A stretch of 64,000 bases of DNA from Plasmodiophora brassicae (Eukaryota). The stretch is from NCBI GenBank assembly GCA_036867785.1, contig CP145416.1, positions 1,178,001-1,242,000 on the forward strand, read 5' to 3'. Positions 1 through 64,000 of the stretch are shown here, in pieces (within the stretch, counting starts at the first letter, position 1; each line of letters opens with the position of its first letter). The notes under the pieces were generated by a model. It made no database searches, was not told where the DNA came from, and saw only the letters and a list, made by a program, of their open reading frames with translations. The position numbers were made by a program, and so were the translations under genes.

Positions 1-36
1 CCAAACCGAAGATGGGCTGATACGATCGCCAAGTAG

Positions 37-261
37 GCTCGGTTCTGCTTGAACCTAGTAACAACAGGTGATACGGAGTCCCCGGTCAAGGTTCGCGCTT
101 TCGTTTCCGAACTCTATAGCGCTTTCCAAGTGCTCAACCTGCGAAACGACCTCCTCCGGAAACGGTTCGACTCCATCAAGTACGACCTGCAGAAATTGGA
201 AGGCATCGTATACGACATCAGTATTCGAAAGGATCGGGCCGGGCGTGACCGAGCAACGTAA
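37..261 (+). CDS. TSN: Translin, last exon (5' part lies outside the window)
   Basis: After an acceptor tag (34-36) reads ARFCLNLVTTGD...FQVLNLRNDLLRKRFDSIKYDLQKLEGIVYDISIR, matching the translin C-terminal motif LNLKNDxLRKRxDxxKYD...VYDLSIR. Confidence 0.85.
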   Translation, partial: ARFCLNLVTTGDTESPVKVRAFVSELYSAFQVLNLRNDLLRKRFDSIKYDLQKLEGIVYDISIRKDRAGRDRAT

Positions 262-461
262 TGAACGGTCTGAAGTTATACTCTGCCAATCCCACCGCCA
301 GGCAAACTGCCAGAGGAAAAATGTCGACCGCTCTCTGTACGTATTCGTGCTTTGACGACGCCCTCCAAAAATGGGGCAAACCCAGGGTCAGCACCACTGA
401 TTCCGCGTAACGACCACGACGGCCGCAGTAGCCGGTAGGGGGTGACGGGAGCGATTTCGTC

Positions 462-3269
462 ATGGCGCAACAGCAGCCATCGTACTTCGTCGAGCACCGA
501 CGGGGCGAGGTCGCCGAGCTGCAGACGATGCTTCGGAACCCGAAATTGTCGCCCGAGCGGAAGCGCGGCGTCGTCGAACGCGTCATAGCGTACATGACGC
601 TGGGTATCGACGTGTCGAACCTGTTCACGGATATGATCATGGTATGAGCGCATAGCTCACCCTTGCGTCAAAATACTGACCCGGCAATACAGGCGACGCA
701 CACCAAAGATCTCGTCCAGAAGAAGATGGTATACCTGTACCTGAGCACATATGCAGCGCAGAAACCCGAGATGGCGCTGCTTGCTATCAATACTCTTCAG
801 AAGGATTGCCGCGACGATGATCCAATGGTTCGAGGTTTGGCGTTGAGAAGCCTGTGCACGCTACGGTATGCAATGACATGATCTGCTGATGTATTCTATT
901 TGTTGACACGTTATTGTCCAGTGTCCCCCAGCTTCTCGAATACGTGATGGTCCCCATTCGAAAAGGGTTAAACGACCCGAGCGCGTATGTTCGAAAGGTT
1001 GCCGTCGTAGGATGTGCGAAGATTCACGCGTTGTCACCGGCGACCGTTAAAGGTGACCTAGATCCGCCACGTTCCTACGATACAGGTTAAATGGGTTGCC
1101 GTAGAATCCGACATTGTGGACATATTGTACAACATGCTGAGAGATCGGGATGCTGTTGTAGTCGACAATGCCATCCAGGCTTTGAACAAGTAGGTTGCGA
1201 TTGGCGACGTCGGTCGTTATCCGCGGTCACTTAATTGCAGTCGGTAGCATTCTTGCAGATGAGGGTGGCATGGCGATTAACAAGCAGATCATCTTCCATT
1301 TGCTCAACCGGATCCGAGATTTTCATGAATGGGGGCAATGCGTCGTTCTGGAACTTGTTGCGCGTTATGTCCCGGAAACATCAGATGAAATGTTCGACAT
1401 TATGAACCTCCTTGAGGACCGTCTGAAGCACGCTAACAGCGCCGTTGTAATGGGCACTGTCAAGGTGTTTCTCTACTTCACCCAATCGATGCCACAAATC
1501 CACCGCGGTGTCTTTGAGCGAATCAGGAGTGAGGCCTTCGTAAACGAAAAATGACATCCACGAGCTAACATTGTTCCTCAGCTCCCCTGTTGACCTTTAT
1601 TGGAGGCAATTCCCACCATATATCATATCCCGTCCTGGCACACATCAAACTCCTAATTGTTCGCATGCCGGGCATCTTCGACGACCAGTTCAAGTCGTTC
1701 TTCCTCAAGCATAACGACCCAGTTTGCGTTAAAGTTCTCAAACTCGACGTTCTGTCGCGAATTTCCAACGCGACGAATGCTAGCGAAATCCTCAACGAGA
1801 TCAGCGAATACGTGGCTGATGCAAACACGGGTGTCGCCAGAAAGTCCATTCGCACCATCGGCGCGCTGGCAATCAAAGTTGAAGAGGTCGATGCGGAGCT
1901 GTTGCTCTCACATCATTTTCTACTAACGCTTGATGCAGGTTGCTGACGAAGCCTTTGAACATCTGCTAAGCTTTCTCGACCTGAATATGGAATCGCTGAG
2001 CACCGAAACATGTGTTATCATCAAAGACCTTCTTCGAAAATATCCTGAGCACCACGAGGTCGTCGTCCCTGCGTTGCAACGCATTCTGCGAACTGTCAAG
2101 AGCCCCGAAGGAAAGGTGGCTGTCGTGTGGATGATTGGCGAATATGGAGACGAAATCCCTGACGCACCGTACATTCTTGAAGATTTGATTGATGAGTATC
2201 TTGCTGCTGCAGGCTTCGTGTATTTATCAATTGATTGTTTCCTTTGTAGTTTCGACAACGAGAAATCGTGCCTGGTTAGGTCAGAACTATTGTCATCAAC
2301 GGTCAAACTCTTCTTCAAGCGACCCCCGGAAGTGCAGAAGATGCTTGGGAGATTGCTTCGATCCGCCATCGATGACATGAACCAAGAAGTTATTGTACGG
2401 GATCGCGCACTGCTTTATTATCGCCTTCTTGAGCTCGATGTCGAGCAAGCTGCGCGTGTTATCAACTGTCCGAAGGCATGTGTCGAGTCATTCGCCGAAT
2501 CTGATAGTACCGAACTATCGAATCGCCTGTTTCAAGAGCTCAATACGGTTAGTGTGATGGTCAACGCATCATGTTGCGTATCCTCACCACGTGCATCAGC
2601 TCGCGGTGGTGTACGAGAAGTCGATATGTCCGCCTGCAATGCCGATTGGGTCGCTCTCAATCAGTCCGGGATCTCCGTCGCCATCGCCGGATGCCGAGTT
2701 CAAACAGTCAAAGGTGGCTGAACCAGCACGGCCTCCAGTAGAAGATCTTCTGTCCTTTGGGTTCTCGTCACCTGCTCCTTCGGAGATCGTCAAAGGGCCG
2801 TCCAGTGTAAGCACGGTTTGCCCATAGCTTGGTCCCGACTGACGATAGATTGTACCAGGAGTCGTTTCTGTCACAGCAAGCGTACTGCGATGCAGCAACC
2901 TTCCAAACCCAATGGGGGACGCTAAAGACCGCAGACACTATCAGGAGAACGCTGCAGGCTGGGCAGGACCCCAATGCCGTTGAGCACGTTCTCAATCAGG
3001 CACGAATTGTCACGATCGCATCCGGGACCCTCGATGGCCACCTGAAAATGTACTTCTTTGCCCAACACGTGAGATTATCGCCCGCGTCGTGAAGAGCGCG
3101 AATTGACTCCCGATGCCCCTTTCAGGAAATCACGTCCGTGCTCGGCTTCATCGAGGTCGTTATTGCTCTCCAAACCGGCCTTCTTCAAGCTGTGTTCAAA
3201 TCGAGTGACGCCGCGTTCGCCCAACAGCTTGCCCAGCTGGTTGACGAGCTGCTTCAAGGGCGATTCTGA
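462..3269 (+). CDS. AP4B1: Adaptor protein complex beta subunit, probably AP-4 beta; multi-exon
   Basis: [91 protein letters not shown]-terminal appendage exons end at TGA 3267-3269; many short GT-AG introns. Confidence 0.88.
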
Positions 3270-3521
3270 TACACCTCGGACAATCATCCCTCATCGTCGA
3301 ACCGTTGTCATCCTCGAACTGTAATGCTCGGAAGGGCTGTCGCCTAAAGCAGCTCCGCTCCTGGGTTTACGTGGAACAGCGGCAGCTCGATGTTCCGGCG
3401 AGGTCGCCCTGAATTCAGAATTCCAGAAATAACCTTCACTGTCACACAGACCGGGAGCAGGTGATGTGTTTGACCGCCATCACTGTCCACGAAGTTGATC
3501 CTCGGGACCTTTGCGATTGCC

Positions 3522-4331
3522 ATGGCGGTGGCGATCCCTCTGATCATCCTGGCGCTTGTCCTTTGGCAGTCGCGATCGCCTTCTGCATCGCAGCGGCCGG
3601 CGCTGGCACGCGTATGGCAGAATTTCCGACAGGACGACACTGAGGCCAGGAAGGAGATCATTGAGAGACGGGTCGCGGTCCTGGACGACCTTCTCGCACA
3701 GAACGCTGTCGACGAGGGCGCCGCCGCCCGCAGCGTTCCAGTCGATACTGCACGACAGGAGCGGTGCTGGCATCGCGATAAGGTCATCAAGGTCGCGATG
3801 CGCCTGAACAGGCTGTCGCGGACCGACACGCTGGCTCGGAAACGACGAATCGAACGGCTCAGAGATGGACTAACCGCATCGTCCACCTCCCCGGTGAAGC
3901 TAAACCTGATCCGGCAGTGCCTGAGGCACATCGGGTGGACGCTGACCCGGTCAGTGCACGGCGCCCATCTCGACGAGGTCCGGGTCGAGATGGAGGCCTG
4001 GCAGTTGCTGATCGAGGCCCAGCGCCGCGTCATCGACGGGTTCGGACGCACGGGATGGGCGGGCCTGAACGCCGACGGCGACCCCGGTGACCACCGGACA
4101 GGAGGGGCACCGAAGGTCATCGATCGACTGCTACAGGTCCCCCGAGCCATTCACCAGTTCCGCCGCGACCGGGCAGCCCGTCAAGCACATTCGGATCTGA
4201 ACCGCGACGTCGCCCAGGAGGCCGAAGCGGAACGCCCGACGCTGGAGGCGATCGTCGATGCGCTCGACGCCATAGTGTCCGTCAATCGGCTGATCCTCGA
4301 TCTGGAAACGGCTCGCCCGCTTTTACAGTAA
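3522..4331 (+). CDS. Hypothetical protein with N-terminal signal peptide or anchor, intronless
   Basis: Open frame 3495-4331, ATG at 3522; MAVAIPLIILALVLWQ is hydrophobic and is followed by a charged helical region. Confidence 0.55.
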   Translation: MAVAIPLIILALVLWQSRSPSASQRPALARVWQNFRQDDTEARKEIIERRVAVLDDLLAQNAVDEGAAARSVPVDTARQERCWHRDKVIKVAMRLNRLSRTDTLARKRRIERLRDGLTASSTSPVKLNLIRQCLRHIGWTLTRSVHGAHLDEVRVEMEAWQLLIEAQRRVIDGFGRTGWAGLNADGDPGDHRTGGAPKVIDRLLQVPRAIHQFRRDRAARQAHSDLNRDVAQEAEAERPTLEAIVDALDAIVSVNRLILDLETARPLLQ

Positions 4332-4379
4332 ATCAAACATTGGCGCGGGCGCCGCGGTTTAGTATCGAGCCGGCCACGT

Positions 4380-5198
4380 TTACCTGCGGCTAGGTGCCAG
4401 CATGAACGTATAGTCGGCGGTCCAGGACCCGTCCTGCGCTTTGGCGGCTTGCACGTTCAGCGTCGTTGCGCGTCGCTTCATGAGGACCTCGGCAACACGT
4501 TTCGGCATAAATGCCAGCTCCATGGCCGAAAGGTTCTTGTCGAAGTACAACTGTGTCGCCAGCGTCTCGTATCCGGGTGCCCACACCAGGAAATGGATAT
4601 GGGCCGGGCGACGAACCTCGACACCTTCGTCCCATCCGAAGAGACGACGCAGGGCATTACTGATCCGGGTGATACCCGGGAACACCAGCGGCCCGGGGAG
4701 CACGGTCTGGATGAGGACGTCGCCGTCAGCATTGGTGACGAACTTGCCACGCCAGTTGTACGTGAAGTTGTCGTACCAGCCTGCCGGGCCGACCTGCCAG
4801 AGCTCAACGGTGGCGTTCTCGATCGGGCGGTCCTTGTCTTTCAGGCTGACGACGCGCACCGAGAACGCAAGCTTATCCGCTGTCGTCAGCGTCTTGGCGG
4901 CCGCCGGCGAGTACGCGACGCCGTCCTTGCGAACGGGCGCGAACAGGACGCGCTCGGGGCCCTCAGCATCCGACTGCGGGTGAGCGTCCGGGTCTCGCAG
5001 GATATCGCGTGCCACAGCGTACGCCCAGTAGGGAACGCTAAGGCCCAGGGCGCACAGGTTCTTGACGATCTCCATGATGGCCCCCCGTCCGACGTCCGAT
5101 GTCCGCCGGAGTGCTTCGATGGGCGCGACCTGGCCGACTGACCTGGCCGCGCCCGGTCGAGTAACACTGTTCGCCGTCTGCTTCTCGACGACGCCCAT
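4380..5198 (-). CDS. Intradiol ring-cleavage dioxygenase (catechol 1,2-dioxygenase-like), intronless
   Basis: EGP...PIENATVELWQVGPAGWYD...WRGKFVTNADG...IQTVLPG...RPAHIHFLVWAPGYETLATQLYF. Confidence 0.9.
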   Translation of the reverse strand: MGVVEKQTANSVTRPGAARSVGQVAPIEALRRTSDVGRGAIMEIVKNLCALGLSVPYWAYAVARDILRDPDAHPQSDAEGPERVLFAPVRKDGVAYSPAAAKTLTTADKLAFSVRVVSLKDKDRPIENATVELWQVGPAGWYDNFTYNWRGKFVTNADGDVLIQTVLPGPLVFPGITRISNALRRLFGWDEGVEVRRPAHIHFLVWAPGYETLATQLYFDKNLSAMELAFMPKRVAEVLMKRRATTLNVQAAKAQDGSWTADYTFMLAPSRR

Positions 5199-5281
5199 GC
5201 ACTATTCGTCGTCCTGTATTATAGGTATAAACTGATATGTACTGATGATATGAGAGGGACGGTCGATTAGGGAAGTGCCGG

Positions 5282-6514
5282 TCAGCGTTGCTGCGACGTC
5301 GGTCTGGGTTCCTCTGGGCGCTGCTTTGGAATCAGGTGAACGCGATGGCGGCGGCGGCGGCGACGGCGCATGAGAACAGCGGCGACGACGACGGCTAGGC
5401 CAGCAGCGGCCGCGATTCGTAGAGGACGGGACAGGGAGCGATGCGAACGTTGGGGCGCGGGTTTCGCGCGCGACCGTTTGCGAGACGCGCCTAGGAGCGC
5501 AACCGCGGGCGTAATCACGGTCGCCGCCACAGCCAGAAGCGCCCGTTTGCTGGGCCTGGGCCAGCCCGGCGGAGACGCCCCGTCATCAGCCGCCATCGGG
5601 TCAACGAATTCCCATTCGCGCTCCGAGATACCGTCTTGCTCGTAGCGGATGATCGCGTCGTACTCCTCGTTCAGATAGACGTCCGCGTCTATCCGTTGGG
5701 GTCCCGGCGCGTAGAAGCCCAGGTTCAGAGATGGGACGGCATCCAGTATCGACAGGACGTCGTCGGCAGACATGCCTGCCAGCCTCCATCTCCTGTAATC
5801 GACCGTGCGGAAGTGTTCGGCCATGGACACGGCGAAGCGGACGAAGAACAGCGCCTGCTGCGACGGGTCGCTTTCGGCCAGGTACCTCATGAGCAGGTCG
5901 GCGGGCAGATCGTTGGCGCACCCGCCGATGGAATAGTCCTGGTCGATGGCGAACGACTTGATGAATGTCTCCGGGTAGGCCTGCAGGAAGACGTCCAGGT
6001 CGATCGCGTCGATCAAACGTCGCCGGACCAGATTATGGAAATAGGCCGACTTCTGGATCAACAAGAACTCGAGGTCGGTAGGAGAATACAGCCGGCCCAG
6101 TGGCGAATCCAGGAGGTTGACGAATGCCACGAGCGCTTGCGTATCATCTGGGAAAATTCGCGCGATGACGCACGCGGGTCGATCCCACCCTTGCGAATAC
6201 GTCAGCGCGTCCGGGCGCAAGTGGACCACGACGTCGCGTTTGTCCCGCAGGACAAGCTCGGCATCCTCGATCAGCTTCGCGACCCTGCGCTTGTCTTCAC
6301 ATGGGAACCGGCCGACATCCAGGCGCATCTGCGCGATCGTACCGCGCGACAGCAACGACGCGTTCAGCGCACTCCGCTCCGTCACGTCCACCTGCAGACG
6401 ATTACCGATCGCGTCCGCGCATCGTTGCGCCCGATCGGTGCAGTCCTTCCTGGCCACTGCGACAAGAACAAGAGCAAAGGCGGCCGCCAGGCATCGGTAG
6501 ACACCGGTCGGCAT
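5282..6514 (-). CDS. Hypothetical secreted or membrane protein (signal peptide, two C-terminal hydrophobic segments)
   Basis: 431-aa open frame; MPTGVYRCLAAAFALVLVAVA from ATG 6514; C-terminal ALLAVAATVITPAVALLG and IAAAAGLAVVVAAVLM, each followed by Arg/Lys runs. Confidence 0.6.
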   Translation of the reverse strand: MPTGVYRCLAAAFALVLVAVARKDCTDRAQRCADAIGNRLQVDVTERSALNASLLSRGTIAQMRLDVGRFPCEDKRRVAKLIEDAELVLRDKRDVVVHLRPDALTYSQGWDRPACVIARIFPDDTQALVAFVNLLDSPLGRLYSPTDLEFLLIQKSAYFHNLVRRRLIDAIDLDVFLQAYPETFIKSFAIDQDYSIGGCANDLPADLLMRYLAESDPSQQALFFVRFAVSMAEHFRTVDYRRWRLAGMSADDVLSILDAVPSLNLGFYAPGPQRIDADVYLNEEYDAIIRYEQDGISEREWEFVDPMAADDGASPPGWPRPSKRALLAVAATVITPAVALLGASRKRSRAKPAPQRSHRSLSRPLRIAAAAGLAVVVAAVLMRRRRRRRHRVHLIPKQRPEEPRPTSQQR

Positions 6515-6879
6515 CGTCGATAGTGGACGGATCCCGCAGGTGATCCGGAAAAGTGCGTCACGGTGCGCACAGGGCATGACCCGCGGCGCTGACGGACGGA
6601 GCTTTCAGTGCCACGCCCCGTACGGTGACGATTGACGAAGCGGCGCCCGTCCCCAGGAAACGTTATGGGTGGGCAGGGTGACGCGCCGAATCGGGGAAAC
6701 GCGGATGTCATGCCTGATTGACGTCATCTATATGCGGAATGATCTTCCCAATAGGAACGTACGGGATATGGTACGGCACGGCACGGCACGGCATGGGGGG
6801 ACGAGAGTGTGTTCAGCAACAATAAATGGTAAGCCTGTTCGACTCGAGCCGTTGTTGGCGATTTCCTGGGCTTGCGACA

Positions 6880-7071
6880 CTACTCCGGCATACTTTGCTG
6901 CGTGAATGTCCATCTGCTAATGATTGCCGATCGCGTCTTCGCATCGCTCCCTGTCTGTGGACTGCGACAACAGCCAGAGCACGGGCGGCAGTATCGCCCC
7001 ATTCCCAGAGCGGCGAGGACCACAATCAGCAGCGTCGCCCACACGGCGATCTGCATCGCATCGACGGCCAT
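6880..7071 (-). CDS. Possible small single-TM peptide with juxtamembrane Cys cluster
   Basis: MAVDAMQIAVWATLLIVVLAALGMGRYCRPCSGCCRSP...; composition only, no homology recognised. Confidence 0.25.
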   Translation of the reverse strand: MAVDAMQIAVWATLLIVVLAALGMGRYCRPCSGCCRSPQTGSDAKTRSAIISRWTFTQQSMPE

Positions 7072-7264
7072 GTGATGTCGGTACAGAAATAGAGGGGTGC
7101 ACGACCGACCCACACGCGTAACGGCGACGCTTCGGCGGACTGCTGTCCTACAGTCGCGCAGTTCCGTCATCGAACACCCTCGGTTGTATAGAATATTGAA
7201 TGGACCTGCGCCAGTCGAGCGGGATATTTCCGCAGCGCGGTCGAGATCTTCGGCAGTGAATCCC

Positions 7265-8237
7265 ATGACGGAGGACGACCGAGGTAGGCGCCGCGCGCAG
7301 CAGCGGGTCGTCGTTGCAGTACGAACCGTCGGGCGTCGTCGTTGGAGCCAGCACCCGGGCGACGACGACGACGGAATCCGGGAGGCGCCCGGGCCTGGAT
7401 CGCGGCCTACCAAGACAAGGTCGTGCGGGATGCGAAATTGCAAGCGGAGCAGCGGAGGAACACGTTGCCGCCGATCGCCTCCACGGAACCGACGGAGCCG
7501 TACGCCCCGCTGCACGACGCGACGCCGATTGTTTCCAGGGCCGACCGGAAAGCGGACGCCAAGTCGCGACTGAATTACGTCCTGAAACGGATCGGGGGAC
7601 GGTCGGATCGTCGCGGGCGCCAGCTGTTCCGGGACGGGTTCCCTGACACCGACAGCGACGCGACGCCCTGTACCGTCGTCTGCAGCGCCACCCAGCCTGG
7701 CACGCCGCGTCGAACGTGGCTGACAAAGTCGTCGGACGACTTCATCGTCGACCAGGCGCTGCCGATGAACGCGTCGGTCATCGACCCGCCCGGCTCCACC
7801 TTTGTCACGACAATGGTGGCATCGTCCGGCGACAGGTACGCATCGTCGTCAACGGTCGACCGGATCCTCTTGTTAACGTCTAGCTCGGCAGAGCACTCGA
7901 CGGGAGCCTGCGACACAAGAAGAAGATGCAAGGCGTGTCGCTGGCACGTCGGCTACGGTCCCAGTACCTGCGGGAGCGGTTGAACGCGTTCGCGTGGGAC
8001 GACGAACAAGCGAACCTGGACAAGGCGTCACGTCACATTGGCCACAAACGCCGCCTTCGGCGCTGGTACGCCCTGCGCCTCGACGAGCAGGCCCGCAACG
8101 CCAGCCACCTGGTGCGACGCGGCCTGGGCCTGTACAATGGCCCGGTGCAGGCACAGTTCGATGGGCGCGTCACGTCCCTCTGGGGCACCCATGATACCGA
8201 CGTCGTACGCGCGCTGATCGCTGAGTACACTACGTGA
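7265..8237 (+). CDS. Hypothetical protein, probably 3 exons
   Basis: Protein-like ORFs 7342-7983 and 7926-8237 can be joined through a gtacgc...tag intron at ~7836-7883; ATG 7265 with a candidate intron at 7284-7319. Confidence 0.4.
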
Positions 8238-8562
8238 CGACGTCAACTCGTCACTGACCTCGTTGTGCATGCCGTCACTGGGTGCCGAAGTGTGTCGGCT
8301 CGTAGGTGGGACTGGTTGTTCCTTCGTCACAGTCAGGGATCGCCGCTCCGGCCGCCCGCTCTTGCCGTCAGAGCGAGCGCGTCATCGTGCGCTCGTGTGT
8401 GTGTGAGTGGGTTCAGCTCGGGACGGCGTTGTCGGGCCGATGCCGCCCTGCCTGCAGGACCGGCCAGCAATACCACCGGTCAGCTGTTTCCATCCCGGCC
8501 CCGTCACCGATCAGGGCGCCCGGCTGAAGATCCGGACCCGGTTCTCGCATTCATCCGGCAGC

Positions 8563-9175
8563 ATGTTCCAACGCGCCCTGACGACGAAGGACACCCCGGA
8601 GGGTGCCGTCCAGTCGGAGTCCAACACGACCAGCGACGACGACGACGACGATAAGGAGCAGACGATGCAGGCGAACGTCGCCCGGCAGAGGCTGTTCTGC
8701 ATCGAATGCGGCAGCGGGTTCCAGTCCGGCAAGGACCTCGCCGACCACGTCCGCGTGCACCATACGGCCAGCAGCGGGCACCAGAGCGTGAGCCTGCACG
8801 TCTGCACGACCTGCTCGAAAGCGTTTCAGAGGTCCGGCGACCTGAAGAAGCACAACCGGTTCCACACCGGCGAACGCCCGTTCCAGTGCACGATCTGCAC
8901 CAAGAGCTTCCACCAAAGCGGGCACCTGTACGGTCGACGCCATCGTCCTTTGGCGAGCAACCCAGTTTGTATGACCGTGCCGTCGCAGGAAGAACCATAT
9001 CCGCATCCATACGAACGAGCGGCCGTTCGCCTGCCACGTCTGCAGACGTGGGTTTCGTCAGGTACGGTGAAGGTCGGCGTCGGGGGACGGAGGCACCTGT
9101 AACGTGCATTGCTAGTCGTGCAACCTGAAGAGGCATATGAAGACGCATGCGCCGCCGAGGACAAAGGACGCCTGA
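8563..9175 (+). CDS. C2H2 zinc-finger protein (about 4 fingers, 2 introns)
   Basis: CIECGSGF..DHVRVHH; CTTCSKAFQRSGDLKKHNRFHTGERPFQCTICTKSFHQSGHL; later exons give HTNERPFACHVC..F and SCNLKRHMKTH; stop 9173-9175. Confidence 0.9.
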
Positions 9176-9273
9176 CGCGCGATAATGTCAATACCAAATA
9201 CAGAAATCTGCACGAAAGATATTCCACGTCCCCCAGACCCGGGTGCGCCTCGAATCTCGTTCATGGTAGGTCG

Positions 9274-10269
9274 ATGCTGGCGCTGCTGTTGACGAGCGCC
9301 CTCGTCCTATACGGCACCCTGGCCGGGTCGTCGGCACCAGCACACACGTCGACGACGCGCGGCACGTCTGCGCTGGGGATCACATTGCTCCTGGATCGGC
9401 TCCCGAGCAATGCCCCGTGCTCGCAAGCGTTCCTATCAGCGGCGATCACCAACTACCGATCCAAGCTGATCACGATCACCCAGATCCCGGGCGACCGTCT
9501 GCCACCAGCGAATTTCATCGTCAACGCAACCGCCGGGGCATGCCGATTACACTTCCTCGTCCTGCAAGGGCAGGGGATCACGTCCGCCCAGTTCGCCGGC
9601 GACGTGACCCGATACAGCAACACGCCTGGCATCCTGTTCAGGAACACGTACGTCCTGCAGGCAACGTCGATCCCCGTGACGATGACGACCGCCAGCGTCG
9701 TCGTCCAGCAGTGCGCGCAGGCGTACCAGGTCGTGACGCAGGCGTCCGATACGTGCCAGACGCCGGGCACGTCGTCGTCCACCAGCTGGTACAGCAACCT
9801 GAACCCGTACCTGATGGATATCGCCGCCATCACCGGCATGCTGATCGGGTCCTGCATCGTCGTCACTGTCGTGACGTGCCGATACGCCCGGTACACGACG
9901 CTAGTGTCCCCGAATGCGTCCGGTGGACCTAGCAACGTCCAGGACCCAGTCAAGATCGTCGATCCCGACCTGGCCCAGCAGCAGGGATCACCGATGCCCA
10001 TAGCACGCGTGAGAACCACAAACATCAGGCGGTACGCCACAGCAGATTCGGACGCGGCTCGACGACCGACCCCATCGTCGGTGCCCTACTTTTCGCAAAG
10101 CGTCAGCGACCTGAAGGCCCCGTTGCCCTTCGAGTTGACGAACGGCGCCGCCGCCGGGCCCAGGGTCATTAGACGAGGGATGTCGACATCGGGCAAGAGT
10201 AAGAAGCATCCGTTGCAGTACGGCGATGCTGATACCGGCCGCGACGCCGTGCAAACCATTGACGATTGA
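9274..10269 (+). CDS. Hypothetical single-pass type I membrane protein
   Basis: Signal peptide MLALLLTSALVLYGTLAG, Cys/Thr-containing ectodomain, TM IAAITGMLIGSCIVVTVVTC, low-complexity tail. Confidence 0.65.
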   Translation: MLALLLTSALVLYGTLAGSSAPAHTSTTRGTSALGITLLLDRLPSNAPCSQAFLSAAITNYRSKLITITQIPGDRLPPANFIVNATAGACRLHFLVLQGQGITSAQFAGDVTRYSNTPGILFRNTYVLQATSIPVTMTTASVVVQQCAQAYQVVTQASDTCQTPGTSSSTSWYSNLNPYLMDIAAITGMLIGSCIVVTVVTCRYARYTTLVSPNASGGPSNVQDPVKIVDPDLAQQQGSPMPIARVRTTNIRRYATADSDAARRPTPSSVPYFSQSVSDLKAPLPFELTNGAAAGPRVIRRGMSTSGKSKKHPLQYGDADTGRDAVQTIDD

Positions 10270-10319
10270 CTAATCATAGTACATTCGACGTGAGGTACAG
10301 ACAGGACGCGTACAGGGGA

Positions 10320-13300
10320 TCAGTGCTGTAAGGCGTGCAGATGGGAGTAGGTGCCGCCGGCCGCCACAAGCTCCGCGTGCGTCCCTTGCTCGATGACCCG
10401 GCCTTTCTCCATGACCACGATCACATCCGCGTTCTTGATCGTCGACAGCCGATGCGCGATCACGATCGACGTACGACCTTTCATGAGCGTGTCCAGCGCC
10501 GCCTGCACGAGGGCTTCGCTTTCGTTGTCCAGTGCACTCGTGGCCTCATCGAGGAGCAGCAGTTGCGGGTCGATGAGCAGGGCCCGGGCGATGGCAATTC
10601 GTTGGCGCTGCCCGCCAGACAGTTGCGACCCGCGCGTCCCCACAAGGGTTTGCAACCCATCCGGGAGCCTGTCGATGAACTCGGACGCATTTGCCTGTCG
10701 GGCCGCTTCCTGAATCTCCTCTGTCGTCGCCGACGGCCTGCCGTAGGCGATGTTGTCGCGAATCGACCCGCTGAACAGGACGGGTTCCTGGGATACGAGC
10801 CCGATCTGCCGTCGGAAGTCGACGACGTTCAGGGCGGTCAGCGGCACGTCCCCGATGCGGACGGACCCAGCGCTAGGTTCATAGAAGCGCGCGATGAGGG
10901 CGACTGTTGAACTCTTGCCCGACCCGGACGGTCCCACGAGCTGTTCAGAGAGACCGTCAATGAAGGCAGACGTGTGTAGACGAACGATGCCCAGGTACCG
11001 CGAGAGTCTTGCCGGCAGGGCACTGAAGACGCAGCTTGTCCAGGACTGTACTGTCGGGTCTGGTCGGGTACGAGAAGTCCACGTTGTCGAACGTAATCGA
11101 CTGGCCGTGGAGCGACATCTTCTGACCCGACTTCGTGTCTGTCGGGTCGACAACGGGGCACATCTCCAGGAAGTTGAAGATGTCCACGGCCGCCTGACGC
11201 GCTTTGGCACCGTCCGGCGCCATCTGCATGACCTGACCGACCCCCATCATGGACAAGACGATGGCAAAGAAGACCTTGAACAGGTCGATTGGGGTGTTCA
11301 TCAAGCCTTCCTTGACGAGCCAGGCGCCATAGTAGAATGCAACGCAGTACACGGAGAACATGACGAACTGGCTCATGCCGAACGCGGCACCCGCTGCAAT
11401 GGCTTGAAGGCGGGCAGATGCGGTCACCGGCCGGAGCTTAGCGTCAAAGTCGGCAATCACCTACATAGGAGCGACGAGCGGTTAGGAACACACACGCACG
11501 CTTCACGGGGGGCACTGGCAACCGACCTGACGTTCGGCCGTAAGTGACGCGACCGTGCGGATCGCGCCACACGCCTCGTTCGCGATACGACCGGCAAACT
11601 CGAACGCAGCCTTCTGCTTGTTGTCAACGATAAGGGCCAGCTGTGCGGCGCCGGCAATGGCAAGGATGGGGCCCGTCGCCAACAGCACCAGCGCCAGTCG
11701 CCAACCGTAGTAAAACGCAATGCCCAGACCGACAACCAGCATTGTGATCTGTACGACCAGCGTCAGCCCGGAGAGCAACCGCATGCAGTGATAATGAGCA
11801 GTTACCACTTGCACCAAGGTTGACATGGAGCCGACTGTCAGGCCCCTGACGCGTTCGCAATCGTTGCTGAGTTTGATATTCAAGATACCAGGCGCGTTGT
11901 CCGGATGGTCAAACCAGGAAACATCCTGCCGAAGGAACGCTCGGAAGAGGTCAACGCGGAGCTTATATGTCAGCCTTTCTCCAACAATAGCAAAGTTCGA
12001 GGTTGCTATCACGGAGGACACCATCTGGTACGCCGCGAGGCCAAAGAAAACGAAGGCCCACTTTCGGGCGCCAGCTTCAACATCTGGCTGGAAGAAAGCT
12101 TTCATCATTTCCGAGAGGATAAACGAAAAGGAGGGCATGACAAGGCCCATGCCGATGGAGCCGAAAACACCCAGAGCGATGAAAGGCCAGTCACTTCGGC
12201 TCTTGTCCCACAGCTTTGACGTCAAGCTTGAGATGCGCGCTTTGACTTCCTTCTCATCACCGGCTTCGGCCTTCCTCGATACCTCTTTCCCATCAGATAC
12301 CGCCCGGGCTGGCCCTTGTTCGAGGTGTGGTCCGGGAAGTTGTGCGTCTTGTTCGCCGTCTGCCTTGGCAGCCGCATCAGAGTCGGTGCCACCATGCGAT
12401 TTCAGCATGCGGGAGTAGATGCCGTCTTTCGCGGAAAGTTCATTGTGGTTGCCCATCTCAGCAACCGACCCATTCTTCAGCACACAGATCAGGTTCGCAT
12501 CCCTAGAAAGGGATATTAAATGTATACATGTCAACAGATCTTCTCCGGGCGAGCCACCCTTACCGAATAGTGGATAAGCGATGGGCGATGACGATGGCCG
12601 TTGTTCCCGACGCCGCTTCCTGAAGAGCTTGTTGTACAAGACGTTCACTCTAACATGATAGGAATAAGCGTATGCACATGGAAAGGCACGGACGATGTCA
12701 GCCTACGTGGGAATCTAGGGCTGAGGTCGCCTCGTCTTGCACTGAAACACAGGTTCAGTCGTTGTGTCGCCGAATGGCCAAGGCGGGCAGTAACGTACGC
12801 AGAATGGGGGGTTTGTTTGCGATTGCTCGTGCAATCGCAATTCGCTGTTTCTGTCCACCGCTGAGGCGCTCGTTGCCACTTCCTCCGACATCGGTGTCGT
12901 ATTTCTCGGGAAGATCATTGACAATGAAATCGTGGCAGTGGGCGACGCGAGCCGCGGCTTCGACCTGTTCCATCGTGCAGCCTCTTCCATACGCGATGTT
13001 CTCGCGAATGGTCCCCGCGAACAGGGTTGGCTGTTGGAACACGACCCCGATGTGGCGACGCAGCTCAGAAACGCTGACATCACGAATGTCGATCCCGTCG
13101 ATTGTGATACGCCCCTCATCGGGGTCGTAAAACCTTGTCAGCAGCTGGCCAACCGTCGACTTTCCTGCACATTCCGTCATCACGTTGCGTGGTAACCAGG
13201 CCCGCGTACGATGACGGATACGAACCAGAGCCCGTCTCTCCGACAAGGGCGGCCGTGGACCCTGCAGGAATGACCAGGTTGAACCCAGACAGAACCTTGT

Positions 13301-14902
13301 GGTGACGACGACCCGGATACGAGAAGTGTACGTTTTCGAAACGGATCTCGCCTCGGATGGGTGAGGGCAGCGTCGTTTTCGCTGGCGATTCCGACAACGC
13401 GTCGATTTTCGACTTCCGACGCATGACCGACCACACGCCAGGGGCCACACTGAGACCGGTCGTGATGGCCGTCACGGATGGGCCGATTTGCCCTACCAAG
13501 GCATTAGCATTGGACAGACGCAGATCTGACCGAATCTGCCACCTAGTCCGGATGCTCCCGTGACGACACTGAAGAACACGGTCATGACCGTCCCTTGTTC
13601 GTATTTGCCGGATGCAATCAGGTGCCCGCCGTACCACAAGGCCGATCCATCTGTGCAGCTGTCTAAGAAGCCACCGGCAGCAGTTGGCGGGTGACACGCC
13701 CACATGCTATCAACATGGACGCCCACATGGCCCCGATGGAGGCCCCGACAATGCGACCTTTGCGGATACCCGTTTCGGAGGCCAAGTGAAGGTTGCCGGC
13801 AAACCTATGTGCGAGGTTATATGCACATGCGCCACAGCCGCTCGACGCACCATCGAGCCGACCTTTCGACCTCACGCTCCTGAGAGCGGAAGATCGTAAC
13901 CGTCCTGATTGAACGCAGCACTTCTTCGGACACTGCGCCTGCCACCGCAAACGCATCCATCGCTTTCGTGTTGTCTTTGGAGAGGGCCTTCGCAAATGCA
14001 GCACCTGGATTACAGCAATCAGGCAGGCACGCCACTGGGAAGAGCCGACGCGGGCTGACCAGCAATTGCAAGCAGAGGAACAGACGCGAGCACGACGAGC
14101 GTCAACTCCCATCCCTTGTACAGGCCGACTGCCAGTCCCCCAATAAACATGAACCCAAACTGGAAGCAATTGCCAATGTTCTGCCCCATCGCATCCCGAA
14201 CCTGAACGGGCTCCTCAACGGCCAAACCGGGGGCCTCAAATGACGGGCGCCGCACCTGTGTTATATCGGCACCGAGCCGGGTCGACAGCTTACCGGGTTC
14301 CTGTGTATCGAACCAGGCACATTCCTGGCGCAGAAGCGACTGCAAATACGTCTTGCGAATGTGCAGCGCCTGCCGATCGGCCACCAGCGCCCAGCACGAT
14401 ACCTAGGGTCCACGATTCAACTACATGGCCATACGCATTCGATGGCGACCGCCTACCTGTAGCCATGATGCGGCAAACGCGACGAGGCCGACATAGACGA
14501 ATTGGACGCATATCTCGGATACTTTGTCGTAGAACTGTTGGCTCGACAATCCGCCACCGAACGACTGGAACAGATTGCCAAACAGAATCGAGAACGCTGC
14601 ACAGTACTGGGGAGTCAGTCTCCGATGCCGACCACCTCGGCGTCCGATTACCGGGGAGCGACAACCCGTTGACGATTCCGCCGATGGCGCCGAGGACGAG
14701 GACGCAGACCTCGAGCGGCGTCGTGAATTCAAACATCTGGCGTGTGGCGTCACACATCGCATCGTCGGGCAGTGCGCTGCGATGCGACCTGTATCAAGGT
14801 GACGCGCGGGACATCGTCGCCGGTGGACATGGACGATTCCCCGTCCGGGACGACCTTGGGCTGTACGCCCATCTCGACGTCGACATCGTCGGGCCTCACC
14901 AT
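10320..14902 (-). CDS. Full-length ABCB/MDR (P-glycoprotein-like) transporter, multi-exon
   Basis: Two TMDs ([28 protein letters not shown]) and two NBDs ([64 protein letters not shown]). Confidence 0.93.
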
Positions 14903-15049
14903 CGTACGTGCGCAGTGTGTACGACGGCAGCCCGGTCTTGTGTGGCGGGCGGCCAGAGGAACGTCACCCGTCCGCGTGGGGCTGTGCCAACCCGAAAGGT
15001 TGCCCATCACACGCACGTCACCGAGCAGCAGCCGCAGACGGCCATCCTC

Positions 15050-15996
15050 ATGTCAACCATAACCTGGAGGCAGGCCGCGCTTAATGGTCTCAGTGTAGGA
15101 CGTCAGTCGCGACTCGCTCCCTCTACCAATCGCGCCGCCGGGACCACATTGATCGCACGAAACTCGATGCCGGAGCGCGCTGATGTGGCGATCAGGGAAC
15201 GGAGACAACCCTTTGACCCGTTACAATGATATGGCTGGGAAGGGCACAACTCGATCACACGGATCGCCGGTTTCGGGATCGCCGATCAGTTTGTGCTCTC
15301 CCAGAGTTTGGCTGACCCACGGAAACACAGGCTGTTCCGTGCGATCGTCGTCGAGCTGAGAGCGGCGTTAGCTGAGCTAGACCTATTAGGTCCGGCAACG
15401 CTGATGACTATTTCGTAAGCTGCCGCGGAGGACGTTGCTTGAATTGGCTAGTGTTTAATCCCTTCTCACTCTGTGGTTCATATTCCTCGTGGAACAGTTC
15501 GGTCTGAGCAAAGGATCCGTATGAAACGTCTACCTGGAGCAGTGGATGCAGTCGTCGCTATCGGCGACGATCGGCCGGGTTCCCGGCCAATATGTCGTCC
15601 ACGCGTATCAGCTGATGTTAGCCGCTGCGAGGAACAGGCCGGTTTTCGTTGATGACGTTTTCCAGCATTTATTGAGTATTCCGTTACCGACGCTCGGGTG
15701 ATCACGTATAGCGGATTTCGCTGATTCATACCTAACGAAGCACCGGCAAATTATTCACATACGGCGCATCATCGTCTCCAGGACTCGACGATGCCGGTCC
15801 CCAACTGCCGCTCAGACTGGATGACCGTAATGGCGTCATGGATCTCGGGGTTCTTGACCGTTGCTGCGGGGTACACCTCATGGCCACCCGGCGACGGTCG
15901 CGTGTTGTCGAAACCATTTGAAATCAACGACGTTGTTGACGCTGTTTACCGCACACTCTTATCCGAGGCGCCCGACAAGCGTGTGATTGGGTATTC
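15050..15996 (+). pseudogene. Degraded coding fragment of unknown family, truncated by the large hairpin
   Basis: Protein-like frames continue across in-frame TGA codons at 15227-15229 (PFDPLQ*YGWEGHNSITRIAGFG..) and 15699-15701 (IPLPTLG*SRIADFADSYL); gtaagc donor near 15414. Confidence 0.35.
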
Positions 15997-17154
15997 GGGT
16001 TCAGTTTCCCGCGTTTCTCACGCATTGCAGTGCGGTCGATTATTCGGTTATCGAGGAGATGCGGTCGCTGACTGAACAGGGCGTTTCCGTTGAGGGGTAC
16101 CATCGCATGCTTCTGGAATGACATACTGCCAGGTACTCCCGTTCCCAGATCCAGTGGTTCGGGTCTCTTCAACACTGCACGAAGGGGATTGGGTACGCTT
16201 TCACCAGAGAAATGGGTAATTCTCCCCCTCAGTTTTCATCCTTTGCTGACCCCGACCGTTATAAACGGCTTCGTTCCATCACCTTCGTACCTCAAATACT
16301 GTTTGGTGAAATTCCACGGACAGGTACGACCGCTCATGGACTTCTCATGCAGACCGTCAGTGGCCGAATCTTGAAACTGGGCCATTCCTTCAAGATCCCA
16401 AAATTGATTCGTCGTTTCAACGGCGAGAAGCTTGTTGAGGCCCTGTTCACGCGCTGTAACGAGTTCGACGAGCCGATCGTGGAGATGCTGACGTTCGGGG
16501 CCAGCCTTGCCGAGCTGTTGCCAGCATTGCGCGGCTTCATGAAGCGTATTCTATTGAAGTCGGAAACGAAAAGTGACGGTTCGGGCAAGCCGCTCAATAG
16601 AATACGCTTCATGAAGCCGCGCAATGCTGGCAACAGCTCGGCAAGGCTGGCCCCGAACGTCAGCATCTCCACGATCGGCTCGTCGAACTCGTTACAGCGC
16701 GTGAACAGGGCCTCAACAAGCTTCTCGCCGTTGAAACGACGAATCAATTTTGGGATCTTGAAGGAATGGCCCAGTTTCAAGATTCGGCCACTGACGGTCT
16801 GCATGAGAAGTCCATGAGCGGTCGTACCTGTCCGTGGAATTTCACCAAACAGTATTTGAGGTACGAAGGTGATGGAACGAAGCCGTTTATAACGGTCGGG
16901 GTCAGCAAAGGATGAAAACTGAGGGGGAGAATTACCCATTTCTCTGGTGAAAGCGTACCCAATCCCCTTCGTGCAGTGTTGAAGAGACCCGAACCACTGG
17001 ATCTGGGAACGGGAGTACCTGGCAGTATGTCATTCCAGAAGCATGCGATGATACCCCTCGATGGAAACGCCTTGTTCAGTCTGTGACCGCATCTCTTCGA
17101 TAACCGAATTGTCGACCGCACTGCAATGCGTGAGAAACGCGGGAAACTGAACCC
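15997..17154. repeat. Large inverted repeat IR1: 561-bp arms (15997-16557 / 16594-17154), 36-bp spacer
   Basis: Mirror ORFs 16212..16817(+) and 16334..16939(-) translate identically except across the spacer; symmetry centre at 16575/16576. Confidence 0.97.
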
Positions 17155-17766
17155 AAACAAACTCGGGCAGTTGAGCGAGAAAGCCTTCGTGGTAAGCACT
17201 GAAAGTATACCAAGGGGCCTTGCTACCCTTGCGACGCGTGCAGCGGTACGTCCGCGCAACGATGAAGTAGCATGAATCGCGAGTGACGACACCACGTCGA
17301 TCTGTTGTCCAAGAATGGTGGATGACATTATAGTCACCAGACTTGGCCTGTCGTGTAGACCGTCTCTGCTGACAATGAGGACAATGAATGGGGATATCGG
17401 AGGCCTCGTCTCCGGATCCCACACAAACACGTCGTAGACGTAGAAGCGATCCGGACCCCGAACAGCGCTGACGCACGGCCGCTCAACCAAAACGGACCCA
17501 AAGTTGTCCAGAGCGAAGAAGTGTGAGAATGGAGCTGTCGACGCTCTTGGCGTTCTCTAGGATGGTGTCCAGGACATTCCGCATTATAGGCGATGCGGCA
17601 TCACCTTTCTTGCCCTTCTTGCCGCGATTCCCACCTGTTACACTTCAGTGACAATATTTACATGCCCGTAGGCCAGCACAGCACTGTGGATGACGACCTT
17701 TCGTGACTTGTTCGTTGATCCTGGCTTGCGTCCCGCTCCAGGTCGGTAACCGCCGCGACCGCCCAT
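16558..17766 (-). pseudogene. Transposase-like pseudogene (DUF6729-like Cys domain followed by MULE-like DDE start)
   Basis: MGGRGGYRPGAGRKPG N-terminus; VFVWDPE..CPHC..YFIVARTYRC..FLAQLP..FPAFLTH..E*H; GRILKL(G)HSFK..NEF..PSLFVSD; internal stops and frameshifts. Family assignment is from recalled motifs. Confidence 0.65.
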
Positions 17767-17898
17767 CCCGCAACTGTTTGCCCGGGTCAGAGATCGCCTT
17801 GCAGCAGTGCAGCTCCAAGAAAATGCGGGCTCGTGCAACAAAAAACCATGGCGTATGTAGGAAAACTTTTACGCAACGAATCAAAAGTCAGACGCCGA

Positions 17899-18207
17899 CA
17901 GACGACGAAGTGGGGGTCGATTCCGAAGACGGTGATGACGCTGGAGCCAGCGATCGAGTATGTGATGAGTCCGCAAATCGGGCCGCGATGCAAGGAGGTC
18001 ACGACCCGGCGCCACTGCAGCCGCCTTGGCCGTCATCGGACCCAGGCCAATCTTCCTCGGGAGACGCCTCGCCAGTTGAGTCTGACGAAGATTCATCCGG
18101 ATCGTGACCTCCTTGCACCGCGCCCCGATTGGAGGACTCGTCACGTTCTCGATCGCTGCCTCCAGCGTCATCACCGTCTTCGGAATCGACTCCCACTTCG
18201 TCGTCTG
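17899..18207. repeat. Inverted repeat IR2: 111-bp arms (17899-18009 / 18097-18207), 87-bp spacer
   Basis: cagacgacgaagtggg..gtcacgacccgg mirrored; about 10 mismatches, no indels; arms encode acidic DDEVGVDSEDGDDAG. Confidence 0.93.
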
Positions 18208-18322
18208 CGGCCAGTTTCTGCCTCTCACCGATCTGATGAAGGTAATCACAGGTTGTTTGCGAGAAGTCGTCACTGCCAGAATCATCATCGTTGTCGCGGT
18301 GCTGGTCGGTTAGGCGTACAGG

Positions 18323-18516
18323 AACCCCGGAACTATCGCACAGTAATACCATGGGTGCAGGTCGCAAGGCGTCGCCACTGGACAGGTCCGGGGGCAGGAC
18401 AGGGACCAGCGCCAAGTTGACTTTGCGCTGGTCCCTGTCCTGCCCCCGGACCTGTCCAGTAGCGACGCCTATTGCGACCTGCACCCATGGTATTACTGTG
18501 CGATAGTTCCGGGGTT
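18323..18516. repeat. Near-perfect 194-bp palindrome IR3 with almost no loop
   Basis: aaccccggaactatcgcacagtaataccatgggtgcaggtcgcaa... mirrored; one 2-bp indel and about 2 mismatches; centre aagt-tg-actt. Confidence 0.96.
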
Positions 18517-18652
18517 GTTTTCGAGCTTTTCACACAGGCGCCTCAGTCTCGGGCCATGCCATCGCTGGGCGGCAAGTGGTTGCAACGAGAAGATGAGGAG
18601 GGCGCCGCTGAGCCTTCAGCTGCACCGATGACGACGCGCGTGCTGGCGCATC

Positions 18653-18920
18653 GACCAGCAGCTTCAGCTAGTTGCTCAGCACGTTGATCCAACACGTAAG
18701 GTCATCGCGGAGAACATGGATCTCGGCCTTGTTTAGCCATATGTCCGTATCTTCATTGAGAACCAATTGGGGACATAAGACTTCGAGGAGCGCCTCGGGG
18801 CACTATATGTACAAGCCGAGGAAGTTGATCTTGATGAGGAGGAGGCCGAGATCCACGTTCTCCGCGATGACCTGTGCGTGTTGGATCACCGTGCTGAGCA
18901 ACTAGCTGAAGCTGCTGGTC
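18653..18920. repeat. Inverted repeat IR4: ~77-bp arms (18653-18729 / 18843-18920), 113-bp spacer
   Basis: gaccagcagcttcagctagttgctcagcacg..gatctcggcct mirrored; 3 mismatches and one 1-bp indel. Confidence 0.92.
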
Positions 18921-20218
18921 AAGAACTCGACGAGCAATCTCGAGACGCAAAGCGCGGGCGTCGCGCGGCCGCGGCGGCTGCCCGGCGCTGAGCGCCATCG
19001 TCCAGACGCCGTCGCTCGCCAATGTCTTCCCCCGAGAACACTGAGCTCCATGGAACCCCCAAGCCACGCGACGCTTCTAGCCTGCAGGAGACCATCTATC
19101 CAACTCCGACGTGTTCGACTGTGCCACGGTCTGCGTCCGCGTACGTACCTAGCACTGGCCGCCCGTTCACTCAGGGTCATTATCATCAAGGTGATCATTT
19201 CAGCTGCGGATCTGTGGTGCAGTTCCGCCCTTTCTCGATAAACTCGACTGCTGGAACGATCTTGTTCTCCTACGTACTGCGGCAACGTACTTTCCCCGAG
19301 TGCCCGTACGTGTTTGTTATTGCCGTTCTCGTTGTCGTTCTTGCTGGTAGTGTTAGTGTCGGTGTTGTTGTTTAGGTGGCTGTGATGGTGTTTCCTGGGC
19401 GGTTCGTGTTGGCCTACGAAAAGAACTGGTCGACGCTGCCGGGTATTGCCAGAAACTTAAATGCTCACGCGACAACGGCTCTGGCACGGAGCAAAGGACG
19501 GCGCGACGAACCCTGCGCTGCCAAGCCGATCCAGTTAATTTGCATCGCGATGTCGGCCACGCTGAACTTGACAGGTACCCCAGAACTTCCAATGGGTGAC
19601 GGTCTCCAAGTTCGCCTCCCAGAGGACCTTGCAGGCCGCTTCATCTGGACTTCGGGATCGCCATGCGACCCGCCTTCTCTCCGGGAGGAATGGACGTCCA
19701 GAGCTCGTTCTGGACCGAGTAGGCACCTTGCCCTGTCGGCAAGCGCCGAGGTGCGCTTGGTGGAAACCAACGCCCGTATCTTCTTCGCCTTCGGGTTGAA
19801 TTCGAGCTGGTCGGGCTGGCCGTGGCCTACGGGTGCGGCAATCGTTTGAACGCTGACCTCGCTCTCGCTCGAACAGCTTTGCCGACCGCTTACCGGGCTT
19901 CTGTGAATTGATCCAGGAGCAGTCAGAGACGGTTTTCGCCTGTGCGGCCATCTCACTCACCTAATGCGACCTGTACAATACACGAGTCGTGACAGCGGGG
20001 GCTGCCAGCTGTGTTGTTGGGGTCGGCGGTACCATTCATGGCGTGGTTCGACATGGGACAAGACCAGATTGCCTCACTCGCTGGCGGTCGACAAACGAAT
20101 CAAGTCAGGGATATCGATCCCCGGGCGCGATCGGGTTCAGGCATAGGAGGTACAGGTAGGGCAGCGGCCAGCGCAGCAGTACCTAGTACGCACGGCACGG
20201 GAGACGGCGTGGCCGTGA

Positions 20219-21506
20219 ATGGCGACAGTGGCGATCGCTGATGCGGACGGGGCCTGCTTCGCGCTCGTGCCGCGACGGACGGGGCGCTCGGCGCACTGCC
20301 TCACCATCCGCCTCACACCCGATATCGTTGCCCTCCTGCAGTCCAACCCCAAGACGCCCGTTTCCATTTGCCTGCGCGATGGCGTACTCACCGTTGGCGA
20401 ACAACAGCACAGACTGAACGCGTTCTCTGAGGATTCAAATGTATGTGCAGTGTGCTGCCCCGTTTGTCGACATTCCAACGACTGACTAGAGTTGCCCCTG
20501 GTAGCTGTGCGATGTGTTTGAGGTGTCGAACGCGAAGCAGAACCAGCTGCAGGCGATCGGCAGCATCCACCAGAAGCTGATCGTGCAACGGGACGCGGGC
20601 AGTACGATGGCGAGTCCGAAGCCATCGAGGTCAACAGTGACGACATCGACAACGGCAACGACGAAGAAACGGGCACGGGAGGCGTCGGTCGACCTGTCGT
20701 CAACGAGCGCGTTGAGGAAGCAATCTCAGTCCCCTCTGATCTCGAAACCAACAATTTCGTCGCCAGGCAGGCTGTCGGCCACAAACAGGTTGACGCCGAC
20801 GCCAAGATCTGTACCGGATCCCCTGCGTTTGTCATCGACCTCGAAACGGACAGCCAAGCCACAACGACCATCGCCTACGTCAGCGAACACCGACCTGAGC
20901 ATCAAGGACCAGGTCATTCACCTGCTAGCCATCAGTCCCCTATCCGCTATGAGCATCAGCAAGCGGCTTGGGCACGCCACGAAATCACTGATGCCCATAC
21001 TGAAAGTCGTTGCGCGGTACGAGATTCCAGGCAAGTATCACCTGAAAGAGGAGTACCTGCAAGTCGTGTCGCTGGACAAATGGCCGTATACCGATGAGGA
21101 ACGGCAACGTGTTGCAGAAACGTTGACCGGTGCTGGCCTGCCTGTACCCACCTCATCGTCCGGGAACGCGGCGACGCCTGAGGTGACCGACGGGCCAATC
21201 GCATCACATGACGAATACCTGGCTCTCAGGGATCGCTTCGAGCGGGACTACGTGAAGTACGAGGAGGTGGACACGCGTCTCAAGCAGATTGCCGAGCAGT
21301 TCGCCGATCTGTCCCGTCAGCTTGACGATGCCGCGTCTGCCAGGGAGCGGCAGCGCTTGCAGAATGACGTCCGCCGACTGTACGCCAAGGTGAAACCGGA
21401 ATCGGACGCGTTGAAGGCCGACTTCGCTGCTATGCACGCCGCCCTGTCCAGCATCAAGGCCCGCATCAAGGACTACGTGGCGAGCATCGTTTCTGGAAAG
21501 TCCTGA
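20219..21506 (+). CDS. RNA polymerase II elongation factor ELL-like (occludin/ELL C-terminal domain)
   Basis: IKDQVIHLLAISP..ILKVVARY..YHLKEE..WPYTDEERQ; C-terminal IASHDEY..RFERDYVKYEEV..L..IKARIKDY; one intron near 20441-20503. Confidence 0.75.
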
Positions 21507-21616
21507 CGTCCATCCTGTTGGGCAGCCTAATCGTGACCCATCCAGATAGACATATTATACATTTCTTCCTCAGTGTACGTTGTACAAGGAGAGCGCTCGT
21601 TTGACGGGTCCTGTTG

Positions 21617-22299
21617 CTACAGGACTGGGTTACTAGACGACAGTTGCTTCGACTGTTCACGGATCTCCTCAAGGTCCTTGGCGAGTATGGCAACGTAGTC
21701 CTCGTAGTAGATCTTGTCGTTATTGTCATCCTTGGCGACCTTCAGGAACTGCTCCAACTCCTTCTGGCGAAATTTGTACTCGTTCGACGATAGCAGCTGG
21801 ATCATGCTGGGCGCGCAAGCCTATCAGGACGCACCGTCTGCCCGCCGCGAAACGAGATACCCGTACCGGTAGTCGCTGACGAATCCTTTACGTTCGTGAT
21901 CGATGACCTTGAAAGCCTGCAGGACAATGTCCTCGAGGTCGGGCTCGAAGTCACGGTTCTTGATAACGTCGACCATCATCGTTTCGAAACGGTCATACTT
22001 GATGAAATGGGAGTCCTCGTCCTCGCGAATGCGCGGCAGGATCTGCATGACAAGCTCTTCTTCCGTAGGATACGCGCCCATATATCTCATGATGGTCCCA
22101 ACCTCCCTGCAGATCCTATCAGCATCATGACCGTATGGACGACGTTGGACGCCCCGTACTCTTTGACAATAATGCCCTTGCCATCACGGTCAAACAGGTC
22201 AAACGCGTCCTTGATTGCCTGCTTGATTGAGGCATCGGGATCAGCGACGGGTTCCGGCGCCGCGACCGTCTCAACTTCTGGAGCGTCAGCGGACGACAT
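21617..22299 (-). CDS. DRC8: EF-hand protein, dynein regulatory complex subunit 8 (EFCAB2)-like; 2 introns
   Basis: IKDAFDLFDRDGKG..EVGTIMRYMGAYPTEEEL..FIKYDRF..VLQAFKVIDHERKG..KIYYEDYV. Confidence 0.75.
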
Positions 22300-22818
22300 C
22301 AGCGACTAGCCTAGCCGCAGTGGTACAATCCAACGATCCTGGTATAATAATGTCCACCAGTGTATGACGACATCATGGCGATTCTTCCTCCTGTTGTGCT
22401 CGACGTTCGTTCTGCTCTCGCCGTAGCTCTTCATAACGGGCCTAATGGTCGAGCTTAGACCCTTCCAGACTCATCAACGTAAAGCCAGACGCACCCATCT
22501 GTCGCGCCCTGCCTCAGTGTAAAACCGTCGGTAGAGGATGTACGATGACATGAGAATAGCGGGCCTATGTCTCCACTGGGTTCACAATGCACATCGCAGG
22601 TCGGCCCATGGAGGGCATGCACGCACCAGGTATAGCACGTGACTCGTAGCCAACGCACCTGCTCCGGCGTCCACGCCATGCCCTCCCACCGGCAACCGAC
22701 GACCCCACTTGACAAATTGCGAACCTCGATTTGGCTCTACGATTGCCCTATGGGCGGAGCATTCAGGATAACTGGCCTGGATATTCATTAACTACAAGGA
22801 TGCGTTCTTTCGGCGGCG

Positions 22819-25163
22819 TCAGGGTGCTACGCCCCGGTCTGGGGGCAACCCGAACCGCTGAATATGCGCCCTGAGCTTCGTGTTCTCGGCGCGTTCCGCG
22901 GCGAGCTGGTGACGAAGATATTCGATCTCAGACGCCAGCTGTCGGGCTAGGTCGACCTGTTGGATGTGGAACTGTCTGATCATGTCGACGTGAAGGTTGC
23001 GAATGTCGTCGCGGACGTCAGCCAGGGATTCATCCAGTGCCGCCCGGATAACCTGTCGTAAAGACAATGATGACATGACTCATCACTCATCAGACATCTT
23101 CAAATCGGTGTTACCTCTGTATGAAGGTTCCCTGCCACGCCCCGGTCTGGACCATCGGCGGCTTTTGGCACGGAAGCGCTATTACCCGGCTCAGCTGGAT
23201 GTTGACGGACATCACTTTCCCGATTCCTACTCGCGACCTTGCCCCTTTCCTGTGTTACGGTTCCTTTGACCGGTGAAGCAGTGCCGGCGGAAGAAGGTGG
23301 CACCGAGACCCCAGGGCTGTTGTCAAATGAAATTTGTTCCAGGACCTTCTTTGATAAGATCTCAAGCTCATCCGCAGCTGATTTGGCAGCCGTAGAAAGC
23401 GAAGGGGATTCGTCGCGTCGTTCCGGATAAGACGTGTTTTCAACTGAAATCTGCTCCAGCACCTTCTTTGATAGGACATCCATCTCATCGGCAACTGGTT
23501 TGCCAAACGCAGGAAGTGGTGGCCGCTCATCAGGTCGTTCCGGCAATGCCGAAGGGACGTCTTCGTCGCGGTCAGTACGGTCAAGGTGAACAGAGGTTCG
23601 TGCTGTAACAGGTGTCGAGCTGGAATCGAACCGCAACCTCTGCGATAGCGACCCGCGATCCTGAACAGGTGAGAACAAGCTCGACGGGGAGGTTCGTAAT
23701 GAATCCTGTCAACTCCAGTTAGAAGGGATGTGCTGAATCCGAGTATGATTGCATTCCCCTACTTTGCCGGATGATGGCCGTCCAACTGACCGCAGCTGGG
23801 GACGACTGGCGGCGATGTCCGACCTACCGACTGCAACATTACCGCGATCAATGCGCGTACGGATAGACCTCAGCGAACGAGCTTACGAGAGGCGCTGTGT
23901 ACTGGAGAAAACAGTGATGTCGCAGCGAAAGTGGAAGCCTCTGTACACACATACACTCAGCACGATTCGCAACCGTTTGTAAGGAGTAAGACGTGTTTGC
24001 AACCATTCTTTTCTTTGACGGCAATATCGTTCTGCACCTGCTCTGGTGGAGGCAACGGCACGTAACGAAGAATGTTTGTGAACGAGCCTTTTACAGTCAG
24101 CAGCGGCGCATTCGTTGAGCGTAGATCGTAAATGATAGTTTCGCCTGTACGGGTACGTTAGGCCGTGAGGCAATGAGATACCGATGGCGGAACTGCCTTT
24201 CGTCGTAGTTACAGCAACAACGGTCCCTTCGGATGCGAATCGAATAGTGTTCAGCGGGGCAGACGCTACAATGGGATGCAGTGCACATGCTTTCGAAATA
24301 TCGTAAAAGCGTATGCGCCGATCCAGGCCGCAGGTTGCCAAGAATTCCTGAACGTGCACACGTATCAGGCAAACAAACTGGGAAGGATCAGCGAGTTACC
24401 TTGTTCGTGGGAGAGAATGCCGCCCCCGTTGCAGGTGCAGTATGTGAGTTGGGGAATGCGGCCAGGGTCCGTTTGCTCTTGGCGTCATAAACAGTGACGT
24501 TTCCGGCGTCGTCGGTAGCACAAAGTACAAAGGCGCGCAGTGATGAGAAGCACAGGCACGATACAGCCGCTTTGGCTTTCAGTTCGCCGACCACGCCGCC
24601 GTGCACCAAACTGTGAACCGCGATCGGTCCTGTCGACCTCGCCGAAGCGACGTACCTGAGGGGACCTGTCACTCAACGCTGTGCACCCAGCCGTCAGGCA
24701 TACGAATCATCACTGCTGATCGCGACGTGTCGAACAGCATCGTCGCCATCCTTAAAGGTGAACGCCAGCTGCCCACTGCTGGCATTCCACGCCTTCACCG
24801 TTCCGTTGCTGAACCCGGCGCAAACGAACCGCGCCGACTTGGGCGCCAACGCCACACATCGAATGCCAGGCGCCTAGCACACACACACACAGTATGACGA
24901 AACAGTATTTCCATGGACAGCGTCTAGTGGACCTGGATCATGTACAACGGTTCGTTTTCCTTGACGGAATGCACGTACAGCGTGTCCTCGTCGCAGGACA
25001 CGACCCGGGTTTCGGCAGCGTCCATGCAGGTGACAGCAGGGGACCGAGCGCCGGCCCTCAAACGGTTCCTCTGCCACGCATCTGGCGGCTGGCCAGCGTC
25101 GCACGACACCACCGAGATGCCACCATCGGCATCCGCCCCGAGCAGCAACGCACGCCACGCCAT
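22819..25163 (-). CDS. NEDD1: NEDD1/GCP-WD gamma-tubulin targeting factor, multi-exon
   Basis: WD40 exons (HTAPATGAAFSPTNK, LATCGLDRRIRFYD), low-complexity linker, C-terminal helix IRAALDESLADVRDDIRNLHVDMIRQFHIQQ..AENTKLR. Confidence 0.85.
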
Positions 25164-25281
25164 CGCGTCGGGCCCCCGGTTCGAAATGGAACGACCGGCG
25201 CTGCAAAAGCCGGGGCCAGTTCCCGGGCCAAACCAGCACGACGTGTGGAAGACTTTCCGAAACGTGGGCCCAGTTTTTGGT

Positions 25282-25782
25282 TCATTGAAATTCGGATGCG
25301 GGGTCGATGGATGGGGGCGGGATCGCTTGCTTCAGGTCCGCCTGCATGTGTCTGGCGATACTGGCGAAGTCGTCGCGGGTGATCTCGAGAAACCCATACC
25401 GGGGCGGGCGCAGGTATTCGCTGAGGTGCGCGCGTTCGCTCTCCGGGACGAACCCGATGTCACGGACGATGGATCGGGCCGGGATCGGCCGACAATCGAC
25501 ATAGTTGACGTTGATGCGGAATTTGGCGGGGCGGCCTTTGACGGCGTCGAGCTCGGCGACGTTCTCGATCTCGTACGGGGTTGGGCTCGTGACCTTGCCG
25601 ACGGCCGTGAACGATCGCACCCAGTCCGTCCCTACCGGGCCGACCCGCGATGAGTAGTACATGAGCCACGATCCCTTCACAATGCGCCGCAGCGACACGA
25701 TCCGGTGGTACATGGCGAACCCGCCGGCGACGCACCGCTCGACATCGCTGCGCGGCAGAAACCCGATAAAGCATCGCGGCAT
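25282..25782 (-). CDS. EVE (PUA-like) domain protein, prokaryotic UPF0310-like, intronless
   Basis: FIG..DVERCVAGGFA..LRRIVKGSWLMYYS..SFTAVGKV..PY..FRINVNY..RYGFLEITRDDFASIARHM. Confidence 0.8.
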   Translation of the reverse strand: MPRCFIGFLPRSDVERCVAGGFAMYHRIVSLRRIVKGSWLMYYSSRVGPVGTDWVRSFTAVGKVTSPTPYEIENVAELDAVKGRPAKFRINVNYVDCRPIPARSIVRDIGFVPESERAHLSEYLRPPRYGFLEITRDDFASIARHMQADLKQAIPPPSIDPASEFQ

Positions 25783-25859
25783 TGAATATTGTTGCTGCGG
25801 TGTCTCTGTCAGCCTGTCACCCCCTCTGCGCGATGCAAGTCCGCCAGTACGCCCGGGAG

Positions 25860-26480
25860 CTACATGACGGTGACACCTCGTGACGCAGGCCTGGCCGAGC
25901 GGCACGCTGCTGAGCAGTTACCGTTGCCCCAACCCCTCGCAACAGGCGCCAGAAGTACCTTACCGGATGCTGGGATCCCAGGTGCTACCTTGCTGGATCG
26001 GGCTCCGTCTCTGTCGTGTTCAACGTTGCTGGGCAAGGTGTGCCGCGGCCAGGCATTGGTACCTACTGATCCGTGCGCGGACCTGTCGTGCACCGGCGGC
26101 ACGTCTTGAATGGAGCCGGAAAGCGTCCTTGCTGCGTGCGATGAGATTTCGTTCGCGCTAACGGAACCGGGCGTACTGATTGGCGACGGCGTCGTTCGTA
26201 TCCACGTGAGGGGTGATTCGAAGCCGGTCCACGTACGCGCCGTCCACACCGACGGATATGCGGTAGGCGTCGTTGGGTTGGTCCTCCAACTGGATCCTGA
26301 CGTCTCGCGTTGTAGATCGTCGAGCGTGATGACATGCCTGGGAAATGGCGAGGCAGCGGTCCTGTATACGAAAGCATGACTTCGCTTCTGATGGCGGAAC
26401 GTCCCGCGTTCCATGCCATGTTTGCAGAGCGCCTGCGAACTGCCCTTGAAGACGTTGTTGCCCAGGCCGACAACGTCCAT
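25860..26480 (-). CDS. Possible hypothetical protein
   Basis: 206-aa ATG-initiated ORF filling a gene-sized gap; no motif recognised. Confidence 0.25.
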   Translation of the reverse strand: MDVVGLGNNVFKGSSQALCKHGMERGTFRHQKRSHAFVYRTAASPFPRHVITLDDLQRETSGSSWRTNPTTPTAYPSVWTARTWTGFESPLTWIRTTPSPISTPGSVSANEISSHAARTLSGSIQDVPPVHDRSAHGSVGTNAWPRHTLPSNVEHDRDGARSSKVAPGIPASGKVLLAPVARGWGNGNCSAACRSARPASRGVTVM

Positions 26481-26601
26481 TGAGCCAGTACGCCTCTAGC
26501 AAGGTTCGTACGTCGTCTGACGAGCCGTGGCCGTGATGTCATTCTGAGTACGATCTCTGTTCAGCCGTGCATGCCCGGGCAGGGCGAACCGACCGTCAGG
26601 A

Positions 26602-27603
26602 TTATGTATTTCGATGCTGCGCCTCGTGGAGGCCAGCGACCAGCAAGGCCAGGTCACCATCGGTCAGCTTTCGTATGTCGCCGATTAGCTGCAGGACGGT
26701 CGCCAGGATGGTGGCCTCCATGATGACGCTGACCGTTTCAAAGACCACTAGGTCGCTTGATGGGCACGCTGCAATCGAATAGATACGATAAGCTCCGTTT
26801 GAGGCCGCGTATAAACTAGCGGGATAATATCAGGACACTGCATCGAACACTGCCGCTTGGTGCCCCTTCTGTACCTGTACAGGGCCAGCAGCGAGATCCG
26901 GTAGAATTTGGCGCCGACGTATGCGACGACCGGGACGATTGAGACGGCAACGACGATGACGTACTGAACGGTGCCGCCGGTCAGAGGCCATAGGAGATAG
27001 ATCACGGTGTACCACAAGACAATCGTGTCGATGCCAGCCAGGATCAAGACTGCCCTACTGTGCCGGTACGCGGTCAGTGCACTCCCATTATCGTCCTGAG
27101 CTGCTTCGTCTGAGGCATCGGGTGCGTGTTGTCGCACGCTTAGCACCGTCGAGGTTCCCGTTAGGCGGGGCGACAATCCAACGTTAATCTCCTGCCTTAT
27201 CTGGCTCTGTTGCGACGTGTACGGCACAGCCACCTGTGTCACGGTGAGTGTTCGTTAACCGGATTGCATTGTACTGGTGTGAACATGCTAATACAGGCGG
27301 TGGGTTGGAGTCTTGCGTGTTCTGCTCAATCAACTGTTCCTGCATCATGCGAGATGATGCCACGTCGCTGGCATGACTATCGGGTCGCACGACCAGTTGC
27401 ACAATAGCGCCGTCGACGACGCCGTTGGCTGCCAGCGCTGCGTTATCGCTAAGCTCGCGCCCGGCGAGAATGATTCGTTGGAGATGCAGCGGGACACTGA
27501 GCTGTTGCTCGATGCCACGTTTCAAGTCGAGCACCGTCCCTGACTCGTCCACGCTGTGCACCGTCACCGTCCGACCGGACACGCTGCGTACAGACACCAG
27601 CAT
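26602..27603 (-). CDS. Ubiquitin-like domain + ~4-TM protein, paralog A
   Basis: MLVSVRSVSGRTV..TVLDLKRGIEQQLSVPLHLQRIILAGRELSD (Ubl); TM region with AYVGAKFYRISLLALY; last exon ends DLALLVAGLHEAQHRNT*. Confidence 0.8.
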
Positions 27604-27655
27604 GCTGCTGTACGTTGGTCGTTAACCGACGCGTGCTGACTGGCCTTGTCATGAA

Positions 27656-27664
27656 ATGACTCAT
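27656..27664. promoter_or_regulatory. ATGACTCAT (AP-1/GCN4-type bZIP-like site) upstream of paralog A
   Basis: Lies in gaaatgactcattcat, which is identical upstream of paralog C. Confidence 0.35.
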
Positions 27665-27914
27665 TCATGGATCGGCCACACCCGCCATCGTTCTCTTGTG
27701 GTGTGCGCCGAGCAAGGTCCGGAATCGCTAGAGAATCGCGACATACTGGAACTGGATCTATTCGTATGTGCCGACGTCAATCAGAGTCGGCACGATGTTA
27801 TAACTGAGGTGTTTAACCTACGCTCCTGCGTTTCATGGCTAGTCAGTAAGATGACCTCTAGGAACAAGGGTAGGCAAAGAGCCGTCTGCCTCAGGTCTTC
27901 TGATGAACCATCAT

Positions 27915-28547
27915 TTATTTGGAGTACATCCTCTGGCAGTCATGCATGCCTAGACGGAGGGCGAGCTGATCCTCGGGCATCACCCGGTGTAGCACGTAGG
28001 CGAACCTGGCGACGGCCACTAGAATGATTAATTGGACGACCGCGCTGATGACGCCGATGCCAGCGACGACAATGTTGTCAAGCATAACGGTCACCATGAA
28101 GGTCCTGAATGCCGTTATGCCAACCAGGTAAACTCTGCAACCGCGCCCTTAGCCAACGCATTCGCTTATTGACCACTGTGGCTTACAGGTACAGATGAAG
28201 GCACGCCGGCCTGTACTGCCTGATGCCGATCCACCCAGCGCAAGGTGAGACGACAACGACAAGACCTGCCGCGGCAATCCTCCACGATGCCATCCAGGTC
28301 GTCTGCCACGCGACGATGTAGAACAGGGTCCACAAGCCGATTGTGTCGATAAGGACGAGCGGCATCACGTTCCGCTGGTAGGAATACGCCATTGACGCGT
28401 CCGACTCGGGGACCGCCGCGTTCACCTTGACGACTTCTTTCTGCCCATTCAGTCATCGCATTCGGAAGCGCATCGTATCACTAAAACGGTTACGCTTACA
28501 GGCCCTATTACGTTTTCTTCCAGATCAGGCATGCCAGCGGCTCCCAT
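27915..28547 (-). CDS. 4-TM protein of the same family without Ubl domain, paralog B
   Basis: LVLIDTIGLW..AGWIGIRQYRPACLHLY..VAVARF..EDQLALRLGMHD; start MGAAG at 28547 inferred; 2 introns. Confidence 0.7.
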
Positions 28548-28642
28548 ACTGTGCCGTTTGATGAACAGGTGATGAATGGGGGTCGCGCGCCCTCTGCCCG
28601 GCTCATTAACGACCATGGCACGCGACCTTTGCAAGCTTGTAT

Positions 28643-29644
28643 TTATACACTGGACTGTGAATGTCGTTGTTGGACCTCGTGGACGCCGGCGACCAGCAGG
28701 GTCAAGTCACTGCCGGCCAGCTGTCGTATGACGCGGATGAATCGCAGAGTAATCGCCAGGATAATGAATTCCATGACGACGCCGATCGACTCGAAGAAGA
28801 CAACGATGCCGCCGGATGAGTACGCGGCGATCAAATAGATACGATACACCGCGTTGACGGCCACGTAGGCACTGCACGGGTGGATCCCATCAGGGCACGA
28901 GATGACGCTTGGGGTGACGTTTCTACCTGTATAGGGCTAGCAACCCGGTCCGGTAGAATTTGGCGCCGACGTACCCGACGAACGGGACGATGAAGGCGGC
29001 AACGAGGACGACGTACTGGACGATGCCGCCGACAAGCGGCAGCCGAAGGAAGATCAGCGCGTACCACAGGACGAACGTGTCGATGAGGACGAACATGATC
29101 ACCGTCTTGCTGTGCACGTACGCTGACAGCGCTTTCATATCGTCGTCCTGCGTTGCGCGTCAGACGCAGCGGTGGCGCATGGCGCATGCTTAGTACCGCC
29201 GAGGTTGTCGACATGTGCGACGACACACCCGCGTTCAGCCGTTGCATCACCTGGATCTGCTCCAACGTGTACGGCACAGCCACCTGCGCAGGGGTGAACG
29301 TTCACCAAAGGGATATGCTGTAATGGTCTTCTTACAGGTTGCCCGTTGGGGTCGTGGGCCGCCTGCTCGATCTCGTGTTCCTGCATCATGCGAGCGAACG
29401 CTTCGTCGCTGACAGGTCTATCGGGTCGCACGACAAGTTGCACGAGGGTGCTGTCGACGATGCCGCTGGCGGCCAGCGTAGCGTTATCGTCAAGCTCTCG
29501 CCCGGCGTAAATGATTCGCTGCAGGTGCGAGGGGACATTGTGCTGGTGCTCGATGCTTCGCTTCAGGTCGAGAACCGCCCCCGATTCGTCGACGTTGTGC
29601 ACCGCCAGCGTCTGACCAGTCACGCTGCGTACCGACACCAGCAT
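28643..29644 (-). CDS. Ubiquitin-like domain + ~4-TM protein, paralog C
   Basis: MLVSVRSVTGQTL..LQRIIYAGRELDD; FVLIDTFVLWY..GYVGAKFYRTGLLALY..DLTLLVAGVHE; clear DNA similarity to paralog A. Confidence 0.82.
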
Positions 29645-29699
29645 TGTTGCTGTCTGCTGGTCGTTAACCGGCACGCGTGCCACAGTGCCCTGTCACGAA

Positions 29700-29708
29700 A
29701 TGACTCAT
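29700..29708. promoter_or_regulatory. ATGACTCAT site upstream of paralog C
   Basis: Same 16-mer at a similar distance from the ATG as for paralog A. Confidence 0.35.
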
Positions 29709-30037
29709 TCATCGACCGTGCATTCCGCCATCGTCCGTCGCGAGATACCCCTTCAGTCAGCGTCCACAGGTGTGTCTCGAATTTCCAGACAAACGACGGC
29801 AATGGCAACCGCCATTTTCTGTCTCCTTTACCCAATGCCGGCTTCCCTTCAGGGTGTATCAGCTGGGTCAGATCCGGGGTCCACAATGACTCACGACTAC
29901 GACAGATGGTCCAATGTCTTGGAAGTGGCGTTGGGCCAGTTGAGTCAACCCGGCGACAAACGAGAATTTCCCACTGTAATTGCAGATCGAGTGTCGCACC
30001 GACGATCGCAGCCGGCTCTGCGGCCGCTGGTCCGCCT

Positions 30038-30922
30038 ATGCGCCTGAACCTTCGTAGCGTGACCGGGCAAACGATTGTCGTCGATGGGATCGACGCCACA
30101 GGGACCGTTGCGGATCTGAAGAAGACCATCGAGACGCAGCAGAACATCCCACGGGAGTTGCAGCGGTTGATCTATCGAGGTCGGGAGCTGTGCGACGGCA
30201 AGGCGATTGCCGAATCGGGCGTGGCAGATGACGACGTTCTGCACCTTGTCATGCGCCCGCAGCGCGAGCTGACGGATGCCGACGTTGCTGAACTGCTCCA
30301 GGACGACGATTCAGCGCCTCACCCGCCGTCCATGGTCATTCACATGACGCCCTTGTACCAGGTGACGGCGCTGATACCTGCGCGTCCCCTATCAGTTGAC
30401 CCTGACTATGCTTCGTAGGTGCCGGACCGCTTCGACCATGGATTATCGGGCCTGTCGCTTCGTGCACGGAAAGTCTACAAGCGGTCGTTGGACGTCCGGA
30501 TCCTGGCCATCACGAACTTTGTCATCCTATGGGTATCCATGCTGATGTACAGCCCGATCCTGGTCCTGGTGTCGCTGTTCTCCTTAATGGCATACTGTAC
30601 GTATTGTAGTCGCCTCGTCAGCCGGGCATCGACTGATCCCATGTCGGTAGTCGGAGCGGCGACGTACCGGGTCTGGATACTGTACGCGTACCAGGTGGTG
30701 ACGGTGGCGATCGCGTCGTTCACGATGGTGAGGATGGGGCAGAACCGTATCGCCTGGTTCGTTGGCATGGTGGTGTTCCTCGTGCACGCCCACATTATCG
30801 TCCAAGTCCAGCTGTTCATCTGGGCCATACACAAGCTGTCGCCCGAGGAGGTTGTCCAGCTCAGGACGCTCGAGCACCCCCGTGGTGACCTTCCTCTCCA
30901 GCCTGCTGAGCCTGCCGCCTAG
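30038..30922 (+). CDS. Ubiquitin-like domain + ~4-TM protein, paralog D (divergently transcribed)
   Basis: MRLNLRSVTGQTI..TVADLKKTIETQQNIPRELQRLIYRGRELCD; ILAITNFVILW..GAATYRVWILYAY..IHKLSPEEVVQL. Confidence 0.8.
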
Positions 30923-31115
30923 TCGACAGTAAACCACAATATCGGAGCACCCGGGAGCCGGGTTGTGATATGTCGCCCAGTGGGACTCATGCGTGGTGAG
31001 CCCTGCCCCTGTCCCGTTGACTCAACAGATTGAGGGGAAGGCACACAGGTGTCAGTGCAACTGTGAAGTATCGACCCGACACAAGTAACTAGTCGAATCT
31101 TTTCACAGGCGCGCT

Positions 31116-32780
31116 ATGCGGCGAATAGGATTCTCGCTCAAGGCGGTCGCGTTACTCGCGATTCCAGCGCTGATCACGTTGGCATCGTCGCAGCCCGTAT
31201 TTGTCAATAACGGCGGCCAGCCAGACCAGGAGATCCAGCATTTCCTTAATGCCCTCAACCTGGAACGTCCCGGCGACGTCGTGACTCTCGAGGATCCCCA
31301 GGAGAGCCCGTCAGCAGGATCCTCAACGTCGCCTGAACAGCCCACTCCCGCACCGACTCCGAGTCCCACTCCGGCGCCAAGTACTGTCTTCCCGCCGCCT
31401 CCCCAGGTGCCGCTGGCACTCGCTGACACGCCACGTGCACAACTGCCAAGTCCTCAACCGACTCCTGTGCCCACCCCAAAGCCAACCCCGGTTCCACCTC
31501 CAGGTGTAACCCCAGAGCCGACTCCTGCGCCAACTCCAAGGCCCACGCCGGCACCAACGCCAGTACCAACTCCAGAGCCAACCCCGGCGCCTACCCCAAG
31601 GCCAACCCCGGCACCTACTCCAAGGCCAACCCCGGCACCTACTCCAAGGCCAACCCCGGCACCTACCTCGAGTCCAACGCCAGCGCCGACTCCTAAGCCG
31701 ACACCAGCTGCAACCCCTGCGCCCACTCCAGAGCCAACCTCGTCGTCGACTGCAGCGCCCACTCCAAAACCCACTCCCGCGCCTACTCCGAATCCCACCC
31801 CAGCTCCTACTCCGAACCCCACTCCAGTGCCAACTCCTGCTCCAGTGCCAACTCCTGCGCCAACCCCGGCGCCTACTCCTGCGCCAACTCCAGCGCCAAC
31901 TCCAAAGCCTACCCCTCAACCAACTCCGGCGCCTACTCCAGCAACTACTACCCCAGCACCAACGCCAGCGCCGACCCCTAAGCCAACGCCAGCGCCGACC
32001 CCGAAGCCAACGCCAGCGCCGACCCCAGCACCAACGCCAGCGCCGACCCCAGCACCAACGCCAGTGCCGACCCCGAAGCCAACGCCAGCGCCGACCCCGA
32101 AGCCAACGCCAGCGCCGACCCCGAAGCCAGCGCCAGCGCCGACCCCTGAGCCGACGCCAGCAACTACTCCAAAGCCAACTCCGGCTCCTACTCCAGAGCC
32201 AACCCCAGCGCCTACTCCAAAGCCGACTCCAACGCCCACTCCAAAGCCAACGGCGGCTCCTACTCCAGAGCCAACCCCAGCGCCTACTCCAAAGCCGACT
32301 CCAGCGCCCACCCCAAGGCCAACTCCAGCGCCTACTCCAAAACCAACATCAGCGTCTACACCTACGCCAACGCCTGCGCCTACACCTGCGCCTACACCTG
32401 CGCCAACGCCTGCGCCTACACCTGCGCCAACGCCTGCGCCTACACCTGCGCCAACGCCTGCGCCTACACCAAAGCCAACACCTGCGCCGTCACCAAGGCC
32501 AACCCCAGCGCCAACCCCTGCGCCTACACCAAGGCCAACGCCAGCGCCAGCGCCAACTCCAGCGTCCACACCAAGACCCACCCCAGCGCCGACTCCAAAG
32601 CCCACCCCAGCGCCGACTCCTGAGCCAACCCCAGCGCCAACCCCTCTGCCGGAGCTTACTCCTATGCCGACGCCCAGTTCCTTGACGCGCTCTATCTTCG
32701 ACGCTGAGCGCGACAGCATTCTCAAGAGGTTGTCAGATGGCCGTGCTGGGCACCGCCATAATAGCCTCTTCTTCATGTAA
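31116..32780 (+). CDS. Secreted Pro/Thr/Ala-rich repetitive protein (extensin/mucin-like), 554 aa
   Basis: Signal peptide [25 protein letters not shown]; more than 400 aa of [16 protein letters not shown] repeats. Confidence 0.88.
31340..32680 (+). repeat. Coding tandem repeat, 12/24-nt units (PTPx)n
   Basis: Blocks such as ccaacgccagcgccgaccccgaag (~31960-32160) and cctgcgcctaca/cctgcgccaacg (~32370-32470). Confidence 0.9.
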
Positions 32781-32911
32781 ACTTTACATCGCATCTCGTC
32801 GTACGTCTATTGCTCGCGGCTCATGAGAGTCGTATGGCCGGTTGTTGTTGGGTGCTAAAATAGGTCGCCCGCAATGCATCGTCGTTTGCGTCGGCGCCGA
32901 CGTGTTCAGAC

Positions 32912-34687
32912 ATGTCGAAGGCGTTGGTGGTCGGCGCCGGGGTCACGGGCCTGGCTCTGGCGCACGAACTGCAGCGGTACGCGCCACACGTTGCAGTCAC
33001 AGTCTGCGAACGCAGTGCCCGGGTCGGCGGCTGGGTGCAGTCCCGCCGATCCGAACTGGGCGGCGTGATCGAACCCGGCCCCCGATCCCTGAATCGCATT
33101 CGCGGCGATCTGACTCTGCAGCTGTGCGCTGAACTGGGCCTAGCTGACCGGATTGTGCCCACGTCGTCGACCGCTGCGACTCGGTTCATCGCTGATCGTG
33201 AGGGGGCGCTTCAGGAGATACCAACGTCGATCGGGGCCGTGCTGCGAACGTCTTGGACGAGAACGGCCCCGCTCTACTTGCTGCGCGATGCCATGTTTCC
33301 CAGGCCGTTGCCTGACGATCTGTCGGTATATCAGTTCGCGGTCGACAGGTTCGGCGCACGCGCGTCGGACGTCCTGGCGTCATCGTTGGTGACGGGCATC
33401 TTTGGTGGTGATCAGCGAAGGTAACTGCGTCATTCCAATTCGTCCTCTGCCAATCTCACCAGCGGCACACGTCAGACTGTCGATGAAAGCATGCTTCCCG
33501 AATGTGTACGAGCAGGTCGCCAAGCATCGATCTGTGCTCCGGGCGCTGCTGTCCAACAGGATGAAACCGGGACAGACAGTGTTCGAGGCGACACAATGCG
33601 ATCCCGACCTGTGGATCACCATGCAGAAACGGTTGGGGCGGCAGGCCGCCTACTCGTTCGACGACGGCCTGTCGGTCTTCGTGGACGCACTCGCATCGTC
33701 TGTACGTGAATCGATTCGCACCGGCGTATCCGTCGAACGTATCTGCCCTGAATCGCTGGTCGCCGACTTTAGCGACGGTTGGGAACAAGGCTTCTGCTTG
33801 GCGATGTCGAGCCGCTGACATGGCAACAGGGACCACTGGCACGTTTGATGCGATCTTTTGTACCGGGCCAACGCTTTCTGTCGCTGACGCCATTGCGGGT
33901 TCCGAGCCGGCCCATCAACACTTACGGGACGTCCTGAAGGCAGTTACCTATGTCGGTCTCAGTGGCATTGTGCTGCTAGAAAGGTGTGCTAAACCGTGGT
34001 TCTCTCGGTCTGTTAGGCGTCGCTTGCAACCGTGTCTCTACAGTGGCGAACCCGTCAATCTATCCCTCACGGGTTCGGTGTCCTGCTGCCTGACTGTTAG
34101 ATCGCGACCTGCCTATGCACAGCAATCACTGCTGACGATTGTGCATCCACAGATCCTTCATCGAGCCTCCCTCAGATTCTCGGCATTACATTTGGTGGGT
34201 TGTTGACACGTTGGTTGCTGGTGTCCAACTCTCTGATATGTTTCTTGCAGACAGTGAAATGTTTCCGAATCAAGGACCGCTTGAACAGACGCGGTTGACG
34301 GTTATGATCGGCGGTGCTCGTCACCCTGAGCTTGTCGAGGAAGGGGCTTCTGAAGACCATCTATCGTCGATTGCCATCGATGCCGTCAAGAAGCTAATGG
34401 GCGTTTCCGCTGACCCTGACTCCGTTAGCGTTCACATGTGTCGCAATGCGATCTGCCAGATGTACGTCGGGCACAACGCGCTCGCTGATGAAATCACGAG
34501 CGTGGCGTCGCTCCTCAACCCACACTTCAGAATCGCGTGCAACGCCATTGGAGGCGTCTCCATCAACGACTGCATCCGAACCGCCAAACGTGAAGCAGAG
34601 AATTTCATCGAGTCGTTGGCGTCGCCACATGCTCGCGTTCGTACCCAGCCGCCGACCACGCCGTTCACATCGGCGACGTTCTCTTGA
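32912..34687 (+). CDS. PPOX: Protoporphyrinogen oxidase, multi-exon
   Basis: VVGAGVTGLALA (FAD fold), E..RVGGWVQS, EPGPRSL, GIFGGD..LSMKACFP, YSFDDGL, RLTVMIGG, AICQMYVGH, GVSINDCI. Confidence 0.9.
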
Positions 34688-34706
34688 ATCGATTAACGCG
34701 ACACGT

Positions 34707-36148
34707 TTATTGGTTGCCGAAGCGATAAATTAGGCAGATGCTCATTTGGCTATGGCGGCGAGCGTCCAGATCGCACGCCTGCATATTCGTGACACCGCAG
34801 TCGCTGATGAACGACGTGTTCAGCCAGAACGACGTCACCAGCTCCTTGCGCTGTGCATCAGCGAAGATTCGGAAGTACAGATCGCCCTGGACGCTGATGC
34901 CCAGGTTGAACTCCATCAGGATCGGCACCTCCAGCATTTCGTCGGTCAGCGCTCGGTACAATGGCCTGAAGTCCTGCAGCTGGCCGTCTTCGCCAACGAC
35001 AGACACCATCGCCCAGATTCCAGAACCGTGTCTATGCAGGAACTCCTGCGCCTTCGTGACCATGATGGAGACGAGCATGATCGGGCGTGGGCTCGTGTAC
35101 CTGCTGGGGTTCTGCAGATACCTGCAGAAGTTGTCGAGTTGGCGGAACTGGCTCGGGGGTAGCAGCAGCTCCTTCGTCGATCTCGTCATGCGCAGGTGGG
35201 CAAACAATTCGATGGCACCAGCTGGGCTGTGCGCCTGGCGCGTGTACAGGAGCCAGGCACACACGAACAGGCACGTTCGCCCACACTTGTCAGGAGAACC
35301 TGCATGAGCCAATATCAGTACAGCTTGCTTCACAAGGTTCTCTGGGCCTTACAGATCGCAACGACGCCATGGGCGAGTTGACCAGGCGTTTGCCCGAGCT
35401 CTGTCTGTGTCGATCGCGTGGTCGGGTTCTGTTGTGTCTGCGACAGGAACTCGTCAATCTGCTGGCAGAACGCCAACAGCATGGCTATGGGAGGCACAGA
35501 GTGGCGCTCCAGGCCCAAGTAGACCTCGTTGAACAGCTGGGGGACGCCGGACGGCTCCGAGTCAATGTAGAAGATGCGGAACACGCCATGACGCGACAGC
35601 AACGATATCACGTCGCCTATGCTATTGCCGGATACGCCCGCCTGCGATTCCTTTTCCGACACCGGCAACGACATGGCGACGACGCGTTCGCTGATGTACG
35701 ACAGGTCCAGGTCGAAACCATCGCCGACGAACCGCTTTGTGGTCACTGGTTGCAGGACGCGCATCTCCAGTTTGGACAGGGTAATTCGGTAGATGATCGT
35801 GCAGATCACGCTGACGGTGCAGGCGAGGAGCACGTAGCGGATCTCGGGCAGGAACACCGCGGTAAGGTGCATCGCCGTCAGGGCGATGCATTCGACAGCG
35901 GTGACCCGCCATGACAACCGTTTGTACACTGCAGAGCGGATCGTGCGAACGATGACGAAGACGGTCATGACAGAGGCGACGATGCGGGCCAGGCGCTGCG
36001 CGCTGCCAGCGTCCATGTCGGTCAGGTCCGGAGCGACGCACAGCAACGCGGCATGCAGAGCGGCCTGGTAGATCATGAACGCGACCAGGAACCCGACCGA
36101 ATCCTGCTGGATGCGGTCCCGAAGCACCTGGACCTTGTCGGGGATCAT
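34707..36148 (-). CDS. VSP/TPTE-like protein (4 TM + PTEN phosphatase + C2 domain), probable pseudophosphatase
   Basis: KRFVGDGFDLDLSYISERVVAMSLP; intron 35300-35352 gives VVAICSPDKCGRTCLFVCAWLLY; PSQFRQL; C2 motif VQGDLYFRIF..FWLNTSFI. Confidence 0.82.
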
Positions 36149-36264
36149 GACGGCGACCGCAGCGACTCTCGTGGGGTTTCAATCACGCAGGGTTCTGCTG
36201 CCGCGTGCGATTGCCCCGATTTAGAATTGGCGCACATTGAGCGGTGCCGATCGCTTCATGCAGG

Positions 36265-39200
36265 ATGTTATTTCCACTTCCAGAGCAGCAGCGCCCGCGT
36301 CCAGAATCACTCGAACATGACCTCGACCTGTTGTTTTCCTTGAAAGACAACACCGTCCGAATGATCTGCGACTTTACGTAAACGACTGGTCGCCCGTGCT
36401 TCTCGCCCACAGAATCTCCAGCCGCGTCACTCTTGGACGCGGTGCCGTTTCGCCGTGTGCACTTGCAGAACGCTGTGTTCGACCAAGCCGTTCGCCAGAT
36501 GCGGCGCTTATCACTTGGGCTGCGAACTCGGTGAACCACCCGTCCGTTCCGTTGCCACAAATGAAGTGACTGCGCAGGGTAGCTGCACAGTCCGTCGTCG
36601 TTGTCGCTGACGATGTCGTCGTTCCAGGAGACGCAGGATTGTCTGCGTACGCCATCGAGTCGGCTGGCGAAGAGCTCGACGCCGCCTACGGATGCGGACG
36701 CGGGCGACGCCCCGTTCGAAGAGGCGGTGTCGCATGCGATCGTGTTCGGCGCCCGTGCGCATGATGCCGTCTGCCGTGCCCAATTCCACCTGTCTATCCT
36801 GGGGAAATTGGTGCATCCTGAACCAGAAGCGACGTGCAGTGATTCATTTCGCATTGCGTTGCTTTGCGACGGCGATGGTCGGGCAGTGGCCCACGGGCGT
36901 GTCATGCCCACGACACAAGTGCATTTTGTATCCGCATCCTACAACTGTGTCATCATCCTTGATATGTCGACTTCAATGGCGTCAGCGTTGGCGGAAGCGG
37001 GGAGCGGGTCCGTCAGTTTAGACAGGGCATTCGCCTGTGTGACACAGATCGTCAAGATCCTAATCGCATGCGCTGATTACATTCCGCACGATCCGTCGGC
37101 AGCTTCCTCGTCCCGCATTCTCCTATCGATCATTGCATGCGACCATTCCAACGTGCTGAGGTCCATCCTTCACGGGTGGCCGTTGGCCCGCGACCATCTT
37201 CCCGAACTACTGCGCATCATTGACAAACGGCTGTCTTCATTGGAGAACGAACTGTCTCACGTGCATCCCGATCCGTCGTCGAATGACGCCTCATTCATGC
37301 TTGCGTCCATGTTGCTGACACACGACCGCCTGCCTGGAGATCGTGCGCCGATATCGTTCTTTGTCACTGACGGGGTGCTTACTGCGCCCGACATCGGAAC
37401 GTTTGACAATGTGTTCACGTCAATTGCCGCCAAAGACATTGCTGTTCATACTGTACTGCTGCACCGCCACTCCGGTCACTTTGGGTTTATTCCAGATCCC
37501 GATTTTCTTGTCATGATATCGCAGTACTCTGGTGGTGTTCATCTTTCCGCATCTGATCTCGACGCATTTGATCTTCGCACACGCGAGTCGCTGTTTGGCG
37601 GGTCGTACTCCCCTCTCCTACTTCGGCAGTCGGCGCTCTGTAAGTCGGCGTTGCCGTTCATATCTGGAGCGCCATGCAGTGAACCTACCAACTGGGGTGG
37701 CCCTTTATTCTGCCTCAAAATCAAGGAGTATCTTTTGGATGTCAGCATCGGGTCACTGTTGCTCTGTCGTATCAAGGAAGGGTTTAAATGTGGCCAAACG
37801 ACCAACCTTAAAGGCGGCGGATTTTCTCTATCCATGACCCTTGTGTGGAAGCCGATCGTTACGGTTGATTATGTAATCGAGAAGCGTCTTCACGAGAATC
37901 CCCGCGTCATTGTCAAAGTCATTGCGTACGTTGTTCTTTGTTCAAAATGCTTCATACTCTCATTCGCATGATAGACCAGACGAGTTCCTGCGACGTTTGC
38001 AAATCCTCCAGAAGTCGAAAAAGAATCGAGGGCCAGTTATGACAATCAATTCAGGCGTTGCCGCACCCCCGCCTCTGGTGCTGCTCGAGCGACTGACGAA
38101 TCTTGTGAAGACCGACCAGCTGTTGATTCTTCTCCATTCGCTACGGCCCGATGATATCACAGGCTCCACACTTTCAACGTAGGACAGACGTGCAGCGTGA
38201 TGTTGTTTCTCTGACCCAGCTCTGCGCCAGCCTGAGACAGCGAGGCGAACCCGATCTACGCCTTGTGCGGTCTCTATCTGGAACTGGGCGCAACGCAAGC
38301 GAAAGGTCTTTCTCGGCGTCGCAACCTCCTCAGGTTTGGATACTATCTAGCATCGGGATTGTCAAGACAAGTGCCCTCTGACGAAATTTGCCGTTCAGGA
38401 GTCTCCAGCTCTTTTAAAGATAATCGCAATGCCGCCTACATCTTGGAAGCGCTGGTTTTCTGTCACGCGCCTAGACTTTTTCTGCACGTCTCGTTGCCGC
38501 GATAAGGTCTTTGCCAAGTTGCGCTTCTTCCAATGTCATTCGTCCTGACTCAACTGACTAGAAGAAACATCGATCTAGCTGCACTGATTTTGATAGCAAT
38601 AAGGACATCATACATGCTGCTCTAACGACGTGGAGCTCCTCTGTCCATGGGAACCTTTACGTAAAGCTCCTTGCAGCTAGAGAATCGCTGGCTCCTCAGA
38701 ACGAGTGAGCGTCGCTAGACCCCCGCATTTCGAGAGCCACTGACCTGACACTAGGCTGGACATCCACTTATGGAGTGCCGGTGCATCAAAGCCATTGCCG
38801 ATCTGTCTGGCTCGCATATTCTGGCACAGCAACATTCTCGCGTCATTATACGTAGGGGTTTTTACAGTTGGAGGTGCACAGGCGGACGTGGAGATTGCCC
38901 ACATCAAGGTTCATGGGACATGGATTGTTTACGTTCTGTTCTGACAGAATTGTTTCAAGACGCTTATAGCAAACTGCCGGCCAAGCGGATCTGGTTCCGA
39001 ATCTGAACCTTGGATTGTCTTTCCATCTACGCCACTGAGTCCTGTCCTGCTCAAGTTGGATCCGTCGGACGCCGTCTTCAGAAATGTCCACGTAATCGTC
39101 ACAACTAGTAAGATGTTTCGTTGACTTCCTCCCTCAGGACGTAAAGCGTGTAAAGTTCCCGCTCGAGTCAGCCCCACTGAACGGCAACGCCTTCGTCGAG

Positions 39201-42200
39201 CTACCTTCTTCAGTTTCTCTAAATACCACGCTGCTCGCGCGGTCCAGAAGCAATCCTAATCTTGCTTCGTTGGGCATGTCGAGAGAGGTGTCCCCTGTGT
39301 CAGCTGCGGGCTCTTCTTCTACTACGAAACCTCCATCGCCGCAACATAATGACCCGAGCCGTGAATCTGTCGAGTCCAGTCTTCCTAAGTCCGTCCTGCG
39401 GTCGTTCATGTACAGCGCACAGCGCACATATAGGACGCAGAACACTGAGTAGGTGCATTGTCCCTGGTAACGTTGCATGCTCGGTCGATGATGACTCCTT
39501 TAGAATGCTGCGCTGTTTCTTTGCCCACATCAATGACGCGCGACATCGTGATGGCTTCGACCTGCTGTTTGCCGATGAGTTGTCATTCACGTATTGTTTT
39601 GAAATATCCCTACCGACGGGTGTCTCAGCGAACCTCCAGTACGCGGTCTGCTTGGTTTCTTCAGTTGATGTCGGTCATTTTGAAGACATGTTGATGGCAA
39701 TGTCTAAATGGAACGCAACAGGTCTTGGTGGAAGTGTGGCTGGATCCTCTCGATACTGCAGAAGTATCTTGTCGGTCCTTATTCCAAACAATCATGGACT
39801 ACTTTGACAAATCCGACAAACTGACACTTCAGTCTCTCCAAGTCTTCCACAGTATTCAAGACGCTCACCGCAACAACGTGCTGTCGTTGCGGGGTTCTCG
39901 TCGGGTTGAGCAAAGTCACATGAATGCTGTCTTCAGATACAGTAGTCGATCGCGTCACTCGCGATGCGCAGTCGAAGACTTTCGTGTTCAGGAATTTCCC
40001 TTCGATATACTTCCGTTAATGCGAAACGCAAGACCTTGTTTCGTTCCTCTTCGCTTTCCACACGGTCGTAACCTACCGCCCACATGGTTGTATTGTTTGC
40101 TCATACTCGTTGAATCTAGGCCTTGCTGTGTCACAGACGTGCGTGTTGGAGTCTTTATGCCGAATCCCGTCCATCGTCGAGGTAGTGCCTGGCGCATGTT
40201 TCGCTCAGGTCGTCGACAGGAAGACTGTAACTCTTGCCTTGCTGACTGCCGACGTCGATACATCTGGTAATTTACGTGCAGACTGGTTGCTCGGCATGAT
40301 TCTAACTGAGTAAGGCCTTTAGTGGCGTCGCTGGCATCCGACGTCAAATCCTTGATGGCGTATGCCAAGGAAATACTAGACCGTTTATGTGGAGACGCTG
40401 ATCGTCGTGAGAGCGAAAACATTGTCCTCATCTTTGAGGTTGCTCTGGAAGACATCTTGGACTCCAAATCTGAACTCAGAAACGTCGTCGCAAACTTGAT
40501 AAAATCAGGCGCATCTGCTATAGAGTCAAATGCTGTTTATCAGCATGAATGCCATCACTCATCAGCTCTGGTCAGTGCTGTGTATGTCCATGTGCTGATG
40601 TTCTTTTAAACATGGCCGGTAGAACATGCTTCGTGACCTAATCGAGCACCTCCATTCAATTTATTTCGCCCAGGAGGTGTTCTCGAATCTCTCACATGGG
40701 TCGAACGTATCAGACGATGATGTCAACGCGGTAGCTTTAGATCTTTTCATTCACCCGACCTCGCAATGATACTGTCTCCAGGTCGTCTCTTCGCTTGTCG
40801 ATTATTCTAATCACATCAATATTACAAGCGTTATTTGCAATGGCGCTGATTACCAAGCTATGTCGGCGTCGCTCGACAAAATCATCAGGGAATGCCTTCG
40901 CGCAGTAACTAGCAGCTCAGATGATTGGGCGACGCCGACATACTTCATCTTCGTTGATGGGAATGGTTTGCAAGAATCTGCGCGTCATTAAGTAACGATG
41001 ATTCTGATTCCGTGCGTGTGACAGAGTTTCATAACGATGACGCTGCGGATACTGATGATGATTCGGACGACCTTGCTCCAAACGTTTCGAGAGCTGGAAG
41101 TCGGGCAGAGCACTTGCTAGACGTAGGCTGAGTGTATTGCTGTAATGGAACTGGGCTTGACGTTCGACACAGCCCTCAATTCCGGATGCAGTACCGTTCT
41201 GCATGCGGTTCGAAGTTGTGGTCCGCAGTGACGACCGCGTCCTTGCCACAATTCCGATTTCGTCTGGGTCAAGTTCGAGTGCTGCATTCGACCAGGCGCG
41301 CCAATCTGCCAGGGATGCTGCCCAAGACGGAACGGCTCCGGTGGTCTTCATGCGAATAACATGTTGCACTTTTCGGTTCCGCGAATGGTGTCTTGGCTGT
41401 CTGTGCGTTGTATGCTCTTGACGCTTACTGCCGTGCTGTCTAACAGGGAAAGCTATCGTTTCGGTGTGGATCCAGATGTGTCCACTGGTCTTCGGAAGAG
41501 CACTTCGATGTCGGCGTTATCGTCTGCGTCGACTTCTCCGATATCTATGAGACGCCTGAAACTTGGCGGGTTCTCTGTGCTTCCAGAACCTTTGTCCAAG
41601 CAGATGGCTAGAGTATGTCAGAACAGGGTAATTCGCAAACTTCCCCGGATGTCAACAGCTATCATGTTTTAGATATCCAAGCAAATCCGGAGCATGTTTG
41701 CAGACCAAGTTCTTCGAAACCTACAGAAACAGGTCGGTGTCTACGATGTAGATTTGTAAATTGTCCCAACTGAAAACGAGCTGTTTTCAGCTTGGCACGA
41801 ATTGGTCACCCGACAATGTAACTGAAGAGCTGCTCACGGATATCCAGCTACATATGGGTCGGCTTAGAGACACACATAAGCTACAGAAACGCATCCCCAT
41901 CGATTTTGTTTCTCCTGGTTTGGTCAGTCTGCATCCATGTCAGGCAGTTTCTTGCCATATTCACATCGATGTCTTAGGCCACGGCATCCATGTTTCTGAG
42001 GGAGTTTGGAGCCAATCATATAATCAGTGTTCACAAGGTTGGTAGCCTTGTATTTGCACTTCGACCACCTCCGTGGCTTCTGGTAATATTCAGTGAGTCA
42101 CTGGAAATCGCGCATATCGTCTTGCACAACTCGTTAATCGACGATCAAGCTGCGCTTGCCACTATTGCGCTTGTGCAGGACGCGCTATATGCAACTGTTC

Positions 42201-45200
42201 GTCGAGTTAACCAGATTACCTTGCTGAACTCTCTGCACGTGTCTAGAGTCGCCTCCCCCGCTTTGATCCCGCCGTGTGAAACTGATAATGTGCATCGATC
42301 TGCATCATCTGCTGGCAAATTTCCAGCTGGGAGTCTCTCATGTCCGTGCGTTCTAACGCACGACATCCCTTTGCATGTTCGGCTGGGCTCCGCTGCTGCT
42401 CTTGAAACGCTTTCGGACACTGCGCTTCATCCGTTTACGATTACCAACCGTCGATACGTTTTCGTTATCCAGCAACAGTCTGGAAGTGTGTTCTATTTGA
42501 GAATTTGTGCTGCTCGGGATGATATTCTTCGCCTCGAAGTTTTTGGTGTTGATCCTCCCGACGATGAGATTCGTGAGGAGCTTCCAAGGCTGGTGAGAAC
42601 AAAGGTTGCATCCGCGACAATCAACATCTTGTCTTCCTTGCTGTCAAGGAACGCCCAGTTCCGCATGCTCCCAGACGATCTCAGTTTGGTGCGTCCAGGG
42701 CAGTCGGCTCCGTCTCGTGCGGTCTGCTATAGTTTTGATGGGAAGAATGCGAACCCACTTTCATTCATGCTTATTCTGTCGCAAACTCTGCGTCATTCTC
42801 CTTGTCTCTCCCCACTTCTTTTGTCAACACCTCCACCGCTGACGCTACCCTTGAGCACACCACATGATGGTAATATTGTCTCCTGGATCTGGAGTGACTT
42901 TGCCTTCGTGTACAACTTTGGTACGTCAACATACGACGGCATAACGCTTCGGATTCGGTGACATCTACGTTTAGATGAAAGATTTGATGTATCGAAACAG
43001 CTCGGCAATGGCCTTGCCATGATTTTCTGTTCTCTTCTGGATGAGTCGGGGCGCGTGGTGCGAGCCGTGAAGCCGTTCAATAACTCTCGTGATGAAGACG
43101 TGCAGGTAGCAACTTACCTAGCACATACAGTTTTGTGGAAGTTCAAATGTCATTCCTAGGAAACACTCAACAACCCGGTTACCATCGAGGATATAGCTTG
43201 CCGCGAAGGTTTGCGGCCGCCAATGGATCCATCATTGTTTTATGAACGTTCATTGCTCACAGGTGGGATCTCGGTTATGGACAGCACCGTCGTCACTGGA
43301 ATATGGGATTATACTTCGAAGCGGATCGCGATATCTATGGAAATCTGGATGCTTGGAGCCGTCAACATTGAAATGCTCGTCGACCTGTTCAGCCAATCGT
43401 TTAAACAGGTATAAGTCGCACACAAACGTTTCTGTATTCATTAATATTGTGGGACAGGCATTGTCAGACTTTCGTATTGAGTGGGCCTGGAATCGCTTCG
43501 ACCGAACGCCTACTGGCAGTTTGGATATGTTGCTGGTTCACGGACAAACTATAGAGAACCCGACCGTCAGCGTGACCTCGTTTGGATTTCACCTGTAAGC
43601 ATATCGGCTGCAAAGTATTTATCCTTACGCCCGTACTTATTGCCACAAGGCCGAGTTACTGTCTAGCAAGCGTCGTCAAAGAAATGGTTTCAATGATCAC
43701 TCCTGTTTGCGAGTGCCAAGTAGCAATGTCGTCGCAAGAGAACAGCTGGGTTTTCGTCCCGGACGTTTCTACGATGACAATGAGGTAATAGCGACGACGT
43801 TGCGTTTTCTTTGAGGTCTCCTTATAAAGTGTGTATCTCTAGGCATCCTCAGGTGGTCCGAATCGTCGGCCGAGGTACTGGTTCGAATGAGCATGTCCTG
43901 CGGGATAATATTATCGGGCTGGAGTGTGCGTATTCTGGCTCCGTTGCTAAGGAGGCGGTAACTCACAAACGTTGCTCCTTCGTGATCGTTACAATCCAAC
44001 GACGGTCTATTCGAATTGTTACGTACAATTGGCGCCCCAACTACACAGCCCAGCTGAGTGAGTGGGGTCGTATTTTAAATGACATGTTCGGGGTGAAGAT
44101 TGAACGTTCCTGCTTACAGCTAAGCAGACAGCACGCTTAGCGTCATGGACCCAATTCCGACTACATCTTCTGGAGGCCGTTCTCCATCAAAAGCTTGGTT
44201 TGTTCAACCATGTACCGTGTCATCCGCCGGCAGTATCGAAGGAACCGGTGTCGTCAAAGGATCCTCCTTCAACTGTCCATGCCCGGTTCACTGTTGACAA
44301 CATCGCTACGTTGGTTGAGCACGAGGTTCGCAACTTGCGCGACAATGTCAATGCTATGGAAACATTACATGGAAATGATACAGGTACCACCACGCCATCA
44401 AATCCATGAAACGTCGCAACACCTAACATCACCTACCGACTTGCCGACGTCCGTACCAGTTTGTCGAATGCCCATGCTCGTTAGTAGCTGCTAATAGTAT
44501 TTCTGCCAGTGTATCTCATCATCGAGGGGGGCGCGGACGAATTCCAAACCGGTTTGAGGTTCGAAGACGATCGCAGAAGGGTCCAGGAACCCGTCCCGGA
44601 ATGCGAATGCATCATGCTAGTGGATCCATAGTTGGCAGCCCAATGGGTAGCTCAGTGCCTTTTAGTTCCGTTCTTCGCGGCGCTCTTCCTGACACGAGGT
44701 TGGACATCGTTGTACGTGATCGCCTGTGTCTAATGCGTTTTTAGTGTAAAACTCCATGCCGATCCAGTTTACCAGCATGGTCAGGCATTTCTGGCTGTTG
44801 CAAAACGTCTAAAGGAAGTTGGCGATAGCGAAGCTCGACGCGAGGTAATCTGTACCTTCGTTCGCTGGCTTGACCTAATCAGATTGCCTTCAAGTTCTGC
44901 ACGATACTTTGCGAAACTAGTTCTGGGCCGTCCTCTGCCTCCAGCGCAATGCAGCTAGTCTGGATTGATTTTACGGTTTCCAATGCGACGTTTCTCCAGG
45001 TCAGGCCTTTGCTTTCGGGTTAGTATTCGCGTAGTAACGGTCAATTTGAAGTCTTGCACTCTGCCCTTCATGTTCCTTTCTGAGACTGGGGACGCGAAAA
45101 GCCCATCATCGTGGAGTGAGACTTTCATTGGGCAATTTCTTAGCCATTTGCAGTCGACATCGGGCGTTTCTTCTCTGCTGGGAGCTATCCAATCACCAGG

Positions 45201-46395
45201 TGCCATTGTTGACGTACTATAGAGCAGCGTGTTACTCAACTATTTGGGCAGGCCATCACCGGCACCTCCTTCGACGCTGTCTGGAACCCGGAAAGATCTT
45301 GCTTATCGAGGTCAGGTGCAACCGTTTGCTTATTCGCTTGCGTTTGCGTTTAAATGCCTGCCAGGTTTTGGTCAATCCCGATGCCGCAACGTGTGCTACC
45401 CATATATTTGATTCGGTGACTGAGACGTCATCTGAGGCCGCCTTCTCTACGATATCCGAACTGACCCGGGACATCGCTTTCGAGCCATTCATGGAGATGT
45501 TCCACGAACGCTTCATCATCGACAAGGCTCAAACTATTACGCGTATTTACGATCACCCACGCTGCTGTTGTGGTCATTCACGATGTCCCAGATCCTGATT
45601 TCAGCTTCTTCCGCACACTGATGGCGCTGTCGTCGCCGTCTTCACCGTACCGAAACGTCCAGGTAGCATCGGCGAAAGGAACCTGTGAGCTTCTGGATCT
45701 TCTCTTTTCGAGCGGCGACTTGGTTCCAATTCCTTCACCTAAACCGGATGGTTTCATGACGCGCTCCGATGGGATCTGTATGCTGGTCAGGACACGAGGG
45801 TTGGTTCTCTTCATGTGTGGCTCGGCTGCTAAGTTGCCCTTTTTAGATCTTCCGAACGGACCCTAACGAGGTCGCGACATTCTGCTTCCGTCGGGCAGTT
45901 TGCGACGATTTGTCCAAGTTGGCCGCCCAGTTCCTGAACGACTTGCTGCACACCTGTCTGGTGCGCCAGAGTGCCTCCCTGCTCTGGAACCGACTGTCGT
46001 CCAATATGGAAACGTCTATCAGCTTGACGCCGTCCGAGGCAGAGGCATTCCTGCAGGTTTTCGACCGGAAAGACCTCGTCGACTTTGATCCGTCTCTGGG
46101 ACGCCTATTGCAACGCGTTCGCATGGTCGACAGCGAGTTATTCATATCAGAGATCCGGAGTTCGTTTCGCGGGCGCTGTTGCGACTTGACCGTCAGTGGT
46201 CAGCCGGCGTACCTCGTCCTCTGCTTGCCAAAGCCATCGGACGCCGCCCTGTTCGTCCACGTGGCCGACCCGTATCGCTTGGAGGTCTGCGCCCGGGACC
46301 GGTCAAACGAGCATCACGATCAAATGCGCTCTCTCGTCATCGACTATGTCAACGCAGCGTGCTATCTGCTTTGGAAGATGTGCATCCCTGAATAA
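36265..46395 (+). CDS. SZT2: SZT2-like (KICSTOR scaffold) large multi-exon gene; start approximate
   Basis: vWA-like IILDMSTSM..FVTDGV..FGFIPDPDFL; LLLCRIKEGF..LVWKP; RRVNQITLLNSLHVSRVAS..LHVRL..LHPFTITNRRYVFV..SGSVFYLRI; ends YVNAACYLLW. Confidence 0.78.
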
Positions 46396-46481
46396 CGAAC
46401 CCCGACTATATTTATTGTTGTATCCGTTCGTACGTCATCGCCTTGCCGTTTAGTTCGAGTCGGCGAGCTGAACCGTGCACG

Positions 46482-46799
46482 CTATTGACTGCTGGCACTG
46501 CAGACGGCCTGGCTGTCCATGTTCGGGTTCGTCGGCGCCCTGCGCTCAACGTCGTGGCGTATGTCGATCAGGATGCCGGCGGCGCGGTTCACGACCGAGT
46601 CCACCCGCAGGGGAACCCGATCGGCACATGCCCATCCGGATCGATGGCATCGCGGGCACGGCCGTTGATTCGAGCACCGCAGCTTCGCCCTTGCGCACCG
46701 TTCGCAGGCCCGCTTCGTACTGTACCGAGCTGGCGACAGCGGCGAGTGCCCGCCCATCTCGGTCGCTGCGTGCCCATCGTCGTCGTGCTGTCCGCTCAT
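46482..46799 (-). CDS. Small Zn(II)2Cys6 zinc-cluster protein (~105 aa)
   Basis: RACERCARAKLRCSNQRPCPRCHRSGWAC fits C-x2-C-x6-C-x5-C-x2-C-x6-C. Confidence 0.85.
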   Translation of the reverse strand: MSGQHDDDGHAATEMGGHSPLSPARYSTKRACERCARAKLRCSNQRPCPRCHRSGWACADRVPLRVDSVVNRAAGILIDIRHDVERRAPTNPNMDSQAVCSASSQ

Positions 46800-46918
46800 C
46801 ACTGTGCGCCCTTGCACGACCGCCTCTGCCGTGTCGCGCAGGGTCGGCAGGCTCGGCGAACGATCGTTCGAGAACAAGCACGCGTTCTAGACGCGCGGTG
46901 CCGCCGCCGCCGCCCCAT

Positions 46919-48573
46919 TTACTCAGCGATACGCTCGGTGGCCGTCGTCCGGCGGCGGGTCCCACCCTCGTCGTGCTGCGCCTGTTCACTCACCGACGAT
47001 CGCGAGCTGTCATCGCCGCGAACCATCGTCGCTGTGACGGACGGCGGCCGCCGCAGCTCCCTCTGCATCTCGGTGATCCTCGCCGCGTACGACGCCGTCT
47101 CCGGGCTGAGCTGATGTGCCATCTGGAAGTCGGCCAGCGCGCGTTCCGTCTCGCGCCGCTCGGCGCGTAACCCGCCTCGCATGGCGAGCAGGTCGTGGCG
47201 AGCCGCGTCCAGCTGTGCGGCGGCCGGTCAGCGACGCGTCGTCGCGCGCGATAGATCGCGTACCGCGATGGCTGCGTCCAGGTCGTCCAGGGCCGCGTCG
47301 ACGTCGCCGCGTGCGATGAAGGCCCTGGCCCTGGCAGCGTACACGTCAGGGTCGGCGAGGCCGAGGCGCAGGGCGCGGTCCAGGTCGTTCATGGCCAGGC
47401 TGGGCAGCGCCGCCCGGTCGGCATAGATGCGCCCACGAAGCGCGTAGGCGGCCGCGAACCCGGGCCCGAACCGCACCGCCCGCGACAGGTCCAGCAGGGC
47501 GCGCGACTCGGCGCCCGGCCCCCGCAATTGCATCTGGATCGTGGCGCGCTCGCACAGGAGCCCGGCCAGGGCGGGGCCGTCGCATTCTGCCCGTCCCGGT
47601 CATCAGCAGCGCGCCGCTCGACGACCAGGCGACGACGCACCTGGCGTTGCGTGCGCGATCAGGTCGTCGTAGTCGAGCAGGGCCAGCTGCAGGTGCTGCT
47701 GGGCCCAGTACAGCGACCCGCGTCGTCGCCGGGCCTCGGCGCCGACGTCGAACGCGGCCGGCGGGTCGTCGATGGCGGGTGGGTCGCGGTCCAGAGCGCG
47801 CGTGTACCTGGCCAGCGCCTCGGCGTGGTCGCCGCACAGCTCGCGCATCTCGCCGACCAGCAGGTCGACCTCGGCGGGCGGCGACCCGTTCGCGACGAGG
47901 CTCGCCGCCAGGCGCCGGGCCGAACGCAGGTCGCCGCCGCGAAGCAGCGCCGTCGCCAGCAACGTCTTCGCGCCGACCTGGCCGTCGTCTGCCGGGTGAC
48001 ACACGCGCGTCAGTCGATCGTCGTCGCTCAGGGCGGCGGCGAGCGACCTGCGCGCAACGCGTCCGACGCATCCGACACGGCCCGGTGCAGGTCGCCGAGG
48101 CGCAGGAACAGGCGGCCGCGTTGCACCAGGGCGGGGACGCGATCGCGGTCGGACGCGGCGGCCAGGGCGCGGTCCAGCTCGCGCGCGCTGCGGCCGTGCT
48201 CGCCCCGATCGGCCCAGCAGAGTGCCCGGCAGCGCAGGACGACGGCGGACGGGCCGGCCAGGGCGATCAGCGCGCCGTAGTCGAACAGCGCCGCCGCCGG
48301 CCGGTGCAGGTGACGCGCCAGGTCGGCGCGCGCGCGCAGCAGGCCCGCGCTGGAGCACGGGCCCAGGGCGGTCGCGCGACGCAGGGCGCCGGCGGCGCGC
48401 TCGACCTGCCCGCGCTGCCAGTACGCCCACCCGGCGTACACGTGCGCCTCCATCGCCACGTCCGCCGTCTCCACCGCCGCCGCCTTCTCCAACTCGACGA
48501 CCGCCTGCCGCCATCGACGCTGCTGGAGCAGGTCCAGGCCGCGATCCAGATGACGTCGCCCGGCGCTCGTCAT
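46919..48573 (-). CDS. TPR-repeat protein, multi-exon
   Basis: Repeated TPR helices: ALVQRGRLFLRLGDLHRAVSD, AYALRGRIY..AMNDLDRALRL, VYAARARAFIARGDVDAALDD. Confidence 0.8.
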
Positions 48574-48579
48574 GGCCCA

Positions 48580-48884
48580 GTTAGGTACGACCCGTCTGGA
48601 GATATCGGGGGGCAGCGTATCCAGATGCCCGTGGCGTCCGTCCCCCGTCAGGGCCGTCCCCCAGGGGCGCTATTTGTGGCGCCGCACCATTTCGCCGCCA
48701 CAAGGAGCGCATTGTCCGAGTAGAACTGCAAGGCGCGCATTGTCCCAGTAGAACTGCAAGGAGCGTGTTGTCCCAGTAGAACTGGTACCGAACGGGGACA
48801 GAATCGATACTCGGAGCGAGGGGGTTGCCCATAAAGGCAATCCCCACCTATGTAGGAGGGAGTGAACGACTAGTTGTACCTAAC
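48580..48884. mobile_element. Candidate ~305-bp non-autonomous element with short terminal inverted repeat and internal minisatellite
   Basis: gttaggtacga (48580-48590) versus ttgtacctaac (48874-48884), a 10/11 inverted match. Confidence 0.3.
48701..48784. repeat. Minisatellite, 3 x 28 bp
   Basis: caaggagcgcattgtccgagtagaactg / caaggcgcgcattgtcccagtagaactg / caaggagcgtgttgtcccagtagaactg. Confidence 0.92.
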
Positions 48885-49023
48885 GTCACACCAGCGTGGT
48901 GTAAACATGGGTGGCCCTGCTGTGTATCTGCAATTGGACATTGATGCGCGAGGTCCACGTGCCGTATTCGCAACATCGTACCGGCTGCAATCGGGTACAC
49001 TTGCCGACCGGCCGAATCTGGGC

Positions 49024-51558
49024 ATGGATGCAGGATGGCAACGCGGCCCCGACGTCGTCCTGACCGCCCGCAACCGCGCCAAACGCCTACTGGACGTCAT
49101 CCAATGGCGGCCGCGCGTCTACCGCGGCAATGACTGGCGCCGCATCCTCCAGACCATCAAGGCGGGCAAGGGCCGCACCCAGGCGGCGCCGACCGCCGCG
49201 CCCCTCAGCTTCCAGGACGCTGTGATCGCAGCCGCGGCGCCAGCGCCCTCAACGGCGAGACGAACGCCGACCAGCGAACGCTCGTCGTCGTCCTGTGCCT
49301 CATCGGCGCCGACCACCCCCCGGCAGAAACTCCACGAACGCTGTCGAACGACGCTGCGCACGCCACGGTTCGACCGTCCGTCGAATGGCGCATGCACGAC
49401 GATTGACGGGACTGCGCGGCAGGACCGCATTGCGGCATGCGCACGCGCATCGTCGCGCGGCAGCGGCGGCGGCCACGGCCGACAGTTCGCTGCCGGTGGC
49501 GCAGACCGACTCCGCGCTGCTGACGCTGCTGAACGTGACGCACGCGACGGTCCAGAACGTGCTGAAGCAGGTCCACGAGGCGAACCTGCTGCGGAACGGC
49601 ACGCAGCGCAACGTCGTGGTCATGAGGCGGACGCGCGCCCCGGTGAAGCGCCCGGCGGTGGCCGGCCAGCCGCAGAGGCACCATTGCGTGCGGTCGTCCA
49701 TCATCAGAGCGGCAGGCGGCACCGGCATCGTCGCCTCCGACCAGGACATTCGATGTAAACGGGCGCTGTGGGGAGCGACGGCCGATCTGATTCGGCGTCG
49801 CCACAGTCTATGCGGACGAGGCCGAGGAGGCGCTGAGCATGTTCTCGAACGAGCTGTGCCACCGGTCGGCGGCGACGACGACGAAGCAGGTGCTGACGCG
49901 GGTCCAGTTCCGGCGGTTCCTGCAGCGGAACGAGCTCGACGCCCCCGCCATGGTCCGGTTCATCGACCACTGCATGGACGTGATCACGACGGTCCCGGGC
50001 GTTATGGACGCCGTCGACTATTTCGCTCTGCTCGCCATGCTCCTCAAAGAAGTCAAACCGAACCGCCTGCACTGTACGTCCCGTTCAGTTGGCCCAGCAC
50101 AGGTCGCTAAGGCGTGCCCCCCGCCCCCCTCCATGGTGCAGTTGCCTACCTGCTGTACGACCTGGATGGGGACGGCCGCGTCAGCAGCCGGGACCTGTTC
50201 GAGCTCCTGCGAATGGGCATCCACAGGATGTTCCCGAACGATTTCCGCATCCTGTGCCAGCTGGTCAACGACCAGGCCGACAAGGCGCTCAACGAGAAAC
50301 GCGTACGTCCGGTCGTAGACGACGTCCTCGTCTCGCTGTCGCCGACCGATTCAACAGCAACAACGGGGTCATGCTGCTGCTGCTGCTGGACCGGTGGACG
50401 ACAACCGGGCGGCGTCTCTGTACCAGTTCTACAGCGAGAAGGGCGTCAATGTTCGCCTGTCGGACTGGCAGCAGAAGAACCGGGGCCGACAGCATAGGTC
50501 CCATGATGGCGTTGCCAGTCGTCGTCATCCAGGTTGCTGACGTCGTCGCGCCCCCCGGCACAGTGACATTGCCCCGTTCCTGGCCAGGATCCTGTACGAC
50601 CAGTTCCGGGATGAGGATTCCCCGTCCTGCTATGGCGGCCTGGACGGGCTGTTTGGCGCCAGGCACACGACAGTCAGCACGAAGATATTCAGTGCGACGA
50701 TGGGTGCACCCTGGTCTGGGCCGTCGTCCAGGACGCTGACCCGATTGCAGGTACGACTCGGGCGCTGAACGCGTTCAAGCGGCAGGCTGCCTCGGGGACC
50801 AAGCTGAAAACGTCGCTGGAGAAGATGGAGGTAAGGTGGTCGACGCGCGCGCTCGTGATGGACCGAGGGCGCGTGACGGAAGAGGCGCACAGGCGACCGC
50901 CGAGTTCACCCGCGACGAGGTGCAGGTGCTCATGTCGACGTTCTGGAAGGCGACGGGCGGGCGCGGGTACATGACCAGGCGCGAGCTCCTGCCGGTCCTC
51001 GCCATGTTCGAGATCGACGAGTCCGCCGCCGTCTTCTTCCAGCGCGTTCGTCTGTCGGACACGCCAACGACCAACGGGCCCCTTGCTGACGTGTGCGCAC
51101 GTCGACCGTCGCAGGCGTTCGACCCGGAGAACAGGAACTCGATCGAGTTCGAGTCGTTCCTGACGTCGTGGGCGGTGGTGGTCCACGGCGACACGCCGTC
51201 CCGCCTGGACATGCTGTTCACCATGTTCGACTTCGACCGGAACGGCACGATCCGGGCCGACGAGATGTTCGCCGTCATGGAGTGCCGGTGGGGGCAGACG
51301 ATACGCGACTCGCTCGACAACCTGCTCGACGCCGTCGTCGACAAGTTCAACGCGGCCGACAACCCGGACCCGTCGATCACCAACGTCGGCATCACCAAAG
51401 CGGAATACGACCGCGTCATGGTCGACATCCCCGAGTTCTGGACGAGACTGGCCGCCCGCGTCAACCAGATCCTGCAGGGCAGGGTGGCCGCCCTGAGGCA
51501 CAGAACGAACGCGAGGCGGCAACCGTCGCAGACGGTGCCCCCGTCGACCTTCTCGTAG
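49024..51558 (+). CDS. Multi-exon EF-hand protein (calcineurin-B/NCS-like C-terminus); may be one or two genes
   Basis: YLLYDLDGDGRVSSRDL; AFDPENRNSIEFESF; RLDMLFTMFDFDRNGTIRADEM. Confidence 0.6.
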
Positions 51559-51629
51559 CCCGTCCCCATCGCATACAGACACGGGTCGGCCGGGGGGACG
51601 GAGGGGGCTGGACGTCGTGCTGCATCGGT

Positions 51630-53609
51630 TTATTGCAATTGTCTTCGTACGAGATGGGCGTACATACCGTCGCGGGCTAGGAGCGCGTCGTGCGTGCCGC
51701 TCTCGACGACGCGGCCCCGGTCGATAACGACGACGAGGTCGGCATCCTTGACGGTCGACAACCGGTGCGCGATCACCACCACCGTCCTGCCCTTCATGAG
51801 CTTGTCTAACGCGTCCTGCACAACGAACTCGCTCTCGGCGTCCAGCGACGACGTTGCCTGCGACGCCACTGGTTCAGGCGGGCACGTTTCGGTTCGTCCT
51901 GCGTTCCGTTTACCTCGTCCAGCAGAAGCACCTTGGGGTTGAGCAGGACGGCCCGCGCGATGGCAATCCGTTGCTTCTGCCCACCGGACAGGTGCAGGCC
52001 GCGTTCGCCGACGAGCGTGTCGTAGCCGTGTTCGAACGCCATGACGAAGTCGTGGGCGTTGGCGGCCGACGCCGCCGCGATGATGCTCTCCATGGAGGCG
52101 TCCGCCTTGCCGAACGCGATGTTGTCGCGAATGCTGCCGGCGAACAGGACGGGCTCCTGCGACACCAGCCCGATCCGCCTGTGCATCCAGGTGACATCCA
52201 GGTTGCGGATGTCCTCCCCGTCCAACGTAACGACGCCCTGGGACGGGTCGTAGAACCGTTCGATCATGGCGAAGATCGTGGACTTGCCGCCGCCGGACGG
52301 CCCCACCAGCGCCGTCACCTTCCCCGACTCGAACACGATGTTGAGCCCGTTGAGGACGGGGGTGTCCGGCCGCGCCGGGTACGTGAAGCTGACATCCACC
52401 ATGCGGATGTCGCCAGTGAACACGGCGGGACGCAAACCGCCCGTCAGCCTGATCTGCTCGGCGCGATCGATCAGCTCAAAGACCTTGGCGTTGGCGCCCA
52501 GCGCCTTGTACACGTTGCTGATCAGGCCGCTGATGCCGGCCAGCGACTTGCCGACCGAGACGGTCAGCAGCAGGAAACTGGTCAGCAGGCCGACGGTCAG
52601 CTCGCGCTGGATGACGAGCATGGCCCCGGACCACATGATGAACACGGTCGACAGCGGCGCGATCGTCGCCATGAACCCGACAAAGTAGCCGAGCAGTCGA
52701 GCGACACGAGCGCCGAGGTTGTACGTGTCCTCGATCTTCTCGTTGTACAGGTCCGCCCGCAGCGTCTCATTGGAGAACGCGCGCACCGTGCGAATGTTGG
52801 AGAACGACTCGTCGGCGACCTCCGTCGCTCGCGCTAGCGCGTCTTGCGTTTGACGCGACAACGTTCGAACGTACCGCCCGTACAGGCGCCCGATGATGGC
52901 AACTGCCGGTATCACGCTGATCATCAGCAGGGACAGGCGTACCGACAGGCGGAACAAGTACACTGTACAACAACGGCGTTGTTAGCAAGGGGGGCGCACA
53001 CGTGCCCGGCAGGACGAACGTTCCCGTACCAAGCCCCAGGGACACGGTCGACAGCATCGTGAGGCCTTTGCTGAGGTTGCTGGTGATGGCGTTGTTCAGG
53101 ATGCTGGTGTCGGAGGCGAGCCGGCTGACCAGCTCGCCGGTGCGCATCATGTCGAACATGCCGATCTCCTGGGCGATGCACCGCGCGAACAACCGTTTGC
53201 GGATGCGCGCGACGATACGTTCGCCAGACAGGCTGAACAGGTAGCCGCGTAGGAAGGCGAACACGCCGCCGAGGGAGACGACGCAGACCAGTTCGAGGAC
53301 GTACGCGTTGACGGCGACGCGCGCCTCGTCCGGCGTTGTCAGCCCACGCGACATGCGCACGAGCTCGTCGACGACATGGCCGATGAAGACGGGGAGGGCG
53401 AGCGACGTGGCCGTTGAGATGACCAGGGCGACGCTGGCCAGCAGCAGGAGCCACCGCTCCGGGTACGATTGCCGGATGAGGCGGGACAGCGTCAACGCCG
53501 GCGGCTTCTTCGGTCGGGGCGGTCGCGCTGGCAGCAGCAGCGGACGGGCCAGGCCGGCGCCGTCGCCCATGTCGACGGCGGCGGACATGGCGAGGACATG
53601 GCCGGACAT
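51630..53609 (-). CDS. ABCB half-transporter (TAP/ABCB10-like)
   Basis: One TMD ([33 protein letters not shown]) and one NBD ([41 protein letters not shown]). Confidence 0.92.
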
Positions 53610-54288
53610 CGTCTGGTCAACGACGACGCGGACGGGTCGAAGCGCGATCCGCGACGGAGGCCCAACGACGTCGCACCGTCACAGCTCAGGTTCGCGGTCG
53701 ACCCCGACGCCGCAGCCGCCGCCGCCGAACGCTGATCGAAATGAAAACAGCTGTCGTCGTGGACCGGACGGACGGAACGGGACGCGCTGCAGTTGCGGAA
53801 ACTGCGCCGCTGTGCGTCGCTGCGTCCAACTCCTGCCGCTGCCGTCACCAGCTACCTATGTACCTACACTCGGCGACCTCGACCGACACGGACGATCCAC
53901 CTGTTTCGGTTTCCGCCAGGAACGATCTGTACCCGGGCATAACGCCGATGTACGTAGTAGTATATTCAGGAGCGTCGTGTACGGCCGCGCTCGTAGCGGG
54001 GCCCAGTCCGGCAGGCCGACGTCGTGTTGCCCCGTCCGTCCGATGATCGTCCGGTGCGCGTTATTTTTGCGCGCCCGGTCCCGGCGGAAGCGCGCGCGCT
54101 ATTCCAGCCGGGCGCTGCTCTGTCGGCGGCACACCTCATGCATTGGCTGGCGGGCGGAATTCGACACAATGGGTCGAACGCGTCGTTTCGCGCAGACGTC
54201 ATCTCGGGCGCCCGGTCGGGGGAGCTGGTGGGGCCTCGCGTCGTTCGTCGCCAACGCGCACACAGGCACAGCGGGCTGCTGAGCAGTG

Positions 54289-56294
54289 ATGGATGCCGTC
54301 GACCTGCGCGACATCGATTTCGACACGGTCCGGGCGTGTAGCGATGCGCGGCGCCTGCGCCGCATGATCGACCTGCTCGTCGCCGAACCCTACTACCCGG
54401 ACCTGCTTGCCGCCGCCCGCGATCGCCTCCGTGAGATCTCGCCGGTCGACGCCAAACGCCTCGACGCGGCCGCCCCACCTGAACCTCTGTCGCCAACGAC
54501 GCCCGAGATCCGATCGCAGATCAACGAATGGGTCGACGATATCGGCAAGGTCGACCGCAGGTCTGTCGCTGCTGACGAGAGGTTCACCGGTGGCGCTTAT
54601 ACCCCAGTCAGCGTCCGTCAAACGGAAGGCGGTGCGGCACCCGTCGTACGGGTCGGTGTTCGTGGCGCAGCCGACCGGCGATCGACGCCAGCCCCGGTCG
54701 ACGACGCGATGCCAGGCGGGTCGCGCCAGATCCAGGAGTTCAACGCGGAACGTGAGAAGCAGATCGGCAACGAGTACTTCCGGTCGGGCGAGTATTCGAC
54801 GGCAGTGAAGCATTATACGCGCGCGATCGCCCTGGCCCCACCCGGATCCAAGGCCGCCGCCGTCGCCTATTGCAATCGCGCCAATACGAGTATGAGGCTG
54901 AAGCTGTGGAAAGCGGCCGAGAAGGACGCGTCGGCGGCCATCGACTGCGACCCGTCGTACGTCAAAGGTAGAGCGAGGGTCGGGGACAATTTCGATCTCG
55001 CGCCTGACACGTTTGGAACGCCGCAGCTTGGTTCATTCGCGGGAAGACACGTGCTCGGTTGGGTAAAGCCGTCGACGCCCGGGATGACCTGGCACACGCC
55101 GTCAGGCTCGATCCGGACAACAAGGCCATCGTGGACCAGCTTGCGGATGTGTCGAAGAAGGTCGACGACGAGCGCACCGACGAACGATTCACAAGGCTGA
55201 GCATCGTCGAGGAAGACGATGAGGGCGAAGACGCCGCGGAAGGTGCACCGGCGCCGGTCGTTGAAACCGGGGACCAGGACGACGACATGGACAATGCGCG
55301 TGATTTGAAACGGGATGGCGTTGCCGCGTTCACGAAAGGCGACCACGAGCGTGCCGCTCGTCTGTACACAGAGTGCATCACCGTCTGCGAAGGGCAGCTC
55401 GGCGAACGCGATGACGCTGCGTTGCTGATGGCGACGACGCTGTCGAACCGCGGGTTGGCCCTTGCCAACCAGGGCGATGCGCAGGGCGCCGAACGCGATT
55501 ACACCAGGGCGCTCGTGCTCACGAACGGCCCCTGCGACCTGCGCTCCAAGCTGCTGATGAGACGGGGGCAGATCCGCGAGGCGCTGGACGATCTGGTGGG
55601 TGTGCCGACCGATGACCTCCTCCCGATATCGCCCGGCGATTGACTCCTGCTTGCAGGAAGGCGCTGTCAGCGACTACGAGCAGGTTGCAGCAACCTACCC
55701 GCTGGCGGCTCGAAACCTCCATCGCCTCCGTCAGCATGCGGCCGGGGCACGACGCCCGTGCGCGCCAGCACCTGCGGATGAGAGCGAGGCGGCGGTGCCG
55801 AACATGCCCAGGGTTCCGCAGACGTTGTACGATTTCCAGGTGGCGTTCATGTGCCTGGCGAACGTTCCGGGTCCCCGGCTGTATGCCTGGCTGCGGATGA
55901 TCCCCGTTGACGCGCTGTGCACGTTCCTTGCCACGTGCACGCTGGAAGGATCGATGCTGGAGCAGGTCCTGGAAGTGTGTGCCGCCCACTACGTTCAGGT
56001 GCGAATGGGCACGGCCCGGGTGGGAGTACCAAGGCTGCTGACTGCACCCGTCCTGTAGGAGCATCCCAGGCAATGCCTCCAGCTGATGCGTGCGCTGGCG
56101 CGATCGTCCAGGCTGGCAATCACGCTGATGTTCTCGGCAGACAAGACCAGACAGGGTTGGTTCTGTACGCCAGGGCCGTCGGTCTAGTAGTAGACGCACT
56201 GAACGTTCCCGTAGATGCGCTGAACGTGATCGCCGCCATTAAGAAGTCGTGCCCAGACGAAGACACCAGCGGGATAGAGAGCGCGTTCGCCTGA
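54289..56294 (+). CDS. SPAG1: SPAG1/RPAP3-like TPR co-chaperone
   Basis: N-terminal IDFDTVRACSD..YYPDLL..RLREISP; TPR clamp EKQIGNEYFRSGEY..AYCNRA; C-terminal RPAP3_C-like PQTLYDF..YAWLRMIP. Confidence 0.72.
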
Positions 56295-56553
56295 TGTCTA
56301 TAAAGTGTCGACGCCACCGGGCAGGCCAGACGGGACGCCTGATTCCGTATCCGACAGCTGCGATCGATGTTGAGTGCTTTCGTGTGTACGGCTCCGATTC
56401 CCGTACGATGCCATGGCAATGGTGTTTGCGGGCAGGGGCGCCGAAACGAATAGATCGAGGCTGCTGCAGACGAGATCGTCCATTTGGGAACCGCACCGTG
56501 TGCGTCATATATGTAGATGTCGTTTGGCACGACCCATACGGGGGCACTACTGT

Positions 56554-57761
56554 CTAGGCGTCGTCGTCGTCGTCCTGGGACGGTGCACATGTCAGATGTG
56601 TGAAGTTGCAGGCCCGACCTAGCGACCTTGATAGTGTGTCTTGCAGACGTTTGACGTCCTCCGCGATGCGGTCGGCTGCCGCCTTGACGGATTCTTGCGC
56701 GTGGTGCACCCTGCCGAAGGACGCTGATTGGTCAACAGTGGGCGGGGGGACACCAGGCGGACGCTGCACCGGACCTGGAGCGCGCGGCGTCCAGACGCTC
56801 TACCGCAAACGACCCATCATGTTGAACGAGCTGATCAAGTTCCGGGTCGCCCGCCAAACGTGATCGCAGTTGCACTTTAAGGTCTGCAACCAACCATGAG
56901 CCATTGGCACTGCAGCACCAAGCCTGAACCCTGCTGACCATCGTGTTCGGAGCCCTGCCCAGCTCCGGTGCTCGAGAGCCGGGATTCTAGATCCGCACAC
57001 ACGCGGAGCGACACCTGCTTGGATGACGACAATGCAGCCAGCTTCCTTTCCATCGCCACCACCTTCTGGGCGTCCTGCTCGACCTGGGTGATGTCGGAAC
57101 GCCGCCGCATGCCTCCACCGCAATACATGCAGTACCTGGTCTTTCACGTTCTGGCGAAGGCGGCCTCGTTGCCGTGCCTCGCCAGCCTCTTGCGACAGAC
57201 GACGGATCCACGAGAGGCTGACAGCGGCAACGCTGGGAACCCCAATGCGCACGACGACGTTGCTCCAGTTGCGTCATACCAGGATCGGTTCAACTCGGCG
57301 TCTGCGCGCTGCAGGGCGCTTGTCGCCTCGGCGAGTTCGGCTTTGAGGTTTGGCAGAGACTCCCCGTCCACCTGTCGGACACGCGACGTTACTGTCGACA
57401 CGCGGCCATCGGGTATATCTACAGTCTACGAACCTGAGACAGCTGGGCTATAAGTCGACACTGATCGGATCGAACTTGTTTGGCGGCTTCGTCCGTATAG
57501 ACCTGACACATCTCCTTCCGCATGCGGTCCAGTTGCGCCTGCGCGGCCGTCCCGGTCAGCGCCATTGCCCCCACCCGGGGGTCGGCCATGATCCCCGATC
57601 ACACACACGACCTGCAGCTCAAACAGTTCGGCCTCGGCCTGCCTCTTGCTGCGATGCACGGCGATACGCAGCGCCTTCTCCGAGTCCCGCTCGGCGTCCA
57701 TCGCCTGCAGGTCTGCCAGCAGCCTCGCCATGAGCCCGCCCTCACTCGCCGCCGCCGACAT
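56554..57761 (-). CDS. Hypothetical coiled-coil protein, multi-exon
   Basis: LLADLQAMDAERDSEKALR.., LKAELAEATSALQRADAEL, VKAAADRIAEDVKRLQDTL in successive exons. Confidence 0.5.
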
Positions 57762-57949
57762 TCGCCACCCAACGACCACCACCCCCAACTGGGCCCCAAA
57801 AAATGCGCGTCTTGTCCTGCACGGTCGCCACGCTGCAGTTCGTGCGCTGCACACCCGTAACGCCCAACTGATCACCGGCGGCCACGGCTCGTCGTTCGGG
57901 TCGGTGGCGGTCGTCCGCGGAACCAGAACATCGGTCGGCCGGACCGGAC

Positions 57950-58591
57950 ATGGCCGACATCGTCCGCCTCGGGGTCGTCGTCCTGGCCGCCGGCGTCCTG
58001 GTCGTCGGCCTGGCGTACGGTGCCGGGTCCGGCGCGCAGACGTTCTACAAGGAATCCCGGGCGGGCCCTGCCCTGCGGACCAGGGTCCAGCAGGCCGTCG
58101 CCGACCATGCGGCATCGAGCCGTGCGGCGTCGTTGAGGCAGGGCGCCGTGCAGCGGTCGCTGGCGGCCTCGGATACGGTCGACGCTGCCGACAGGCACAC
58201 GGCGTACTATACGCGCGCCAAGAACGTCGACGTGTACCGGAAACGCGAGCGCGACGTCACCCAATTCTACGAGCGTGCCGCGGACGTTACTAGGCGCGAC
58301 TCGCAAGCGACATCGGACCAGGCGGCGTCATCCCTATCGGCGCTGGGCGCGGCCCGCACGTCGAAGCAGAACTCGCTGTACAACCAAGTCCAAGGCGCGG
58401 TATGGAGCACCGGGTTTGCTGATCCAACGGAGGACCTCCACGATGCAGATGGCGCCTCGCACAATCGGTACGACGGTTTCGTTTTCGTCAACGCTGCCCA
58501 GGGGTGCCTCCCGCTGACGATTGGTCGTGCAGGCCCGGGTTCGGGTCCGGCTCGGTCGGTGACCTGTGGTGAATCGAATCAATACACATAG
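57950..58591 (+). CDS. Small secreted Ala-rich protein (3' end may be spliced)
   Basis: Signal peptide MADIVRLGVVVLAAGVLVVGLAYG; central YYTRAKNVDVYRKRERDVTQ. Confidence 0.65.
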   Translation: MADIVRLGVVVLAAGVLVVGLAYGAGSGAQTFYKESRAGPALRTRVQQAVADHAASSRAASLRQGAVQRSLAASDTVDAADRHTAYYTRAKNVDVYRKRERDVTQFYERAADVTRRDSQATSDQAASSLSALGAARTSKQNSLYNQVQGAVWSTGFADPTEDLHDADGASHNRYDGFVFVNAAQGCLPLTIGRAGPGSGPARSVTCGESNQYT

Positions 58592-58630
58592 CGGGTCGTG
58601 TACTCAGTGGCTGTCGGTCCACGTTCGCGG

Positions 58631-59874
58631 TCATGCACGCTGCGACATGGCGGCGTCGAGCTGGGCGATCTCCCGCCCGGCCTGTGCGGCCAGCATCTCG
58701 AACCGCCTAAGTTGCGGCGCGAACGGGCGCTGGACCGCCCCGAGCGGATCCACGTCGCGTTCCGTCCCCCAGGGCACCTGTAGCTGGAACGGCGGCCCTG
58801 GACGACGACGACGCCAGCGTCGCGGCCCTTCGTCGACGTCCTGGGCCGGCTCGCTGTGCGCCAACGTGATCGGTGCTGGGACGCTTTCCCGAACGATCAT
58901 GTTGGGTTGGACCAGGTCGTCGTACTGGGCGGGGCGCGCCGGCGCGTGCCCAGGCGACCGGTACACCTCCCCGTTCTGCAGGCGCCTGGGCACCAGCATC
59001 CGGTCGTTCATCAGCGACCCGCGCTGGAGCGCGTCATAGCAATGGCGTCGGCCGACGTTCCGGACGGGCGGGTCGTCGTCATGGGGCCCCACCCACCCGT
59101 TCGGGTTCCCTGCACCGACGTTGCCCCTGCACTCCACGTACCGCGTTCGAGACGGGCGCGGCGCCGTCGGCGCGACATCGGGCTCCCCCGCGTGCCGACG
59201 CGCCTCGCGATCGGCCGCCTCCGAACGGCACTCGTCTGCGACGACGCTCTGACGTGGTTCGCCGAACTCCATGCTGAGGTCCCTGAACCCACAGGCGCTG
59301 CCCCGCTCGCAGGCGTTGATCAACCGGGAGCGCGTCGGCGTGATCTCGAACCCCATGTCGATGAGGGCGTTCCGGACAGCGTCGCCGCTGATGGCGCCCT
59401 GCTTCAGGTCCCGGAACATGGTCTGGATTGTCACGCGCACGTCCTGCCGGTTGGCGTACGACCCGCGGTTCTCGACGGTGCCGCGATAGCGGGTCACCGA
59501 CGGCCGCTCGTGCGACTTCTCGGCCACCTACACTGCCGGTTCATTGCCTGCGACCCGTGTTGGGGCGGGACAGCCCCACGAACCGTGTCGATGCTGCCGA
59601 GCCGCTTGACAAAGTTCATGGGGTCGGCGCCGTCGAGCTTGAACCGGGTGCTATCGGGGACGGTGAGCGCGTGCAGGAACGTGGCGAGTCGCAGCGGCGG
59701 TTTGGACAGGGCGAGCAGGTAGGCGCGTGTGGCGAACACGTCGAGACGTGCCAGGCCCGCCTGGAGGCCATCGGCGCCGACCCGCCCGTGGTCGTAATCC
59801 TGGAACAGGCGGCACAGGGCGTCGCGCTTCGATTCGACATTGGCGCGCAGGTCGACGCCGCTGGGCGACGGCAT
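58631..59874 (-). CDS. Hypothetical protein with two degenerate EF-hand-like segments
   Basis: LCRLFQDYDHGRVGADGLQAGL and IQTMFRDLKQGAISGDAVRNAL in two ORFs that a short intron can join. Confidence 0.55.
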
Positions 59875-60103
59875 GGCACGAACGTCAGTGTCGTATAACG
59901 ATCGATCGTCTGGTCACCAGGGGGTACCCGGCCCAGGCTGTGCGTGTGTGTGTGTGGCCGGGATCGGATCGCCGTCGGCCGTGACGCCCGGCGCGCACAG
60001 CCCCAGGCAACATGTGGCCCGGGACCGGGCCGGTGCCTCCACCGTCGGAACCGGGTGCCCAGGGGCGCGCCCAACCCCCGTCATTCCGTTTCCGGTCGTC
60101 ATC

Positions 60104-60903
60104 ATGAAGGCAGTGTCGTTCGCGATCATCGTCGTTGCTGTCGTCGTATCCGCTGCGGCCGGCGGCCTGGTTGGCGGCGGGGCGGGAGGCGGCGCCTATG
60201 GGACCGCCGGTGGCGCCGCCAACGGAGGCGCCATGAACCGAGCGTCCACGGTGGAGGCGGGTGCCCACCATGCCGCCGCCGAAGCCGCCAGGCAGGCGGC
60301 TGCCAAGAAAGCGGCCAAGGCGGCGGCCGCGGCCGCCATGCATAAGTCGTTCGCGAACAAGGCGGCGGCGTCTGCCGCGGCGAACCAGGCGACCGCCAAG
60401 AAGGCCAGCGCGGTCAACGCGGCCGCCCACAAGAACCAGCGCGCGGCGCAGGCGGCCGTGCACCAGGTCAGCGCCCGCGCTACGATGTCGGTCTGATGCC
60501 TGAGTTCGCTGTGCAGGCTGATTTCAAGCGCGTCAAGACGCTGAACGTGCTGGCGAAGCACGCGACCGATGTGACCGAAAGCAGCGTCAACGACGCGTCG
60601 ACGGCGAAGGCGGTGAGCCAGGCGTCAGAGAAGAAGGCGGCAGCGTCGCAGTCGGCGGCGTCGCAAGCGGCCGCTGCCAGGAAGGCGGCCAAGGCGAACG
60701 CGGCGAACGTCGGGGCCCGCCAGGCGAATTACAATGCGGCGACGCAGGCCGCCAACGTGAACTCGCTAGCGACCAAGAATGCGAACGCTGCCAAGAAGGC
60801 GGGCGCGGCCAACACGGGCGCGTTCAAGAAGGGCACACTGTTCCACAAGGCGAACAAGCTGGGCGGCGGTTACGGCGGGTACCGCAGCGGCCCGTTCTAC
60901 TGA
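60104..60903 (+). CDS. Secreted Ala/Lys/Asn-rich protein with Gly-rich ends, one intron (~60467-60516)
   Basis: Signal peptide MKAVSFAIIVVAVVVSAAA; AAAKKAAKAAAA helices; ends GGGYGGYRSGPFY. Confidence 0.8.
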
Positions 60904-61117
60904 GCGGGCGACGATGGACGCGTCCCGGGAGGATACACCCAGCAGGCCGTTGTGTGTGTGCGCCTGTGGCGCTCATTTGCTGACATGACTTATAAACCAT
61001 CAGCCTCGATTAGTAGCAGCGCACTGCGAACCGTCACTATCTTGCGTCGGTTTCACGCGACTGTGATGGTCGTGGTGGCTGCGCGAATCGCCACGGGCGG
61101 GCAGCCACCGTTCGCGT

Positions 61118-62050
61118 ATGAAGGCGACGGATACGCAACGTGGCCCGCTGGGCGAAATTGGCCTGGCGGCAGCGGCGGCATGCTCGGCGACGCTGTTCTC
61201 GAACCCGCTGGAGGTCGTGAAGACGCGCATGCAGCTGCAGGGCGAGCTGTCCAGGTCGGCCGCCGCCAGCCTGTACCGGACGCCCTGGCAGGCCGTGCGA
61301 ACAATCATCGCTACGGAAGGCGCCACGTCGCTGCAGAAGGGCCTCGCACCGGCCCTGCTGTACACCGCCGTCATGAACGGCCTGCGTCTGGGCCTGTACG
61401 CCCCAGTGAAATCAATGCTGGCGAACGGTAATGACGACGGCGCCGTCGCATTCGTCAAGAGCATGGCGGCGGGTGCTGCGTCTGGCGTGGCCGGCGCTGG
61501 CCTAGCCAGCCCGGCGTTCCTGATCAAGGTCCGTCTGCAGATGCAGGGCAGCGCTGGCGCAGGGTCCACCATCGGGTACCAGCACAACTACGGGGGCGTG
61601 CTGGACGCAGCGACGAAGATCGTGCGCGCGGACGGCATCGCTGGCCTATGGGCGGGCAGCCGCAGCCAGATGCTCCGCGTCGCCGTTGGCAGCGCCGTCC
61701 AATTGCCATCATACGACGCGTTCAAAGCGATACTGCTGATGGTGCCCGGCGTGCCTAACGGCACGGTGACGCACCTGATCGCGTCCACCGGCGGCGGTCT
61801 CCTGGTGGCCGTCGCCATGAACCCGTTCGACCTGGTCACGTCACGCGTCATGAACCAGCCGACGGTGAACGGCAAAGGCGCGCTCTACGACGGTATCGTC
61901 GACTGCATGCTGAAGACGGCTCGCAGCGAGGGCCTGTTGGCCTTGTTCAAAGGCCTGCCGGCGCACGCGATGCGGGTCGCCCCGCACACCATCCTCACGT
62001 TCGTGTTCTGGGAGCACTACAAACGATTAGCCGCATCCAGAGGCTATTGA
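61118..62050 (+). CDS. Mitochondrial carrier, oxaloacetate carrier (OAC1 / SLC25A34-35)-like
   Basis: NPLEVVKTRMQLQGEL, LQKGLAPALLY..MNGLRLG, RVAVGSAVQL, PFDLVTSRVMNQP, APHTILTFVFWE. Confidence 0.92.
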   Translation: MKATDTQRGPLGEIGLAAAAACSATLFSNPLEVVKTRMQLQGELSRSAAASLYRTPWQAVRTIIATEGATSLQKGLAPALLYTAVMNGLRLGLYAPVKSMLANGNDDGAVAFVKSMAAGAASGVAGAGLASPAFLIKVRLQMQGSAGAGSTIGYQHNYGGVLDAATKIVRADGIAGLWAGSRSQMLRVAVGSAVQLPSYDAFKAILLMVPGVPNGTVTHLIASTGGGLLVAVAMNPFDLVTSRVMNQPTVNGKGALYDGIVDCMLKTARSEGLLALFKGLPAHAMRVAPHTILTFVFWEHYKRLAASRGY

Positions 62051-62089
62051 CCGCCTTGGTCCGCGCCTGCGTTTATTAGGGCGCCCGCC

Positions 62090-62725
62090 TCATATCGGCG
62101 GGTGCACTGGTTCACTGGCGACCTGGCACGGGTGCTCACCCCGGGCGATGAGGTTGATGTCGCCTAAAGGCATTCGGAACCCGATGCCGGCCAGGCGGGC
62201 GACGGCGGCCAGGACGACGCATTCGACGATGGCGCCACCGACGCCGAAGAACGTCGTCGATATGCCCCCTGGCATCGACGTCATCCACCACAGGTGGAGG
62301 CCGGAATTGACCACCTGCGTCCACTCGGTTACGAACACAGGGGAGGCGATTCGTAGAGCGACCTCGTCCCACCAGATAGCAGCAGTAGACGAGCAGGAGG
62401 CGCCAGCTGAGGAACTTGACGCCCAGGTAGCCCAGCACGGGTAGGATGGCGACGACCATGCCGAGGATGGCGAAGTTCATCGACAGGACGTTCGAGTTGA
62501 TGATGATGATGATGGTGACCCAGGTCAGCAGCCCGTCTGCGACGACCAGCCAGGTCGTCGCACGCCTCACGTCAACGCATTCCTGCGCTCGATCGTAGGC
62601 CTCGCTCTACAAACTCCACGCTTCAGTTGCGGTTCGGCCGGCGCCGGCCAACGGCTCCCTACCGCAGGCGTTCGCTCCTTCTTGATCACTGGAGGCGCTT
62701 CGTCCGCCTCGGCCTGGGCTCCCAT
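62090..62725 (-). CDS. 4-TM protein of the Ubl-TM family without Ubl domain, paralog E
   Basis: LVVADGLLTW..LPVLGYLGVKFLSWRLLLVY..VLAAVARL..DINLIARGEH; start MGAQA at 62725 inferred. Confidence 0.7.
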
Positions 62726-62918
62726 GTTCGCGCGCTACGTGTCACTTGTACGACGCGAGCCGGTCGCGCGTGCGCCGCCGTGTCATCTGATCGGGCGCGC
62801 GCCTGATCGATCATATCCCTCGGAACCGTTGACAGTGTGTGTGAGCGGTTGGATGGGTGGGCGTGTATTTCGACTGCGATAGATGACTGATGACCGGACA
62901 ATCGTTCGTGGTTCCGGG

Positions 62919-64000
62919 TCAGGCGTGTCCGTCGTTGGCACCCTGCAGGAACTCGCCGCGCGTCGTCCCTGGAGACACCCGCGTTCACGTCTGGCGAACG
63001 ACGGACAGCGAACGCATCGCGTACCGAGGTGGATGACACGACAGCCAGCGGCGCAAACCGGATCCATGGAACGCCCGACAACGATCGCGTCGTCGTCGGC
63101 GATGAACGTCTTGACGAGGCTGCCGTACAGGTCGCGAAGTTCGGCGACGACCTCGCCCTTGCTGACCCAGGTATTCACTTGCGGGCGGACCGTCAGGAAC
63201 CCGCCCTTGTCGCTGAAGATCCAGAACGACCTCTTGCAGACTACAGCACGGAACACACGTCAGCAGCGGTCGTTCATCCCCACAAGCGTAGTGTTCGATT
63301 GGCATTGACCTGTGACGCCCTTCCTGTGGCGCACGACAGCGGCCTTGTCACCGATCATGCGGAAGGCCGTTAAGACGTTCCAGATGCCGTCAACGGCCTC
63401 GCCCACCATCTGACTGTTGATTCGCGACGGATCGCCGATCTCGACGACCACCGTCGGGATGCCCTTCGCCGTCGCCGCCGCACGTAGTGACCCCTAGACG
63501 ACAGGCGCCGCTCAGGTCCAGCACAGGCAACCGAATTGACCCATCACCGACGGTTGCAGGCGTGCTGTGCACGATGATCTGGGCGGTCTGCAATTCGGCC
63601 AGGCTGCGACAGGCGTCATTGGTCATGTCAACGCGAACGTAGAGCGAGTTCGCATTGCCGACGCTGGCCGTGTGCAGATCAATGGCCACATCCGCCTTCG
63701 ACACGATCTTCTCGAAGACGACCCGAGCGTACGACTTGGAGCTGTCGCCGCCCGTCTTCCCAGGGAACAGCCGGTTCAGATCGCGCCCATCGAGGAACCC
63801 GCGCTGGTGCCGATTGTAACCTGCGGCAGAGCAAGCGTGTCACTCGATCTCGACGTCTCCCCGTATGGGCGATCACGTGGTTTACCCTCCATGTTCGCAA
63901 CGGGAACGGTCACGACCGTACCGCGCAGCGTCTCGACGTTCAGTGTCTGGAGGACGCGGAAGATGAGCGGGACGCCGTTGAGTTCGTTGCCATGAACGGC
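62919..64000 (-). CDS. Succinylglutamate desuccinylase/aspartoacylase (M14-like) family protein, 5' truncated by window
   Basis: VHGNELNGV, VPVAN, DLNRLFPG, AIDLHT, VVEIGD, C-terminal lipoyl-like SDKGG..VSKGEVVA. Confidence 0.85.

What the first reader, a model, noticed from the sequence alone, without database searches (positions are those of the whole stretch)
15997..17154. 1.16-kb fold-back of a dead transposase: candidate Mu-killer-type hairpin silencing locus
Seen: two 561-bp arms around a 36-bp spacer, made entirely of transposase-like coding sequence. The minus-strand gene reads through the spacer (..LSGLPEPSLFVSD) and then turns back on itself. Both arms share the stop (E*H), the apparent frameshifts and a Gly where a DDE Asp is expected (ILKL-G-HSFK). 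Established: maize Mu killer is an inverted duplication of part of MuDR whose hairpin RNA silences the family in trans. Inference: transcription from the element's own promoter (upstream of 17766) or from the + strand fragment at 15050 would give ~560 bp of dsRNA against this family.
Basis: partly seen in the sequence, partly recalled or inferred. Interest (0 to 1): 0.85.

Follow-up and report, generated by a model that had tools for sequence, protein, structure and literature searches.

The report
Fold-back of a dead transposase gene
A broken copy of a transposon gene in what is most likely the clubroot parasite Plasmodiophora brassicae has been folded back on itself into a 1.16-kb hairpin-forming repeat that is transcribed, making it a plausible but unproven source of silencing RNAs.

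Summary
Arms 15994-16557 and 16594-17157 (564 nt) flank a 36-nt spacer. There are 10 mismatches, all in the outer 107 nt. The arms are a degenerate gene of the DUF6729 + WRN-type exonuclease family. Its fold resembles an IS256/Mutator-like DDE transposase. The Gly replaces an Asp kept in 141 of 142 relatives.

The spacer is the gene's natural continuation, so the left arm is the copy. A third fragment abuts it, which points to a multi-breakpoint fold-back rearrangement.

Short-read contigs from other studies bridge both outer junctions. None of the pieces shown bridges the central junction.

The closest paralogue is named Plasmodiophora brassicae. That organism has Argonautes and a Drosha-like enzyme that cuts long dsRNA, but no RdRP, and the origin of its siRNA precursors is an open question (PMC13547706). 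A run holding spliced RNA carries contigs on the locus.

Small RNAs were not tested. No near-identical target copy was found. The Mu killer analogy is therefore structurally apt but functionally unproven.

Three more palindromes lie directly upstream, and no others occur in the 64 kb.

The parts
15878..15993 (+). Displaced fragment of the same gene family (P0002 residues 507-545, the start of the exonuclease domain), abutting the left arm out of gene order
   Evidence: tblastn 87% identity over 39 aa. In runs X9 and X14 a contig matching up to 15994 continues with other letters that translate to DQEWDVVMTR, close to P0002's own continuation (DQEWDVVMSR). A further copy therefore exists elsewhere.
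15994..16557 (+). Left arm: inverted copy of the gene segment equal to P0002 residues 145-331
   Evidence: The outer junction at 15994 is bridged by X3 record 16 (15000-16026) and X15 record 11 (15498-16033).
16558..16593 (-). 36-nt spacer. On the minus strand it is the natural continuation of the gene (..SGLPEPSLFVSD) and ends at an Asp that is invariant in the family (D344 of P0002)
   Evidence: BLASTP to P0002 runs to residue 344. D344 is kept in 112 of 112 aligned relatives and is invariant in A1. X15 record 13 covers 16559-16830.
16594..17157 (-). Right arm: the original gene segment, continuous with the 5' part of the gene
   Evidence: The outer junction at 17157 is bridged by X14 record 6 (17112-17437).
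17158..17766 (-). 5' part of the degenerate gene, up to the candidate start codon (17766-17764). It has a further in-frame stop (about 17483-17485) and two more frame changes (about 17460 and 17405)
   Evidence: Ungapped tblastn by frame against P0002. N-terminal likeness to P0003. Contigs of X15 (holds spliced RNA) and X14 (labelled RNA?, unconfirmed) reach 17725-17755.
16769..16771 (-). Gly codon (mirror 16380-16382 on +) at the position of the family's near-invariant Asp (D274 of P0002), on the first strand of the predicted RNase H-like core
   Evidence: D in 141 of 142 relatives, invariant in A1. Model strand 270-276.
17030..17032 (-). In-frame TGA (mirror 16119-16121 on +) where P0002 has Trp. 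DUF6729 homology continues across it
17894..18211 (.). Second palindrome: arms 17894-18009 and 18097-18211, 87-nt spacer, 10 mismatches
18323..18516 (.). Third palindrome: arms 18323-18417 and 18420-18516, 2-nt spacer, 2 mismatches. It forms a near-perfect hairpin
   Evidence: RNA fold of 18323-18470 gives -123.8 kcal/mol, z -16.09. Only sub-threshold miRNA-precursor-like Rfam matches.
18653..18920 (.). Fourth palindrome: arms 18653-18729 and 18843-18920, 113-nt spacer, 3 mismatches

Best explanation
This is a genuine inverted (fold-back) duplication inside an already degenerate copy of a DNA-transposon gene. The gene belongs to the DUF6729 + WRN-type 3'-5' exonuclease family, whose core looks like an IS256/Mutator-type DDE transposase. 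The genome is most likely that of Plasmodiophora brassicae.

The minus-strand copy (17766 down to 16559) is the original. After residue 344 the sequence turns back and copies residues 331 to 145 in antisense. It then jumps to an antisense piece of residues 545-507, and then to unrelated DNA. This three-breakpoint pattern is inferred to come from fold-back or template-switching repair, not from two separate insertions.

The locus is transcribed (shown for one run with spliced RNA). A read-through RNA in either direction would form a 564-bp stem (computed). This organism is reported to lack an RdRP and to cut long dsRNA into 21-nt siRNAs with a Drosha-like enzyme. The inferred consequence is that the hairpin is diced into siRNAs.

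Any action on other copies of the family is probably weak, because no near-identical copy was found. So it works like a Mu killer-type hairpin in structure. Silencing in trans is not shown.
For: Structure:
-.
- The spacer is the natural gene continuation, and identity to P0002 is 232 of 289.
- DUF6729 hit at 45.8 bits against a cut-off of 27, running across the TGA.

Family:
- 10 of 11 long relatives scanned carry DUF6729 plus DNA_pol_A_exo1 at E <= 0.001. Two of them have DUF6729 below Pfam's own cut-off.
- D274 is kept in 141 of 142 and D344 in 112 of 112 relatives.
- The model (pLDDT 81.9) has the strand-strand-strand-helix-strand order, with D274 on strand 1 and D344 after strand 4.
- ISCth4 (IS256) transposase matches at Z 11.4, rmsd 5.6 A, 341 aligned. 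It is the first row that is not an exonuclease or polymerase.

Reality of the locus:
- 20 of 24 listed runs, from 10 studies, hold half or more of the sampled words.
- Contigs bridge 15994 (X3, X15) and 17157 (X14).
- No joint or loose end is listed at 16558 or 16594 in any of the 4 runs laid.
- The window's own ORFs P0004 (through the hairpin centre) and P0154 (right arm) are on record on contigs of 1,371,253 and 1,084,683 bp, so two assemblies hold the locus.

Transcription:
- X15 has a contig with a 63-nt skip whose ends read GT..AG on the minus strand, so it holds spliced RNA.
- The same run has contigs on 15498-16033, 16559-16830, 17000-17147 and 17211-17725.

Folding: MFE -1207.5 kcal/mol for 15950-17200 on the minus strand.

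RNAi context, from PMC13547706 (abstract, section 2.2, Discussion and find passages read):
- Two AGOs.
- PbDRL cuts long dsRNA.
- No Dicer and no RdRP.
- The source of siRNA precursors is called unclear.
- sRNA loci lie mainly in intergenic regions, then in transposable elements.
- A palindromic region yields miRNAs.
Against: - No small-RNA data could be laid on the locus.
- No listed contig spans both arms or the fold-back junction itself (16557|16558). 31 pieces were listed and 50 were not shown.
- Contigs give no strand.
- The organism is inferred from the name of an 81%-identical paralogue, not from the window itself.
- The only full-length close relative found in 1.84 billion representatives is 81% identical in protein. 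The next is 45%. Perfect 21-nt matches to targets may therefore be few.
- A related copy appears in run X14 (labelled RNA?, unconfirmed) as contigs of 1486 and 647 nt that share only 51-54 nt with this locus. It does not look shut off, although contig depth cannot rank expression.
- The template-switch origin is inferred. Microhomology at the breakpoints could not be checked without the parental copy.
Confidence: 0.5

Rival explanations
1. Inert scar. The fold-back is real, but it is only a rearrangement relic of a dead transposon. It may be transcribed at a low level, but it yields no meaningful small RNAs and has no effect on the family or on neighbouring genes.
For: - The gene is heavily degenerate: at least 2 stops, at least 4 frame changes, and loss of the near-invariant Asp.
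- No near-identical target was found.
- Transposable elements are 11-14% of these genomes, and more than half of the structural variants overlap them, so such scars are expected (passages of bioRxiv 10.64898/2026.10.14.759018).
Against: - The locus carries contigs from a run holding spliced RNA, including spacer plus right arm.
- In a cell reported to have a dsRNA-cutting RNase III and Argonautes, a transcribed 564-bp perfect stem would be expected to be processed (PMC13547706).
- The 457-nt perfectly identical core beside a 9% diverged outer part suggests continued arm-to-arm homogenisation, not simple decay.
Confidence: 0.3
2. True Mu killer-type silencer. siRNAs from the hairpin silence intact members of the DUF6729-exonuclease transposon family in trans, and the locus is kept because of that.
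For: - Same architecture as Mu killer, a partial inverted duplication of a transposase gene read from a nearby promoter (abstract of PMC3440606 as shown in the search listing).
- The element's own 5' end and start codon are retained.
- Stretches of 19-24 identical residues are shared with P0002.
- The RNAi pathway has no RdRP, so hairpins are a natural trigger.
Against: - The closest full-length paralogue is only 80-81% identical in protein.
- Contigs of a related copy are present in run X14 (labelled RNA?, unconfirmed).
- There are no sRNA, methylation or expression comparisons.
- The family looks very small here. Three loci were seen: this one, P0002, and the copy behind the loose ends. Selective benefit is therefore doubtful.
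Confidence: 0.12
3. Assembly artefact. A chimeric fold-back long read created the palindrome, and the real locus holds only one arm.
For: - None of the pieces shown bridges the junction 16557|16558.
- The inner arms are 100% identical, as a fold-back read artefact would be.
- The ORF through the centre (P0004) is on record from one contig only.
Against: - The left arm has its own outer junction (15994) and its own diagnostic bases, seen in short-read contigs of other studies: X3 record 16, X15 record 11, X14 record 3.
- The right arm's junction is bridged by X14 record 6.
- The centre bin 16521-16637 has depth in X3, X9 and X15, with no loose end or joint there.
- An artefact would not produce 10 arm-specific differences confined to the outer 107 nt.
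Confidence: 0.05

Closest known systems
Maize Mu killer (Muk)
   Same: A partial inverted duplication of a transposase gene that can be read into a long hairpin RNA (abstract of PMC3440606 in the search listing). Here the gene also appears to belong to the Mutator/IS256-like DDE group.
   Different: - Muk has about 4 kb of hairpin with TIR copies, is read from a flanking gene, and is proven to give siRNAs and heritable silencing.
- Here the stem is 564 bp, made from an already dead copy.
- The nearest known target is only about 81% identical in protein.
- No sRNA or silencing data exist.
- The host's RNAi is reported to lack Dicer and RdRP (PMC13547706).
Long inverted repeat / hairpin-RNA (hpRNA) endo-siRNA loci, such as Drosophila hpRNA loci and the collections in LIRBase
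   Same: A genomic long inverted repeat with a short spacer whose transcript is a ready-made dsRNA, independent of any RdRP (abstracts of PMC5392987, PMC10292708 and PMC8728187 in the search listing).
   Different: Those loci have mapped siRNAs and, in some cases, defined targets. This one has neither.
Palindromic sRNA-generating regions of P. brassicae (PMC13547706, legend of Fig. 2G)
   Same: The same likely organism, and a palindromic genomic region as sRNA precursor. Four palindromes are clustered here.
   Different: The paper's region yields miRNAs, and its coordinates are not in the main text. Whether it is this locus is unknown. Tables S6-S9 could not be opened.
Inverted duplications made by alternative transposition of Ac/Ds, which trigger siRNA silencing
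   Same: A rearranged DNA-transposon copy with inverted duplicated parts (abstract of bioRxiv 10.1101/2020.01.07.897926 in the search listing).
   Different: There the rearrangement comes from transposase acting on element ends. Here no element ends were identified, and the breakpoints lie inside the coding sequence.

Membership tests
Mu killer-type transposon-derived hairpin silencer | Inverted duplication of part of the transposase gene of a transposon family | tested here: met
   Arms of 564 nt equal to P0002 residues 145-331 in both orientations.
Mu killer-type transposon-derived hairpin silencer | One transcript runs through both arms and gives a hairpin RNA | tested here: inconclusive
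   Contigs of a run with spliced RNA lie on the left junction, on spacer plus right arm, and on the 5' part. None spans both arms, and the strand is unknown.
Mu killer-type transposon-derived hairpin silencer | Small RNAs arise from the arms | not testable with these tools
   The single read-laying run was used on contig runs. The supplementary sRNA tables of PMC13547706 are closed.
Mu killer-type transposon-derived hairpin silencer | Intact homologous elements exist that are similar enough to be targeted | tested here: inconclusive
   P0002 (1140 aa, uninterrupted, on another contig) is 80-81% identical in protein. A further copy is seen only as loose ends. No DNA of either copy was available.
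Mu killer-type transposon-derived hairpin silencer | Silencing of the family in trans | not testable with these tools
   This needs expression, sRNA or chromatin comparisons between isolates.
Pfam DUF6729 (PF20499) | Score above the curated cut-off | tested here: met
   45.8 bits against a cut-off of 27, E 7.4e-12, residues 60-191 of the read-through translation.
IS256/Mutator-like DDE (RNase H-fold) transposase | RNase H-like core with conserved acidic residues on strand 1 and after strand 4 | tested here: met
   Model of P0002: strands 270-276, 294-299 and 305-311, helix 316-332, strand 340-343. D274 and D344 are invariant in 40 aligned relatives.
IS256/Mutator-like DDE (RNase H-fold) transposase | Overall fold likeness to a solved member | tested here: inconclusive
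   ISCth4 transposase 6xg8_A: Z 11.4, rmsd 5.6 A, 341 aligned of 401, model range 32..1008. PFV integrase: Z 9.8. The whole 1140-residue model was searched, and the tool warns that middling Z values are common.
IS256/Mutator-like DDE (RNase H-fold) transposase | Third catalytic acidic residue; terminal inverted repeats and target-site duplication; mobility | not tested
   The consensus has ..CxRGTNxxEGxH.. near the C-terminus. Its likeness to the Mutator E-block is recalled, not tested. No genome was available to find element ends.

The most novel reading that the evidence does not exclude
The 2.9-kb run of four palindromes (15994-18920), led by the transposase fold-back, is a dedicated small-RNA-generating locus. 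It would be an RdRP-independent source of dsRNA for the Dicer-less PbDRL/AGO pathway of P. brassicae. Arm-to-arm gene conversion would maintain it, and it would work as a genomic memory against this transposon family. Fold-backs of this sort would then be the missing origin of siRNA precursors in Rhizaria.
Probability: 0.12. Interest if true: 0.75.

Novelty: new member of a known kind. Interest (0 to 1): 0.45.

Why it matters
P. brassicae is reported to run RNAi without Dicer and without an RdRP. The authors state that how its siRNA precursors arise is unclear (PMC13547706, Discussion). A transcribed genomic fold-back supplies long dsRNA without any RdRP, so this locus and the three palindromes beside it are concrete candidates. 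They can be checked at once against existing small-RNA data.

If siRNAs do come from it, the Mu killer principle (a rearranged dead transposon that turns into a trigger against its own family) would extend to Rhizaria. If they do not, the locus is an ordinary rearrangement scar.

The gene family itself has no literature that I could find. It has a DDE core with a WRN-type exonuclease inserted between the second Asp and the C-terminal part. It may deserve description as a transposon group.

Tried and rejected
- Supplementary tables of PMC13547706 (siRNA and miRNA loci) are closed. They may already list this locus.

Searches that found nothing:
- Metagenome scans with P0002 (28 pattern matches, none confirmed) and with a 39-nt stretch across the fold-back junction (0 matches).
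- A full-text search for 'DUF6729' gave 0 papers.
- A search for DNA transposons + exonuclease domain + DDE transposase + Mutator gave 2 papers, seen in the listing only. Neither describes this architecture by title or abstract.

Run evidence that carries no weight:
- The look-up of sequencing runs: no RNA holder listed. X15 was taken as RNA only because one of its contigs is spliced.
- Parts without RNA-contig cover are not evidence: 16228-16999 in X14, most of the inner arms in X15, and 17808-18500 in both.
- Contig depths are one figure per contig, so I give them no weight. In X15 they are 2.9 on 16559-16830 against 64-72 on 17000-17725. In X3 and X9 the arm contigs are at 1.3-2.7 times the depth of the flank contig. 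They show neither copy number nor expression.
- RNA contigs of X14 and X15 both stop at 17000. I read this as a graph branch, 30 nt from a difference between the arms at 17030/16121 seen in X14, and not as an RNA end.
- The 16121 A>G difference (depth 4.44) may be an error.

Fold and family searches that added little:
- Foldseek against the PDB returned only exonuclease domains.
- The protein atlas returned only DUF6729 clusters, all scoring under 0.9.
- A profile search of PDB sequences matched only the exonuclease part.
- Rfam: 19 matches, all below gathering score, all on the hairpin 18372-18465. This is a generic hairpin shape, not family membership.
- The ORF in the second palindrome shows no likeness to P0003.

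Full report
OBSERVATION

The repeat finder reports arms 15994-16557 and 16594-17157, 564 nt, 98% complementary, with 36 nt between them. A base-by-base comparison finds 10 mismatches, all at 15996-16100. The inner 457 nt of the arms are identical, and complementarity ends abruptly outside 15994 and 17157. A self-blastn of the whole 64-kb window on the opposite strand gives only four inverted self-matches. All four lie within 15994-18920. Otherwise the description is accurate.

WHAT THE ARMS ARE

The minus strand carries a degenerate gene.
- Reading its in-frame TGA (17030-17032) as X, the 308-residue translation matches Pfam DUF6729 at 45.8 bits (cut-off 27). The match runs across the stop.
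- A search of 1.84 billion representative proteins gave 457 hits at E <= 0.001, 80 at <= 1e-10 and 3 at <= 1e-30.
- The best hit, P0002 (1140 aa), is 81% identical in that search, and 232 of 289 residues in BLASTP. The second, P0003 (1030 aa), is 45% identical. The third, P0004, is the window's own + strand ORF through the hairpin centre.
- The alignment with P0002 runs to its residue 344, through the spacer (window ..KRILLSGLPEPSLFVSD, P0002 ..KRILLNDLTEPSLFVSD). Right arm plus spacer is therefore the original gene, and the left arm is the copy.

Compared with P0002, the copy has these lesions:
- A stop near 17483-17485.
- Frame changes near 17460 and 17405.
- The TGA where P0002 has Trp.
- Two compensating frame changes near 16890 and 16810.
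- Gly (16769-16771) in ILKL-G-HSFK, where P0002 and P0003 have Asp.

The last four lie in the arms and are present in both.

THE GENE FAMILY

- Of 11 long relatives scanned, 10 carry DUF6729 followed by a 3'-5' exonuclease domain (PF01612) at E <= 0.001. Two of them have DUF6729 below Pfam's cut-off. The eleventh has SH3 domains instead.
- The exonuclease is of the WRN type: profile against PDB sequences E 8e-50, structure Z 25.7.
- The Asp replaced by Gly is kept in 141 of 142 aligned relatives. The Asp that ends the spacer (D344) is kept in 112 of 112. Both are invariant in a 40-sequence alignment.
- An AlphaFold model of P0002 (mean pLDDT 81.9) places D274 on a strand (270-276). Two more strands, a helix and a fourth strand (340-343) follow, just before D344. 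This is the order of an RNase H-like core.
- In a search of 48,161 PDB representatives, the first row that is not an exonuclease or polymerase is the IS256-family ISCth4 transposase: Z 11.4, rmsd 5.6 A, 341 aligned, model range 32..1008. Foamy-virus integrase cores follow at Z 9.7-9.8.
- 'Dead DDE transposase' is therefore a fair description, with the caveat that the whole-model search is only moderately strong. That the C-terminal consensus ..TNxxEG.. recalls the Mutator E-block is my recollection and was not tested.
- No paper mentions DUF6729.

THE REARRANGEMENT

tblastn places three pieces of P0002 in the window:
- Residues 507-545 at 15878-15994 (+).
- Residues 145-337 at 15993-16571 (+).
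- Residues 1-344 at 17584-16559 (-).

Read along the minus strand, the order is sense 1-344, antisense 331-145, antisense 545-507, then unrelated DNA. Two independent insertions would not give this order. A single complex event, with fold-back priming followed by a further template switch, fits best. This is an inference. Microhomology could not be checked without the parental sequence.

The outer 107 nt differ by 9%, while the inner 457 nt are identical. At two diagnostic residues the left arm keeps the P0002 state, and at one the right arm does. This suggests an old duplication whose centre is kept uniform by arm-to-arm conversion. Differences between runs at 16089 (X3, depth 101) and 16121 (X14, depth 4.44, possibly an error) would fit that, tentatively.

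IS IT REAL?

- 20 of 24 listed public runs, from 10 studies, hold half or more of the sampled words of 15400-17800. The two arms share their words, so this alone does not prove a fold-back.
- Among the contigs of four runs laid on 15000-18500:
  - X3 record 16 (a 16.9-kb contig) and X15 record 11 bridge the left outer junction.
  - X14 record 6 bridges the right outer junction.
  - X14 record 3 carries left-arm-specific bases.
  - X15 record 13 covers 35 nt of the spacer plus 237 nt of the right arm.
- The centre bin has depth in X3, X9 and X15. No joint or loose end is listed at 16558 or 16594.
- None of the 31 pieces listed bridges 16557|16558. Another 50 pieces were not shown.
- The window's own ORFs P0004 and P0154 are on record on contigs of 1,371,253 and 1,084,683 bp. 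Two assemblies therefore hold the locus, but it is not known which of them holds the centre ORF independently of the window.
- I put an assembly artefact at about 5%.

ORGANISM AND RNAi CONTEXT

P0002 is named 'SANT domain-containing protein [Plasmodiophora brassicae]' and lies on a different contig of 1,260,905 bp. The runs are an 'organism A', plant metagenomes, and likely host samples. The organism is thus inferred and not proven.

For P. brassicae, PMC13547706 (abstract, section 2.2, Discussion and find passages read) reports:
- Abundant phased 21-nt sRNAs.
- Two Argonautes.
- A Drosha-like enzyme that cuts long dsRNA.
- No Dicer and no RdRP.
- sRNA loci lie mainly in intergenic regions, then in transposable elements.
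- A palindromic region gives miRNAs.
[quoted passage not shown]'

Transposable elements are 11-14% of these genomes and are mostly LTR elements (passages of 10.64898/2026.10.14.759018 and PMC11191646).

TRANSCRIPTION

Run X15 contains a contig of the neighbouring ABC-transporter gene with a 63-nt skip (15062-15124) whose ends read GT..AG on the minus strand, so it holds spliced RNA. The same run has contigs on 15498-16033, 16559-16830, 17000-17147 and 17211-17725. X14, from another study, shows a similar tiling. Contigs give neither strand nor level, and none spans both arms. A minus-strand RNA of 15950-17200 folds into one continuous stem, MFE -1207.5 kcal/mol.

TARGETS

Loose ends in X9 and X14 show a further copy that shares 54 nt (15941-15994) exactly. 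It then continues with DQEWDVVMTR, one residue different from P0002's DQEWDVVMSR at that point. Another stretch shares 17705-17755 with 2 differences. The family therefore has at least three loci. No copy near-identical to the arms was found, and the DNA of the other copies was not available. Whether any 21-nt match exists is open.

SURROUNDINGS

The locus sits in a 5.3-kb gap between an ABC-transporter gene on the minus strand (Pfam ABC_membrane and ABC_tran; 5' end near 15211) and an ELL-like gene on the plus strand (from about 20505).

Directly upstream of the dead gene lie three more palindromes:
- 17894-18211: 115-nt arms, 87-nt spacer.
- 18323-18516: 95-nt arms, 2-nt spacer. The fold of 18323-18470 is -123.8 kcal/mol, z -16.
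- 18653-18920: 77-nt arms, 113-nt spacer.

The third of the four (18323-18516) draws only sub-threshold miRNA-precursor-like Rfam matches.

VERDICT

The structure is real and correctly described. It is a fold-back of a dead, probably Mutator/IS256-like transposase gene. Its transcript would be a ready-made long dsRNA in an organism whose RNAi needs exactly such RdRP-independent triggers.

That it makes siRNAs is a reasonable inference, about even odds together with the rest of the statement. That it silences its family like Mu killer is unproven and, given the divergence of the known paralogue, less likely (about 0.12).

It is a new member of a known kind. Its main value is as a directly testable candidate for the open question of siRNA precursor origin in P. 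brassicae.

Noticed in passing
window 17894-18920: Three further palindromes (arms of about 115, 95 and 77 nt; spacers of 87, 2 and 113 nt) lie in a row just upstream of the dead gene. With the main fold-back they are the only four inverted self-matches in the 64 kb. The one at 18323-18516 is a near-perfect hairpin with the shape of a miRNA precursor. This may be a local hotspot of fold-back formation or a small-RNA locus.
   Followed up: partly
P0002 and relatives: The DUF6729 family has a conserved architecture. An RNase H-like DDE-type core (invariant D274 and D344) has a WRN-type 3'-5' exonuclease domain inserted before its C-terminal part, and its best non-exonuclease structural match is the IS256-family ISCth4 transposase. 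457 relatives were found at E <= 0.001. Atlas clusters come from Mucoromycota, Basidiomycota and Chordata. No paper mentions DUF6729.
   Followed up: partly
window 15062-15124 (minus strand): A 63-nt GT..AG intron near the 5' end of the ABC-transporter gene, shown by a spliced 4041-nt contig in run X15. That contig ends at about 15211.
   Followed up: no
window 16089 and 16121 (mirror 17062 and 17030): Runs differ from the window at sites that distinguish, or in the window unite, the two arms. At 16089, X3 has the right-arm base (depth 101). At 16121, X14 has G (depth 4.44), which would make the left-arm stop codon a Trp codon. Contig breaks at 17000 in X14 and X15 fit a real arm difference there. 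This hints at arm-to-arm gene conversion that varies between isolates.
   Followed up: partly
window 31359-32600: A long array with a 12/24-nt period (67 overlapping copies of the 300-nt reference in the repeat finder) inside an ORF at 31089-32780, in a region of strong negative GC skew. This is probably a repetitive coding region.
   Followed up: no
window 26741-27591 and 28797-29632: Direct repeats spaced about 2.05 kb apart and 70-78% identical (families D2, D3, D5, D7). They suggest a tandem gene duplication. The ORF 29324-30418 carries a ubiquitin domain.
   Followed up: no
window 38000-46000 versus 46000-64000: GC content is 49-52% at 38-46 kb and jumps to 63-70% from 46 kb onward. ORFs at 36583-37971 and 41978-42961 have no Pfam family.
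   Followed up: no

Follow-up and report, generated by a model that had tools for sequence, protein, structure and literature searches.

What are four mutually unrelated inverted repeats doing side by side in about 3 kb of the Plasmodiophora brassicae genome, and do they give rise to RNA of any consequence? The question bears on RNA interference in this organism. A 2026 study (PMC13547706), in its excerpted text, describes abundant, phased 21-nt small RNAs that come chiefly from intergenic DNA and then from transposable elements, a Drosha-like RNase III with two Argonautes, and a palindromic region shown to yield small RNAs; the same text reports neither an RNA-dependent RNA polymerase (RdRP) nor a Dicer, and gives the source of double-stranded RNA (dsRNA) as unknown. 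Long genomic hairpins are the simplest candidate for the dsRNA source of the P. brassicae siRNAs, and the locus described here sets four candidate hairpins next to one another, one of them a 564-nt stem with an expressed putative target family. We analysed it within a stretch of 64,000 nt (the window), to which all positions refer; among protein matches of the window, one named protein, at 76% identity, likewise points to P. brassicae.

Four unrelated inverted repeats within 3 kb

A repeat scan of the window found four mutually unrelated inverted repeats (IRs) at 15994-18920:

IR1: arms 15994-16557 and 16594-17157, each 564 nt, with a spacer of 36 nt; 1164 nt as a whole.
IR2: arms 17899-18009 and 18097-18207, each 111 nt, with a spacer of 87 nt; one gap extends it to 17894-18211.
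IR3: arms 18323-18417 and 18420-18516, of 95 and 97 nt, with a spacer of 2 nt; found by the scan as two segments.
IR4: arms 18653-18729 and 18843-18920, of 77 and 78 nt, with a spacer of 113 nt; also found as two segments.

In gapped alignments, the arms agreed at 554 of 564 columns in IR1 (98.2%), 105 of 116 in IR2 (90.5%), 93 of 97 in IR3 (95.9%) and 74 of 78 in IR4 (94.9%), in agreement with the divergence given in the initial annotation (about 9% in IR2, about 5% or less in the others). When 15000-20500 was compared with the whole window by blastn (word size 9, E <= 1e-3), four self reverse-complement matches were the only ones returned; IR1-IR4 had neither similarity to one another nor an extra copy in the 64 kb. 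The annotation's claim of four unrelated IRs in about 3 kb is thus upheld by the repeat scan and by blastn, as well as by the independent DNA contigs described below.

Nothing of the kind was found elsewhere in the window, as had also been claimed. Six of the seven pairs from the whole-window scan constitute IR1-IR4, and the seventh is just 35 nt long at 71% identity. Reverse-complement 14-mer pairs at most 1500 nt apart were concentrated in the same place (575 of 591 inside 15900-19000), whereas in first-order Markov simulations of the window (n = 100) such pairs numbered 8.6 on average and never more than 20. Four points would fall within 2927 of 64000 nt by chance with a probability of about 4e-4.

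Each of the four is a long inverted repeat with a short spacer and one stem, the architecture of a hairpin RNA (hpRNA) locus, and the RNA of IR2, IR3 and IR4 folds into three long stems. Mismatches between arms had no significant G:U bias on either strand; among the transitions in the IR1 arms (n = 8), the G:U-compatible split was 6 to 2 (p = 0.14).

Support from independent DNA

Fold-back chimeras are a known artefact of long reads, and the inner arms of IR1 are suspiciously identical, as might be expected if the repeats came from chimeric fold-back reads or from polishing of the assembly. Against this stand the contigs of sequencing runs, from which we read independent support. Sampled words of the stretch were at least half present in 14 of the 24 listed runs, with holders from nine studies; X1 and X2 are DNA runs from different studies, and their contigs derive from short reads. 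Contigs of X1 and X2 span the outer left junction of IR1 (15000-16026) with zero differences, and those of X1, X2 and X15 (a third run, discussed below) cross position 15994 by 33 to 40 nt, again with zero differences. The IR1 spacer is covered in X1 and X2 at 16590-16593 with the letters of the window and no alternative letters, and the IR2 spacer is bridged by contigs of both runs (17917-18189) with zero differences.

In IR3, X2 contigs break precisely 30 nt into each arm, as expected of a k=31 graph at a real repeat; of the 150 pieces, the 32 listed for DNA runs included neither the middle of IR3 nor the inside of IR4. The X2 contig 16594-16943, in the right arm of IR1, has a depth of 136.7, about 1.9x that of the single-copy flanks (70.3), which fits two identical arms. 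The outer 107 nt of the IR1 arms differ by 9.3%, unlike an artefact. Since the junctions are carried by contigs of independent DNA runs, we take the IRs to be real and hold an assembly artefact to be very improbable.

An island of decayed repeats between two genes

The IRs lie in an island of decayed low-copy repeat DNA of about 3.9 kb, within the intergenic region that separates an ABC-transporter gene from an ELL gene:

12755-15377, minus strand: ABC-transporter gene, left neighbour (Pfam ABC_tran, E 8.3e-22, on 12755-13471, minus strand).
18864-19783, no strand assigned: low-copy repeat stretch, right part of the island (summed DNA contig depth 1.5-3x that of the single-copy flanks).
20505-21506, plus strand: ELL gene (RNA polymerase II elongation factor), right neighbour (Pfam ELL, E 3.2e-9; Occludin_ELL, E 2.7e-12).

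The 5' exon region of the ABC-transporter gene extends to about 15377, with an X15 contig over 15190-15377. A 63-nt intron of this gene (15062-15124), whose CT..AC ends read GT..AG on the minus strand, is spliced out of an X15 contig, and X15 is therefore an RNA run.

Contig depth stays at the single-copy level as far as about 15919, returns to it from about 19784, and is 1 to 3.5x in between, where there are also variant contigs and loose ends. Loose ends in the right low-copy repeat lie at 18961, 19092, 19144, 19308, 19346 and 19731; unique sequence resumes from about 19693-19784, long unique contigs beginning at 19693. Two repeat families are identifiable in the island. A tblastx search of 17600-19800 against the window gave a single marginal match beyond the island (E 0.008), and megablast of 15900-19000 against a phage collection gave no match. 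A term search of two genome papers found no mention of nuclear inverted repeats.

The dead gene copy in IR1

By sequence comparison, IR1 is a dead DUF6729/WRN-like exonuclease gene copy, or rather its 5' third, folded back on itself. Its parts, numbered by the family protein P0001, are as follows:

15878-15994, plus strand: orphan family fragment (P0001 residues 507-545; tblastn, 87% identity, E 8e-16).
15994-16557, plus strand: IR1 left arm, inverted duplicate of gene residues ~145-333.
16558-16593, minus strand: the 36-nt spacer of IR1, which shares the reading frame of the right arm and ends at the codon aligned to Asp344.
16594-17157, minus strand: IR1 right arm, which belongs to the original, dead copy of the gene.
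17158-17798, minus strand: 5' part of the dead copy beyond IR1, with the ATG aligned to P0001 Met1 at 17584.

A tblastn search with P0001 placed residues 1-344 at 17584-16559 on the minus strand and residues 145-337 at 15993-16571 on the plus strand. The orphan fragment abuts the outer end of the left arm directly, and RNA contigs of paralogues run on past 15994 as loose ends whose letters code for the first part of the exonuclease domain. On the other side, similarity to paralogues stops at about 17798, with loose ends at 17705 and 17798. An X15 contig (16559-16830) over the spacer has zero differences. We regard the gene copy as dead because it has two stop codons (17483-17485 and 17030-17032), a Gly at 16769-16771 in place of Asp274, which is invariant in the family, and, when compared with paralogues, indels at 17405, 16886 and 16809.

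The inner 457 nt are identical between the arms, and all 10 differences are in the outer 107 of the 564 nt, a distribution with a chance probability of about 6e-8. The border between the homogenised and the diverged arm segments is sharp. At the junctions of IR1, no microhomology beyond 1-2 nt is visible.

The parent gene family

The open reading frame at 17030-17482 on the minus strand matches Pfam DUF6729 (E 1.5e-7). P0001 has both DUF6729 and DNA_pol_A_exo1, and among 13 relatives DUF6729 was found in 12 and the exonuclease in 10; the IR1 copy belongs to this family of genes that combine DUF6729 with a 3'-5' exonuclease. The family is multi-copy and patchily distributed, and has transposase-like motifs. 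In the family alignment D274 and D344 are invariant and a G-T-N-x-x-E motif is conserved near residue 965, which together may be the DDE motifs of Mutator-like (MULE/IS256-type) transposases.

Pfam returned a weak ZSWIM1-3_RNaseH-like match in two of the 13 members (E 0.05) and MULE in none. The structure model of P0001 has a mean pLDDT of 57, with values <50 over residues 209-366, the putative catalytic core. A sequence search of the PDB with P0001 matched the exonuclease domain alone (WRN, EXD2, mut-7), and its C-terminal part gave Atlas scores of 0.83 to 0.85, which are leads only. Judged by its motifs, the parent gene is probably, or at least possibly, a Mutator-like transposase. A search of viral contigs with the family alignment gave six pattern matches, of which none was confirmed, and the term 'DUF6729' was not found in a literature search.

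IR2, IR3 and IR4

The remaining repeats are smaller and less readily traced:

17894-18211, no strand assigned: IR2, arms of ~111-116 nt, 90.5% identical, with an 87-nt spacer that is not palindromic.
18323-18516, no strand assigned: IR3, a near-perfect palindrome (RNA fold z -7.3).
18653-18920, no strand assigned: IR4, arms 94.9% identical, with a plus-strand open frame at 18779-18991.

The spacers of IR2 and IR4 were also considered as palindromes; the blastn alignment was weak and column-wise identity near-random, and both are true spacers. Matches to Rfam microRNA precursors stayed below the gathering threshold (best 45.5 bits against 78); those of IR3 scored equally on both strands, and we read IR3 as a generic hairpin for that reason.

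IR2 and IR3 had no relatives in the window blastn, the DNA run contigs or the protein searches, and their depth in X1 and X2 is near single-copy, with no variant contigs listed. Their open frame of 176 aa had no Pfam family below E 0.1, and none of the 129 candidates scored in a word-indexed search of proteins reached E <= 0.01. Full HMMER gave one match (E 1.4e-6), which we rejected as low-complexity repetition, being made up of 12 short stretches of a 766-aa protein. The changes between the IR2 arms (9.5% divergence) mostly alter the putative peptide and give no sign of constraint.

The IR4 frame (18779-18991, plus strand) runs continuously through part of the spacer, the right arm and the right flank. 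For the frames of IR4 and its right flank there was no Pfam family and no usable Atlas match, and an exact 30-mer from an IR4 arm was unmatched in metagenome contigs. IR4 borders another low-copy repeat, and its paralogue contigs in X1 and X2 carry a 3-nt insertion at 18894.

IR3 and IR4 are small, self-contained palindromes, and at least one paralogue of IR4 and its flanks exists elsewhere, seen in variant contigs of X1 and X2 that join 18650/18654 to 18930/18926 on opposite strands. One or both might accordingly be read as inserted transposons of the foldback or miniature inverted-repeat (MITE) type. However, sequence inspection found no flanking target-site duplication at IR2, IR3 or IR4, IR2 and IR3 are near single-copy in both DNA runs, and the right arm of IR4 runs into its flank as one open frame, which fits a local partial duplication. 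We consider insertion of IR3 or IR4 improbable, and rejected the MITE/foldback class for want of flanking direct repeats and in view of the near single-copy state of IR2 and IR3; IR4 may remain a candidate for it, given its paralogue.

Fold-back repair as the proposed origin of the repeats

The explanation that we favour, at slightly better than an even chance, is that the four repeats are fold-back repair scars in a dead repeat island, transcribed into hairpin RNAs that are likely siRNA precursors. A broken or stalled 3' end would pair back on its own strand or switch template and then be extended, and four separate events of this kind would each have placed an inverted copy of a local stretch beside itself. 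In IR1, the minus-strand gene copy would have been cut at the codon aligned to residue 344, residues ~145-333 would have been re-copied in inverted orientation, and the outer end would have been joined to a stray piece of that family (residues 507-545). The arms could later have exchanged sequence, which made their inner 457 nt identical.

Foldback inversions, as described in excerpts of PMC7467729 and PMC11724301, form by way of single-strand hairpins at a break and leave two inverted copies on either side of a short spacer. The geometry of IR1-IR4 and the cut-and-recopy anatomy of IR1 resemble them, whereas those inversions are experimental or somatic and often of chromosome scale, and here we see four small, fixed events with little microhomology. 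IR1 offers what appears to be a clean natural fold-back rearrangement whose parent gene is still readable.

The initial annotation had offered two readings, a hotspot of template-switch fold-backs or a locus that gathers hairpins of parasite fragments as a small-RNA source, and had seen broken coding sequence in at least three of the repeats. IR1 speaks well for a fold-back origin, since its spacer and right arm form one frame and its left arm is an inverted internal copy; it is built from broken coding sequence, and its family is multi-copy. IR4 follows in part, with a hint of broken coding sequence and a border on a low-copy repeat. For IR2 and IR3, apparently single-copy and without protein relatives, neither coding sequence nor parasite origin was borne out. 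The short spacers of IR2-IR4 fit fold-back, although for these three a search turned up no sequence that could be the parent.

Probable transcription of the island

The label 'RNA?' on runs is a guess: X15 alone is shown to be RNA, and X16 was judged by its uneven cover. Locus-identical contigs of X15 cover 15498-16033, 16559-16830 and 17211-17725, and those of X16 cover 17162-17437, 17928-18330 (the whole of IR2) and 18654-18919 (the whole of IR4), contigs of RNA runs carrying no strand, ends or level; none of these contigs runs through IR3 or through IR1 from end to end. The X15 contig 16559-16830, which comprises the IR1 spacer and part of the right arm, has a depth of only 2.9. No RNA run is among the holders listed for the stretch. 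In the single-stranded leader (17162-17725), locus-identical contigs have depths of 71.8 and 135.4 against this 2.9, although contig depths cannot rank the parts of a transcript.

A paralogue of the IR1 gene copy is expressed, as an X15 contig of 2816 nt at a depth of 167.9 that differs by 37 letters and 4 gaps over 16560-17029. Candidate targets complementary to the hairpins are, for IR1, expressed paralogue contigs at least 90% alike and, for IR4, a paralogue; for IR2 and IR3 none was found in the window, the run contigs or the protein searches.

If the island is transcribed, each repeat should yield a long hairpin RNA. With 21-nt siRNAs, a Drosha-like RNase III, two Argonautes and no RdRP in this organism, such hairpins are likely siRNA precursors, and those from the IR1 hairpin would be directed at the intact paralogues that are expressed. 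A role as a small-RNA source is plausible, given the locus-identical RNA contigs and the excerpted findings of PMC13547706. The methods of that paper, in the same excerpts, give a ShortStack fold size of 1000 nt, so that IR1, at 1164 nt, presumably could not have been called a hairpin locus there; any IR1 reads would then have been counted with the siRNAs whose origin that study left unknown.

Inert scars or a selected hairpin array

The same repeats could be inert break-repair scars, tolerated in dispensable DNA, with no meaningful small RNAs and no effect. The genome is compact (25.22 Mb and 10,120 genes in the excerpted text of PMC13547706), rearrangements would therefore survive only in rare junk islands, and clustering would follow from that alone. 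The divergence of IR2 (9.5%) without sign of constraint, the lack of detectable relatives of IR2 and IR3 as targets, and mismatches without strand bias for G:U compatibility all agree with inertness. On the other hand, IR2 and IR4 are each spanned by a locus-identical RNA-run contig, and another covers the spacer of IR1 with its right arm. In the excerpts of PMC13547706, the organism's RNase III cuts long dsRNA to siRNAs and small-RNA loci are chiefly intergenic and secondly in transposable elements; a transcribed, perfect 457-nt stem would be unlikely to be spared. We give inert scars a real but minor chance, less than that of scars whose transcripts become siRNA precursors. If no small RNAs arise, the locus is ordinary rearranged junk DNA.

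At the opposite end, the island could be a dedicated hairpin array, in which fold-back copying at a permissive site captures pieces of selfish or other target genes, arm-to-arm conversion keeps the stems perfect, and the Drosha-like RNase III cuts their transcripts to phased 21-nt siRNAs that silence the parent families in trans; this we think unlikely. A multi-target array under selection, silencing selfish or host genes and gaining its hairpins by fold-back capture, would be a functional counterpart to piRNA clusters or to the hpRNA suppressors of Drosophila simulans, and is a shade less likely again. Four hairpins of different origin stand in 2.9 kb with none elsewhere in the 64-kb window, the inner 457 nt of IR1 are identical, and an expressed target family exists for IR1. 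With no RdRP reported in the excerpts of PMC13547706, hairpins are among the few possible dsRNA sources, and there are known hpRNA loci by which selfish genes are suppressed (PMC10317233, in excerpt). But identifiable relatives exist for only two of the four hairpins, and ordinary arm-to-arm gene conversion explains the homogenised arms without selection. Were the island a dedicated hairpin array, Rhizaria would have a genomic memory built on hairpins, and part of the 'missing' dsRNA in an RNAi pathway with neither Dicer nor RdRP would come from it.

Comparison with known hairpin and cluster loci

piRNA clusters span tens of kb, hold many transposon families, are read from a single strand and work through PIWI proteins. 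The present island resembles them as a locus with fragments of selfish DNA that could yield silencing RNAs, and differs in its size (about 3.9 kb), its two identifiable families and its hairpin geometry. The analogy to piRNA clusters made in the initial annotation is accordingly poor in size, families and geometry, while its other analogy, to hpRNA loci, is apt; Mu killer of maize is an apt one too.

In Mu killer, part of a transposase gene is duplicated in inverted orientation and gives a long hairpin RNA able to silence intact copies in trans (PMC3440606, as excerpted). In IR1, similarly, a dead transposase-like gene appears with its 5' third folded back, and intact paralogues of it are expressed. 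For Mu killer, silencing, small RNAs and heritability have been demonstrated, whereas IR1 is known from its sequence and from contigs. Mu killer also includes a terminal inverted repeat (TIR) of the element and is transcribed by read-through from the gene beside it, whereas the promoter of IR1 is possibly the dead gene's own; and it draws on the Dicer-like enzymes and RdRP of plants, both reported absent in P. brassicae.

The budding yeast Naumovozyma castellii is not known to have an RdRP. Its palindromic loci give 74.1% of siRNA reads (PMC7528652, in excerpt), an instance of genomic inverted repeats as a hairpin source, and P. brassicae too has a palindromic small-RNA region. The yeast uses a budding-yeast Dicer and P. 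brassicae a Drosha-like protein. In contrast to the yeast loci, we see four clustered hairpins, at least one from a transposase-like gene; for the yeast loci, small RNAs are shown.

In Drosophila, including D. simulans, hpRNAs are inverted duplicates of their targets and give endo-siRNAs that silence the parent family (excerpts of PMC10317233 and PMC10292708). They share with IR1 a long inverted repeat derived from a parent gene. By contrast, targets are seen here for IR1 and perhaps IR4 only, function is shown in the fly, and lineage and enzymes differ. The initial annotation's term 'undescribed system' is too strong: loci of this kind are known, and in the present lineage their description has only just begun.

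Four inverted repeats between the ABC-transporter and ELL genes

A repeat scan of 15000–20000 and of the whole window placed four inverted repeats, IR1–IR4, in series between two genes.

Inverted repeats found by the scan, with the neighbouring genes
Left neighbour, minus strand: ABC-transporter gene
15994–16557 and 16594–17157: IR1, arms of 564 nt, spacer of 36 nt
17899–18009 and 18097–18207: IR2, arms of 111 nt, spacer of 87 nt
18323–18417 and 18420–18516: IR3, spacer of 2 nt
18653–18729 and 18843–18920: IR4, spacer of 113 nt
Right neighbour, plus strand: ELL gene

In gapped alignments the arms were identical in 554/564 columns for IR1, 105/116 for IR2, 93/97 for IR3 and 74/78 for IR4. The initial annotation had described four such repeats in series, unrelated to one another and without a comparable repeat elsewhere in the window, and was right on each point. 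A blastn search of the window (word size 9) detected no mutual similarity among IR1–IR4 and no extra copy, the sole matches being the four self reverse-complement ones, and the whole-window scan found one other inverted pair in 64 kb (35 nt, 71% identity). Reverse-complement 14-mer pairs at most 1.5 kb apart numbered 591, with 575 of them in 15900–19000; Markov simulations (n = 100) averaged 8.6 such pairs and never exceeded 20. IR2 and IR4 have genuine spacers rather than decayed palindrome, and RNA folding gave three long stems for the three short repeats (IR2–IR4).

The repeats in independent sequencing runs

The repeat stretch was present in 20 of 24 listed public runs, and at least half of the sampled words were found in 14; the runs with the stretch stem from 9 studies. 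They comprise a single organism and plant metagenomes, and a close protein hit to the locus is assigned in its source to Plasmodiophora brassicae, taken here as the probable origin of the window. Contigs of two DNA runs from different studies (X1 and X2), an RNA run (X15) and a probable RNA run (X16) were aligned to 15000–20500, with 32 of 150 pieces listed. Long DNA contigs crossed the unique left flank to 16026, 33 nt beyond the outer IR1 junction, and resumed at 19693, in both cases with no differences from the window. At 16590–16593 in the IR1 spacer, DNA contigs carried the window's letters, and the IR2 spacer was bridged in both X1 and X2 by contigs covering 17917–18189 with no differences. 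Contig depth over the IR1 right arm in X2 was 136.7 versus 70.3 in the flanks, as expected if a k-mer graph merges two identical arms into one. At IR3, X2 contigs ended 30 nt within each arm; the IR3 centre and the IR4 interior were absent from the DNA runs among the 32 of 150 pieces listed. The junction-crossing and spacer contigs from independent DNA runs make an assembly artefact very unlikely as the source of the repeats.

Outside the interval from about 15919 to about 19784, DNA contigs had single-copy depth; inside it, among the pieces listed, depth was 1–3.5x higher and both variant contigs and loose ends occurred. IR1–IR4 therefore sit in an island of about 3.9 kb of low-copy repeat DNA, in a genome reported at 10,120 genes and 25.22 Mb (PMC13547706). 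Two short stretches, 17705–17798 and 18961–19144, are common to other genomic sites: contigs from both the DNA and the RNA runs align there before diverging into unlike sequence on either side. The second has high-depth contigs in both RNA runs.

IR1 and a dead gene copy, probably folded back on itself

We searched the window by tblastn with P0001, a 1140-aa protein that carries DUF6729 and a 3'–5' exonuclease and belongs to the family of the gene copy at IR1.

Matches to P0001 (tblastn)
17584–16559, minus strand: residues 1–344
15993–16571, plus strand: residues 145–337
15878–15994, plus strand: residues 507–545

Judged by its sequence, the gene copy at IR1 is dead: it has two stop codons (17483–17485 and 17030–17032, the latter mirrored in the left arm), the invariant Asp274 is changed to Gly, and several one-base indels distinguish it from its paralogues. 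On the minus strand, the reading frame of the right arm runs on through the 36-nt spacer, and the last codon of the copy is precisely the one aligned with an invariant Asp of the P0001 family; the right arm and spacer are thus the original sequence, of which the left arm is an inverted re-copy. At its outer end the left arm is fused to a stray piece of another family member, and RNA contigs of paralogues, with loose ends at 15994, continue from that position into the exonuclease domain. As read from the sequence, microhomology at the IR1 junctions is 1–2 nt at most.

These features suggest a fold-back, in which a broken or stalled 3' end pairs on its own strand or switches template and is then extended. 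The dead minus-strand copy would have been cut at the invariant-Asp codon, an internal part of the gene would have been re-copied in reverse to form the left arm, and the outer end of this arm would have been rejoined to the stray family fragment. Fold-back or template-switch repair has been described as yielding such a 'cut, fold back, re-copy, rejoin' anatomy (PMC7467729, PMC11724301). A fold-back origin, initially proposed for the whole series, is thus well supported for IR1 and only plausible for the other three.

All ten differences between the IR1 arms fall in the outermost 107 nt (9.3% divergence, near the 9.5% of IR2), and the inner 457 nt are identical, a pattern with a chance probability of about 6e-8. 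The boundary is sharp, separating the inner 16101–16557 and 16594–17050 from the outer 15994–16100 and 17051–17157. Read against P0001, the outer part of each arm has its own derived changes. The pattern fits an old duplication with later homogenisation of its inner part, which could have occurred through gene conversion between the arms or through a second round of fold-back; selection is not required.

The parent family of the IR1 gene

A search limited to a range of protein lengths found 12 relatives of P0001, each at 24–38% identity, from diatoms, a mucoromycete, agaricomycetes and metagenome contigs. DUF6729 was present in 12 of the 13 members and the exonuclease, which resembles those of WRN, EXD2 and mut-7, in 10 of 13. 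The distribution of the DUF6729 family is patchy, covering diatoms, fungi and this rhizarian, and a term search of the literature for DUF6729 found no mention. Alignment of the family (P0001–P0013) revealed a pair of invariant Asp residues together with a conserved G-T-N-x-x-E motif, with the WRN-like 3'–5' exonuclease located between them. Tentatively, these residues resemble catalytic motifs known from Mutator-like transposases, and the exonuclease would be an insertion between them. This reading is weakly supported by profile matches, in which 2 of 13 members hit a ZSWIM1-3 RNase H-like domain (E 0.05), and the P0001 structure model was unreliable over the putative catalytic core. Among the pieces listed, DNA run X1 contained at least two further paralogue versions, at least 90% alike, and RNA run X15 contained one paralogue on a 2816-nt contig at a depth of 167.9. 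It is reasonable to regard the parent family as a probable selfish element, and it may be an undescribed type of transposase with a built-in exonuclease.

Origins of IR2, IR3 and IR4

At IR4, a single open frame runs from part of the spacer through the right arm into the right flank. Paralogue contigs in X1 and X2 have 3-nt insertions at 18894 and 18992 relative to IR4, and 18864–19783 has 1.5–3x single-copy depth in the DNA runs among the pieces listed. IR4 has the appearance of a terminal piece of a different low-copy sequence, one that is expressed, re-copied locally in inverted orientation; a protein family search with it found none. IR2 and IR3 were near single-copy in X1 and X2 among the pieces listed, and protein searches found no relatives of either. 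An origin from broken coding sequence, proposed in the initial annotation for at least three of the four repeats, is not supported for these two. No target-site duplication was seen in the sequence flanking IR2, IR3 or IR4.

Transcription and a plausible small-RNA role

X15 is RNA, since one of its contigs splices out the 63-nt ABC-transporter intron (CT..AC ends; 15062–15124, GT..AG on the minus strand). Among the pieces listed, three X15 contigs are identical to the locus: 15498–16033, which crosses the 15994 junction; 16559–16830, with a depth of 2.9, which covers the spacer of IR1 together with its right arm; and 17211–17725. Coverage in X16 was very uneven, with listed contigs identical to the locus at 17162–17437 (including a locus-specific one-base deletion at 17405), 17928–18330 (spanning all of IR2) and 18654–18919 (spanning all of IR4). 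The contigs of both runs carry no information on strand, transcript ends or level. Because the dead gene copy keeps its 5' end, a minus-strand transcript crossing both arms of IR1 may arise from the copy's own promoter.

A recent report describes abundant phased 21-nt small RNAs with a 5'-C bias in P. brassicae, mainly from intergenic regions and next from transposable elements, and a palindromic region that yields small RNAs (PMC13547706). The species is described there as having two Argonautes and a Drosha-like RNase III able to cleave long double-stranded RNA, without Dicer or RdRP (PMC13547706). With this complement, transcribed genomic hairpins would be the obvious substrate. In Naumovozyma castellii, most siRNA reads are reported to come from palindromic loci (PMC7528652). 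IR1 resembles in its architecture maize Mu killer, as described (PMC3440606), and candidate targets of IR1 exist.

A small-RNA role of the locus is plausible, and on balance we read IR1–IR4 as fold-back scars acting as candidate hairpin siRNA precursors. That they are inert scars seems less likely to us. The initial annotation went too far both in its analogy to piRNA clusters and in its label of an undescribed system; the locus belongs to a known kind, that of hairpin or inverted-duplication loci. It makes a stated open question on P. brassicae RNAi testable with already existing data.

Other features of the window

A long tandem array at 31554–32638 (periods of 24, 48 and 72 nt, about 15–29 copies, 71–79% matches) lies within a plus-strand open frame at 31089–32780, encodes a Pro/Thr/Ala/Lys-rich repeat and coincides with strong negative GC skew at 30–34 kb. 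The frame probably encodes a repetitive surface or wall protein. The stretch 38001–46000 has lower G+C (49–51.5% versus 55–70% elsewhere), a steady negative AT skew and a single open frame that reaches 220 aa or more (41978–42961). At 48701–48784, a 28-nt unit is repeated three times with 91% matches.
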